Source of the DNA: a virus
Taxonomy: Duplodnaviria > Caudoviricetes
Virus record (IMG/VR): IMGVR_UViG_3300031760_005061
Coordinates: 32,065 to 96,064 of that record
Strand: one strand, 5' to 3'
Length of the DNA: 64,000 bases
Made by a program: the position numbers and the translations under genes. A model generated the notes under the pieces. The model saw nothing but the letters and a program-made list of their open reading frames with translations. It ran no database searches and had not been told where the DNA came from. Positions 1 to 64,000 of this stretch are shown here, in pieces (position 1 is the stretch's first letter; each line of letters opens with the position of its first letter).

Positions 1-1695
1 TCCGACGGTAAAATATCAATAGACACATCAAACGCAACAGACGGATATATTCTGTATGCCGTCGAGGAAGAGGTAGACGGCGTTACAAAACTTGTAGTGC
101 GCTGGGGCGTTCCGCCCACCGGCAACTATATCGACCTCTTAAACAAGCCGTCTATTAACGGCGTTACATTAATAGGGAATAAAACAACCTCAGACTTACA
201 TTTTCCGGTTTATACAGATATGACCGGAGCATCTGCATCTACAGCCGGCACATCCGGTCTTGTTCCCGCTCCGGCCGCCGGAGACCAAGAGAAATTTTTG
301 CGTGGAGACGGCGTGTGGGGCGTTGTAGAGACAACCGATACAAAGTATACCGCCGGCGCAAATATTGCGATAGACGCGAACGACAACAATAAAATCTCCG
401 TTTCGTCGGGTAGCGCCGGGCAGACATTCTTTTTGAAGTCTGACGGTAACGGTGGAGCGACGTGGTCTAGCGCACTTGTGCGTTCAGTCAATAACAGAAC
501 CGGTGATTTGATTATGTATCCTCAGATTGGTTCTGGCGCAAATGCACTGTTCTTCTCGCCGCAAATGTCGGCTAGTGATGCGTCTGGCGATTATTCCGAA
601 GCACACGGCTACCAAACGAAATCTGCTGGTAACGGCGGTGTTACTTTTGGGTACAAGACAAAGACCGGCGCAAACGCAGCGTATGCTGAAGCGCACGGCT
701 CTGAAACTACCGCGTCTGGTAATTACTCTGTCGCATTTGGCGGAGGAACAACTGCGTACGGCGCAAATAGTTTTGCGGTCGGTTTGGGTACAATGGCAAG
801 AGGAGACTATAGCTTTGCTGCGGGAGATAGGAACCAAGCGATTGGACAAGGCTCCTTTGCGGTAGGCAACCAATCTTATGCGAATGGAGTATATAGTTTT
901 GCGTCCGGAGCGTCAAATGCAAATGGTAATTACTCGTTTGCGGCGAACTACGGAGGAGCAACGGGCGAGCGCTCTGCTGCCTTTGGTTTATACACAACCG
1001 CATCCGGCGTAAACTCGTTTGCCGCTGGATGGAATACCAAGGCGTCTGGTAGCAGTGCTGCTGCGTTCGGACGTAACAGCAACGCTATAGGTCAGTATTC
1101 GTTTGCAGCCGGAGCTTCACGCGCAGAGGGGACATATTCAGCCGCGTTCGGTAACGCAAGCGCTACCGGGCTGAATGCGTTTGCTGCCGGAGGCAGCTCT
1201 ACGGTTGCATCAGAAGACAACAGCGCAATATTTGGTTTAAAAGGAACTACTCCGGTCGGCGCATTATTCACAATTGCAAACGGTTCGCTTACTCCGTCAA
1301 CGGCATTTAACGTATATGCGAATGGTAACATTGAGGCGGGTGTAGGTTGGACACCTACCGCTGACAACCACCTTGCGACCAAGAAATACGTGGATGATAA
1401 TGGCGGTGGCGGCGGAACTCCGGACTGGAATGACATACAAAACAAACCGGCATCATATCCGCCATCGGCACACACGCACGTATATTCGGATATTACCAAT
1501 CCGCCTACCATTCCGGTCGCCGGACAGATTGCAATCGGCGATACCGGTTATGCAACCGGCGGAGATGTGTTCACGGCGTTTGGTTCGTTGTCGACCGTTG
1601 CAAGTACCGGCGACTATCAAGATTTAATAAACCTTCCGAGCGGCATGATGATTCAGCAAGATGCCGGCGGATATTATATAGAAACGGGGGTATAA
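1..1695 (+). CDS. Tail fibre/adhesin with YadA-like (Hep/Hag) head repeats, 5' partial
   Basis: Frame is open from base 1. About 14-aa repeats (ASGxxSFAxG) and fibre motifs (GxYxDLxNKP, PPSAHTH). Confidence 0.8.
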   Translation, partial: SDGKISIDTSNATDGYILYAVEEEVDGVTKLVVRWGVPPTGNYIDLLNKPSINGVTLIGNKTTSDLHFPVYTDMTGASASTAGTSGLVPAPAAGDQEKFLRGDGVWGVVETTDTKYTAGANIAIDANDNNKISVSSGSAGQTFFLKSDGNGGATWSSALVRSVNNRTGDLIMYPQIGSGANALFFSPQMSASDASGDYSEAHGYQTKSAGNGGVTFGYKTKTGANAAYAEAHGSETTASGNYSVAFGGGTTAYGANSFAVGLGTMARGDYSFAAGDRNQAIGQGSFAVGNQSYANGVYSFASGASNANGNYSFAANYGGATGERSAAFGLYTTASGVNSFAAGWNTKASGSSAAAFGRNSNAIGQYSFAAGASRAEGTYSAAFGNASATGLNAFAAGGSSTVASEDNSAIFGLKGTTPVGALFTIANGSLTPSTAFNVYANGNIEAGVGWTPTADNHLATKKYVDDNGGGGGTPDWNDIQNKPASYPPSAHTHVYSDITNPPTIPVAGQIAIGDTGYATGGDVFTAFGSLSTVASTGDYQDLINLPSGMMIQQDAGGYYIETGV

Positions 1696-1698
1696 CAT

Positions 1699-2814
1699 AT
1701 GAGTAAAATATATATACCCACTTACTCAGACATAAAAATAAATAACGGGAAAGAGTTACAGTTAAAGGCGTCCGGCTCAAGCAAGACACTCGCTGAATGT
1801 GAGCTGGGTGAGATAGTTCACATTCCCGAAACCATTAACAACGTAAAAGATTTTCACGATTATATAGTAGTTGAGAAAAATCAAGATAACGTTGTACTTT
1901 TAAGGAAGTATGTTGCAAGTGGAGATAGTGGCGCAATAAGTCAAGACCATAATGTTTATGTTCACGGTAGTTATTATGCAACTGGCAACACGACTCATTA
2001 TGCAGATAATTGGTGTACAACCACATTTTATAATAGGTTTTCTGATATTACAAAGGAATATATTTCTCAAAAAGTAATAAAGATTATTACTAACGAAAAC
2101 GGTGGAACTGAAAATTTTACTCGCAAGGTTTTCTTACCATCTATTGATGAACTTGGTGGAACACCCAATATAGGTAGCGGTGAAGGAACAAGCGTTTGGT
2201 TCACATCTAATGCAGATAGGGTTGCATTAAGTGAAACAGATAAAACAACGGCGGTTCAATATTGGACAAGAACCTTACACGCTCTTACTATATCGTCACA
2301 TAATCACTATGTCTTTGATTATGTGACAACCAGTGGAGCATTTTCTACACAAAATTATACGGGAACAACAAGCAAACCATACCGTCCAGCAATAGTGTTT
2401 CTGCCCAATACCCCTCTTAATAGCAGCAATCAGTTCATCGATGAAGTAACTTACACCGACACGATTCACGAGATCAGATTTGGCGACGACATATATAAAA
2501 TCAAAGACTCTGACGCTCGCGACCTATTAGCTGCTTTACAGACAGCAGTTAATGGAAAGCAAGACACGCTAACACAGGGTAGCAATATTTCGATTTCTAA
2601 CAATGTTATATCTGCTATAGTCCCAGTGCAAGGCACAATTGAAAGTGGCGATACCGGTTATGCAACTGGTGGCGACGTTTATTCGGCTCTACAAGGCGTA
2701 AGTGGCTGGGTGGTATCAGACACCGAACCAAGCGATATGTCTGTATTATGGATAGATCCGACAGATAACACTATTGACGCAACGCTTGTTGATGCCGATA
2801 GTCAAGGATATTAA
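1699..2814 (+). CDS. Tail-associated protein with DUF6273-like (CLec-type) domain
   Basis: VVLLRKY...RKVFLPSIDEL...YWTRT...YRPA motif series; C-terminal GKQDTLTQG fibre motif. Confidence 0.6.
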   Translation: MSKIYIPTYSDIKINNGKELQLKASGSSKTLAECELGEIVHIPETINNVKDFHDYIVVEKNQDNVVLLRKYVASGDSGAISQDHNVYVHGSYYATGNTTHYADNWCTTTFYNRFSDITKEYISQKVIKIITNENGGTENFTRKVFLPSIDELGGTPNIGSGEGTSVWFTSNADRVALSETDKTTAVQYWTRTLHALTISSHNHYVFDYVTTSGAFSTQNYTGTTSKPYRPAIVFLPNTPLNSSNQFIDEVTYTDTIHEIRFGDDIYKIKDSDARDLLAALQTAVNGKQDTLTQGSNISISNNVISAIVPVQGTIESGDTGYATGGDVYSALQGVSGWVVSDTEPSDMSVLWIDPTDNTIDATLVDADSQGY

Positions 2815-2826
2815 GGAGGTGTAGTT

Positions 2827-3627
2827 ATGCCAAGAATAAAATATCACGATCCAGTAACTGGTGAAGTTAAATACGCAGATATGGTTATACAGTCGCCTCT
2901 GCCGACAGGAACGGCAAACGGCGATATTCTTGTATGGGATAATGATAATCAGGTATGGGTGGTAAGACAACCGTCAAGATTACCTGCGGAATATCAAGAG
3001 GTTGAATATATTGAAAGCACAGGAACGCAGTATATCGACACGGGATATGTGCCGAAATCGACAACAAAATGGGAATTAGTTTTTCAAACAATCACAGGGT
3101 CAGCAGATTTAAGTTGTAGAAACGGCAGGCACGGAGGTGGTGATGGAGAACGCTTTTCAATAGGCGCAGCATCAATCAACTCGTTATCATTCACCTCGTC
3201 AACAAATTCAATGTCAGTTCACATCGGCTCGGCTTTTGAAACAACCGTATCGTTCACGCAGAATATAGGAAAAACATCAAGAGATTTTCCGTATGCTTTA
3301 ATAAAGAAAAAAGTTACTATTGATGCAAGCAATATGACTTACGATATGAATGACGGAGAATGGAGCGGAACGATAAGTGCGACACTTACGCTCGCAAATC
3401 AAAGTCATTTATATCTTTTCGCACGAAGTCTCACAGATGGCACATTCGATGGTTGCGGAACACAAAACATATACTCGCACAAAATATGGGAAAACGGTGT
3501 AAAAGTTCAAGACTTTGTTCCTTGCTACCGAAAAGCAGACGGAGTAATCGGAATGTATGACATAGTAAATGATGTGTTCTATCAAAACGCAGGCACAGGC
3601 ACATTCACAAAGGGGGCAGATGTATGA
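2827..3627 (+). CDS. Tail-associated / receptor-binding protein
   Basis: LPAEYQEVEYIESTGTQYIDTG and FVPCYRKADGVIGMYD...FYQNAGTGTF motifs typical of clostridial phage fibre domains; GGAGG RBS. Confidence 0.6.
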   Translation: MPRIKYHDPVTGEVKYADMVIQSPLPTGTANGDILVWDNDNQVWVVRQPSRLPAEYQEVEYIESTGTQYIDTGYVPKSTTKWELVFQTITGSADLSCRNGRHGGGDGERFSIGAASINSLSFTSSTNSMSVHIGSAFETTVSFTQNIGKTSRDFPYALIKKKVTIDASNMTYDMNDGEWSGTISATLTLANQSHLYLFARSLTDGTFDGCGTQNIYSHKIWENGVKVQDFVPCYRKADGVIGMYDIVNDVFYQNAGTGTFTKGADV

Positions 3628-4271
3628 GTTTAGGTATAACAGACACTCAAAACTACGCCGACATAGCAGACGCAATACGAGCGAAAAACGGCTCGGCAGA
3701 CACATACACACCCTCCGAAATGGCTACGGCAATCGGGGACTTGCCGACACCGACACCCGTTACAAAAGGGCTTGTTTTCAGCGATTATGATGCAGACGGT
3801 TTTCCTACAAAAGCGGAAATAGTCGGTATGACAAATATTCCCGACAACTATGCAAACAGTATATTTTATTCTACAACTGGTATTTGCAAAAATATTGATG
3901 AAGTAATACTCAACGAGGGATTACAAACAATAGGGCTTAGTTCATTTGCTTACGGTAGCACCCTTAAACGAGTTACTTTTCCTGCGAGTTTTGTAACATT
4001 CACATCCAATGGTGCATTTGGGAATAGCCCATTTTTATCAGTTATTTTTAAAAAAGATGTTCAACGAATAAGGACAAACACCTTTGGAAACGCGAGTGGT
4101 TGTGAATTATATGATTTTAGCAACGCAACCTTTGTTCCTATATTAGATAGTGCGATGTCTTTAAAACATAAAAACGGTTGTGTAATAAAAGTGCCTCAAT
4201 CCTTACTTGCAGAATGGCAGACAACGGCAGTATGGCAAGATTTAACAAATGTAGTATGGCAAGGCGTATGA
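3624..4271 (+). CDS. BspA-type leucine-rich-repeat protein
   Basis: LNEGLQTIGLSSF / VTFPASF repeats; N-terminal IADAIRAKNG...TPSEMATAI motif. Confidence 0.65.
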   Translation: MSLGITDTQNYADIADAIRAKNGSADTYTPSEMATAIGDLPTPTPVTKGLVFSDYDADGFPTKAEIVGMTNIPDNYANSIFYSTTGICKNIDEVILNEGLQTIGLSSFAYGSTLKRVTFPASFVTFTSNGAFGNSPFLSVIFKKDVQRIRTNTFGNASGCELYDFSNATFVPILDSAMSLKHKNGCVIKVPQSLLAEWQTTAVWQDLTNVVWQGV

Positions 4272-4729
4272 GAAAATTTACAGCAATATACATCACCCTT
4301 GCCCTCTTGCTCTCAACAATTATGATAGCAAGGGCAACACGGCAAGATTGGATAGCGATACCCTCCGTAAACATAAGCGAGCGTTTGCAGTATGCAGACT
4401 TGAATATGGACACGCAGACAATTTGCGATAAGCGAGACCGAGCCGTTGCATACGATTACAGAGGGAGCATAAGCATAGCAGACCACAATCATCAAGGGTT
4501 TAAGAATTTACACAAAGTCAAGGTCGGGGACACGGCAACGGTTATACTGCACGGCAAGGTAACGCAATATCGGTGTATCCGCAAATTCAACGGCATTAAT
4601 AAGAAGGCATACTTAACCGACAACAATGGCAGAATAGTCGAGATTACAAAAAATCAAGTGATTATTTATACGTGTTTAAAGGGATATACACGGCGTATCG
4701 TAATCACGAAATGGCAAAGAATAAGGTAA
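4268..4729 (+). CDS. Sortase-like cysteine transpeptidase, membrane anchored
   Basis: N-terminal TM helix; ADHN..GF.NL..VKVGD (His), IIYTC (Cys) and downstream Arg. ATGA overlap with the previous stop. Confidence 0.65.
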   Translation: MRKFTAIYITLALLLSTIMIARATRQDWIAIPSVNISERLQYADLNMDTQTICDKRDRAVAYDYRGSISIADHNHQGFKNLHKVKVGDTATVILHGKVTQYRCIRKFNGINKKAYLTDNNGRIVEITKNQVIIYTCLKGYTRRIVITKWQRIR

Positions 4730-4745
4730 AATATGGAGGGATATT

Positions 4746-4922
4746 ATGGAATTTTGGGAAGCAATTGTTGAATGCGTAAACGCAATCATCGACGGCGTTA
4801 GCACATACGTGCATTCGCCGGAAGCAATTATCATCGACACCAGACTCGCAGATCTGGTCAAATACTGCTCAGACCAAGCAGTATATATTATAAGAGATTT
4901 TCTCGATGTGTTCGGGAGATAA
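4746..4922 (+). CDS. Small hypothetical protein (58 aa)
   Basis: GGAGG RBS then ATG GAA TTT TGG; open to TAA. Not in the ORF track. Confidence 0.55.
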   Translation: MEFWEAIVECVNAIIDGVSTYVHSPEAIIIDTRLADLVKYCSDQAVYIIRDFLDVFGR

Positions 4923-4951
4923 TAAAACTACAATTTTAAAGGAGGAATTTT

Positions 4952-5929
4952 GTGAAAGACTTTGATGTTTTTGACATAAAAGAAAAGTGGTTCAAAGAAA
5001 CCGCTCCTCAGAATTACGCGTCCGGTTCTACCGAAGGTGTTCCGGCTCGCACCCCTTCTATAGTTATAGATAAAGCAAACGACGCACTGTATATGTGCGC
5101 AATAGCAGACCCCACAGTATACAATACCGGCTGGAAGAAGTATGTTGTTGATGGTGGCGGCGGAGACTATGACTACGAGTTTGTTGTAGACGTAGACCCC
5201 TCGTCCTCTTCGATAACGCTGAGTCCCAGCGGTACTGGTATTACTTTAAAATCTAGCGACACTGTAAAGGTTACTCTTTCTAATGCAACAATTGCTTTAT
5301 TAGAGCAGGAGCAGTTAACGATTGTTGGAACCACATTTACTGGGTCTGCGGCAGCGTTTGGTAAAAAGATTGCGTACACATCGATGTCTGGTGTTGAGAG
5401 GACAATATCGAGTAGTATCATTGGTATAAATTATGGAGTAGTCGCTGCGAGAGAGGGTCAAGATCAGATTAATTTCAACCTTGTTATATATAATGCATCT
5501 GGAGGATTAGGCGTAGACTTTATTATGTCTACTAATCACACAATTACCATAACAGCGTCTCCAGACCAAAGCGGCAATTTTGTTTATCTACTGTCGGAGG
5601 AAAGCGGACGGGAAGTAGCAAGCTCTCTTGACGTAGCGCAAATCAGTCTGTCGGATACATTAAAAACAATCCTAACTCAGACCGGTAATGTTATTGATAA
5701 AGATACGTTTGAAGTAGAAGGAACGGTAGCAAGCTCTAATATTGTAATAGACACTACGGCTCCGAGCCAGACCGGGGACGAATACCATTTCACAATAAAA
5801 ACCGAAGATATATATTTTGATATCGGACAATTCGCTCACAGCTCTAACGAAACATATACATTGCTGGGTTATGTAGGTACTAACACATCTTCTTATCAGC
5901 CCGGTGTTATTATTCAACCGGCTTCTTAA
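4952..5929 (+). CDS. Hypothetical beta-rich, Ser/Thr-rich protein (possible virion decoration)
   Basis: 325-aa ORF, AGGAGG RBS, own terminator. Confidence 0.6.
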   Translation: MKDFDVFDIKEKWFKETAPQNYASGSTEGVPARTPSIVIDKANDALYMCAIADPTVYNTGWKKYVVDGGGGDYDYEFVVDVDPSSSSITLSPSGTGITLKSSDTVKVTLSNATIALLEQEQLTIVGTTFTGSAAAFGKKIAYTSMSGVERTISSSIIGINYGVVAAREGQDQINFNLVIYNASGGLGVDFIMSTNHTITITASPDQSGNFVYLLSEESGREVASSLDVAQISLSDTLKTILTQTGNVIDKDTFEVEGTVASSNIVIDTTAPSQTGDEYHFTIKTEDIYFDIGQFAHSSNETYTLLGYVGTNTSSYQPGVIIQPAS

Positions 5930-5937
5930 GTATAAAC

Positions 5938-5962
5938 AAAGGGGCGCGTAGTGCGCCCCTTT
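5938..5962 (+). terminator. Intrinsic terminator-like hairpin
   Basis: AAAGGGGCGC-gtagt-GCGCCCCTTT. Confidence 0.7.
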
Positions 5963-5987
5963 CACCTAATTATAGGAGGTGAAAACA

Positions 5988-8549
5988 ATAGAAAGCTTAA
6001 AGCAAAGCATTCTGAATAAGATTGCGCTTATTAAAGGGTTCGCGATAAACATCCTAAATAAACTTGCGGAAGAAAACGCTGGTTTTATAGGACATACTGT
6101 CGCAAAAATCGCAGAAGACATACTTAGTCTTTTCGGCGAAATAGATACGTTAACCGGCAACCCGAATGTTGCACAATACAAGGTGCGTAAATATACAATG
6201 GACACCAACGGTAACTATGGTAATCCGGTGGAAGAAATACATTCGTGGATATGGGATGAAGAAATATCTGTAGATACTGCGGAGTTAAGTACCGGATTTT
6301 CGTATAACAAAACATATCCGGGTTATTATGCCACTGGGACAATTAACGAAGACGGTAGTACCGTATTTGACGTATATATTAAGCGCAATACATACTCACT
6401 CAGTCTGGTAGTAACAGATAGTTTACATCCGGGATATATTATCGTTGATGGAGAAACCTACGAGTATACCTATGTTATTTCTTTATTATATGGACAAAAT
6501 GTGTCCATTGAACGTTATATTCCGTTATGCGATGGATATACATTTAACACGTGGGATCAAGCGGTGCCAAGTACAATGCCAGCAAGCAATGTGTTATTAA
6601 GAGCTACATGGACGACAAATACATACACGGTTTCATGGAATGTGGATGGCGTTATAACAACACAGACATATGAATATATGGCAACCATAGTACCTCCGCA
6701 GAATCCTTGGAAAGAGGGGTACACATTTACCGGATGGACTCCTTCGGTTGCTCAGACAATGCCGTACCAAAATTTGAGTTATGTGGCCGTATTTACACCC
6801 AATTTATACACATTAAATATTATATATCAAGCATGGGATGTGCTGGAGTTTGATGGTGTCATTCCATATGGATATGCTGGACAGGTTGAATATGATAGCT
6901 TCTTTAGTATACCATCTCCAACCGGCATTGGTAATGTAAACGGTAGCGATTATAATGTTTCCGGATACTATCCCGACCAGTCTATAATCGAGGGTGTTAT
7001 GCCGGCAGTCGAAGGATATACTTTTATTGTTACGTATTTTCCAGAAACCTATACAACCACTTGGGATGTAGATGGCAACCTTACTACCGAACAAGTTGTA
7101 TACCATCATTGGCCTGTTGGTATTCCAGATCCTACGAAAGAAGGGTATGTGTTTGATGGATGGTATCCTTATGTAAATATTCAACCGGCATATGATATCA
7201 CATATACAGCTCAATGGTATGAAAAAACATACCCGTATACTATTACTGTGTATACTATGAATGTCTTGGGAAACTATACGACACCAGCAACGTATACTTT
7301 TTACGGGGGAGCTGGAACGGAAATAAACGCAGAAAGTGTTGCTATAGATAGAGGTTGGATAACCGATTTGGATGGAGAGTTCTTTGATAGAGAGCATAGT
7401 GGTTATGACGCGATTGGAACTGTAGATCCAGAGCAAACCACCGAGCTAACTATCTATATCGGCAGAAACACTTTCATATTAACCTATCAGCAAAGATATG
7501 AAGACGATAGCGGGCATGATACGCCATATACTCAAATTATGTATACCGACACCGTGTATTTTGGATCCCCGGTAACAATGCCACCGGCGCCAAACGTAAA
7601 TGGATACTATTTTATATCATGGGATAACACAGATATTCATTCTGTACCTACATATAATGTAACATTTACGGCGCTATATAAAAAAACATACTCATTAAAG
7701 CTATTTTTAGATAGCGGAACGGCGACGTATGACTGGGAAGATGCAAGCTATGATAGTTCTAGCGATATATTAACGATTCGAGGACAGGGCGGCGTTGAGA
7801 TCCCGACAATCACAATGACGCTCGAAGGATATACCTTTGGCGGGTGGAATGTAGACTTGCCAGAAACTTTTTCGTATAGTAGCTACAGCGTGTCATACTC
7901 TTACAGGGCTCGATGGATTCCGCTTGTTCCTATAACGGCGACATATTATGCAACATACGGATATCTCTCACCAGACGAAGGCGATCCGGACGAAGACGAT
8001 CCGCGCATTATATACCTTCAAATAAAAAAAGAGTTTACCGGCCAGACGGGTGACACTGTGTTTGCCGATAGCGTTAAAATACCAAATGGAGAATTATGTG
8101 TAACTTTAGACACCGATGTTAGAAGCGGTGCGGGTACAACATATAACATAGTGGATAGTCTGCCGGCTGGTTCTGTAGTATATCCGCTTGAAAGGTCGGA
8201 TAACTGGATTAGAATCGGAACCAATAGGTGGATTGATTCGTTTTGGACTGACGATAATTATTATAGTTTGTTTACAACCGGAGGATGGCTTAATCCTAAC
8301 TTAGACTTTTGGAGTGCAAGTCAAAGTAGTTTCATACAAGATGAAATTGATGCATATCAAAGCCTATTTCCGGGGTGGAGAGTATATTGTCAATATGCTT
8401 TTGACACAGATAGTGCTATTGCATATGGTCCCGGCGATGTAGAGTATTTTACCAGCGGTATTATTACAACCGGCTCGTTAGGTCAAACAAATATTATGAT
8501 ACCACTTCGTAGATATAGAGAGAAAAATGGTGAGATTATACAGTTTTAA
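5988..8549 (+). CDS. InlB B-repeat (Flg_new) and SH3b domain protein
   Basis: Repeated P.KEGYTF.GW units; DVRSGAGTTYNIV...WIRIG SH3b motif. The GTG at 5979 lies inside the SD, so ATA 5988 is the likelier start. Confidence 0.7.
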   Translation: MESLKQSILNKIALIKGFAINILNKLAEENAGFIGHTVAKIAEDILSLFGEIDTLTGNPNVAQYKVRKYTMDTNGNYGNPVEEIHSWIWDEEISVDTAELSTGFSYNKTYPGYYATGTINEDGSTVFDVYIKRNTYSLSLVVTDSLHPGYIIVDGETYEYTYVISLLYGQNVSIERYIPLCDGYTFNTWDQAVPSTMPASNVLLRATWTTNTYTVSWNVDGVITTQTYEYMATIVPPQNPWKEGYTFTGWTPSVAQTMPYQNLSYVAVFTPNLYTLNIIYQAWDVLEFDGVIPYGYAGQVEYDSFFSIPSPTGIGNVNGSDYNVSGYYPDQSIIEGVMPAVEGYTFIVTYFPETYTTTWDVDGNLTTEQVVYHHWPVGIPDPTKEGYVFDGWYPYVNIQPAYDITYTAQWYEKTYPYTITVYTMNVLGNYTTPATYTFYGGAGTEINAESVAIDRGWITDLDGEFFDREHSGYDAIGTVDPEQTTELTIYIGRNTFILTYQQRYEDDSGHDTPYTQIMYTDTVYFGSPVTMPPAPNVNGYYFISWDNTDIHSVPTYNVTFTALYKKTYSLKLFLDSGTATYDWEDASYDSSSDILTIRGQGGVEIPTITMTLEGYTFGGWNVDLPETFSYSSYSVSYSYRARWIPLVPITATYYATYGYLSPDEGDPDEDDPRIIYLQIKKEFTGQTGDTVFADSVKIPNGELCVTLDTDVRSGAGTTYNIVDSLPAGSVVYPLERSDNWIRIGTNRWIDSFWTDDNYYSLFTTGGWLNPNLDFWSASQSSFIQDEIDAYQSLFPGWRVYCQYAFDTDSAIAYGPGDVEYFTSGIITTGSLGQTNIMIPLRRYREKNGEIIQF

Positions 8550-8568
8550 ATCAAGGAGACGATAATTT

Positions 8569-8946
8569 ATGAAAGAAGTACTTCTTTCAGTACTTAAGTG
8601 GGCGATTACCGCCTTACTTGCCGGCGGCGTTAGCTTTATCACCGCCCGGTATAAAATTCGCAAAGCTAAAAGCGAAGAAGCGGATCGCGCCATACAGGAT
8701 AAATTTGAAGCTCTGGAAGCAAAGGATGAGATTTTACAAGCAGCGATTCGCTCACTGCTACGACAAGAAATAATCGTAGCATACGAGAAATACACAGCGA
8801 TTGGATGGGCGCCGGTATATGTCAAGGACAATGTTCAAGAAATGTATGACTGCTATCATGCGATTGGAGGCAACGGAACTATTACACATCTTGTCGAGGA
8901 GTTTATGAATCTCCCAACAATGCCGAAGGAAAAATCTGAAACATGA
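8569..8946 (+). CDS. Lysis-cassette membrane protein (holin-like)
   Basis: N-terminal TM, coiled coil and Y..IGGNG motif; sits upstream of the lysin. Confidence 0.6.
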   Translation: MKEVLLSVLKWAITALLAGGVSFITARYKIRKAKSEEADRAIQDKFEALEAKDEILQAAIRSLLRQEIIVAYEKYTAIGWAPVYVKDNVQEMYDCYHAIGGNGTITHLVEEFMNLPTMPKEKSET

Positions 8947-9251
8947 AATTTCTTACGATTTCGGTAATCCTTAGTTTTGTAGCTTGCATTGTATTTACAG
9001 CAGTATGTCTTGTTCTTGGCTGTCTTGGATACGAAGTATCCGACACGCTTATCCAATATTTCTTCATCGTATTTGGCGTAGAGTTCGCATCTGCGGCTGC
9101 TATCCAAATCTTTAAATATAAAATCAAGAAACAGGAAACAAAAGATAATATTGATAATCTTAAAGAAAACGACTTGCCGGTTGAGCATGATGATGTAATC
9201 GGCGGATCGTCGGAAGATGATTATTACGACAGTGGAACCGTGTATGGATAA
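8943..9251 (+). CDS. Two-TM membrane protein (holin-like)
   Basis: Two hydrophobic helices; lysis cassette position. Confidence 0.55.
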   Translation: MKFLTISVILSFVACIVFTAVCLVLGCLGYEVSDTLIQYFFIVFGVEFASAAAIQIFKYKIKKQETKDNIDNLKENDLPVEHDDVIGGSSEDDYYDSGTVYG

Positions 9252-9287
9252 TACGTGGTTCCTTTCTTATTAAGGAGGTTTAGCCTA

Positions 9288-9686
9288 ATGCTTGAACTCA
9301 AAAATGTACTCATTGAGTGTCTTATCGCGGTTATTACTGTTACCGTACCTATCGTAACCAAGTTCTTAATCGCGTTCTTAAGGTCAAAGTCAACCGCAGT
9401 CAAAGAGACGGCGGCAACCGAAAACGAGCGTCGCATTCTCGAACAGATTGACCAAGCAGTAGAAGACTCCGTTGATTATGTTTCTCAGACTGTTGTTGAC
9501 ACACTGAAGTCGACCAATCAGTTTGATAAGGACGCACAGAGACAGGCGTTCCAGACCGCTCTCGTAACCACACTCAATGGCGTATCCGAAGAGGCGAGAA
9601 AGTTCTTATACGGCACGTATAACGATGTCACCGGTTTCCTTACAACCAAAATCGAAGCCGCCGTAAGACGTAACAAATTATTTTGA
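9288..9686 (+). CDS. Holin, LL-H-like
   Basis: N-terminal TM; AVEDSVDYVSQT and C-terminal KIEAAV motifs. Confidence 0.65.
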   Translation: MLELKNVLIECLIAVITVTVPIVTKFLIAFLRSKSTAVKETAATENERRILEQIDQAVEDSVDYVSQTVVDTLKSTNQFDKDAQRQAFQTALVTTLNGVSEEARKFLYGTYNDVTGFLTTKIEAAVRRNKLF

Positions 9687-9699
9687 GGAGGGCGTATGT

Positions 9700-10362
9700 A
9701 TGGCAAAATGTATGACCAAAACAGAATACCTCAAACAGGTAAAAGGGAAGAAGGTCGACACAGATGGCGTACCGGCAAATCAGCCGTTTCAGTGCGCCGA
9801 TCTTGTCAAGGATATGCTAAAAAAATGTTACGACATAGACTTCACGTTTACCCTCCCGGTTAAAAACCCTCACGGTTATGTTTACAGTTTATGGGAGAAC
9901 TTTGACAGCTATACCGCGTTACAGGGCGTGGCGGTAAGAATTAAAAACACCCCGAGATTTACACCCCAAGCTGGCGACATCGTGTTATGGAAACCTAACG
10001 CCAAAACGGAAAACGGTACTCCGTTAACCGGAGCCGCCGGACACACAGCGGCTGCTCTCGGCAAAAACACAGGGACTTCCAGATTCAAATCTCTGGATCA
10101 AAACTGGGGTGGAAAGTATTATGTTGCAGAAGTGAACCATTCCTACGACGGTATTTACGGCGTTGTAAGAATGCTTCTGAAATGCACCAAAGCTGACTTA
10201 AATGTACGCACTGGCCCCGGCACTAAATATCCGATAGCCAAAAAGGCAGACGGCGATGACTATGTTCTTCCGAAAGGAACCGTTGTTAAACCGATTGGAT
10301 ACGAAGGTAGTTGGGCGAAAATCGGTAAAGACCAGTGGGTATCAGCAAAATATCTTGACTAA
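9700..10362 (+). CDS. Endolysin, CHAP domain plus SH3b
   Basis: QCADL, PQAGDIVLW, GHTA, LDQNW (CHAP); LNVRTGPGT...WVSAKYL (SH3b). Confidence 0.9.
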   Translation: MAKCMTKTEYLKQVKGKKVDTDGVPANQPFQCADLVKDMLKKCYDIDFTFTLPVKNPHGYVYSLWENFDSYTALQGVAVRIKNTPRFTPQAGDIVLWKPNAKTENGTPLTGAAGHTAAALGKNTGTSRFKSLDQNWGGKYYVAEVNHSYDGIYGVVRMLLKCTKADLNVRTGPGTKYPIAKKADGDDYVLPKGTVVKPIGYEGSWAKIGKDQWVSAKYLD

Positions 10363-10380
10363 ACGTAGGTTAAATAAATT

Positions 10381-10418
10381 ATGGGCTACAGAAAATAATC
10401 TGTAGCCCATTTTTTTTG
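10381..10418 (+). terminator. Intrinsic terminator of late/lysis operon
   Basis: ATGGGCTACAGA-loop-TCTGTAGCCCAT followed by a T run. Confidence 0.9.
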
Positions 10419-10675
10419 CAATACCATTATGTCATATTCACGCTTTTCACTATGTTAAATTCGGCATTAATCACACTTTTCGGTAGTAAATAAGGGGTAT
10501 TAATCACACATTTTGTAACTTGTTGTTTTCATATGCAACAACAAGTTTACGCCCCATCGGGTATTGTTGAGGACATTTATGTCCGTATCAAACCCTATGC
10601 GGTTAACTACTTGACAAATGTCAAGTAGCACAGGTTGCGTACTATTAGATAATTACCGGAATAATAGGTTGCGTA

Positions 10676-19437: not shown

Positions 19438-20112
19438 TTAACAAACTTTAATAATATCGTTGTATAACACTCTTAACTTACCTATGGTTTTGTCGATATG
19501 ATAATGTCCGCAAAACCATCTCTTGAACTCCGTTGTTTCCTCTACGGTGTCGAGAAACCTATTCAAGTGATCTGAGTCGTAATACGGATTGATTGAGTCA
19601 AGATATGATTTCGGCGCACAATGCGTAACAATATAATCAACCTTGTTATTGTTCGCCTCAAGATTGTCCAGCGCCTCTTCATACTGCTCATTAGACGGAA
19701 GCTCTTCTTTCCACCAAGATCTGCCCTCGATACGTTGCCATTTATCTATACTGTCCGCTCCGCCCATAGTAAAAAACTTTTTGCCGTTTATTTTAAAAAC
19801 CTGTCCTCTGCAAAGGTGAATTATTTTATCGCTGATGCGATGAACGTTTCCACCGTGCCATTTCTCTGTAGGAAGGTGATTAAGAATAAAATGATTTTCG
19901 TGATTGCCGTCAACATACAAAGTAGTCCACGGTTTATCGTTCCATAAACTCTGGATATACCTATCAAACTTATCTCCGTCCCATACAATAGCGGCGTCTC
20001 CGCAAATAATTAAGAAGTCTTTTGACGTAAGATTTTTGTCGGTAAACTTTCTAGAGTTAATCTTCATGATATCGTTATCGCCGTGTGTGTCTCCGGTAAT
20101 ATAAATACTCAT
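19438..20112 (-). CDS. Calcineurin-like metallophosphoesterase
   Basis: GDTHG, CGD, DGNHEN, THC, GHYH. Confidence 0.9.
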   Translation of the reverse strand: MSIYITGDTHGDNDIMKINSRKFTDKNLTSKDFLIICGDAAIVWDGDKFDRYIQSLWNDKPWTTLYVDGNHENHFILNHLPTEKWHGGNVHRISDKIIHLCRGQVFKINGKKFFTMGGADSIDKWQRIEGRSWWKEELPSNEQYEEALDNLEANNNKVDYIVTHCAPKSYLDSINPYYDSDHLNRFLDTVEETTEFKRWFCGHYHIDKTIGKLRVLYNDIIKVC

Positions 20113-20576
20113 TAAAACACCTCGTATAAAGTTATTAGTATTAGGATGTTCATAACTATAAGAGAAACGCAGATGATTTCGGGCTCCGGAGAGTCTCCTA
20201 TCATATCGTCCTCAGAGTCTACCGAGTCATTATATCTATCAATCATGTTGGCAATATGTTGATAGATAATTCCCGGGACACAAACACAAGCGACCGATGC
20301 GAGGACTTTAAATATTATTGAATGCAAACTATATTATTCTCCAGATTCTGTCTGTTGAAGATTAGTTAAGTCTGATAGTCCGGGAATATTAAATGCTCCG
20401 GTTAATTTCTCAAGACTTGACGGGTCTTCTTTGATTTTTTTAAGTTCGTTAACCAAGTTAACAATGCCGGACAAACATTCTTTACAAGAGTCACAAAATA
20501 CTGAGTTTCTTGTGCCGTTAAAAAGTTTGTCGCAAACCGGACATTTCTTTGCTTCAATCTGCTCTGCCATATTCAT
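20112..20576 (-). CDS. Two small genes (membrane protein 20112-20327; Zn-finger 20334-20576)
   Basis: Hydrophobic helices; CPVC...CDSC. Confidence 0.55.
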
Positions 20577-20583
20577 CTCCTTT

Positions 20584-20659
20584 GTCTCTCGTTATTTTTG
20601 ACATAAAGATTATAACACACCGCTTTGTTTCAAACGGGGTTGTTAACAAATTGTTTACA
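20584..20659 (-). promoter_or_regulatory. Promoter: TGTAAA-N7-TTAACA, 26 nt, TATAAT, then TAACGAGAGAC
   Basis: Same architecture as 35650-35725 and 57449-57499. Confidence 0.75.
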
Positions 20660-21122
20660 TTTGACGTCTCTTAAATTTGTATGTAATGTCCTCCATGCCA
20701 TCAACAATATACATCCTTTGGTTTGTATCCGGCGAGTCAAGACCGCCCAGTTCTGCTTTATACTCTCCAAGTTTAATATAGTCGATTGTTTCGCACAACC
20801 ATTCCGGAGCGGTGTCGTTGCCGGAATACACGCATATTTTGAGATACGGATATTTGTATTTAATCCAGTGAGAAATATTACATAACTCTCTTTGATTGTT
20901 GTCTCCGCCCATAAAGCAAACACAAGAAACGAGATCGCCGTATAATATCAAACCCTCTTCAATTATGTCGAGCAGTGGTACTCCGCAAGATGTCTGTAGG
21001 TACTGACTGTGGCACCCCTGACATCTGTGCGGACACTCACTGATTTCGAAACATAACGAGAGCTCGTCCGGAACTTCCGTACCAGTTACGGAATATCCGC
21101 AACAAAGTAGCTCGTTATTCAT
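20655..21122 (-). CDS. nrdG: Anaerobic ribonucleotide reductase activating protein
   Basis: EVPDELSL, CxxxCxxC radical SAM motif, TNQR; adjacent to nrdD. Confidence 0.9.
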   Translation of the reverse strand: MNNELLCCGYSVTGTEVPDELSLCFEISECPHRCQGCHSQYLQTSCGVPLLDIIEEGLILYGDLVSCVCFMGGDNNQRELCNISHWIKYKYPYLKICVYSGNDTAPEWLCETIDYIKLGEYKAELGGLDSPDTNQRMYIVDGMEDITYKFKRRQM

Positions 21123-22938
21123 AGTATCTATTCGATTCCTCTTTCTGTCTTGCCTCGCTAAATCTTGATACGAGTTTGAGATATCCGATTATTCTCGTGG
21201 CGTAATCAAGATCTTCGCTACCACATTTTTCACATTTGTCAAGTTTATGCTTGCTGATATGACCACATGACTTGCAAACGGTATTCGGAATATTAAACGT
21301 AAAATATGAACATCCGGTTTTAATCGCGTTCTTCAGCATTTTTGCGTACTGTTCCTTCGAGAGATGTTCGTTAAGGTTGATGTGGCAAGCAGAACCGCCG
21401 TCAAGATACTTGGTAAGTCTGTCGCCGTGAAGTATCATCTTGTCGGCCATATTGCAGGTTTCGTCTTCAACCTTAAAGAAATAGCTGTTGTAGCAGTCTC
21501 TCGGAACCTCATATCCGTCTTTCTTATCCCACTTGGCGTTCTTCACACCGAGATTTTCAGCCGGTACAAATTCGGTATTAAACATTATGCTATCTGTCTT
21601 CGCCTTTTGGTTCTCTTCAAATATGGGCTTCAGTATCATTTCTCCATATTTGAAATAGTCTTCATTGGGAGAAATGTCGATACCCAAGAACTCGGCGCCC
21701 TCGACAAATCCGTTAATACCAACGGTGAGATACTGTTTTTCGAGCGAGATATATCCGGCATCATAGACCGGCAAGAGTCTGGAGTTGAAATGGTCATACA
21801 TTATCGCATTGAATGCCGTGAGGTATTTATGAACTTTCTGTACTTGCTCTCTTACCGCATCTTCAATAGGTATATCTGCGAGTGTGGCGTTCTGTACAAG
21901 TCTGTTGATGTTGATTGTCATAACTCCTTTTGAACCAGTTGACACACCGCCGGCACCAAGAGTATATGAGAATGTGTTGTCCTGTATTCCGTTACGAAGT
22001 CGACAGCAACTTGCCAAACTATCAACGCTGTTGCTTCTGTATGTGAAGAAAGAGTGTCCTTCTGAGTACATTTGAGCCACGAAGTCAGCCCAGTTTTGAT
22101 CAACATAATCTTTGCCATTGTCAAGAAGATTGACAGTTTCAACCGGGAATGTAAGGATTGACCTCGTTCTTTCGTGATTGAACCACATCATAAACTGTTT
22201 CTGAAGCCACGAAACGCTGACCCATCTCGGAGTGTCGCCGTCCGGGAAAACAAAGTTTTCAAATATGCTCTCGAAATACGGCTGGTCAAAGTAAGCAATG
22301 TTCCAAAAGACCGATTGAAAATTTCTTGCAGCCGCCGGCTGGTTCATAGAATAAACAACCTGTTCAAATATATCGTGGATTGTTTTAAGGAGTGATCTCG
22401 GTTTTGCCGGAGGTACTGTAACCGATAAATATGAACGAGTGAAGTATTCGTCTCCATATTCCTTACGAAGAAAGTAGTCAAGGTATGTCAAAAACTCCGG
22501 CGTTGAAACCGCTCCGGCAAACTGAGCCGCTACTGCAAATACAAGATTGATAAAAGATCCGACGAATGCGTTAAGGTTTTTAGGAGCGGATGATATACCG
22601 CCAATTGTTTTCAGTCCGCTAAATAAGAACGGATACATTGATATTGATACACAGTACGGATAGACCGATGTCTCGTCGTGTTTGTATATCTCGTGTTCGT
22701 CGAGCTGTCTTATGTATTCGTCTGCAACATCTTCACCGTATAACTCGGTAAGCTTTTCGACCATAAGCAATCTGTTAGTTCCTATGGACTCGCTCTTGAA
22801 GAGTTCTCCGGACATTGTTGCGATATTTTTGTTTTCTACATTTGCGTTTGCGTCAAATTCGCTACCGGTTGCGGCGTTTGACGCCTGTTTATATCTGTCA
22901 ATAAAGTTCGTGTATTTTCTATAAGAGTCATATTTCAT
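21115..22938 (-). CDS. nrdD: Anaerobic (class III) ribonucleoside-triphosphate reductase, no ATP cone
   Basis: SCCRL, TFPV, PAENL, C-terminal CxxC...CxxC and RIIGYL glycyl-radical motif. Confidence 0.95.
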   Translation of the reverse strand: MKYDSYRKYTNFIDRYKQASNAATGSEFDANANVENKNIATMSGELFKSESIGTNRLLMVEKLTELYGEDVADEYIRQLDEHEIYKHDETSVYPYCVSISMYPFLFSGLKTIGGISSAPKNLNAFVGSFINLVFAVAAQFAGAVSTPEFLTYLDYFLRKEYGDEYFTRSYLSVTVPPAKPRSLLKTIHDIFEQVVYSMNQPAAARNFQSVFWNIAYFDQPYFESIFENFVFPDGDTPRWVSVSWLQKQFMMWFNHERTRSILTFPVETVNLLDNGKDYVDQNWADFVAQMYSEGHSFFTYRSNSVDSLASCCRLRNGIQDNTFSYTLGAGGVSTGSKGVMTININRLVQNATLADIPIEDAVREQVQKVHKYLTAFNAIMYDHFNSRLLPVYDAGYISLEKQYLTVGINGFVEGAEFLGIDISPNEDYFKYGEMILKPIFEENQKAKTDSIMFNTEFVPAENLGVKNAKWDKKDGYEVPRDCYNSYFFKVEDETCNMADKMILHGDRLTKYLDGGSACHINLNEHLSKEQYAKMLKNAIKTGCSYFTFNIPNTVCKSCGHISKHKLDKCEKCGSEDLDYATRIIGYLKLVSRFSEARQKEESNRYYE

Positions 22939-23137
22939 TTTTCATTACCGCCCTCACCGCTTCGGGATATGAATACTGTTTGCCGTCTTTCTCAAGAACC
23001 GGCACGTGTTGTATGCCTAACGATTTCATTTTCTCTACGTCGTTCTCGACGCTATATGTAATGCCTTTATCGTCAAGCATTTTCTTAAGAGCCATGCACA
23101 TCGGACAGCCCGTCGAATATAATGTTATTACGTTCAT
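22928..23137 (-). CDS. Glutaredoxin/NrdH-like redoxin
   Basis: TLYSTGCPMC...VPVL. Confidence 0.85.
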   Translation of the reverse strand: MNVITLYSTGCPMCMALKKMLDDKGITYSVENDVEKMKSLGIQHVPVLEKDGKQYSYPEAVRAVMKNEI

Positions 23138-23354
23138 CGCTCGCCTCCTTAAGTTTTTCAATCTTGCGTTTAAGGTAGAACTCTGCCTTTTCAAGATCTT
23201 CGATTGTTTTTGCCGGATCTTTCTTGCCGGCTCTTGAAACATATTTAACTACATTGCCGAGATGAAATCCGAGTTTCTTATCTTCAATAAAATCAAGAAC
23301 CTCGATTTTACCATCGGTATAATGTGACGGATGATTTACTACATCCAAAGCCAT
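23085..23354 (-). CDS. DUF3310-like phage protein
   Basis: VNHPSHY..GKIEV.DFI...GNVVKY..RAG.K...EDL.KA.FY. Confidence 0.85.
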   Translation of the reverse strand: MALDVVNHPSHYTDGKIEVLDFIEDKKLGFHLGNVVKYVSRAGKKDPAKTIEDLEKAEFYLKRKIEKLKEASDERNNIIFDGLSDVHGS

Positions 23355-23357
23355 ATA

Positions 23358-23534
23358 TCACTCCTCCTCGTCGTCGTTATCTTCTGGTATGTAAATTCGA
23401 TATTCTATGTCTGCCCCACAATTTGAACATCGACATATATGAACTATGCCGGTTCCTTCGTATCCGAAATCTTCAAAGTCAAAATCGCTACACCAGTAAA
23501 CCGATTTATGTCCACAATGAAAACACTCGTACAT
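23358..23534 (-). CDS. Small Zn-ribbon protein
   Basis: MYECFHCG...CSNCG, 58 aa, read by hand. Confidence 0.6.
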   Translation of the reverse strand: MYECFHCGHKSVYWCSDFDFEDFGYEGTGIVHICRCSNCGADIEYRIYIPEDNDDEEE

Positions 23535-23726
23535 ATTATTTCCTTCCCGGTTTGTCTATTACAATTACAACCCCACAATCTGAGTAGATTTCAGTCACAG
23601 GATATTTTAAATATTTTTCCCATTTTTCGGGAGCGGTATGTTTTGGATCAATCCACTCTGAGTCCTTGCCGTCAAGCAGTATGCTTGCGTCATATGTAAC
23701 ATCAAGCGCTTGTCTTAGCGTCATTG

Positions 23727-24299
23727 TTATTCCTCCAGTAAATAAACATCGTGTATTGTACCAAAACTCTCCATCCACCGATAACCAGCTGCGACTCCGC
23801 CGTAATTGTTACTGTCATAGAAAATATCGATTTTTGACCCTTGAATTCCGTTGCCGATATCAACGCATTTGAGTTTCAGTACATGTCCGTTGTCGCCGGT
23901 AATCTGTATTACAGAGCCAAGCGGAATAACATTGGGGTCGACAGCGCATGTCGCAAGGTGCTGAGAACGAGTACCGGTCGACGTTGCGTATCCCCATTTA
24001 GCGTCCGGAATATAGAATGTCAAAGAAAATTTTCCGGGCAATCTCCTTGATATGTACGGATCTACAGAGTTTGTTGTTGCGATTTTTGCTGTAGTCTGTT
24101 TTGTAGTTTTGCGCTCCTGTTTTTCGGTTGTGCGCTCTTTAATAATCGCTTTTGTTGTGGTAATGGTTGTCTTTACCTGTTCTGTAATTGTGGTTGTAGG
24201 TATACGTACTGTCTCTTCGACAGTACTTCGTGTGGTTCCGCAAGCGACACAAGATATCAGCATCTCAGTCGCTGCGACAATTGAAACAATTCTTCTCAT
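23727..24299 (-). CDS. 3D-domain (cell-wall hydrolase-like) lipoprotein
   Basis: Signal/lipobox, Thr-rich linker, AVDPNVIPLGS...DIG..I.G.KIDIF. Confidence 0.85.
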   Translation of the reverse strand: MRRIVSIVAATEMLISCVACGTTRSTVEETVRIPTTTITEQVKTTITTTKAIIKERTTEKQERKTTKQTTAKIATTNSVDPYISRRLPGKFSLTFYIPDAKWGYATSTGTRSQHLATCAVDPNVIPLGSVIQITGDNGHVLKLKCVDIGNGIQGSKIDIFYDSNNYGGVAAGYRWMESFGTIHDVYLLEE

Positions 24300-24310
24300 T
24301 TTGTCCTCCT

Positions 24311-24972
24311 TTAATGAACAGTAATAGAATGAACGGTGATTTCGTTATTGAGCGTGTGTATGATCTTTGTAGTATTGAGATATCCGTTATCAAAATCGGT
24401 ATTTGTGAACTCAATCTTTTCCGGGGTAATCTTAGAAATATTGAACAGCGCAGTTACGTTATCAAACGTTGTACCGTTTTCGTCCTGTCCATTTGCTTCG
24501 ATACGGGCGATAATTGTTTCACCGGAGTTATAGGCGTCGATGATGTCGTCAAATGTTGTAACTGAAGTCCAGTTTACAAAATCGCTTGACTCGTAGTCGA
24601 CGTAGTAAAGTGCGTCACCGATTTTTGCACCGTCGCCGATACAGGCGCTGAAGCTTTCTCCGGTTTCTGAATTATAATAGTTGAAATTTGACATATTGTT
24701 CCTCTCTTTCTTTATTTGAAAATCTTCAAAACGAAGTTGTCCGTTTTCGTCCTCTATGTACGTCATCTTATAACCACCCTTTCAGCTATAATTCTGACAA
24801 TCTTCACCGCACCGGAAAGAACCGGTGAGCAAATTCGATATGCGTCGTATAACGCTTGATAAAACATGGCGATTTTATTTGTGTCTACCGCCATAATGTC
24901 GAAGCGGGAAATTGCCTCGAGAATTAAATAAACAGAGTTGGCTAACGACTCTAATATGGTTTCCATTTTCAA
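24311..24972 (-). CDS. Two hypothetical genes (24311-24766, 24763-24972)
   Basis: Contiguous ORFs. Confidence 0.5.
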
Positions 24973-24979
24973 CCTCCTG

Positions 24980-27900
24980 TTAGTTAATAATGTTATATGA
25001 TGTCAGTTCCCAATACCCGGATGAGTTTTTAAATACATTGTTAGCGTAAATAATATCTCCCTTTTTGATTGGTAACTGTTTGAGCAATTTTGATCTAACG
25101 GTAAGTCTTGATTTCTTTCCGCTTCCAACCGATGTGGTGTTTATTCTTGCACACCACACATTTCCGGTAGACTTAGAGGCGAGCTCGGTGTAGTCTTCTA
25201 TGATTAACTTTCGCCTATCCTCCTCTTTTCCGGTTGTTATATCTACATAACCGAGATACTCCATACTGTTTTGTATCATTGTTTTAATCGGAAGTTCCGG
25301 AAAGCTTTTCGCTCTAATAGTATCTTCGATTTCACAGAGCAATCCATACATATCAGTAATTGTATATAGTTTTAATTCCTTACCGTCTTTGTTGAGGTTT
25401 GTTGCGTGATTGGTTATGATTTTTAATAGCTCTTCTGTAACGAATTCAGGATTAATTTTCTTTGCGTCTCCGGATTTAAATTTGTAAAACGCCTCTGTAA
25501 TTGCAAGCAATTCACGGCAATTGCCGAACTCGCTAAAGAATCCTATTTTCAAAAGGATATCGAGCTGTCTTGCGTCTATCGATGTATTCTTCAGAGCAAT
25601 CAGAATGTCTATAAATCTATTGAATTTGTTTTCGGAATGTGCAAGGGCATATAGTTCATTTCCGATTTTCTTATTGAGATACTTTATAGACTCAATTCCT
25701 TTTGCGATTATTTGTCTGTCTTTATCAAAGACAAAATGTTCTCTTGAAACTCCCCATCTCGGGGTGGTTACGAGTATTCCGTACTCCTGTGCAAGCTTGG
25801 TGCCGTTTGTAATATCATCCGGATTGTTTGGATTGTTAAGATATGCGGTAATAAATTCATAAGGATAATAGTGTCTAAAATAAGCACACAAATACCCAAG
25901 TAAACAATAAGCAACCGAATGATTATATCCAAACGAATATGATGCTGAGTCTTCCAGAATTCGCAGAAATTCCTGTGCTTCTTTTTCTGCGACTTCTCTT
26001 GGCCTATCCGACTTACTACAGTAACCTTCAAGGATTTTAGGTAATGCTGCTTTAACGGCGACCTCATCTTTCTTACCTATCGCTCGTCTTACCGTATCCG
26101 CTTCGGAACCACTGAAACCGCAAATGTCTTGAAGGAATTTGATCTGATCTTCTTGATACACGAGAAATCCGTTATTGTCTTTCAACAGTTCGTCTATCAT
26201 CGGCGAAGGGTTTTTATGGACTTTGTGAGCCATAAGATCATCTCTGTATGATGTTCCGGACGGTCTAACAGATGCCGTAACAAGACTCATATCAAAAATC
26301 GATTTTGGTTTGAATTGTTTTAATAACTGAAATGCGTAGTCAGACTCAAACTGGAATATTCCATACGGACTTTTGAGCATGTCGCTCCACACCTCTTCGT
26401 CGTTCCAGTTTATTTCGTGTGATCTCGGATAATTTATACCTATGTTCTTACATGTGTCGTTGATGATATTAACCGTGTTTAACACAAGGAAGTCGTATTT
26501 GACCAACCCGGCTGAATGTGCATCTTCCATGTCAAGCATTAGACACGACACCCCGTCTTTGTCGAACACCCCGTATTCCTCGTCAAGACAAACCGGCGAG
26601 ATAACCATACCGGCCGGATGAACACTCTGAGACACTTTCGTGTTCAACAATCCGTCGAGATAATAAAATACTTTTGGATTTTCTTCCCGAGTTTTCTCCG
26701 GGTCTTTTAAGAAGTCTTTTTTTATACGGTCTGTGTTTGTTAAATTGTACGGGTTGTCTTTTCCGTTTTCGTCGGGTTTTAATCCGTGGTCTTCATTCCA
26801 GTACATTCTGAGTGCTCCGCAAATATCGTCTATCGCTCCGGCTTCTTTTATTGTTCCATAGCTTGCGACTCTCGCGGTTTTGTCTGTTCCAAATCTGTTG
26901 ATTATGTATTCAAAAATCTTTGGCCTGTCTTCTTCTCGACAGTCCGTGTCTATATCTCCAACCTCTACCCTGTCTTCGTTACAAAACCGACTGAATACCG
27001 TGTGCCACGTTTCCGGGTTGAGGTCTATTATGTCAGTCACATAAGCAACTCTCGAGCCACCTACGGAACCTCTCGCAAAACCGAGAGGAATTTTATTTTC
27101 CTTACACCATCCATTAAGCTCTGATTGTGAGAGCATAAAGCCGGCCATTCCTATCTTCTTAAAGACACGCATCTCTTCTTTTATTGCAGATTTAAAATTG
27201 TCGATTTGGTCTTCCGAAATAATTCCGTTTGCAATTTTCTCTTGAAATTTATTTTCGACAAGTCTCTCAAACGCTTCGACGTCGTTATCCGGAGAACCGT
27301 ATAATACCGGATATTTGTTATCGGTGTTTATGTCGAATTCTTCGACAGAAGCCGCCATAACGTTTGTGTTTTCGATTGCCTGCATCCATAAACTTTCCGG
27401 GATCGCGTTCTGCTGTCTAAAATTTTCGACGAGATCGGCGTAAGTTTTATATGTAAGGTCGAATAAATCCTCGTCTCCGTATGATTTGTGTTTGCGTTTG
27501 AGTAATATTTTTCTACACTCTGCTTTGTATTCATTAAGAGAATGAGCGTCTGTTCCGGCGATAAGAGGCTTGTGATATTTCTCTGCAAGCTCTGCGAGAT
27601 GTACATTAAACGCAATCTGCTCCGGATGGTTGTGCGGTTGAATTTCCAGATAGTCATATCGTTTTACCATCTGCTCATATTTGGGATGATCTGCGGGTAG
27701 TTTGTTAAGAGGACTCGCCAAACACGCAGAGGTTGTAATGATATTCTTCGAAAGAGAAAGAAATTCGTCTATCGAAATTCTGTTTGTGTAGTAGAAGTGT
27801 TCCGGATTGCACGACATACTGACTACCTTGTTCAGCTCTTTAACTCCGGCTTTATTTTTCGCAATCAGTATTGTATGGAAGTTATCTCTTGTCTTGGGTT

Positions 27901-28123
27901 CAAGCTGCTCTGTTATGTAGATTTCTACGGCGTGTATATACTTAATTCCCTTTTCTTTACAGTATTTATATTTTGAAATCCAGTTTAAGGGCTTGCCGTG
28001 TTCGCTGAATGCTATTGCCGTCTGCCCCTGTCTTACAGCTTCGTCAACATATTCCGTATAACTCGTACAGCTATCGAGCAGTGAATAGTCTGTATGAACA
28101 TGGTATGCTACATACGAACCCAA
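24980..28123 (-). CDS. dnaE: DNA polymerase III alpha subunit (family C)
   Basis: PHP domain HVHTDYSLLD, RGSVGGS, DIDTD, HPAG, KYDFL, FQFES, YSFGYNHS. Confidence 0.96.
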   Translation of the reverse strand: MGSYVAYHVHTDYSLLDSCTSYTEYVDEAVRQGQTAIAFSEHGKPLNWISKYKYCKEKGIKYIHAVEIYITEQLEPKTRDNFHTILIAKNKAGVKELNKVVSMSCNPEHFYYTNRISIDEFLSLSKNIITTSACLASPLNKLPADHPKYEQMVKRYDYLEIQPHNHPEQIAFNVHLAELAEKYHKPLIAGTDAHSLNEYKAECRKILLKRKHKSYGDEDLFDLTYKTYADLVENFRQQNAIPESLWMQAIENTNVMAASVEEFDINTDNKYPVLYGSPDNDVEAFERLVENKFQEKIANGIISEDQIDNFKSAIKEEMRVFKKIGMAGFMLSQSELNGWCKENKIPLGFARGSVGGSRVAYVTDIIDLNPETWHTVFSRFCNEDRVEVGDIDTDCREEDRPKIFEYIINRFGTDKTARVASYGTIKEAGAIDDICGALRMYWNEDHGLKPDENGKDNPYNLTNTDRIKKDFLKDPEKTREENPKVFYYLDGLLNTKVSQSVHPAGMVISPVCLDEEYGVFDKDGVSCLMLDMEDAHSAGLVKYDFLVLNTVNIINDTCKNIGINYPRSHEINWNDEEVWSDMLKSPYGIFQFESDYAFQLLKQFKPKSIFDMSLVTASVRPSGTSYRDDLMAHKVHKNPSPMIDELLKDNNGFLVYQEDQIKFLQDICGFSGSEADTVRRAIGKKDEVAVKAALPKILEGYCSKSDRPREVAEKEAQEFLRILEDSASYSFGYNHSVAYCLLGYLCAYFRHYYPYEFITAYLNNPNNPDDITNGTKLAQEYGILVTTPRWGVSREHFVFDKDRQIIAKGIESIKYLNKKIGNELYALAHSENKFNRFIDILIALKNTSIDARQLDILLKIGFFSEFGNCRELLAITEAFYKFKSGDAKKINPEFVTEELLKIITNHATNLNKDGKELKLYTITDMYGLLCEIEDTIRAKSFPELPIKTMIQNSMEYLGYVDITTGKEEDRRKLIIEDYTELASKSTGNVWCARINTTSVGSGKKSRLTVRSKLLKQLPIKKGDIIYANNVFKNSSGYWELTSYNIIN

Positions 28124-30061
28124 TTAATCACCTCCTTTTACTTCGCCGAATACTTCGGAATCGTTTTCCTCTTGTAAAATTCGTTCCGACAACAACGCGG
28201 TTTCATATTTCGTATCGTCCCAGTCGTACTGCTTGTCAAATTCCTCTTGCGTCGAATAGAACCTTCTCGACACTGTGTCGTAATACAATCCGTGACTGAT
28301 ACTGCTACGTCCTCTCATTCTGTCTTTGATAATGTTTACAACAACGTCGTATTTTTTCAGTTCCGGTTTTAAGTTTGAGTTTTGGTCATTACCGTCCTTT
28401 TCGTCCTGTGTAACTCTTCTGAGACCCAATGTTCTGTGAGCCAGATTTGCGATATTGCTGGAGCCGGCGATATCGTACATTCCCACTGTAGATGTCTGAG
28501 ACAGTTTCCTCGGGTGTGCCACAAGGATAATCGCAACGCTGTATTTCTGCGCCAGTGTTATCAGTTTTTTAATCACCGAAGTTTGCTCTCTCAATTCGTT
28601 TTCTGACGAGTCGCTCAACATTGTCATCATATTGTCGAGCAGTAACAGTTTGGTTCCGAATTTTCTTATTGAGTCTGTCATTGAGTCAATCAGAATATCG
28701 ATATTGTTTTCCCAGTCGTCTTTGTAAACAAACCACCTACCTCTGTAGTATTCGTTTATTTTCTCGATCGCCTTGTCGTTGACGGTATAATATGTATCTT
28801 CTCCACACTGAATTTCTTCGATGTGTCTTCGTCCGCCAAGAACAAAACTCAGCCAGCTTTTTGTTATCGGATTTGATAACTCAGCAGAATACATCCAAGT
28901 GTTTACGCCTTGGTCGAGAACGTTACAAATGATTTGACTTAACAAACTGCTTTTGCCCACACCGGGCATACCGGAGATTACTGTCAATGTTCCGTAAGGA
29001 AGCTTAACCAGCTCTTGGTCTATTGCCTTAATACCCGTTTTTACTCCCGGCATATCCTTAAAATTCAATGCCTTAACATCAGACAAATCTGCAACTGACG
29101 GAACCGGTGTATCGGCTGCGTTAACTATGATGTCAAACAAGACATCTTTTCCTTTTTTGTAAAGAACCTCGTTGAGATCTTTACAGTCGTCCGGAACGTT
29201 AACCACTTTCGTTCTCCAAGAACCAAGTCTCGGGACGATTTCTGCGAGATATTTTCTGCCGCTTTCGTCGTTGTCCGCCGCTATAATGATTTGGTTGATT
29301 GTTTCGAGCCAGTCGAAGTTGCACTCAATCCATTTCGTGTTTCCGTCTCCGAGCGGAATTGATACTGCGTTTACCCATCCAGACTCTATGGCCGCGGCGC
29401 AGTCAAGTTCGCCGGAACAAATCAGCATCGGTTGCGACGGATTTATTCTATTCATATTAAAAAGAAGCGGTTTTGTATCTGCGTTTTTCTGACACCAGTT
29501 TTTCGCTTCTCCGCTTCCTTTTACGATTTTGTGAGACGGCCGATACTTAACCATTGTTAAAACATCATTTAAGTCATAATAGTTGAACACTATATTTCCA
29601 TGACTGTCTTGACAAATGTCAAGGTAGTCGACCGTGCTTTCCGATATTCCTCTCAGCTTTAAATAGGAGTAGACAGCGTTTTTGTTTCCGCAATCATCTC
29701 TCTTCGGATATCTGTAATCCCTAAGTGATTTCACGCCAAGCTCGCCAAATGAATACGGCAGGTCTGCTATCTCAAAGAGATCTTTCACTGCTTCGGCGTA
29801 GCTGTATTTGTTTTTCATCATCAATACATCTATAAGGTCATAGTTTCTATGACAAGCACCGAAGCAGTGAGCGCTGAGGTTTTCACTTTTGGGGTTGAAG
29901 ATTAAAGACGGCGTGTTTTCGGCGTGCCATAAGCAACAGCACTTCTGGTTCTTTTCGTCGTAGTCGGTTACACCGGCAACCGACATCATCACGCCAAACA
30001 TACCCTGTTCGTCTTCTATTTTTCTTTTTGCTTTGTTAATATCGTCGTTATTAAAAAGCAA
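28124..30061 (-). CDS. Primase-helicase (CHC2 Zn finger, TOPRIM, SF4 helicase)
   Basis: CC.WHAENTPS, GELD, DNDESG, GMPGVGKS, LLDN, VAHPRK, GSSNI. Confidence 0.92.
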   Translation of the reverse strand: MLFNNDDINKAKRKIEDEQGMFGVMMSVAGVTDYDEKNQKCCCLWHAENTPSLIFNPKSENLSAHCFGACHRNYDLIDVLMMKNKYSYAEAVKDLFEIADLPYSFGELGVKSLRDYRYPKRDDCGNKNAVYSYLKLRGISESTVDYLDICQDSHGNIVFNYYDLNDVLTMVKYRPSHKIVKGSGEAKNWCQKNADTKPLLFNMNRINPSQPMLICSGELDCAAAIESGWVNAVSIPLGDGNTKWIECNFDWLETINQIIIAADNDESGRKYLAEIVPRLGSWRTKVVNVPDDCKDLNEVLYKKGKDVLFDIIVNAADTPVPSVADLSDVKALNFKDMPGVKTGIKAIDQELVKLPYGTLTVISGMPGVGKSSLLSQIICNVLDQGVNTWMYSAELSNPITKSWLSFVLGGRRHIEEIQCGEDTYYTVNDKAIEKINEYYRGRWFVYKDDWENNIDILIDSMTDSIRKFGTKLLLLDNMMTMLSDSSENELREQTSVIKKLITLAQKYSVAIILVAHPRKLSQTSTVGMYDIAGSSNIANLAHRTLGLRRVTQDEKDGNDQNSNLKPELKKYDVVVNIIKDRMRGRSSISHGLYYDTVSRRFYSTQEEFDKQYDWDDTKYETALLSERILQEENDSEVFGEVKGGD

Positions 30062-30079
30062 ACTTAACAACCCCCTTTC

Positions 30080-31128
30080 TTATTCTTTAAGCCATTTTTT
30101 AATTACATTGTTAAAGTTGCTTTTGTTTCCGAGTGCCTTTTTGGCGATACACATTACAAGACCGGTTTCCTTTGAGTATGTGTCTCCCTCGTTGCACTTA
30201 ACTACCGTTTTTGTTCCGTCTTTCCAAAGGACGATTGTTGCCGGGTCGTGGAATATTACCTTTTCGATATCCGGGAAATACGAAACCTTTATTGTCTCGA
30301 TTGTGCCGGTATTCCAACCGTTGTACCAATAATACGATGACGTATCCGACAAATAATTGGTCAAATAATTGGTGGTGTGGCTTCTACCATATTCGTCAGT
30401 ATAGGTGACTAAATCACCAGTGGTTCCGTTAGTTATATATTTAATCATATGTCCCTCGTTACTTTTAGGTTAAATAAATATCGCGCCAGACTATTTCCTT
30501 GGGGTCGTAGCCGGAAATGATACCGGCTTTCTGGAGCGATTTCAATTTCTTTTTCATAAATCTGTTTGCGACACACCTCTTACATCCGGTGTATGGTTCG
30601 ATGTTTTCGTCGCTGAGAAGTTCAATACATATATCTCTGTCGTCGATTTCAATCCAAAGAGATGCGCTTGTACCGAAGATCTGCTCGACATAAAGCCATG
30701 AGTATTTTTCTCCCGGATTAAAGAAGCCGTTTTCGTTCATTACCTCTTTGCTTTTGATATGCGGTTTAATATGTATGTTTGTTCCGTAGCGGTTGAACTC
30801 ACTCATCGTTTCCATCCTCCACTTTAATCAAATCCATGAACGACCAGATCCACGGTGTGTCATCACCGGCTGTTTCCTCGAACACATAAAAGCTTTTATA
30901 CTTTTCGTCTCTGGCAATTGTGAAGACATCATCTTTGTGAGTGTCGATAAATTCAATGTATTCCGGAGAGAAATGCTCGCGCTTTTTGTTTAATGCTTCG
31001 TAATCGATTTTAACCTTGTCTCCGGGCTTAAGACTGTTTTCTTTTTCAATCATCGCAACAGCCTCTGCCTTTGTTAAACCGATTTTCTTCATACTCTTTA
31101 TGTAGTTTCTTCTCTGCTTTCGGTTCAT
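30080..31128 (-). CDS. Three hypothetical genes (30080-30448, 30465-30815, 30799-31128)
   Basis: First has a conserved phage motif (PATIVLWKDGTKTVVKC); third starts MNRKQRR. Confidence 0.6.
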
Positions 31129-31941
31129 TTAAGTCCCCTTTCCATAACACATTTGGAAGTATTCGCACTGACCGGTAAAACCGCATAGGTTTCTGCAAAA
31201 GAATTCGCTCTCGAGATTTGGTGTCCATTTTGTGTTGTTTTCAATCTCGGATATTTTTGCCAGTATTTGCTCCTCAACCTCCTTCATTTTTGCACAATAA
31301 AACGTCTCTTTTATTTTGCTCGAATTTCTGAAACAGTTGAACATTAAACTATCAACTTCGATTCCTTTTTGAGTCAACGGGATAGCGTAAAGATACAACT
31401 GATTTAAATATTCATCAAGTTCGTTGTCAGAGACTGTTGGCTTTTTCCTTCCGCTTCTCGGCTTTAACATTTTTGATTTGTGATCTACAAGAATGTATTT
31501 TCCGGTTTCGGTTTGAGCCAACAAGTCTATAATGCCGACAAACTTTTTGTTACCGATTTTAAAAAACAGTTTCTTTTCAACGTCGACGATATTTTCAAAA
31601 CCGGTTTCATCAAAGTTTTTGAAATACTCTGCGCCGCCATTGAAATACGATGCAAATATTTTCGGGTTGGGAGCGGGAGTGTTGACTTCTTTGCTGAAGT
31701 TGCAAATGTAATATTCGTACAATTTGCTTTTTTCGATTTCTCCCTTAAAATACTTTTCAAGTATCTTATGAACAAAACTACCGAACTGAGAGAAGAACCT
31801 GTCTTCTTCTTTAAGTCCGAGTATGTATTTCATATAGAACCCATATCTGCAATTGTCGAACTGTTTTATTCTGCTATGACTCCATACGTAATCGTCATCG
31901 CTTAGCGCCAGCTTAATTGATACATCAGAAGGGGAGATCAT
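31129..31941 (-). CDS. PD-(D/E)XK RecB/Cas4-like exonuclease
   Basis: WSHS....F..C, G..VH, E...GIIDL..LVDHKS, QLYLY, C-terminal Cys cluster. Confidence 0.88.
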   Translation of the reverse strand: MISPSDVSIKLALSDDDYVWSHSRIKQFDNCRYGFYMKYILGLKEEDRFFSQFGSFVHKILEKYFKGEIEKSKLYEYYICNFSKEVNTPAPNPKIFASYFNGGAEYFKNFDETGFENIVDVEKKLFFKIGNKKFVGIIDLLAQTETGKYILVDHKSKMLKPRSGRKKPTVSDNELDEYLNQLYLYAIPLTQKGIEVDSLMFNCFRNSSKIKETFYCAKMKEVEEQILAKISEIENNTKWTPNLESEFFCRNLCGFTGQCEYFQMCYGKGT

Positions 31942-32341
31942 CTTCGGACACCTCCGCTTCTTCCTCGGTGTCTTCGTCTATAAGCTGATTGATTGTTTCA
32001 GATGCCGACTTTGCCGGTTTCTTTTCCTCTTTCACTTTTGTGTTATCGTTTACCTGTTCGCCGGTATCATAACTGTAAATGGTGAACCACGTTTTCTCTT
32101 CGCGTTTTTCTTTGTCCCATTCATTTGTAACGTCGCAATCCACAATATGTATGCGGTCGCCTTCCTGTAACGACTCGGCCTTTTTATGTGCGCCACCAAC
32201 AAGACTGACGTAACCTCCGAATGTCTGACGATACTCATCTGTCTGCTTGTTTTTCTGGCTTATCGAGAGTCTCACTCTTGTGTAGTTTTCGTAGCGCTCA
32301 ACCTGCCAGATTTTTGCCCAAGTGTTCGGTCGAAATCCCAT
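31925..32341 (-). CDS. Single-stranded DNA-binding protein
   Basis: OB-fold size, acidic tail ending DDLPF; lies between ERF and exonuclease. Confidence 0.75.
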   Translation of the reverse strand: MGFRPNTWAKIWQVERYENYTRVRLSISQKNKQTDEYRQTFGGYVSLVGGAHKKAESLQEGDRIHIVDCDVTNEWDKEKREEKTWFTIYSYDTGEQVNDNTKVKEEKKPAKSASETINQLIDEDTEEEAEVSEDDLPF

Positions 32342-32343
32342 GA

Positions 32344-33117
32344 TTATTTTTCCTCCTTTTTTTCGGGTTTATTTTTGTTTGCAGTTTCGAAAAACTGGTT
32401 TACTTTTTCGAGAAGAGTAGACGCTGTCTGCGGATCTGTAATTGCCGCATAATTTGCGCTTGCCTTTCCGTTTACCTTAACGATTGACTTGATAAGTTTG
32501 ATAAGTTCCGGCTTATTTTCATCGTTAATGTTGTTCTTAACAACATCGTCAATCTTGGCTATGATTGCGTCTGCAACCTGTTTTTCTTCGGAAGCCTCTG
32601 CCTCTTTCTGTTTCGTTCTCCATGCGTCGGGATCGCTGTCGTCCAGAGTTGCAATCTGGAAATAGTGAAGAAGGAAATATCTGAGACCATACGTGAGCGC
32701 TCCGCCGAAGCTCTGACTGGGGTCTGCCGACGAACCGGTGATGAACCACGGAATGTCGATTGTAACTCCGGTTTCGTCATCAATCCACCGATATGTAATG
32801 TTACCGCTCACAATCATTTCGTTGATGTTTTCGGTGTACTGAGTGCCGTCCTTTGTGAATTTCACTTTCTGATAAGACGACGGCTCAACCTTGATTGAAC
32901 TGTGGTCAATCAGTGGAACGAGCGACAATCCGTACTTCTTCATACCGGCCGTTACCTTAGCAAGGATTTCGTCGATACTTGTGTACTTGTAGTTGTAACC
33001 GGATTTGTTTTTCACCATTACCGCCGCGATTTCTCTGATCTTCGCGAGCTTCTGGAAGATGTTTAGCTTTGCCTCAGCCGATTCAACTACGGTTTTGTTT
33101 GTTGCTTTTTCAGCCAT
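32344..33117 (-). CDS. ERF-family ssDNA annealing protein
   Basis: GYNYKY, Q.FGGALTYGLRY...DPD. Confidence 0.88.
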   Translation of the reverse strand: MAEKATNKTVVESAEAKLNIFQKLAKIREIAAVMVKNKSGYNYKYTSIDEILAKVTAGMKKYGLSLVPLIDHSSIKVEPSSYQKVKFTKDGTQYTENINEMIVSGNITYRWIDDETGVTIDIPWFITGSSADPSQSFGGALTYGLRYFLLHYFQIATLDDSDPDAWRTKQKEAEASEEKQVADAIIAKIDDVVKNNINDENKPELIKLIKSIVKVNGKASANYAAITDPQTASTLLEKVNQFFETANKNKPEKKEEK

Positions 33118-33151
33118 TTTTCACACTCCTTAATTTTTAATATTGTTTTTT

Positions 33152-33808
33152 TTATCCTAAAAAAATGCGTGAACAAATTTCACTTCCGTCTTTACATTTC
33201 ATTGTTTGATAATGTTTTCGTTCGGCGTATTTCATTACAAACATATATAATTTGTATCCCGGTTTTTCTGCTCCGGACATTTTACAAATCGCTTTTATTT
33301 TATTATCCGTCCAGCTAGAATGGTCTATAATCCTCTTTCCGGATTCTGTACACTTGATAAAATTCCAAAATGATCCAATATGGATTTCACCCGTAAGTAT
33401 ATTTTGTAATAAAGCATATCTATTTCTATAGTTACTACCCTCTGGGATGTTGTCGATATATATTTCCATATTGTGTTTAGCGTTGCCAACTTTTAATACT
33501 TTATATACATCTTTATTTGAATAGTTTTTATCTATTACAAAATCACCAACAGATATAAACTCATCATCTATTACAGATCGTAGTTGTTCTCGAATTTTAA
33601 TTTCACCCTCAGCAAGTATTAATTTGCCACCTACAACCTGTTCGTCTGTCCATAATTTGTTTTGTTTTTTACCATTGTCCGGATCTGGAAAAACCCTTGG
33701 ATTAATCCTGTGCATTTTTCTTGCTTCGTGTTTATCCGCCACCCTATCAACCACGAACGACAAAGGGACTAATATAACCCATGTAAATAGTGTTATCGCT
33801 ATCCACAT
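33152..33808 (-). CDS. Hypothetical membrane-anchored protein
   Basis: N-terminal TM; GGAGG RBS. Confidence 0.55.
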   Translation of the reverse strand: MWIAITLFTWVILVPLSFVVDRVADKHEARKMHRINPRVFPDPDNGKKQNKLWTDEQVVGGKLILAEGEIKIREQLRSVIDDEFISVGDFVIDKNYSNKDVYKVLKVGNAKHNMEIYIDNIPEGSNYRNRYALLQNILTGEIHIGSFWNFIKCTESGKRIIDHSSWTDNKIKAICKMSGAEKPGYKLYMFVMKYAERKHYQTMKCKDGSEICSRIFLG

Positions 33809-33833
33809 TTATATCCCTCCTAACCTTGTATTT

Positions 33834-35012
33834 TTAGCATTTCACACTCCTTAATTTTTCAACATTGTTTTTAATTGAATTGCAAATTCGCTGTATGTCA
33901 TTCTGAGAAAGATTATGACCAAATGTAATTCTTATTGTGCCATCTATATAATCATCGGGAACTCCGATTGCTTTTAAAACATGACTGTGTTTTCCGGAAC
34001 CTACGGAACACGCCGACATCGTCGACACGAGTATTCCGTCGCCCGCCATCATCAACGCAAGTGACTGTCCGGAAATGCCCTTGAAGCTTACACTTATATT
34101 ATTAGACAGTTTCTCTAAGTGAAGATCGGCGTTGATTTTTGTATCCGGAATTGTTTCTAAGAACGAAACAATCTTACGCTGGACGATGTAGTCATTAGCC
34201 GCGTTTGAATACAGATTAGTGTATGCATCTTTGAGCGCTTGAGTTGTCGAAAGAATTCCTATTGCGTTTTCCGTTCCGGCTCTCATTCCGAACTCTTGTC
34301 CTCCGCCCAAAATCATTGGTTCAATTGTAATATCTTTACCGCACACCAATCCGCCACACCCCTTCATTCCTCCAAATTTGTGAGACGAGAATGAGAGTAG
34401 GTCGATGTTTTGCTTTGTAATGTCAATTGGTATGTGTCCAACCGCTTGCACGGCATCGGTGTGGAGTAACACATTTCGGTCATGACATATCTTACCGATT
34501 TCCTTAATTGGTTGTAGTGTGCCGATTTCGTTATTTGCGTACATTACCGAAACAAACGCGGTGTCTTCTGTGATTTCGCTTTCAATTTTATCCGGAGAAA
34601 TCAATCCGTTTTCGTCCGGCAAGATCAAAGACACTTTAAATCCGGAAGCTTCAAGCTCGCAAAGAGGAAGTAATATCGACGGATGTTCTATTGCCGTAGA
34701 TATAACATGTGTTTTTCCTTCTTTGCTGGCCTTCTTTGCAAGACTACGGATTGCCCAGTTGTTTGACTCTGTTCCGCCGGATGTGTAGAAGATTTTGTTT
34801 GTGTCTGTTCCGAATATAGTTGCAAGATAACTGCGAGCTGTATACATAACCGTCGATAAATCCTTTGACTGCTGATAAAGCGACGACGGATTATAGTATT
34901 CGGTTAAAAGATATTTGACTGTTTGCTGAACACTGTCTGACATCGGAGATGTTGCTGCATAATCGCAATATAATACCGGTTCTACGATTTCGTTTGTTTT
35001 TTCTTTTTCGAT
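33834..35012 (-). CDS. iscS: Cysteine desulfurase (IscS/NifS)
   Basis: Y.DYAATSP, SGGTESNN, HTDAVQ, SSHKFGG (PLP Lys), SACS (catalytic Cys). The conserved N-terminus extends to ATC 35012. Confidence 0.92.
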   Translation of the reverse strand: MEKEKTNEIVEPVLYCDYAATSPMSDSVQQTVKYLLTEYYNPSSLYQQSKDLSTVMYTARSYLATIFGTDTNKIFYTSGGTESNNWAIRSLAKKASKEGKTHVISTAIEHPSILLPLCELEASGFKVSLILPDENGLISPDKIESEITEDTAFVSVMYANNEIGTLQPIKEIGKICHDRNVLLHTDAVQAVGHIPIDITKQNIDLLSFSSHKFGGMKGCGGLVCGKDITIEPMILGGGQEFGMRAGTENAIGILSTTQALKDAYTNLYSNAANDYIVQRKIVSFLETIPDTKINADLHLEKLSNNISVSFKGISGQSLALMMAGDGILVSTMSACSVGSGKHSHVLKAIGVPDDYIDGTIRITFGHNLSQNDIQRICNSIKNNVEKLRSVKC

Positions 35013-35233
35013 TTTGTCTCACCTCTTTTCGGGAAAACTATTTCATCAAAGTCATTCGGATTTTTAGATTTAGATATTTTTTCAAATCCCCCTTTTACAA
35101 CTGCGTACAGATAGTACAATGTTCTCTCCGGGTTGCTTGTGACAATGTGTGTTGTTTCATATGCACCCGAGTCGTCCACCGGTTTCGCATACGCCATCCA
35201 CTCAATTTCTTTTGAGGGTATTTTATTAATTAT
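34982..35233 (-). CDS. Small hypothetical protein
   Basis: ORF 34982-35197 extends in frame to ATA, 7 nt after AAGGGGTG. Confidence 0.55.
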   Translation of the reverse strand: MINKIPSKEIEWMAYAKPVDDSGAYETTHIVTSNPERTLYYLYAVVKGGFEKISKSKNPNDFDEIVFPKRGETKSKKKKQTKS

Positions 35234-35275
35234 TTGCCCTCACCCCTTACTATCTGTGAAATGTTGGTGTTCACA

Positions 35276-35635
35276 TTAGTCCTCCTTAAATTTATACATT
35301 GTAAGTCTCGCTACTATCTTATATCCTATGCTGTCAACAAAATAAAATACCGTTTCGTTTTCGTTAACTATGGCTATAATATCGCTGACACTCAGACTGT
35401 GACAGTGATAGTCATCCGGTTTATCGAAGTTGAGTTTTGAATATATATTTTCAAGAACAATATCTGTACGCTCGTAATCATTTACTTCAATTGTGGATTC
35501 GTAAACAAATTCGTAATCATCAAGGTTTACATTTTTATTATTCTCTTTCCATGTTTGAGAGTTTGTAAAAACATATTCCTGTCCGAATGGCGTACTTCTA
35601 TCGAGTTGATATATTTTATAGTGGACAGTTTCCAT
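35276..35635 (-). CDS. YodL-like protein
   Basis: YKIYQL...YEFVY...LENIY..LN...PDDY..HSLSVSDII. Confidence 0.85.
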   Translation of the reverse strand: METVHYKIYQLDRSTPFGQEYVFTNSQTWKENNKNVNLDDYEFVYESTIEVNDYERTDIVLENIYSKLNFDKPDDYHCHSLSVSDIIAIVNENETVFYFVDSIGYKIVARLTMYKFKED

Positions 35636-35649
35636 TTGAGCCCTCCTTT

Positions 35650-35725
35650 GTCTCTCGTTACTTTGTGTAGAAAGATTATAGCACATATTTCGTGCTATAA
35701 TCGGGTTGTTAATAAATTGTTTACA
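35650..35725 (-). promoter_or_regulatory. Promoter: TGTAAA-N7-TTAACA, 26 nt, TATAAT, then AAAGTAACGAGAGAC
   Basis: Near-copy of 20584-20659. Confidence 0.75.
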
Positions 35726-35726
35726 A

Positions 35727-36554
35727 TTAAAATTCGTTGTCTATATCGTTAGGGTGATACACTACCAGCCACTCGTGATATTTATATATTATATCTTTTT
35801 GATAAACCGGTTTGTCTTCCAGTCCCTTCCAGATTCTGTCAAACATTCCGGACATTAATATTTTTCTGCCGTCGAATTTCTTTCCAATATCGTCTTCGTA
35901 CATATTTAACCACGCCATGTTTTTGCGTATAGTGCCGTCGCCGGCTTGAACTCCGTGGTGTCCTTGGAATAAAAATACCGATGGGTTTTTATATTCATTT
36001 TTGTGACGCTGAATGGCAAACATTACTGCCGGATTAACATATACAATTCCGTTTTTGGTTTTGATTTCAAAACTCGAAACATCTATATCGTTCATTGTTA
36101 TCGAGATCATGTCTGACATCTTGATTCCGAACCACAATAATCCGGCAACGGTTTTCTGATACCACATTTTCTTTCCGGATATAAACCCGATTTCATCCAG
36201 AGCTTCAAACAAACTCTCAATTGAACCCCAGTATTCAACTTCGCATTGCGGAACAACATTGACGTCTGAATACTCTATAGATTTTAAATTTGATATTGTT
36301 TTAGGATTCCATCCTTCGTCTTCAAGGATATGGAGGAGTAAACCGCGTTGAGTGGATAGAACGGTTCTTGAATTAACCTTATAAACAAAGAATGATTTTA
36401 GTTCCTCTTTTGATATCTCTTTTTCCGGATCTCTTCCATCCAGCATGTCTTGCATAGAGTTAAATATAAAACCCATTTTTTGACGCTCTTTACTGACCGG
36501 AGACAGTTTAAGATAGTGTCGGCTGAAGAATTCGTCTTCGGTAATGTGTAACAT
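35727..36554 (-). CDS. Degenerate tyrosine-recombinase-fold protein (possible repressor)
   Basis: LLWFGIKMSDMISITMNDID resembles box I with R replaced by K; no HxxR. Confidence 0.55.
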   Translation of the reverse strand: MLHITEDEFFSRHYLKLSPVSKERQKMGFIFNSMQDMLDGRDPEKEISKEELKSFFVYKVNSRTVLSTQRGLLLHILEDEGWNPKTISNLKSIEYSDVNVVPQCEVEYWGSIESLFEALDEIGFISGKKMWYQKTVAGLLWFGIKMSDMISITMNDIDVSSFEIKTKNGIVYVNPAVMFAIQRHKNEYKNPSVFLFQGHHGVQAGDGTIRKNMAWLNMYEDDIGKKFDGRKILMSGMFDRIWKGLEDKPVYQKDIIYKYHEWLVVYHPNDIDNEF

Positions 36555-36605
36555 TTACATTCTCCTTTCATACTTATGTATGAACCCTTCAGCCATTATA
36601 TCATA

Positions 36606-37166
36606 TCACTGTTTTGCCGTCAAATACTCTTGTATCTTTTCCTTGAGCAGTTTGTCTTTTTCGGCAAATTCATCTTCGGAATAGCAACTATCCAGAAGCC
36701 ATTTACAAACAGATGTTCTTCCGGAGTCAATATCGTATAAACCCAACCATAATACATTACTCTGGTCAAGTATTATACATGGTGTTAAGAAGTGGTGGTA
36801 TAATTCGTTTCCGGTTGCTCCGTATGGATGAATGCCAAACCTTCTTTCGATTTCTTTTCTGATATCAAAAGCGCTTTCGTGTTTTAGTTTTCCGTGCCGA
36901 TAGAACAGCGAGATATACACGTCGCCGAACCTCGGATCGCTTCTGGCTTCGATAGGATATTTTTCAAGTAAATCAAAAATGGTTTCCGTTTCGATAACTT
37001 CGTCCTGTTGATCAAGATGGGCGCCAACCGTTTTTTCGTACTGGATATCACCGTCGAGATATAGTGAGTACCCTATTCCTCTATATACGATTGACGTATT
37101 GTTTTCCTCGAACACTTCAACATCGTCACATACATACCATTTCCCGTCTTGTAAAAATTTGTACAT
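36606..37166 (-). CDS. Hypothetical protein
   Basis: 186-aa ORF with RBS, between the two recombinase-like genes. Confidence 0.6.
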   Translation of the reverse strand: MYKFLQDGKWYVCDDVEVFEENNTSIVYRGIGYSLYLDGDIQYEKTVGAHLDQQDEVIETETIFDLLEKYPIEARSDPRFGDVYISLFYRHGKLKHESAFDIRKEIERRFGIHPYGATGNELYHHFLTPCIILDQSNVLWLGLYDIDSGRTSVCKWLLDSCYSEDEFAEKDKLLKEKIQEYLTAKQ

Positions 37167-37180
37167 AGCACTTATCCCTT

Positions 37181-38041
37181 CTACTCATCAGTTAATTCTA
37201 TTATTTTTTCCAGTGCCTGCATAATTGCGTCAAGCTTTTCGTTTTCGGACGACTTTCTTTCGAGCAGCGCATCCGACAAAACATTCTTATCTGTTTTCCC
37301 TAATACAAAATCAGAAACGTTTTTTCTTGCCTCTTCCGTAAACACCGACGTAAGCCTCAAATATCTCATAGTGGTTTTATAATCCGAGTGCTTCAACATG
37401 TGCTGAATACTTAACAGTTTTGACATATTTATATTTGTTTCTCCGCCGATGCACGCCGCGATATTCGCAAACGATTTTCTCATTGAGTGCGAACTTAAAT
37501 GGAACGGCAAATCGAGCGCCGTCTGTGCGCTGTTAAGTATTCTCCAACCGGAAACCTCACTGAGTTTATGATTGTTCTCCGGACTCTTTGAATACACAAG
37601 ATAGTCGTCGAGGTTGTACTTCTTCAAAGTCTTGAGATATTTTGATATTGCTATCCGCATAGCTTCTGTGATTAAACACTTATCGTCTGCATTAGTAGAC
37701 AATTTTCCGGTCTTCTTTTCACGAATATAGATATACTCTCTAAACGTTCCGTCGGCATTGATTACATCACCGATTTTAATTCTCAGTAAGTCGCTGATTC
37801 GAAAACCGGTGCAGACACCGACAGTAAACATCATATAATCTCTGATACGATTATTTTTAAGATAGAAGTCCTGTATCATTTTGATATCGTCATATGACCT
37901 TACAGATTCAGCAGCCGATGCTTTTTTGACGCCTCTTGATGTATACTCACTACACGTCAAGTCTTTTTCTTTTTTAGGATTGTCGAACAGGTTTATTATC
38001 TGACACCGAGACTCTTTTTCAATTTTCACTGCTGGTATCAT
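37181..38041 (-). CDS. Tyrosine recombinase (second, catalytic residues intact)
   Basis: TGFRISDLL, EKKTGK, HSMRK, LKHS...TMRY. Confidence 0.9.
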   Translation of the reverse strand: MIPAVKIEKESRCQIINLFDNPKKEKDLTCSEYTSRGVKKASAAESVRSYDDIKMIQDFYLKNNRIRDYMMFTVGVCTGFRISDLLRIKIGDVINADGTFREYIYIREKKTGKLSTNADDKCLITEAMRIAISKYLKTLKKYNLDDYLVYSKSPENNHKLSEVSGWRILNSAQTALDLPFHLSSHSMRKSFANIAACIGGETNINMSKLLSIQHMLKHSDYKTTMRYLRLTSVFTEEARKNVSDFVLGKTDKNVLSDALLERKSSENEKLDAIMQALEKIIELTDE

Positions 38042-38053
38042 AACAACACCTCC

Positions 38054-38287
38054 TTACTGTTGGTTAAATATTTTTACCATAAACTTTGAAGATTTGTTAG
38101 ATATTGTACCGGTTACAATGTTTTCTATTTTTACATATACCGGAGTAAATCCTATTACTACCCCGCGCTCAACCGATAAATCGACGCCTCGCGAGCAATT
38201 AGAAGAGCAATAAATAACAGCGACCTCGTCACCCTCAAACAGCTCAGACCCAAGTGCGTCTTTATATTCTCTCTGTTTTGTATTCAT
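38054..38287 (-). CDS. Small hypothetical protein
   Basis: AAAGGA RBS directly after the LexA-box promoter. Confidence 0.6.
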   Translation of the reverse strand: MNTKQREYKDALGSELFEGDEVAVIYCSSNCSRGVDLSVERGVVIGFTPVYVKIENIVTGTISNKSSKFMVKIFNQQ

Positions 38288-38298
38288 AGTTTCCTTTC

Positions 38299-38348
38299 CG
38301 AACATTTGTTCTGTTTTGTATTATAGACACTGTTTAAATTCCTGTCAA
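38299..38348 (-). promoter_or_regulatory. Consensus sigma-A promoter with downstream LexA (SOS) box
   Basis: TTGACA-N17-TATAAT; CGAAC-attt-GTTCT at 38299-38312 matches the Gram-positive GAAC-N4-GTTC box. Confidence 0.8.
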
Positions 38349-38531
38349 GTATTTTGATAAATTATTTTCTCTTATCAATCTCCTTGCTATCATTGGATTG
38401 AGTTCGAGCGCCGGAACTACGATTATACTTCCGTTTTTATTCCAGATTTCGTGCGAACCTTTAGTCCGCACGTGCTCGTATCCGGCGCTTTTAAGTATTC
38501 GCTTCATAGTTTTTGCGTTAACTTGTTTCAT
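38334..38531 (-). CDS. hicA: HicA-family mRNA interferase
   Basis: L...GY..VR.KGSH......VVP. Confidence 0.85.
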   Translation of the reverse strand: MKQVNAKTMKRILKSAGYEHVRTKGSHEIWNKNGSIIVVPALELNPMIARRLIRENNLSKYLTGI

Positions 38532-39032
38532 TCAGTTCTTCTATCATCTCCTTCCCTTCCATAATCAGATCTTTGGCGTCCGAGAGAATATCAACCGCGT
38601 CTTCAATTTTCTCATACATCTCGCTATTCTGAAGATTTTCCGGTATATTTCCAAGCTTAAAGCTTTCATCCGTAATGACATAGTCAAGGTTTAGCAAGAC
38701 GCCGTCGAGCTTCATAACGATTTCGTCAAGTTCTTTTTTCTGTTTTTTATTCATGTTGTCTCCTTGTTGTAGTTAAGAATTATTCCGGCTTCCTCTATGA
38801 TGTCGAGTATCGTTTCTTGAATTGCCTTGGACACATAGAAATCAATGTCGTATTTGTTTTTGTTTTCCGGTTCGATACCGAGTTCATCACAGTATTTTAA
38901 GAACAGATACCAACATTCGTATTCAAGGTCATCGAATTTTGTCATCTCCGAACAATCGATTTCGACATCGGACGTAACTCTTGTATTGTCTCCTATTATC
39001 GTTGTAATCTTCGTATCATCAAATAATGACAT
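38518..39032 (-). CDS. Two small acidic proteins (38518-38754, 38751-39032)
   Basis: Coupled ORFs between mazF and hicA. Confidence 0.6.
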
Positions 39033-39043
39033 AATACACCTCC

Positions 39044-39385
39044 TTAACTTAGTATACTTATTGCTATTTTGTCGTAGATTTTGTTTTCGACGTTTCTCGA
39101 AACTCTGCCGACTTTGGAGACAATTCGGGTTTTGTCGAATGTTACTATTTGTTCAAACAACGCAGTGCTGTCACATTTTAATCCGGGACATTCTTGTTTT
39201 GTAATTGTCATATGTGTCGGCATTTTCTTTTTGGCTCTTGACGTCAACGGAACTCCGATTGTTGTAGGACTATATCGATTACCTACATCGTTCTGGATAA
39301 TTAAAACCGGACGTCTGCCGTGTTGTTCAGAACCGATTGTGTTTTCAAATTCAACATCGTAAACGTCGCCTCTTCTTATTTCCAC
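39044..39385 (-). CDS. mazF: MazF/PemK (EndoA-like) endoribonuclease
   Basis: RRGDVY...GSEQ.G.RPVLIIQNDVGNRYSPT...PLTS...EQI.T.DK.R. Confidence 0.92.
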   Translation of the reverse strand: MEIRRGDVYDVEFENTIGSEQHGRRPVLIIQNDVGNRYSPTTIGVPLTSRAKKKMPTHMTITKQECPGLKCDSTALFEQIVTFDKTRIVSKVGRVSRNVENKIYDKIAISILS

Positions 39386-39580
39386 TCTTACTCCTCCTGT
39401 TGTCAAAATATCCTATTGTTATCTGTATTTTAATAAGTGAGATAACTATGTAATATTCTCTCTTAAGACCAGATTCTGTAATCTGGAGGGGTGATGACAA
39501 CTGCACCCCAAGCTGAATATCTTTGTGAAGATTGTTTATTTCGACCATACAATCTTATTCCTTTCATGTTTTTATTATTT

Positions 39581-40762
39581 TTAATCGCAGCTCGAACCTC
39601 TTTTCAGTCCCATCAGATACACATCCTGTTCTTTGTCGTGAAAAAGACTGTGGCCGTAATATCCATAACCGGCAAGATAACTCGGTAACGTGTTTTCAAT
39701 TTCATCTTCGACCTCTGAGTATGTCATAGCCGAAAGCCGTTCGTATTCTTCCTTTCCGATTTCAGAATACGAGATACCCATGTCAGAAGACAGCGGCTGG
39801 TAAAAACACTTTTTGCCCTCCGTATTAGTCCAGTACTGAATCATGATTTTCCTCCTTTCTATTATTTTTAATCGGGATTTTCGTACTCGACGATTTCTGC
39901 ATAATCAAAGCAGTTATAGTGTGTCTGGAATAATGATCTGATTTGCTTCCATGATTTTACCGGTGTAAATTCTCTCGAAAACCATTCTACGATAGAGCTT
40001 TCGCTATCAAAGTATTCACAACAATCGTCTCCGTTTTCGATATTCATTTCCGGAATATCAGCCGATGCAACGAAGTCAATCTTAAATTTATCTATGAGAA
40101 AGCGCCGCTCAACATCTGAGTTGAGATATAATCCGCATCCGGGTTCATCCGCTTGGTAAACATACTTAAGATCATATCCGGCTTTGTCTATAATTGCTTC
40201 GAGATAACCAACGTTTTGACACCATGCATCGGTTTGTAACAGATACAAGTATTTCTCATTGTTTTTGTTTGTCGCAATATAATAGTCGTCTATAACTCCT
40301 CTGCAAGAAACGCCTTCCCACGGAATACCGTATGCATCAAGAACATTGCCCTCCCACAGGTTTCCAAAACCGTTTTCAACTCGGCTTTCCTTTGCGCCTC
40401 TCAAACCATCAAGAACAGATGCAATGCTCTGAATATCCTCTTCGTTACCATAAACAGCGATTGTTGTACTACACCAGTTAGGCACACTTCTCATCCTTTC
40501 TTTTAATTTCAAATTCGTATTCGCCATATCTATATGGCTGACTGTCGAGTTCTATGGGTGATTTTACCGTCATAGCATTGTATCCGTTGCACAGTAAGCC
40601 AAGTGTTAAATCGTCGGCCGATGTCTGGTTGAGTTCCATAGGAGCCTCGTCTTTGTTCCAATATGCCATTTTAGTTTCGTAGTCTTTTGATGTGACATAT
40701 GCCGGGCCATCGCCGGCAAACACCAGAACATAGTAGTAATATTTTTTAGTTTTATTCGCCAT
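39581..40762 (-). CDS. Hypothetical genes (39581-39844; 39868-40485 with MPNWC start, YubB/ferredoxin-like; 40478-40762)
   Basis: PNWC...AW...Y.YQADEPG motif. Confidence 0.6.
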
Positions 40763-41446
40763 TTAAGAATCTCCTTCCACTTTTATTTTATTGGCGTCTG
40801 CTTTCAATACTTCGGATATGTATACCGGTTCTGTTTTATTTTTAAAATTGTCCGGAGTGTAGCATTTCATACATGTCTTACATTTTCTCGGACAATTGAT
40901 TGTGATATTGTGCTCGGTTGCGTAGTCGGCGGTATAGACAGTAAAAACAAAATCAGTCCACGGATACTTTTTCTTTTCGACTTTGTTTTTAAACAGACTG
41001 CTTACGCCGCAAATCATATTTTCCGGTTTTCCTTCAATCTTAATCGCCGCATCCATCACCGCGTGGTTCTTAGTCCACAGTGTAAAGATGCAATGGGGAT
41101 TTCGTTTTGCAAGCCGAATGTAGTTTCTTGCCTGTGTAAGATTATTGATGTCGCCGTGAGATTCGAGTCTTAGTGTTAGTGTTGGAACATAAGGCAAATC
41201 GGTAACCTCGTACAGTTTTTCGGTCAAGACTTTTGTGTTATTAGAGAGCGGGGTTGTCAACTGTTTTCTCCACCGGCTCGCGGCAGCATAACACTCTGAG
41301 CAAATTGACCCGTCGATTTTCTGCCTGCTTTTGCAAAAATCATTTTCCCATACCGAAGTCGATATGCTCATAAAGTCTTCAAGTTTACCGGACAGCTTAG
41401 ACATGTGAAGATAGTTTCCGTCTGCTAAATAAATTCTGTTGTTCAA
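40763..41446 (-). CDS. Gp88-like Cys-rich phage protein
   Basis: C.......SIC..CYA...R.E.HGD...LWTK...C..C..CY. Confidence 0.6.
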   Translation of the reverse strand: MNNRIYLADGNYLHMSKLSGKLEDFMSISTSVWENDFCKSRQKIDGSICSECYAAASRWRKQLTTPLSNNTKVLTEKLYEVTDLPYVPTLTLRLESHGDINNLTQARNYIRLAKRNPHCIFTLWTKNHAVMDAAIKIEGKPENMICGVSSLFKNKVEKKKYPWTDFVFTVYTADYATEHNITINCPRKCKTCMKCYTPDNFKNKTEPVYISEVLKADANKIKVEGDS

Positions 41447-41518
41447 ATCATACCTCTCTTTCGTTTTTGTCTCTCGTTACTTTTGATGTAAAAAAAATAA
41501 AAGCGTTGTTTTATTGTA

Positions 41519-44500
41519 TTATCCAATTGTCATTTTTGCGTGACAACTCGGACATTCGCTTAGCTGAACCGCACTCTCTTCCATACACTCTGAGCACAAC
41601 CACTTTTCATATTTCTCATACGAGTCGTCGTAGATCCAGTATCCGGTTTTTGTTTCCGTGTTCTCCCTCCGTTCCTCAATTATTTCCATCAGCCTATTAA
41701 TTATTTTGTCTGCCTCCTCATTTTCATATTCATGATGTTTCTTAGTGTTTCGCTTGATAAGATATATTACAATATCTACCAACGCCCTCGAAAGTAAAAC
41801 TGCTAATGCTGTCACGGCAATCCGTTCTATTGTCATTTGTTTTCTCTCCATCCTTCCATATTTGCTCCGCAATGAGGACAAAAATTTGTTCTCATATACG
41901 ATATATAACGGCATTCAGAACAAAGTAAATCCATCGGATGATTCACCGGGTCATTATTTAATCGTTTCCAATATCCATATTTTACCTCTGCAACATTAGC
42001 AGAAGGCATTAAACATAATTTAATCTGTGTCAAATCAAAATCATCAAGTTCCTTTATAATTGGTTCTTCATCATTAATTTGCCATTTAAGTTTCATTTTC
42101 TCTCTTTGCTCCAAAATACTTAACAAATGTGTCTCGCTTAATGATAAGGTCATTAAGTTCGTCCCTCTTTTTAGCGATTTCGTCATCAAATTTCTGTGTG
42201 ATAGTTTCCCTTGACACAATTAGTTCTTCGGCACTAACTCCAACTATCTCAATGCCCTCTGTATCGTTGTTGTATGGAATAAACTCTATCGTCGGTTTAT
42301 CCCAATAATTGCCGATTTTATACATAGCAACAATTATAGTCGGCAAGTCTTTGAAATTTGCAAAGTCTGTTATAACTCCTGTCTTGACCTCGTTACGCTC
42401 GTTCCGGTTATCAAGCACCTTGACGGTGTCGCCAACCTTAAACTCGTCAATTCTTCTTGCGGTAGTCAAGTCAACCTCTAATTTGACTCCGTTAATCTCA
42501 ATAATTCTTTTGTTCTCGTTCATTTGTTTTTTCCTTTCATTTTTATTTTTTGATAACTTGTTACATCAAAATAACGAGAATAACCATTTAAAATACATTC
42601 TATTGCTTTTTTTTCCGACAAGCAACAAATATAGTGACGCCCATTTTCGCTTATAATTGCTCTCGAATTTATACATAAATCGCATTTACTCATTTGCTTT
42701 CTCTTCTTTCTTCTGCCGGTTAACCATTCAATATATACCCGAGTTTTGTTGCTATTTTCTCGAGTGCATAAACATAACCATCGAGAGATGTCTGACCAAG
42801 CTCGGCACATCTTTCTTCAAGCTCGTCAAGATTCAGATCTTCGAGTCCGGATATTTCAGAATTGATTTCGTTAATCAAATTTAGAATTTCAATTTTCAAA
42901 TCTTTTCATCCTTTCGTTTTTGCTTAGAGTTTTATTTTGAATTCAACAAAACCGCCCTCAGTATCCTTGAGATATTTCGAGATTGTTTCGGAATCTTGAT
43001 AACAGATGTTGTTATAATATTTTGTATAGTATTCCACCTGTTTGTCTGTTAGCGAAACAAACTCGCCACTATCTTCGTCGTCTCCAACCACAATCATTGT
43101 TCCGCAAATCATATCGTATATCACGCCGTCTTCGTCATGTATAGGTCTGTTCATTTCCAAACCCATTATTTTCCCCTCTTCGTTACAAATAACCGCAACA
43201 CTGTCGTCAAACGGATATACAACTTCTATATAACCGCCAACAATTTCCTGTAGTGATTTAAGGCTGCTTCCGATTTCAATTTCGTTTGCGCTCATTCCGG
43301 GGTTAATTACAAGTGCTTTGATTGTTTTCATTTGTTTTTCTCCTTTCGTTTTATGAATAATTATTCATTCCATACACTGCTTATCGCAAGCAGTGTTATC
43401 GGAACAATGACCGCTGTAATTATACCGATAGACAAAATGTCATTTGGTGTCAACTTACAACCCTCCCACAACATATCTTTTCCTGTTCACCGGCGCCGAG
43501 GTTGTCGTCGTCTTCATACATAGTTGTCTTGACAAACTCATCTTCGTAATAAATATCCGCACAATTCAGCAGATTTTTATGATAAGGATTTGGATGATAT
43601 AAATCAAAAAGTGAACACGCAAGAAGTCTTGCTTTGCCGATCTCTTTTATTTCGTCATGGAGCTCTTCCGGAATATCTTGGAATACCACAACCTTGGTCC
43701 ATCCTCCGCGGTAAGGATATTGCTCGTCAGTTCCGTATGTAAAATAGAAATCATATTGACACATAATTTTCTCCTCCTATTTTAGTTTAGGTTTCTTCTA
43801 CGCTATCAAACGTCCAGTCGCGATCATTCGAGTCAAAATCGATAAATGTTCTATCAATACCATTCATTCCCTCTATTTGCTTGTCGTAGATATAGTCTGA
43901 AATAATGTCTCCAATCAAGACAATATCATCATCGTTGTCTCTTGCGTGTAAATCGGTATCCAGATATGTTGTATCATAACCGGTCATACAATCTTCGATG
44001 TCTTGCGACGTAATATCTCGAATATTATTTGTAACATAATTTGCTCTCATATCCGAGTTCAGTTCTTCGAGATCAATATCAAATGCAACTTTGGCGACAT
44101 ATGTGCCATATTCTTTAAAAACAATTTTCATTTTGATTTTCCTTTCGTCTCACCAATCGTCTCCGCTGCTCCAGCACGATGGATTTGTCACATGCTGACC
44201 GAACATATTATGCCACTCTCCGCAATACGGACATTCACAGGCGCCGAGATATTCATCATATAACTCGATTTCATTTCCGCATTCACAAATTGCAACCGCG
44301 TTTTCTGTGTATGAGTTTGAAATCACAGTTACAACTGCCTCGTATTCCGGGTCGTGTATGAGCTCGTTATACTTGGCTAACCGTGACGGACTCAGTTCGT
44401 CTATGTTGACATTTCCGTTTTTGTCACAATCGAACCAGTATGCCGGTTTGTCGTCGTTAATTGGGTCAAGCGTGAGCTCGTAACTCTCTTCGCAAATTCT

Positions 44501-45445
44501 CTGTCTCTGTTTAATTATTTCAGCCATTTTCTATCACTCCTCCCACTCTTCCATTTTATTTTCGTCGAACTCTTCATATACAATATGGCCGAAACACAAC
44601 TGGTACTTACCATTGATAAAGTGTTCAACCCAGAAATCGCCGGAGTCCTCTCCGTTGCCGTAAAGAACAAAATGTAAATCCGGATTTAATTTTGAGAGCG
44701 CAATCATATCTTCTTCGTATTCATCCCATTGCATTGCGTCAAATAACATATCTTTGAATGTTTTGTACCTAATTGCGTCTGCTGTAGACCACATTTCATA
44801 CAGCTGTTGTACGATTTCTTCTTCTGAATATTCGATGTTGTTTGGGTTTTCAATTTCCAAATCAAAATAAGTGTAGTATGACATTAAACACTACCTCCTT
44901 CCTCTTTATAGTGAGCAGTCACATCAACATCACAAGGTAAAACAGACTGTCTGGGCGCTATATACTCCAGTCTGTTGTCATCAAAACAAAAAGCGTTTAT
45001 TGGTCTTACTCCGTTGTTGTACTCATAAGTTCCGCAAATCTTTAGGTATAAATACCCAAACATAATGCAACAGTCTCCCTCGTTTAAATCCTCGAATACT
45101 GTCGGATTTGGGTTTACATATTTAACATCCATTTTAATCCTCCTTGTACAGTCGTATACCGATGTCGGTATTAAAGTCGTTTAATTCATTTGTGATTTCG
45201 GTTTCAATTTCGCTTACAACTCCAAGAGCCCTTGCAATAATTGAATCTGTCCAAGCGCATTCGTTTTCAAACTCGGTGAGATAATCAATATACTCACCGA
45301 GTAAGTTATACGCCTCTGTCGCTCTTAGGATTTTGTTATGGATTTTCTCGTCCATTTTATACACCCTTTCTGCCGTCAACTTCCGGCATCTCGCAGTATG
45401 TTCTTGTCTGACCATATCCGGCTGATGTACATGTGAGAATTTCAT
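41519..45445 (-). CDS. Run of small early genes, including Zn ribbons and a DUF3846-like gene (42924-43331)
   Basis: LQEIVGGYIEVV...CNEEGK.MGL..NR motif for DUF3846; others have RBS and coupling only. Confidence 0.6.
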
Positions 45446-47597
45446 CTGTACATCTAAACCCGTTCTGTCTCATAAATCTGATAACAGTCGGTATTGCCTC
45501 CGGATTATTTCCCAACCAACGGTTACACATACCGTGAATTTGTACGGTTACACCGGCGTTGTTAACCTCTATCGCGTAGAACGGGATATCCTCGTTGTCT
45601 CCCTTTCTGCGAAGGAAAAACAAATTCGTATTTCCGTTTGAATGATTGCTGGTATAGCCGCCTATACATATTCTCTGAATAGAACCTTCACGAACGATTT
45701 CAGCATTGTCTTTCGGAAGACGGATGATATAATCATCGTCTTCATATTCCCATTTCTTTCTCTTTTCGTCGAGCTTCTTACGTCTTTCGTCGAGCATTTT
45801 ATTTCTCTCGGCTTCTGCCATATCCCATTCACGACGAGCCGCCGCTCTCTGTTCATTCAGCAGAGCTGTTACAGCGTCATGCGCTCTGATAACATCCGAC
45901 GGGCTGTCAAACATCCAATCAATTACAACTCTGTTTTCGTCATTGAGATTTTCCCATGTCTGTATGGTATCTTTAATTAACTGCGCCGACTCCGGTGCTT
46001 TCGCCGTAAGCCTCGCGGCGTTATTGAAGAATTTTCTTAACAACTCTTTTTCATCTTCATTTGGGACTCCATCGGGATATGCATCAGTCAGTGCATGTAT
46101 AATAAATCTGGTTCTGGTTTCAAAAGAAGAGTTATATCTGTAATAATAATTCTGCTGTATTTTATTGATTACACTCATCATTAAATCAAACTTTTCTTTT
46201 TCTGGAACGTTTTTAGTTCCCCAGAGATTGATGTAAGTGTCAAATATGTCTTTGCTGTATGAGTGATTTCTATCAGTTCGGTCATCGGAAAAGTTATCAA
46301 GATATAACTTCAGCCACTTAGCCGATAAACCGCTTTTCTCAACGAGGTTCTTACCCTTTTTGTTGTAGGTTATAAACAGATTTTTCAGATCTGCGTTGCA
46401 TGTTCTTGATGAACCTATAGACAACGCCGTTCTGATATATCCCATCTTGAATAACTGTTCAATTTCCGGATATCGAAGCATATTCACAATGGCTACCGGA
46501 CATCTGCCATCATGCTTTACTTTTTCGATGACACCTTTTAAAAACGAAATGCGTTTTTCCGTTCCGATATCTTCCGGATTTGCGAAGAACCCTTTATACC
46601 CCCAAGTCATTGAGGATATATCTTTTTTGTGCAGAGCACCGGTTGAGTCGACCGCTACGCAACGGGTCATCTTACCGTTAAAATCGAAATATACACGCGA
46701 ATCCTCATAGGGTTCATCATCGTATGTGTACGCATATCTGCCGGTTATCTGGTTGTATGTATAATGATAATCTTTTTTGAAAAACCGGAGAACACCGATT
46801 TCGTTATTGATTTTCTGGTATACCATATAATTATATAAATCATTGCGGTATGAACTTGGATTATACCCATAATGCGTCGAGCTGTCCCCCACCCTGTCTT
46901 CTTCTACGGTTTCATATGTTTTCGCAACCGGGAGTTCAAGCTGTGCAAGGTCGTCTATGATGTCTTCGACTTTTGATTTTGTTTTTATTTTCTTTGCTGA
47001 AGACTCATACCAGTGCTGCAAAGACCACAGAGATTCAAACTGTATTACTCTTCCATTCTGGAGATAAAATTCATCCTGTCCCCAAAAATCCTTAAACTCC
47101 TTCATTAATGGTGTCGATTTTGAGTACTCCATTCGCTTTAATGCCAGACGTACAAACTCTTTTCCGTTCTTAACCCAATCGAGTTTGCAGCGATAGTGAT
47201 CTGTGTAATAGTATGAAGGGTTGGGATTATCCGGATACGCATTGTTTTTGTCAAAAACTTTTATCATTTTGCGACCGTCTTGCTTATAAAAATTACGGTC
47301 TTCGTCCATATAAAAGGTTTCATATTTGACCCAAGGTTTCGGGTCGCTGACGCGGGTGGACGCTTTGCACAGCGTCCACTCCAGCAACTTCTTACCGCTG
47401 TTATATGTGTGGCATTTTATATACTGATAATAAATATCACCCCTATTCGAGATGAATCTTTTGTCGTCGGGAAGTTGGTTACTCGTAACCTCTTTTCCCT
47501 TTTTGATATCGAGGTAGTGAGTTCCGGATGAGTTGCTCCATCTGACCACATAATCCGGTATCAAATTCAATTCCGGCTTTGTTGATGTTCTCGGCAT
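45357..47597 (-). CDS. PcfJ-like domain protein
   Basis: C-terminal HD...IRLP....EIV.EG..Q.ICIG.Y...LFFLR....PF..IEV...Q..G..N. Confidence 0.8.
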   Translation of the reverse strand: MPRTSTKPELNLIPDYVVRWSNSSGTHYLDIKKGKEVTSNQLPDDKRFISNRGDIYYQYIKCHTYNSGKKLLEWTLCKASTRVSDPKPWVKYETFYMDEDRNFYKQDGRKMIKVFDKNNAYPDNPNPSYYYTDHYRCKLDWVKNGKEFVRLALKRMEYSKSTPLMKEFKDFWGQDEFYLQNGRVIQFESLWSLQHWYESSAKKIKTKSKVEDIIDDLAQLELPVAKTYETVEEDRVGDSSTHYGYNPSSYRNDLYNYMVYQKINNEIGVLRFFKKDYHYTYNQITGRYAYTYDDEPYEDSRVYFDFNGKMTRCVAVDSTGALHKKDISSMTWGYKGFFANPEDIGTEKRISFLKGVIEKVKHDGRCPVAIVNMLRYPEIEQLFKMGYIRTALSIGSSRTCNADLKNLFITYNKKGKNLVEKSGLSAKWLKLYLDNFSDDRTDRNHSYSKDIFDTYINLWGTKNVPEKEKFDLMMSVINKIQQNYYYRYNSSFETRTRFIIHALTDAYPDGVPNEDEKELLRKFFNNAARLTAKAPESAQLIKDTIQTWENLNDENRVVIDWMFDSPSDVIRAHDAVTALLNEQRAAARREWDMAEAERNKMLDERRKKLDEKRKKWEYEDDDYIIRLPKDNAEIVREGSIQRICIGGYTSNHSNGNTNLFFLRRKGDNEDIPFYAIEVNNAGVTVQIHGMCNRWLGNNPEAIPTVIRFMRQNGFRCTDEILTCTSAGYGQTRTYCEMPEVDGRKGV

Positions 47598-47615
47598 TGC
47601 GTCCACCCTCCTTTC

Positions 47616-50600
47616 TTAAATAATTATGTCGGCGATAACATAGTTGTAGTCATCGTCGTCGTCGTCGTATTCTTCCTCATACTGAGCTTCTTCTGCTCTC
47701 TTCTCGGCTATGTATGTTTTCACTCTTGCTTCGAGAAGCGCCTTGATTGCCTCGTTGGGGAGACTGCTTACGTCGAGGTCGTCACAGTTTGCAATTTCGT
47801 CACCGCCTACGAGAAGTGCTTTGCCGGAAGAATATTCGATTTCGATTTCAATTCCATCTACGGAAATGATTTCGTCGGGCGTTACACCCTTTTCGGTGTC
47901 GTTGGCAATGTTGCTGAGTGTTGCAATCATCGCACCGATATTTCCGCCGGTTTCGTTGTATGCCTTTTCAAGCAGATTGATTGCTGCGGCTCTGTCCTTT
48001 TCGTTGAGCGAGCCGAGGATGCCGACCTTTGCTCCGTCGATTACCACGTATTCGATTGTGGTTCCGTTCTGAAGCTCCTGTCTGATTTCGATGTGGTTCT
48101 TAACTTTCGGGGTTTCAATGTTTGCTGTTGACATAATTCATTTCTCCTTTTAATTTTATTATTTTGTTTTCGGTCTATATATGAACATCATAAGATGTTA
48201 TTTTATTTCCATCCGTAGACGGATTTGACCTTTGTTCCTATCGGTCGAGTAAAGCGGACTATGTCGCTGTGCTCGACATCGCCGTTGTAAATTCTATTCA
48301 GAAATCTGTTTTTCGCGCTATCACTTAAACCGGATTTCCAATATCGATATAGATAATGGTTTGTTCCGTCGTGGTGGTATGCGTCGCACTTTAAATCGTT
48401 GCCCTCGACATACCATTCGGCATCGTCGCAATCGGAGTAAAGGCAATCCGAAATCTTTTTCGAATTCAGTTCTTTATACCCACAGCGTCTGCCGTCCCAC
48501 AAGCCGAGGTTACCTATAACAATGATTTCCTCATCCACTTCTGTGGCGAGGTTTATTCTTTCGTCGTAAAGGTAGTCCGAGTTAATTTCGAACATTTTGT
48601 CAACGAGTTCGTCCTCGGAGCATTCGGGATATTCTGATTTTAAATCCTCTTCCCAATCCGAGAAATTACAGAGCGAACTCCAGATTATATGTTTTGTTTT
48701 TGCCATTTAATACAGCTCCTCTTTTAAGAATTCGAGGAAGTCCTCGTCGAGCACTTGTAAACCGAGCCAGTCAAGAAACAGACCGGCTACTCTTTCAGAA
48801 TCGTTAACCTCGAGTAGGATTTCATAGCACTGCTCCTGTATTTCATTCATCGTCAGATGCCTCCTTTTCTTTTTCGATTTCGGACTCGATGAGTTTCAGA
48901 GCTTCGGCGAGCGCGGCGAAATGCATTTCCTTTTCGTCGCTGTCAAGGTAGTCGTCGGGCATTCTCATTCCGACCGTAATGCCGAAAGATACCAGCGCAT
49001 TGTAAATCTGTTTCAAAGTCATTTTCATTCCTCCGTTTTGTTTTCGATTTTGATATCTGTTAACACATACGACCATGCCGTGCCGAAGTGTGTAACACCC
49101 CATATATACACATTGAGTTCTTCGTCATAAAAGACGATTTCATCCGGACACCAGTACTTCAATATTTCGTATCCGGTGTCTGAGATTATGTAATATTGAA
49201 AAATGTCGACATAATCTCCGTATTCGTTTTCGATTTCACCATGTACAAGCTCCATCGTCTCTCCCCATCGGCTCGCCATTTCGTTACAGAGAACCGCGTC
49301 GAATGACTTTGCAAGTGCGGCATAATCTACGTATCCGTTTTCAATTCCGTATTCGGACACCGGATTGCCGTAAAACGTGAGACCTTTTAAGTTCGGCATT
49401 ACATCATCCCCTTTCTTTTTTCGAGCATTCCGAGACATACTTTGATTGAAGCTTCGACATCCTCGATGTAGGGCGTTTCCTTTTCCGGATTGTTAAATCC
49501 GTTGCTCATTACGAAATTGAGGTATGCGTGAGACTGATGATATAAATCGTACAGACCTAACCCCAAGTCGTATAAGAGTTCTGAGTTGGCGATTTTGTTG
49601 TTTTCCATTTTTACTCTAACCCCCAAAGTTGTTTAATATAGTGATTTTCGTTTTTAAACAGCGCCTCTTGAATAATAGCGTCTGCTATATACTTAGCGTT
49701 TTCTTCTAAACAATAATCGTTATATGTGTCATATTCGTCTTCTGTAAAAGCTTCCCATGTTCCACATTCGATTATGTTTCCTATTGCCGAAATGAAATCA
49801 TTTTTAGTAAGCACAAATTCTTTATTTTCTACTGATGATATAATTGCGATTGAGTCATCTTGCTCAAACACTTTATTGATAACAGTAGCAATTTCAAAAG
49901 ACGAGTAGCTACCGGCGTCGTCAAGTGAATGAAATAATGTTGGAACTACTTTCTTTATGCTTTGTGCTGTTTTTACAAACGCGTCATCTATTTTGACTTT
50001 TCCCCAGTATTCAATTCCGGTTTTAATTCCGGAAAGAATTGTGAATATTTCGTCTTCGTTAATGCTGTAATGAATTACACGATCATACTCAAATGTCATT
50101 TCGGTTTCCTCCGTTTTAATAATGGATGTCAACTAATACAATCGCATAATAATCCTTATCCGATTTGTATTCTGAAATCCTTTTTTCTGTTATTTTTGAA
50201 CTTCCGTATTCATAGTCAAATATATGACTATCAGTGGTGAACGCCCCATATACCAGCTTGGCAAATTGTAGCAGGTAAAACGATTGCATACTTGAAGTGC
50301 AATTGTTTTTATATTCAGAAATATATTCTGCAATCGATTTTAGTCGTCTCCCGTCTTCATTATTTCCGGTATAGAATTCCATTTCGGATTTCTGTGCATC
50401 ATTGAGATAGTCGACTATGTCGAAAAAATCGGTATCTGTCGCTCGTATAACATTGCGAGGATATATTTCAGACCATCTGCCAGCTGAAGATGTGTCTGCA
50501 TACCAGTCCCAGACTTCTCCCTCGTATGGGGCGAGTGCTACTTCGGCTCCCCAGCGGATTTCATCGTCTGATAGACGATTGTCATTCTGGTCTTTCGCAG

Positions 50601-53600
50601 GGACTATAATGCCGGTTAAAATGTGCATTTCATTTCCTCCTTATGAAATTGGATTTCGTTTTGATTACCACATATCACTGTCGCAAGGACGACATATGTA
50701 GTAAATTCCGGTTTCTTCGTCGATGTCTAAATCAACGCCATACGGAGCGTTGATAATACTCTCTATAATGTCTTCGGTTTTACAAAGAGAGTATTTGTTC
50801 CAGACACCGCTTTTGTACATTACGGTTTCCGGTTCATTTTCGTTAAGGATTTCAATTACGGAATCACATCCGAGTTGTATTAAATGTTTTCTAGGCATTT
50901 TTGTCTCCTTTTGTTGTTTGATATATAACTTCGAAATTGGGGTAAAACCGTCCACGTTTTACCCGAAAACTATGTCGCCGAAGCAGGCATACTGGATGAT
51001 TACATCACCGATTTCGGAATCGATTTCATCCATATCGCCACGCCAGTGCTCATTTTCGATTGACATTTTAATTCCATTGGCGAGGTCGTCTGCGTTGAAA
51101 GAGTATATATCCGGTTCTTCGTCGTCGATTGTTTCCGTGTCAATCAGATGAACCGACTTTCCGTTTTCGAGAAGGCGAATCATCACTTCTTCGTATGTAG
51201 GAATTTCGTCCGGCTTTTCTTTCCGGAGTTCTGCACGAGCGACTTTCCAGTCCGCTGTAGTATTGTCGAGGCAAGCCCAGTAACCTATGCCGCCCTCAAG
51301 AGCGGAACTCAGAATATCGTCGATGTCTTCGTTGTTAAAATATAATGTGATGTCGATTTCGAGATTCATTTTTAATCCTCCGTTATGTTTTGAATTTTGA
51401 TTTCAACTTCTGAAAGCATTTTTTCGATATGTTCGAGATGAGCCTTAATTTCCTCAAGCGTCATTTTTGTTCTCCTTTCGTCCCTCGTTACTTTCTGCGG
51501 TTAAAAAGAAGAACTCTCTGAGTTCCTTTTCCATTTCAACCGGGTCTTCTTTTGCCATACATCCGAGCATAAGCAGCGCGAGGAATCCGAATAGCCATAT
51601 GAAATACATTGACGTTTTCCCCTTTCGATTTTATTTTGAAAGCAGTTTCATAATTGCGGTCTGTGCTTCAGCGGTGACCGCTTTTCTGATGAGCATTTCC
51701 TCATAATCGGAAACCTCGTATGTTGAGAGTTCTTCGCCGTTTTCGAGGCGAGTTTCATACTCTTCCATACACTGTCTCCAGTATGAGTCGTTGTCCAGAA
51801 CTGAGCAAATATTCGCGAGGCATTTTGCTCTGCACGCGATCTGTTCGTAGTCTTTCATATTGACTACCTTTCCGAGTTTTGCTTCTGACATAGTTCATTT
51901 CTCCTTTAAATTTTGATTTTTGATTTTATTTCCTCAGTAACATCTTCTTCGGTGAAGAAGTTACTGTGGTCGCCGATTTTAATTACTTTGCTGATTTCGA
52001 TTTTGTTTTCGTTTGCGGTTTTAAATGCGGTTTTGAGACCCGCTTCAATTACCGCGAAGAATATGAGTTTTTCCGGTTCACCGGATTTGTTTCCGTAAAT
52101 GTTAAAATAATCCATTTTTCAATCCTCGTAAAATATCATTTTTGAATACGATTTCACATCTGTAATCGCACATCCTTTGTCGATTAAAGATGATATAATT
52201 CCCGTGAGCACATCTGAGCTTGGAGCGATTGCCAAGCAGATTTCGTTTATAGAGTCGGGCATTCTGCCATAAATTATATACGCCATTTCCTCACCTCTTA
52301 TTGTAAACTGATTTCATTTCCGCATACAGCTCGCCGGTTTCGTTATCAAATATGGTTACCTTTTTGATTTCAAATCCGGCAAGTATTAGTGCCTCGATAG
52401 CATAATGGACATCGGTGTTTTCGCATTCGGTTCTGACTTCTATACTCCGCTTTGTAGCGTAGATGAAGTAGCCGATTTTAATAGTGTTTTCATTTCCGAT
52501 TGCTGCGTGGAGTGTTGTTTCAGTTTTCATTTGGTAACCACCTTTCAAATTCAATTTCGTTTTGAAATTCATCTGTGACATCCGAGTGACAAGTGATTTC
52601 CGCGATTTGCCACCCCTGTTCAAGAGCCGCTTTGATTAGCGGCTCGACTTCGTTTTTGGAAATTCCCATACCGCTAATCATATGGTCATCGCCGTTTGGG
52701 TCGATGGCGAAAACCACATAGTAATCTTCTCTTATCTTTGCCATACCGATTTTCCTTTCCGATTTTATTTTGTGATGTAGTAGTTTACGATTTCCCATTC
52801 TGTTACATCGCGTGATTCGAATGTATAGAACACAACCACGAGGTTGGTTCCGGCGGAGATGTATGAACTATACATTGTCCACAGATTTCCGTCTTCCGTT
52901 TCGATTTCAATTTCAAATTCGGATTCGAATTCGAAATTCGTTTCCGTTTTCGAAACGGATTTTACTGTCGCTTTCATTGCGACGAGTTCGCTGGGCGGCG
53001 GGGTTCGGAGTGCGGCGGTTGTTGAGATAATGCAGAGTGCGGCGAGGATTATGCAGATGATTTTCAATTTGAATTCCCCTTTCGGTTTTGTTTTGTCTCT
53101 CGTTACTTTACCATAACGAGATTGTTTTGTCAAGTGGTTTTGCAAATTTATTTTCAAATTCAATTTGGCTGTTCGTCAAACTCCATTTGACCACTGCTAC
53201 CCGTGGGAGATTTTAGCCTCGATTTCGTTTTCGTTTTCCTACTCATCCCATCGCGGAACTATCTCAAATAGGTATGTTGCTCCGCAAAATCGGTTTGCGA
53301 TTTTGTTTCCGGGCGTGACGGAGAGCCGTCGTCGTGGCACCTAACTGAATTTCGTTTTCGATTTTAGATTTCGTTGTCGCAGTCGTAGTCTTCCGGATTG
53401 TAGGTTTCCGGATAGAATTGATAGTGGTATTCGCGGTAGGCGGTTTCGAGGCTACAGCCAAATGTTTCGGCGTAGTCGTCGCACCACTCGAAGAAATTCG
53501 GGACTTGATTTTCTTTTTTGTTTTCGGTTTTCATTTTGCACCTCATTTTGTTTTATAAAGAAACGGAGCCCGATTATCTCGGACTCCGCCAAATCAAAAC

Positions 53601-54029
53601 ACGAACAACAAACACAAAAATCGTGTTTTAATTTTCTTTTTTGATATAGACATCTGGAATTGCGATTTCAATAGAAACTTTTCCGTTGGTTTTAGGAGTT
53701 ATGTCTATAACGCAACAATTATCAACAATTTTCGCAAGCGTTTTTATTTTTGATTCGTCAACTAAAATTAAAGCGGATAGTTCTGCCGATAAGCATCCGG
53801 ACTGTCGCTTAGGCTCTATAATTGACGGATATAACACATTATCTTCCGGAAATTCATCAACGATTTCCTTTATGAAATTATACGCCTTAATCAGCTTGAA
53901 CGCTTGTTCTGGATTTACAACATAGTCTTTATTGTCGCGCCCAGCCAAATCCGAAAAAATTTCGTCTATCATACCATCGAAATCCATATCAAATTCGTTT
54001 TCGTTTTTATTTTCCAATTCATCTATCAC
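47616..54029 (-). CDS. Run of about 15 small, mostly acidic early genes of unknown function
   Basis: Consecutive minus-strand ORFs with GGAG RBS. Confidence 0.6.
53095..53133 (-). promoter_or_regulatory. Sigma-A promoter overlapped by palindrome TCTCGTTA-N8-TAACGAGA
   Basis: TTGACA-N17-TAAAGT; inverted repeat 53098-53121 spans the -10. Confidence 0.75.
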
Positions 54030-54036
54030 CCCCTTT

Positions 54037-54065
54037 AATTTATCATTTTTGATGATTTATGTCAA
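54037..54065 (-). promoter_or_regulatory. Sigma-A promoter
   Basis: TTGACA-N17-TAAATT with extended TG. Confidence 0.6.
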
Positions 54066-54174
54066 GGGTTAATACCGAACGAATTTGCTACGAAATCTCG
54101 ATATAATTTTATTTTCCGACTTTATTTCGTCGCTGGATTAGGTTTTCATATACAATTTCGTTTTCAGAATTGCA

Positions 54175-54221
54175 AAAAAAATAAAGCCCGATTTCGTTTT
54201 TCAGAAATCGGGCTTTTTATT
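54175..54221. terminator. Bidirectional intrinsic terminator
   Basis: AAAGCCCGATTTC...GAAATCGGGCTTT flanked by A and T runs. Confidence 0.85.
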
Positions 54222-54235
54222 CGTGAGCCGGTAGA

Positions 54236-55057
54236 TTACTTCTTTTTGATTACTTTGTAGCCGTCTACACCGTATGTGCCGTTGGTCGCAATTCTCTTCA
54301 TCATACGCACGATAGCATCCATAAATCTACGGTCATTCATAACCGAGACACTCAGTTCGTTTTTGCTGGATACTCTCGCGTATACTGATTTGAGATATCC
54401 GACATCGTGCGATGTGGCTTTGTAGGTGTTGTTGCCAGTTTTTTCGTTTTTCGAATATGCGAGCATATCGACTACATCCTGTACTGCACCGAGAAGTTTG
54501 CTGTTGCTGGTCGGATTTTTACCGAGTTCTATTTCCTTTGCCTTTTCCTTGAGATAGTAGGTTTCCTCGATAAAGGACTTGCTGACGCCTATCTGTTCCG
54601 CTTGATACAGGCAGAATAACTGGTTAAGTTTCTGCATAGCATAAGTCCATCTTGCGTCAGCAGCAGCCGACTTCTTCGCGTTTTTGATATAAACGCGGTC
54701 AAAACCTGCGAGGTCAATACGGGCGGGCTTATCATCGAGTTCAACCTTTGTAATCTTTTTGGTTGCCTCGTCAACTTCCGCTACCATTACCTTTACCATA
54801 TAGGAAGCGGTTGTTACAGCCAGAATGATTGCGTTCTGCTTGCTATCAATGGCAGTCTTTGCGAGTGTGTCGTAGTGTTCGAACTCAGCCGCGAGTTTAT
54901 ATTCTTTCGCGAGCGGGTCGATTTTGCCTTTACACTTTGCAACGATACCCTCGATATCGTCGTCCTTGGCTGTTTTGAGTTTTGCGTTGGTTTCGTCGAT
55001 AATCCGCTGCATTTCTGCGAGCACCTCGACCGTATTGCGTATGACTGTGAGTGACAT
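54236..55057 (-). CDS. Hypothetical protein, first gene of the early arm
   Basis: 273 aa, AAAGGGG RBS, own terminator. Confidence 0.7.
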   Translation of the reverse strand: MSLTVIRNTVEVLAEMQRIIDETNAKLKTAKDDDIEGIVAKCKGKIDPLAKEYKLAAEFEHYDTLAKTAIDSKQNAIILAVTTASYMVKVMVAEVDEATKKITKVELDDKPARIDLAGFDRVYIKNAKKSAAADARWTYAMQKLNQLFCLYQAEQIGVSKSFIEETYYLKEKAKEIELGKNPTSNSKLLGAVQDVVDMLAYSKNEKTGNNTYKATSHDVGYLKSVYARVSSKNELSVSVMNDRRFMDAIVRMMKRIATNGTYGVDGYKVIKKK

Positions 55058-55426
55058 TATATTTGTCCCCTTTCAATATTTATTTATGCCCACAGTCAGG
55101 GGCATAATGAAACGCGCCGACACTATTGTGCCGACGCGCTCTATATACCTCTGACCGCAGTTTTGAAAGGGCGCAGTCAGTAATACTTAGCCGAAACTGA
55201 TATCCACACTTGACATACCACCGAGCGCGCTGGGCTACACACTTAAAGGCGCTCCTTGGAGCATACACCCTTGGGTGTCGCCGTATGTTGCCTTACTTAC
55301 TCGGTTTCCGTCGCGTGTTTCCACCTATTCACAAGTGATTACCTACCTGTTACAACTATTACGCGAGCAGGTCGCCCGCGCTGGTGTATCCGCGTTCATT
55401 TATCGTGTCCGAGATACCAACACAAA

Positions 55427-55552
55427 CCCGCGCCCGCGCCCGCCCGCGCCCGCCCGCGCCCGCCCGCGCCCGCCCGCCCGCGTGAATTGACGCGGAGCGG
55501 AGCGGAGCGCGGAGCGGAGCGCGGAGCGGAGCGCGGAGCGGAGCGCGGAGCG
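55427..55552. repeat. Adjacent GC tandem repeats (CCCGCGCCCG)n and (GCGGAGCGGAGC)n
   Basis: Directly visible at 55427-55482 and 55491-55552. Confidence 0.95.
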
Positions 55553-55654
55553 GTCAATATAATAGGAACAACCGACCGAAAAATTAAGTAAAAAAAATAT
55601 AACATTTTAAATGTTATATTTTACCGCCCGCCTATTAATTAATTACATTAGATA

Positions 55655-55683
55655 TTGACAACCCGCGCCCGCTATGGTAATAT
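55655..55683 (+). promoter_or_regulatory. Sigma-A promoter
   Basis: TTGACA-N17-TAATAT with extended TG. Confidence 0.65.
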
Positions 55684-55749
55684 TGATTTAATGCAGGCGG
55701 GCGCGATATACCGCCCCGCTTGTAAATATTGAAAGGTGGTATAAATACC

Positions 55750-56949
55750 ATGACAAACAACAAACACAACAACCCCGCAACAACCCGCCCCGCGTCAATT
55801 CAACCGAGCGCGAAAGAACGCGCCCGCGCCGAGTATGACCGAGCGCGCGCCGACCGAGACCGCGCCCGCGCCGAGTATGACCGAGCGCGCGCCGAGTATA
55901 AGCGCACCCCGACCGAGACCGCCCGCACAAAGACCGAGACCGCCCGCGCCGAGTATGACCGAGCGCGCGCCGAGTATAAGCGCATACAAGCCCGCGAGCG
56001 CTCCCGCGAGCGCTCCCGCATAAAGACCGCCGGAAAGCGCGACGCGGTCAAGCCGTTACCGGCGGAGCGGTCTATAATACCCTACCGCGCCCGCGTCAAC
56101 CCATTACCCGCCGAGACCGACCGAGAGAGACGCGCCCGCCGTTTAACCGACGCGGTCTATACCTTTGGCGGTTGTAATGGTAACAACCGCGAGTATTTGC
56201 AGTTATGCGCGGTTGATATAGTGCATACAAGTTTAACGGCGGGAGCGCGGAGCGGTCAACAATTATTTATTGATATGTTGAAGTTGTGCCACTACTCAAC
56301 AACCGCCGATTATAGCGATACAACCGCATTTAACCGAGCGCACGCGGTTTTACTTGAATTGATTTCAACCGCCCGCGTCAACGTTTATGTTGATATGACC
56401 GCCGACGAAAGACCGCCCGCCGAGACCGAGACCGAGAGACGCGCCCGCGCCCGTAACGATGCATATGCGGTCTGGTATGGATACCCCGCCGACCGCGCAT
56501 TTAAGGCGGTCAATGAAGTAATGTATCAATATCGCCGTAATGATAAAAAAGCGGTTGATATGGACTTATACCGAGAGAAGAACAAACACCGCGCCCGTAG
56601 TAATGGAACGGCGCATATTGACGCGGAGACCGACCGCGCCGCATTTATTCAAACATTAAACCCGCGCCGCCTTGAAATATTGATGTTGATTAAAGACGGA
56701 CTAAAACAAGTTGATATTGCGGAAAAGTTGAATATATCCCCGTCGGCAGTAAATCAACATATAAACGCGATTAAAGAACAATTCAAGCGGTTTAATGCCG
56801 ACCGCCCCGCGCCGACTGAAACCGCCGACCGCCCCGCCCCGCTATTATTCCATTTTACTCCGCCCGCGCCCCGCTCCGACGCGCTCACGCTCCGCGAGTA
56901 TAACGGCGCGCGCCTAGTTGACGCGGTTGAAACCTTTAAAACTATGTAA
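55750..56949 (+). CDS. Protein with C-terminal sigma70 region 4/LuxR-type HTH and N-terminal RAEYDRA repeats
   Basis: LNPRRLEIL....DGLKQVDIAEKLNISPSAVNQHINAIK; AAAGGTGG RBS. Confidence 0.7.
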   Translation: MTNNKHNNPATTRPASIQPSAKERARAEYDRARADRDRARAEYDRARAEYKRTPTETARTKTETARAEYDRARAEYKRIQARERSRERSRIKTAGKRDAVKPLPAERSIIPYRARVNPLPAETDRERRARRLTDAVYTFGGCNGNNREYLQLCAVDIVHTSLTAGARSGQQLFIDMLKLCHYSTTADYSDTTAFNRAHAVLLELISTARVNVYVDMTADERPPAETETERRARARNDAYAVWYGYPADRAFKAVNEVMYQYRRNDKKAVDMDLYREKNKHRARSNGTAHIDAETDRAAFIQTLNPRRLEILMLIKDGLKQVDIAEKLNISPSAVNQHINAIKEQFKRFNADRPAPTETADRPAPLLFHFTPPAPRSDALTLREYNGARLVDAVETFKTM

Positions 56950-56968
56950 ACAACCCGCGAAAGTTTAC

Positions 56969-57008
56969 CCCGCCCGCCCGCCGATTATGGACGCGGGCGG
57001 GATTTTTT
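56969..57008 (+). terminator. Intrinsic terminator
   Basis: CCCGCCCGC...GCGGGCGGG followed by ATTTTTT. Confidence 0.75.
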
Positions 57009-57448
57009 GCGCGCCCGCCCCCCAAGCCGCTTTTTCTCACCCTCTGAACCTCAGATTCAAAACCCCCACAACCCTCCAAACCACCAACACTTTAACATAT
57101 GCAGCTTTAAACACATTTCCTACAAACCGGTACACCGATAACATCCTTAAAGAAAAAATTTGTAACAATCGCGGATCTAGACAGCCGACCTTACCGGACA
57201 GCATTTACGGAAGTACACATATTGCGGCATTTTGATAATTTTTCTACGGACGCGTTTAGGGAAAGCCTGTTGCAAACGAGCATAAAAAGTAATTGTATAA
57301 AATAAAATAAACAATATGAGAAACCGGAGAAATCTCCAGAAAACCAATTTGTAACATGAGCAAGTAAGAAGAATTCCGGCGATGCTGCAACTGCGCGACC
57401 GAGAAATCTTCTGAACGCCACCCCGCAAAATATTTGTTTACGGCATTT

Positions 57449-57499
57449 TGTAAATTTTTTATTAACAACTACTGTTGCCGGAATTCGCAGTGTTATAAT
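57449..57499 (+). promoter_or_regulatory. Promoter: TGTAAA-N7-TTAACA, 26 nt, TATAAT
   Basis: Same spacing as the two minus-strand copies; upstream of the helicase-RNAP operon. Confidence 0.7.
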
Positions 57500-57716
57500 T
57501 AAACCAGACAATAAAAATTTTTGTTATGTCACAAAAATTTAAAGCTCGCTCCTACGGAGCTCGAAGGGTCCCTTGTTTCCATTTATATATAACTTCGAAA
57601 ATGGGGTAAAACCGTACACGCTTTGTGTACGATTTTTCCGGAAAACCGTCCACGGGGGCGGTACTATTTTGGCCGTAAAGTAACGAGGGACGAATTTAAG
57701 GGGGATAGATATTTTT

Positions 57717-59240
57717 TTGAAAAAGTACATATCTGATGTAGTAGATATGTCCGGGGTAGATCGAGGCAAGTTTAACTTAATAGTCAGCCCGTGCGGGAGT
57801 GGCAAGACGTACTTTTGCGCGAACACTCTTACGGACTACTACCGAGATGTTTTGCCCGGGGAGATACTATTTGTCACCAGCCGCAGTTTAGCCGCCAACC
57901 AGCTTGTGCGCGATAGCGACGTAAGCGAGAGGTTTGACATAGGCGATACGTTTTTAAAGCGTGCGTGGATGGGCAAAGACGACTTAAGCTACCTTAATAC
58001 AAAAGGATTACAAGTAACCACCTACGACAAGGTTATAAAGCTTTTACTTACGGACGGCTACGACGCCCTGTTCGGAGTAAAGATACTTATATTTGATGAG
58101 TGCCACGCGCTGTTCAGCGATCGCTTTATAAGAGGTATGGATTTCTTGTGCTACTGGATTCACGTAGCGGTCAAGACACAGTCACATTTAGTCTTTGGTC
58201 TTACGGCTACCCCGGGCATAATTTACGCCAACTCGCGCCAGTGGTGTACGGAAATAAACGAGCTTTGCGACACCGGCGATTTAGACGGCTACAAGGCGAA
58301 GAATTTGTGGATAGTAGACTTTACCGCTTTTCCGGAGTTTTACAACAAAGAACTCAAGAACAACGGCAAGACGATAATTATGTGCGACTCCATACGCTCT
58401 ACCGCCAACGTGCTTTACAACTCTATTTACGGCTCAAAGCTTTTGGTCAGCAAGTCCGGCAGCTCGGACGGCAAGACTTGCTACAACCCGGCGGATATGG
58501 ACTACATACGCGAAGCCATAATAACCCGGGGCGTTTTACCGGACGACGTAAAGGTTTTAGTAGCCACCGGTACCATAAGAGAAGGGTTCAGCTTTGTAGA
58601 GAAAAGCGGCGTACGCAATGTAGTGTGCTGCTTTACGGACGAAATGAGCATAACCCAGCTTATGGGCAGATGCCGCTACGACATAGACAATCTCGTAATT
58701 ATCAAAAAGGATAACATATACGACTCCGCCGGATACGTTCCTTATATTAAGTTCCAGCACGACCTGTTTGACAGGTTTGAAGCCGGCGTAGGCGAAGAGT
58801 GGTTTGAGGGTATTTGCGACTTAGTTAAGTGTGGCGTTAACGACATACAGAGATTCTCGTCAGACAAGATCAGTCTTCATAAGGTTACGAAGAAATATGA
58901 AGACCGTCGCAAGGATACTCCGACGATAGCCAGCCGCTCAGCAAAGAATCAGATGAAGAAATATATATATAACACATACATTGTTAAACCCGGAATGAGC
59001 AAGGACGATATGTCTAAGCGCTTAATTGATTCCGGCAACAAACAGGACATAGTCGATAAAGCCGTTGAGCTTGGACTGTTCGGAGAGGAAACCGGCATGC
59101 TGTCTTGCAACAGGATAATCAACATCTGCGCCAAGGAGATGGGGTTTGAGGTAGACCGCAGCCACAAAAGAAGGGAGAACGGCAAGTTCGTCCGCTATAC
59201 CATTTTGAAGGAGGTGCAGAATGCAAACAAACAAACTTGA
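57717..59240 (+). CDS. Superfamily 2 (DExH) helicase-like protein
   Basis: SPCGSGKT, IFDECH, LTATP, VAT..IREG, QLMGRCR. Confidence 0.85.
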   Translation: MKKYISDVVDMSGVDRGKFNLIVSPCGSGKTYFCANTLTDYYRDVLPGEILFVTSRSLAANQLVRDSDVSERFDIGDTFLKRAWMGKDDLSYLNTKGLQVTTYDKVIKLLLTDGYDALFGVKILIFDECHALFSDRFIRGMDFLCYWIHVAVKTQSHLVFGLTATPGIIYANSRQWCTEINELCDTGDLDGYKAKNLWIVDFTAFPEFYNKELKNNGKTIIMCDSIRSTANVLYNSIYGSKLLVSKSGSSDGKTCYNPADMDYIREAIITRGVLPDDVKVLVATGTIREGFSFVEKSGVRNVVCCFTDEMSITQLMGRCRYDIDNLVIIKKDNIYDSAGYVPYIKFQHDLFDRFEAGVGEEWFEGICDLVKCGVNDIQRFSSDKISLHKVTKKYEDRRKDTPTIASRSAKNQMKKYIYNTYIVKPGMSKDDMSKRLIDSGNKQDIVDKAVELGLFGEETGMLSCNRIINICAKEMGFEVDRSHKRRENGKFVRYTILKEVQNANKQT

Positions 59241-59400
59241 TGATAACTATGATACATCGTTTGAAGAGTTGGTGATTGATGCAGGATATAACCCCAATCT
59301 TTGTGACGATGATTCGGAATATAAAACAGATCTTGATGTCAGATACGACGAATATCTAGAAATGGTTAAGGAATACTCTGACGGAAATATTGAGTACTAA
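59221..59400 (+). CDS. Small acidic protein (59 aa)
   Basis: AAGGAGGTG RBS; ATG 59221 to TAA 59400, read by hand. Confidence 0.6.
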   Translation: MQTNKLDDNYDTSFEELVIDAGYNPNLCDDDSEYKTDLDVRYDEYLEMVKEYSDGNIEY

Positions 59401-59414
59401 ACGGGGGTGGTAAC

Positions 59415-62198
59415 ATAGCTAAGAACAAAGGAGTATATATTCCCAAGATTGAGTCGAAGGATTTATATATAGCGAACTACGAGTTACACAAAGACTACAC
59501 ACTGAAAAGATCAGACGGCAAAACTAACTATAAAAGGTTTAAGGCCGGACTGGACTACAGTCTCGACCTTATCAAAATGAGAGAAGTATATGAGTCGGTA
59601 TACAGGAATAGAAGGTTCTCGGAAAAGTTCAAGGGCAAGGAGTATTGTCCGTTTGTAATTAACGTAACATTCAACTTTAACGCAAAGGAGTACAACAAAG
59701 CCGGTTCCAATACCTATGTTGACATAAAGCGTGACATTAAGGAGCTCGAGTTTGATGACTGTGTATGCGTGGTGGATGGCGAGCTTGCCGGAATAATTAC
59801 AAACAAAGAGTTTGAAAATCCGGTGGACGAAAAAATACTCGGCAAATATTTCTACATAAAAGATAATAAATATTGTGCAAAAACAAACATTAATACAATA
59901 AAAAATGTTTCAGATATAAGAAAAGAATTATATACGCACGGATTTGATATAGACGGCGTGCATTATGTTCGATACAAAAGATCCGCCGGGTCTGCCCGGG
60001 TAGGCCGCTGCCTGTTCATAGCCGAGCCCCTGTTCGCCAAGATGCGCAAGTGGGAGAACTGTGGTATCAAGGTTGAGCCGGGTGGCGAGATAGACTTGGC
60101 GGCGTACGAGTCTTACATATCTCTGACGTCGTCCAGTATAATCGACACCGTAACCATTGAACCGTCTAATATATTAGTCATCGACGACTTCACCAGCGTG
60201 TTTGACGATGACGTCGTATCTGTTACGGAGTCGAGCGGAGAGCTCGAGTCTACATACACAAGGACTACTATAGAGAACGCCATATGGGACGGACAGTCGC
60301 TTCTGGACGAGTCAATTATTCCGGAGCAGTACAAAGACAAGGGAATGCTGTTGCTGAGAAACCGCTTCTTTAAGTCGTGCTGCTTTAACGCGAACATACA
60401 GCAGTGGTTTGCCGACAACAACATTACCGACGTCAAGCAGCTTAACGGGTTCACTACGGCGAGCTCGATAGAGGACGTCAAGATGATCACCACGCCTTCG
60501 AGCATCAAGTATGTTAAGTTTGGCACGCTCGAGCAGTGGATGGACAGTCTCAATCCGGAGTCCGGCGGAGATGTGTTCGGTTTGGTTAAGTACGAGAAAG
60601 AACAGAAGTACTTCGGCGGGCGCATGACGCAGTCGCACTACCAGCTTATCAACAGCATCCAGCTCAGTCGACCGGAAGTCGACGCGTTGCTCAAGCCGAC
60701 GTTTGACTTTATGACTCTTGTTAAGGAAGATCCGGCAGTATTGAGACACTGGATTAAGTTCGACATAAACAAGATCAGCGACATCGCTCCGGCGGAGTCA
60801 AAGATGGATGTTGTGTATAAGCTGATGTCAATCAACCCGGAGTTCTGTAAAACCAAGATGTACTACGACTTCAGACAGGACTTCTTAAAATCGTTCACGA
60901 AAAATCTAAAGTGCGGCCATGTGTTTGTTAACGGCAACTACTCCACTCTGTGCGGTAACCCAATATCAATGCTTAAGAGCGCCATAGGAAAATTTGACGG
61001 GGTGTCGGAGTTTGAAGTAGGCACCGTATACACAACAAGGTTTGGCTGGGATAAAAAGATACTCGCGTCGAGAAGCCCGCATATTACAGCATCAAATGTA
61101 CTCATTACAACGAATAAGTACCATCCGGATGTTAGTAAGTATATGAACGCCACTCCGGAGATTATATACATCAACTCGATCAACGAGAACATCTTGCAGA
61201 AGCTCGCCGGATGCGACTTCGACTCAGACACCGTTATGATTACGGATAACGAGGTTTTGATCAATGCTGCCAGCCGCAACGATAAAAGGTTCAAAGTCGC
61301 GGTGTGTAATGTGGGCGGAGTCAAGCGCAAAAGAAAATATACGCCGCAAGACCTCGCAGACCTTGACATAAAAACCAGCAAGAACCTTATAGGAGAAATA
61401 GTGAACCTGTCACAAGTGCTGAACAGTATTATATGGGACAGGCTGGCGGACGGAGCCAAGCTTCAAGATATTGAAGGTATATATCTTGATGTGTGTAAGC
61501 TGAGTATTCTGAGCGGCATAGCGATAGACAGAGCTAAGCGTGAGTTTGTGATTAACGACGCAAGGGAAATTAAGAAGATACGCACGAAGTATCACATCGA
61601 AACCGATGACGGCAAACAGGTTAACCCGAACTTCTTTAAACACATCTCTATGCTTAAGGGTTATTACAATCCGGAGAAGAAGGCATACTTAAAACACGAT
61701 ACCGCAATGGACTATCTTATTACCAGTGTTAACAGCTATAGGGCGTCAAGAAATCATAAGAATGCAAAAAACGAGTTTGCCGAACTGTCGGATATCATCA
61801 ACAAAGATTTGATGGACTACAGCCAAGTAAACTACAAACAGATTAAGCGCGTGATATCGATGGTCGACAAAATGAGTGCAGACATCTCGGCGGTGTACAG
61901 CAGCAGTAAGACCAAAGACCAAGACAAACACTTTGAGGCGGACGCTATTCGCCAAGACTGTGTAGAGAGTATCGGAAAACTTGTAATGAACAACAGCACA
62001 ATGATTGCGTTACTGAAGACTCTTGAGAAACCGGAACACGCACACCATAAGAAGATTATTACATACATTCTGTTCTCATATCCCAACACATCGTTTTTTG
62101 ATGTGTTACTCAAGAGTAGAAAACCGATCGATTGTATTGAAGAAAATCCGGACGGCGACATTGAAATATACGGAGTAAAGTTTCAGTATATCAGATAA
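59415..62198 (+). CDS. YonO-like single-subunit (double-psi barrel) phage RNA polymerase
   Basis: YKRSAGSARVGRCLFI, WDGQSL, RSPH, LAGCDFDSD catalytic motif, AIDRAK. Frame is open back to ATA 59415 after GGGGGTGG. Confidence 0.85.
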   Translation: MAKNKGVYIPKIESKDLYIANYELHKDYTLKRSDGKTNYKRFKAGLDYSLDLIKMREVYESVYRNRRFSEKFKGKEYCPFVINVTFNFNAKEYNKAGSNTYVDIKRDIKELEFDDCVCVVDGELAGIITNKEFENPVDEKILGKYFYIKDNKYCAKTNINTIKNVSDIRKELYTHGFDIDGVHYVRYKRSAGSARVGRCLFIAEPLFAKMRKWENCGIKVEPGGEIDLAAYESYISLTSSSIIDTVTIEPSNILVIDDFTSVFDDDVVSVTESSGELESTYTRTTIENAIWDGQSLLDESIIPEQYKDKGMLLLRNRFFKSCCFNANIQQWFADNNITDVKQLNGFTTASSIEDVKMITTPSSIKYVKFGTLEQWMDSLNPESGGDVFGLVKYEKEQKYFGGRMTQSHYQLINSIQLSRPEVDALLKPTFDFMTLVKEDPAVLRHWIKFDINKISDIAPAESKMDVVYKLMSINPEFCKTKMYYDFRQDFLKSFTKNLKCGHVFVNGNYSTLCGNPISMLKSAIGKFDGVSEFEVGTVYTTRFGWDKKILASRSPHITASNVLITTNKYHPDVSKYMNATPEIIYINSINENILQKLAGCDFDSDTVMITDNEVLINAASRNDKRFKVAVCNVGGVKRKRKYTPQDLADLDIKTSKNLIGEIVNLSQVLNSIIWDRLADGAKLQDIEGIYLDVCKLSILSGIAIDRAKREFVINDAREIKKIRTKYHIETDDGKQVNPNFFKHISMLKGYYNPEKKAYLKHDTAMDYLITSVNSYRASRNHKNAKNEFAELSDIINKDLMDYSQVNYKQIKRVISMVDKMSADISAVYSSSKTKDQDKHFEADAIRQDCVESIGKLVMNNSTMIALLKTLEKPEHAHHKKIITYILFSYPNTSFFDVLLKSRKPIDCIEENPDGDIEIYGVKFQYIR

Positions 62199-62402
62199 TT
62201 TATACAAAAAACGAACGCAAATGTCCGAATATGTTTTATTGTGCATATAGTGAATAAAGCCCACAATCCCTTGTGTATCAAGGGGTTACAGGCTTTACAC
62301 TATATGACATGTTGAGAGTGCTATATGGACGATATATGGAATCGTCAAAAATAAAGGTCAGAAATTAAACAAAAAAAAAATGAATTAAAAGGATGGAACA
62401 AT

Positions 62403-62606
62403 TTGGTAGAAATCACAAGAGAAGAGGCTGAGATTATCAGACTCGAGCTCGGCGACGATATAACGATCGCCACGACTTGCAAACAGAAGGGCGGCAGACG
62501 CAAGAAGAGGTACATGGAGGAAAACCGTACCAGCATGAGGCTGCTCAGACAAATACGCAGAGGCGATTATGGGAGGCGCGATGAGTCAGACAGAAAGAAG
62601 AAATGA
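62403..62606 (+). CDS. Small basic hypothetical protein
   Basis: TTG start after AAGGATGG; KKRYMEE motif. Confidence 0.55.
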   Translation: MVEITREEAEIIRLELGDDITIATTCKQKGGRRKKRYMEENRTSMRLLRQIRRGDYGRRDESDRKKK

Positions 62607-63561
62607 TGAATCATTCACCGATTATTTTGTAAGGTTATTTGAGCATAAGAAGTTGTACAACCTTAACTGCCAAGATATAGCAGAACTGCTCAACGCCGAG
62701 TCCGGAGAGGAATATACCGAATCAAAGTGGCGCAAGGAATACGCCGCATTTAACAGAGGAAGACTGTACGAAAGAAACCAGATGGAGTCCGGTGTGGCTA
62801 CGAGGATTCTCGCATTAAGCGACTTTCATTATCCCTTCCAGCTTCCTCAAGAAACATTTAAAGAGTATTGCGGACAGATAGACGTCCTCGTAATTAACGG
62901 CGATCTGTTTGATATGCAGAGCATCTCGAAATTCCAGAAGGCATACAGAATAAACTTCATGGAAGAGTTGATAGGATGTCGTCAGTATACGATTGACTTG
63001 ATCGAATACCTTAGTCCTAAGCGCGTAGTATTTACATCCGGCAATCACGAAAAGAGAATGTCGACATATCTCCAGAAAAATCTCGATGCAGAGATTAAGG
63101 AGCTTATGCCGGAAACAGCGCTTGACTTAATTGTTAACGACGGGTTCTATCATTACGATAAAAGGAAAAGAAGTAAGACATGGTACGAGCCGATATGCAA
63201 TCTGTTTGATAATATCTCCATAGAGTATGACGGCAGCTGGTATGTCAAGATCGGCAAAACAATCTTTGCTCATCCGTCTACATATTCCAGCGGAATGCTC
63301 AAGACGGCAGAGAAAGCCATAGAGTGGGCATATAGAAATATCAGAGACTTCGACTGTATGGTTATGGCTCACACGCATAAGCTCGGTAGCTACATACAGG
63401 GCGACGCTTATCTGTTCGAACAGGGTTGTCTGTGCAAGACAGAAGAAATGCTCTACATGGACGGAAAACTTACTCTTCCGCAGCAGAAAGGTTTTGTGCT
63501 GATTGCTCAAGACAAGAACGGAAGTTTGATGTACGATAAGTGCAAACTTGTTCAGTTATGA
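62581..63561 (+). CDS. Metallophosphoesterase with N-terminal helical (HTH-like) domain
   Basis: LSDFH, NGD, GNHE, AH, AHTH. Confidence 0.85.
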   Translation: MSQTERRNDESFTDYFVRLFEHKKLYNLNCQDIAELLNAESGEEYTESKWRKEYAAFNRGRLYERNQMESGVATRILALSDFHYPFQLPQETFKEYCGQIDVLVINGDLFDMQSISKFQKAYRINFMEELIGCRQYTIDLIEYLSPKRVVFTSGNHEKRMSTYLQKNLDAEIKELMPETALDLIVNDGFYHYDKRKRSKTWYEPICNLFDNISIEYDGSWYVKIGKTIFAHPSTYSSGMLKTAEKAIEWAYRNIRDFDCMVMAHTHKLGSYIQGDAYLFEQGCLCKTEEMLYMDGKLTLPQQKGFVLIAQDKNGSLMYDKCKLVQL

Positions 63562-63583
63562 TTAAAGGATGAAAGGAACTAAA

Positions 63584-63868
63584 ATGAATAGAGACGAATT
63601 TGTAAGGAAAGTGGCGGATAAATACAACGTCAATATCAAAGACACTAAATTATGGTTCGACGCATTCGTCGACGTTCTCGCAGAGTCGGTAACCGAGGAC
63701 GATATAAAGATAAGGAACTTCGGCAACTTCGAGCTTCGCACAATGAAGCCCAAGATCGCGAGGAACCTTAACGACAATACAGAGGTACACGTGCCGGCGA
63801 GAAAGAAGCTCTACTTCGTGCCGTGTCCCAAAATTGCAGAAAAGATTAAATCCTTACCGGTAGAATAA
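63584..63868 (+). CDS. hup: HU/IHF-family DNA-binding protein
   Basis: MNRDEF...IRNFGNF....K..ARN......VPA.....F.P. Confidence 0.9.
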   Translation: MNRDEFVRKVADKYNVNIKDTKLWFDAFVDVLAESVTEDDIKIRNFGNFELRTMKPKIARNLNDNTEVHVPARKKLYFVPCPKIAEKIKSLPVE

Positions 63869-63897
63869 TACAAACGACCGGAAACTGCATCGGCTCA

Positions 63898-63945
63898 GTT
63901 ATAGTTTTCTGTTACCACCCCCTTTGACGGAAGACAACTTATAAC
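63898..63945 (+). ncRNA. Candidate 3'-UTR sRNA hairpin with C-rich anti-SD loop
   Basis: Stem GTTATA-GTT-TTCTGTTA / TGACGGAA-AAC-TATAAC; loop CCACCCCCTT. Confidence 0.5.
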
Positions 63946-63952
63946 CGACTAA

Positions 63953-63988
63953 ATAGCGCTCTGCAATAGCGGAGCGCTATATTTCTTT
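63953..63988 (+). terminator. Intrinsic terminator
   Basis: ATAGCGCTCTGC-aata-GCGGAGCGCTAT then a T-rich tail. Confidence 0.75.
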
Positions 63989-64000
63989 AATACGGAGTGA

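What the first reader, a model, noticed from the sequence alone, without database searches (positions are those of the whole stretch)
63898..63988. hup 3'-UTR hairpin carries a perfect 13-nt antisense to the RNA polymerase translation start
Seen: TGTTACCACCCCC (63910-63922) is the exact reverse complement of GGGGGTGGTAACA (59403-59415), the SD and first base of the predicted RNAP start. CCACCCCCTT is exposed in the loop and a terminator follows. The same seed matches the unusual AAGGGGG(TG) SDs of the 53628-54029 gene (10 nt), the primase-helicase (9 nt) and the SF2 helicase. Established: C-rich-loop sRNAs repress Firmicute mRNAs by SD pairing. Inference: a 3'-UTR-derived sRNA giving feedback shut-off of the phage RNAP and replication genes through a dedicated SD class. 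I know of no description of this.
Basis: partly seen in the sequence, partly recalled or inferred. Interest (0 to 1): 0.8.

Follow-up and report, generated by a model that had tools for sequence, protein, structure and literature searches.

The report
Anti-ribosome-site hairpin after phage hup gene
An RNA hairpin just after a phage's HU gene displays a near-copy of the ribosome's mRNA-docking sequence that matches the translation start of the phage's own RNA polymerase gene better than any other gene start, so it may switch that gene off, but this rests on one genome and no expression data.

Summary
63910-63922 (+) is the exact reverse complement of 59403-59415. It sits in a plus-strand-specific hairpin (63898-63945) with a fully exposed 10-nt C-rich loop, followed by a strong intrinsic terminator.

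The target is the Shine-Dalgarno (SD) sequence plus the first base of an AUA start codon. The gene encodes a YonO/QDE-1-type two-barrel RNA polymerase, confirmed here by fold.

- The loop is a near-copy of the 16S rRNA 3' end, with U changed to C, so it prefers GGGGG-type SDs.
- Pairing extends well past 13 nt: 22 bp over 59398-59421 and an 11-bp helix with 59447-59457.
- This gene start ranks first of 130 as a predicted target.
- The flanks add more pairing than chance (2 of 300 shuffles; 0 of 129 natural contexts).

Limits:
- A 13-mer alone is not significant genome-wide (about 0.8 such matches expected per genome).
- Other sites reach similar raw duplex energies.
- The proposed "SD-class regulon" is not supported.
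- No accessible relative carries both the hairpin and the target, so covariation could not be tested.
- No expression data could be obtained.

Verdict: a plausible but unproven 3'-UTR riboregulator of the phage RNA polymerase (about 0.4). The main rival is an ordinary 3'-end hairpin plus terminator with coincidental complementarity (about 0.35).

The parts
63584..63868 (+). hup gene (HU-family DNA-binding protein, 94 aa). It is the counterpart of SPbeta yonN.
   Evidence: Pfam PF00216 E 4e-18 and phrog_379. Synteny with SPbeta-type phages.
63898..63945 (+). Plus-strand-specific RNA hairpin in the hup 3' UTR. The 10-nt loop at 63915-63924 reads CCACCCCCUU.
   Evidence: Folds at -12.8 kcal/mol, z -4.0 on the + strand, against z -1.6 and an undefined fold on the minus strand. 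Loop unpaired probability is at least 0.9.
63910..63922 (+). 13-nt perfect antisense core: 5 nt of the 5' arm plus 8 nt of the loop.
63890..63926 (+). Extended pairing region of the candidate regulator. Blocks are 63890-63900, 63902-63906, 63910-63922 and 63923-63926.
   Evidence: Intermolecular pairs in the cofold minimum-energy structure.
63953..63990 (+). Intrinsic terminator: 12-bp stem, tetraloop and U tract.
   Evidence: -21.5 kcal/mol, z -6.1.
59398..59421 (+). Primary target. It spans the stop codon of the 59-aa gene, the extended SD GGGGGUGG, the AUA start and codons 2-3 of the RNAP gene. 22 of 24 nt are paired.
59447..59457 (+). Second target helix in codons 11-15 of the RNAP gene. 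It forms 11 bp, 3 of them G-U, with 63890-63900.
59415..62198 (+). YonO/QDE-1-type single-chain two-barrel RNA polymerase gene, 927 aa from an AUA start.
   Evidence: phrog_8308 E 9e-99 from residue 4. Some homologues carry PF05183. G599, D601, D603, S604 and D605 are invariant in the alignment. The AF2 model (pLDDT 88.6) matches QDE-1 at E 4e-17, RDR2, and phage RNAPs P32 gp64 and phi14:2 gp66.
59221..59400 (+). 59-aa gene whose stop codon lies 14 nt before the RNAP start, and inside the predicted duplex.

Best explanation
The hup 3' UTR carries a riboregulator. A stable hairpin presents, in a 10-nt single-stranded loop, a mimic of the 16S rRNA anti-SD tail (CACCCCCUU against CACCUCCUU).

Proposed mechanism (all steps inferred):
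- The U-to-C change makes the loop pair perfectly with GGGGG-type SDs and poorly with ordinary GGAGG SDs.
- The loop nucleates on the extended SD of the YonO-type RNA polymerase gene, and pairing spreads into the 5' arm.
- The final duplex covers 59398-59421 (stop codon of the upstream small gene, SD, AUA start, codons 2-3). A second helix covers codons 11-15.
- This blocks 30S binding at a gene that already depends on a strong SD, because its start codon is the weak AUA.
- The RNA could act in cis on the long helicase-RNAP-hup transcript once its 3' end has been made. It could also act in trans as a fragment of about 100 nt ending at the terminator.
- Either way, polymerase synthesis is limited after the operon has been fully transcribed.

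Shown: the sequences, the fold, the predicted energetics, the target ranking and the identity of the genes.
Inferred: that the RNA accumulates, that pairing occurs in vivo and that it represses.
For: - Exact 13-nt complementarity.
- Strand-specific hairpin with an exposed loop, followed by a terminator.
- The loop prefers GGGGG over GGAGG SDs (-12.2 against -5.3 kcal/mol). It binds the RNAP-type extended SD more tightly than the 16S tail does (-22.7 against -16.7).
- The RNAP TIR is first of 130 targets with opening energies included and by cofold (-26.8 against the next at -15.5). It also gives the best raw duplex of 7,923 sense-transcript windows.
- Flank pairing beyond the core exceeds 298 of 300 flank shuffles and all 129 natural TIR contexts. 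This test is independent of how the finding was picked.
- There is no extended DNA identity, so it is not an inverted duplication.
- Elsewhere in the non-coding DNA, nearly all CC[C/T]CC motifs lie opposite an SD on the other strand. This one does not.
- Family-wide weak start codons (AUA, ACG, AUU, UUG) make the gene SD-dependent.
- Precedents: C-rich regions of RoxS/FsrA act on SDs (PMC8216469), and the icaR 3'-UTR anti-SD motif does so too (PMC3868564).
Against: - There is only one genome and no covariation. Relatives at 62% identity or less have no such hairpin between HU and the recombinase. The 85% relative has a different SD but no hup on its contig.
- No expression data were available.
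- Genome-wide, about 0.8 intergenic matches of 13 nt or more to some TIR are expected by chance.
- Raw duplexes nearly as strong occur elsewhere: -27.2 at + strand 52591, and -24.8 and -24.5 in other mRNAs.
- Full pairing needs about 10.6 kcal/mol of stem opening.
- No promoter for an independent sRNA was found.
- SPbeta shows no clear analogue.
Confidence: 0.4

Rival explanations
1. This is an ordinary operon end. The first hairpin protects the mRNA 3' end or serves as a processing site, and the terminator insulates the hup operon from the next module. The complementarity to the RNAP start is coincidence, helped by the fact that any C/U-rich loop pairs with G-rich SDs.
For: - The look-elsewhere expectation is about 0.8 per genome for 13-mers.
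- Top duplex scores with z of -3.4 to -4.9 are found in every relative, at unrelated places.
- Other mRNA sites come within 2.5 kcal/mol.
- The element is absent from all accessible relatives.
- No Rfam family matches.
Against: - A 10-nt loop is odd for a purely protective hairpin.
- The loop matches the universal 16S tail at 8 of 9 positions and sits exactly on the match.
- The flanks add about 12-15 kcal/mol beyond chance.
- The best target is a TIR, not a random site.
Confidence: 0.35
2. The hairpin is a cis-acting leader element for the downstream module (recombinase plus structural genes). It could be part of the late-promoter or leader region used by the phage polymerase, or an antitermination (nut/put-like) hairpin that governs read-through of the terminator. 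In SPbeta the YonO promoter and an unannotated ncRNA lie downstream of the HU gene yonN.
For: - Synteny with SPbeta-type phages: small gene, yonO, HU, non-coding region, then late genes.
- Forrest et al. 2017 (PMC5467207) place the YonO start site upstream of yonK and of an unannotated ncRNA.
- The hairpin lies directly upstream of a terminator and about 190 nt before the next gene.
Against: - No sequence or structural similarity to the SPbeta gap was found.
- The YonO promoter sequence is unknown, so nothing can be matched.
- This model does not explain the complementarity to the RNAP start. It is, however, compatible with the main explanation if the phage polymerase itself makes the RNA.
Confidence: 0.15
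3. It is a DNA-level site: an attP or recombination site for the adjacent tyrosine recombinase, or an operator repeated in inverted orientation at the two loci.
For: - The element lies just upstream of a tyrosine recombinase gene.
- Some relatives have tRNA genes at this position.
- The 13-mer occurs exactly twice.
Against: - G-U pairs make the structure RNA- and strand-specific.
- No tRNA or tRNA fragment is present here.
- There are only two copies and no further similarity around them.
- No host junction could be examined.
Confidence: 0.04

Closest known systems
icaR 3'-UTR anti-SD motif of Staphylococcus aureus (PMC3868564)
   Same: A C-rich anti-SD motif (UCCCCUG there) sits in an mRNA 3' UTR of a Firmicute-type system. 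It pairs with an SD region and blocks ribosome loading. It can act within one RNA molecule.
   Different: In icaR the target is the SD of the same monocistronic gene. Here the hup TIR is not a good target. The target lies 4.5 kb upstream at another cistron, in a phage, and the pairing is much longer.
C-rich-region sRNAs RoxS/RsaE and FsrA (PMC8216469)
   Same: Exposed C-rich loops pair with G-rich SD regions. The layout is a hairpin followed by a terminator.
   Different: Those are independent chromosomal genes with their own promoters and several C-rich regions. No Rfam match was found here, there is a single C-rich loop, and no promoter was found.
Phage P1/P7 c4 antisense RNA (own knowledge; named in the review PMC12197685)
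   Same: A phage RNA is processed from the same operon as its target. It uses short loop complementarity to occlude a ribosome-binding site of a phage gene.
   Different: c4 lies upstream of its target and controls an antirepressor in an immunity circuit of a Gram-negative phage. There is no sequence relation.
SPbeta yonP-yonO-yonN locus (PMC5467207)
   Same: The gene order matches: small gene, two-barrel RNAP, HU, then a non-coding region before the late genes. The RNAP gene has a non-AUG start and a G-run SD.
   Different: The SPbeta gap is 1.7 kb. It has no evident exposed-loop complement to the yonO start, only 7-nt C-rich matches.

Membership tests
C-rich-loop trans-acting sRNA (RoxS/RsaE type) | C-rich motif presented in a single-stranded loop | tested here: met
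   Loop CCACCCCCUU has unpaired probability of at least 0.9.
C-rich-loop trans-acting sRNA (RoxS/RsaE type) | Predicted pairing that covers the SD or start codon of a target mRNA | tested here: met
   22 bp over 59398-59421. This TIR ranks first of 130.
C-rich-loop trans-acting sRNA (RoxS/RsaE type) | Sequence and structure homology to a described family | tested here: not met
   Rfam 15 scan at E up to 10 gave only a sub-threshold terminator-like hit.
C-rich-loop trans-acting sRNA (RoxS/RsaE type) | A discrete stable transcript, from its own promoter or by processing | not testable with these tools
   No sigma-70-like promoter was found.
3'-UTR anti-SD element (icaR type) | Anti-SD motif located in the 3' UTR, between the stop codon and the terminator | tested here: met
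   hup stop at 63868, motif at 63915-63924, terminator at 63953-63990.
3'-UTR anti-SD element (icaR type) | Pairs with the SD of its own gene | tested here: not met
   The hup TIR is not among the 20 best targets. The RNAP TIR may lie on the same polycistronic RNA, but that is not shown.
Intrinsic (Rho-independent) terminator | GC-rich stem-loop followed by a U tract on the transcribed strand | tested here: met
   12-bp stem with 7 GC pairs, then ATTTCTTT.
YonO/QDE-1-type two-barrel RNA polymerase (the target gene) | Double-psi beta-barrel polymerase fold | tested here: met
   AF2 model pLDDT 88.6. Foldseek matches QDE-1 at E 4e-17, TM about 0.5 over about 880 columns, plus RDR2 and phage two-barrel RNAPs.
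YonO/QDE-1-type two-barrel RNA polymerase (the target gene) | Metal-binding aspartate triad motif (DxDGD type) | tested here: met
   G599, D601, D603, S604 and D605 are invariant in 25 homologues. The motif is a DxDSD variant.
YonO/QDE-1-type two-barrel RNA polymerase (the target gene) | Direct sequence-profile match to Pfam RdRP or to a solved structure | tested here: not met
   No Pfam hit for this protein even at E 10, and none in PDB by sequence or by profile. Some homologues carry a precomputed PF05183 hit.

The most novel reading that the evidence does not exclude
The phage encodes a 16S anti-SD mimic RNA whose single U-to-C change retargets it from ordinary GGAGG SDs to rare GGGGG SDs. 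The RNA is made as the last part of the RNAP-hup operon, or by the phage polymerase itself from a late promoter as in SPbeta. It shuts off translation of the AUA-initiated YonO-type polymerase. This would be a built-in negative-feedback timer for a phage RNA polymerase, with weaker effects on the few other GGGGG-SD genes.
Probability: 0.12. Interest if true: 0.75.

Novelty: new variant of a known kind. Interest (0 to 1): 0.45.

Why it matters
Regulation of YonO-type polymerases, which drive late transcription in SPbeta-like phages, is essentially unknown. Phage riboregulators are barely described outside a few Gram-negative models.

If real, this would be a compact and easily testable example of a 3'-UTR element controlling a phage's own polymerase by mimicking the ribosome's anti-SD tail. 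It would also show how a one-base change in that mimic creates a private SD 'address'. The system needs only a two-plasmid reporter with compensatory mutations.

If it is coincidence, it is a useful caution. A perfect 13-nt antisense match to an SD is expected about once per 100-kb phage genome.

Tried and rejected
Comparative route, mostly blocked:
- IMG/VR, JGI metagenome and GTDB genome scans were run with the RNAP, recombinase, phosphoesterase and HU proteins. They gave one 99% fragment (L007, same SD), one 85% fragment (L008, different SD, no hup), one 93% fragment (L018, no hup) and many relatives at 62% or less without the hairpin.
- A 19-nt loop pattern found nothing in IMG/VR.
- blastn against GenBank phages found nothing.
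- Our-findings look-ups added only context.

Readings rejected:
- SD for an antisense ORF: no start codon or ORF follows the motif on the minus strand.
- Inverted duplication: no DNA identity beyond the 13-mer.
- Self-regulation of hup, or control of the recombinase TIR: neither is among the top targets.
- tRNA remnant: none detected.
- Anti-TIR elements in relatives: only chance-level hits were found, for example L009 inside a coding region and L013 inside the recombinase gene at a typical extreme-value score.
- An analogue in SPbeta or BUCT082: none convincing.

Method notes:
- A first whole-RNA duplexfold ranking was discarded, because long loose duplexes with crude opening costs are meaningless.
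- A hairpin census was too noisy to use as a denominator.

Full report
CONTEXT. The window is the last 64 kb of a 96,064-bp IMG/VR virus record. Its two ends share 127 bp, so the assembly is circular, and window 63874-64000 equals genome 1-127. The standard genetic code gives 93% coding density, with strong Firmicute-type SDs throughout.

The local gene order on the + strand is:
- an SF2 helicase (57717-59240);
- a 59-aa gene (59221-59400);
- a 927-aa protein (59415-62198);
- a metallophosphoesterase (62581-63561);
- HU (63584-63868);
- the hairpin and the terminator;
- then, across the junction, a tyrosine recombinase and the structural module.

Homologues occur in Clostridia MAGs and genomes, and in phages of about 100-135 kb.

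THE TARGET GENE. The 927-aa protein has no direct Pfam or PDB sequence hit. Several lines still identify it as a polymerase:
- It belongs to phrog_8308.
- Some homologues carry PF05183.
- G599, D601, D603, S604 and D605 are invariant in the alignment.
- Its AlphaFold model (pLDDT 88.6) matches QDE-1 at E 4e-17. It also matches plant RDR2 and the phage two-barrel polymerases P32 gp64, P74 gp62 and phi14:2 gp66.

The locus is syntenic with SPbeta yonP-yonO-yonN(HU). YonO is the late-gene polymerase of SPbeta (PMC5467207).

The start codon is AUA at 59415:
- The frame is closed by TGA at 59391, and AUA is the only plausible near-cognate codon before codon 7.
- The PHROG profile aligns from residue 4.
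- Relatives have ATG (L017), ATT (L005/L014), TTG (L006/L011) or ACG (L008) at the same aligned codon.
- The model places beta-strands at residues 7-13.

An internal AAAGGAG plus ATT at 59439 remains a weaker alternative. It also lies inside the region bracketed by the predicted pairing.

THE OBSERVATION. It is confirmed in every particular.
- The hairpin at 63898-63945 is strand-specific, with z -4.0 on the + strand against -1.6 on the minus strand.
- Its 10-nt loop is essentially always unpaired.
- The terminator that follows is the strongest in the neighbourhood.

(a) The loop is an anti-SD mimic. CACCCCCUU differs from the universal 16S tail CACCUCCUU by one U-to-C change. In duplex calculations it binds GGGGG-type SDs far better than GGAGG-type SDs (-12.2 against -5.3 kcal/mol). 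It also binds the RNAP-type extended SD better than the 16S tail does (-22.7 against -16.7).
(b) The complementarity is longer than 13 nt. In the cofold minimum-energy structure the blocks are as follows:
- 63923-63926 pairs with 59398-59401, which includes the stop codon of the upstream gene.
- 63910-63922 pairs with 59403-59415.
- 63902-63906 pairs with 59417-59421.
- 63890-63900 forms an 11-bp helix with 59447-59457.
(c) Elsewhere in the non-coding DNA, nearly all CC[C/T]CC motifs lie opposite an SD on the other strand. This one does not.

IS IT MORE THAN CHANCE? The answer is mixed.
For this hairpin taken alone, 0.4% of composition-matched 23-mers reach 13 nt against any of 130 TIRs. With the loop fixed and random flanks, 0.18% do so.
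The look-elsewhere cost is large:
- Shuffling all intergenic segments gives about 0.8 matches of 13 nt or more to some TIR per genome.
- Raw duplex energies close to the observed one occur at unrelated places: -27.2 at + strand 52591 against the RNAP TIR, and -24.8 and -24.5 for the seed against other mRNAs.
- Every relative has a 'best hit' of similar z.

In favour of a real interaction:
- The RNAP TIR is the best of 130 once opening energies are counted (-11.5 against -6.3).
- It is an outlier in cofold ddG (-26.8; others average -4.5 with sd 3.3, and the next is -15.5).
- It gives the top raw duplex in the whole sense transcriptome.
- The most useful test is independent of how the finding was selected. 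With the 20-nt core held fixed, the native flanks give more pairing than 298 of 300 flank shuffles, and more than all 129 natural TIR contexts into which the core was transplanted.
- DNA-level alignment shows no identity beyond the 13-mer. The extra pairing is therefore not a decayed inverted duplication.

COMPARATIVE EVIDENCE. This could not be obtained.
- The 99% fragment L007 has the same SD.
- The 85% relative L008 has a quite different SD region and ACG at the start position, but its contig stops inside the RNAP gene.
- Relatives at 62% or less have short HU-recombinase spacers, other hairpins or tRNA genes at this position. None has a significant complement to its own RNAP start.
- SPbeta and BUCT082 show only 7-nt C-rich matches.

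MECHANISM. I commit, at about 0.4, to a translational repressor.
- The exposed anti-SD mimic nucleates on GGGGGUGG of the RNAP TIR.
- Pairing then invades the 5' arm of the hairpin at a cost of about 10.6 kcal/mol.
- The duplex occludes the SD, the AUA start and the upstream stop codon, so both de novo initiation and coupled re-initiation would be hit.
- It may act in cis on the polycistronic RNA once the 3' end is made, or in trans as a fragment of about 100 nt.
- No promoter for an independent sRNA is seen. A trans form would therefore need processing, or a phage-polymerase promoter, which is unknown.

The wider 'GGGGG-SD regulon' is not supported, because the other such genes rank 8th or lower.

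RIVALS.
- An ordinary 3'-end hairpin plus terminator with coincidental pairing (0.35).
- A leader or antitermination element for the late module, as suggested by the SPbeta late promoter and ncRNA downstream of yonN (0.15). This one is compatible with the main model.
- A DNA-level site (0.04).

COMPARISON WITH KNOWN SYSTEMS.
- It would work like the icaR 3'-UTR anti-SD element (PMC3868564) and like the C-rich-region sRNAs RoxS and FsrA (PMC8216469).
- In phage logic it resembles P1 c4 RNA.
- It is not a sequence member of any described RNA family.
- It fails the icaR criterion of targeting its own gene.
- If real, it is a new variant of a known kind.

Noticed in passing
window 59391-59441: The YonO-type RNAP gene appears to start at AUA. 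Relatives use ACG, AUU, UUG or AUG at the same aligned codon, each behind a strong SD. This family-wide use of weak start codons suggests selection for low or regulated initiation.
   Followed up: partly
window 63874-64000 = genome 1-127: The window end is a 127-bp assembly overlap of a circular genome. The hairpin and terminator are followed, after about 25 nt, by the SD and GTG or ATG start of a tyrosine recombinase (genome 134-1120). That recombinase is conserved at 51-62% identity in more than 150 IMG/VR phage contigs, most of those listed 75-137 kb.
   Followed up: partly
L107 (BUCT082) 1716-10346; L109 (SPBc2) 2962-8110: The gene order small protein, YonO, (x), HU, non-coding gap, YonK, metallophosphoesterase in SPbeta-type phages matches the order in this Clostridia-type phage. 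Only the phosphoesterase has moved.
   Followed up: partly
L024, L028, L030, about 100-200 nt upstream of position 6001: In several relatives, tRNA genes occupy the spacer just upstream of the conserved recombinase. That is where this phage has the hairpin and terminator.
   Followed up: no
window about 20577-20595, 35643-35661, 41466-41480, 53092-53106: A repeated motif of about 13-18 nt (TAACGAGAGACAAAGGAG on the minus strand) lies upstream of several minus-strand genes. It may be a shared 5'-UTR or promoter-proximal element.
   Followed up: no
L011 2615-3589 and 5521-8499: One relative carries an extra partial copy (residues 1-318, 48% identity) of the RNAP N-terminus upstream of the full gene, including a repeat of the TIR.
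   Followed up: no
window 55655-55683 and 57613-57662: A near-consensus extended -10 promoter precedes the sigma-like gene (55750-56949). Two tandem terminator-like hairpins precede the SF2 helicase, so the promoter of the helicase-RNAP-hup operon is not obvious.
   Followed up: no
window 1677-1701: The gene at 1699 has a TIR (AAACGGGGGTATAACAT then ATG) that closely resembles the RNAP TIR (AAACGGGGGTGGTAAC then ATA). It is nevertheless only a weak predicted target.
   Followed up: no
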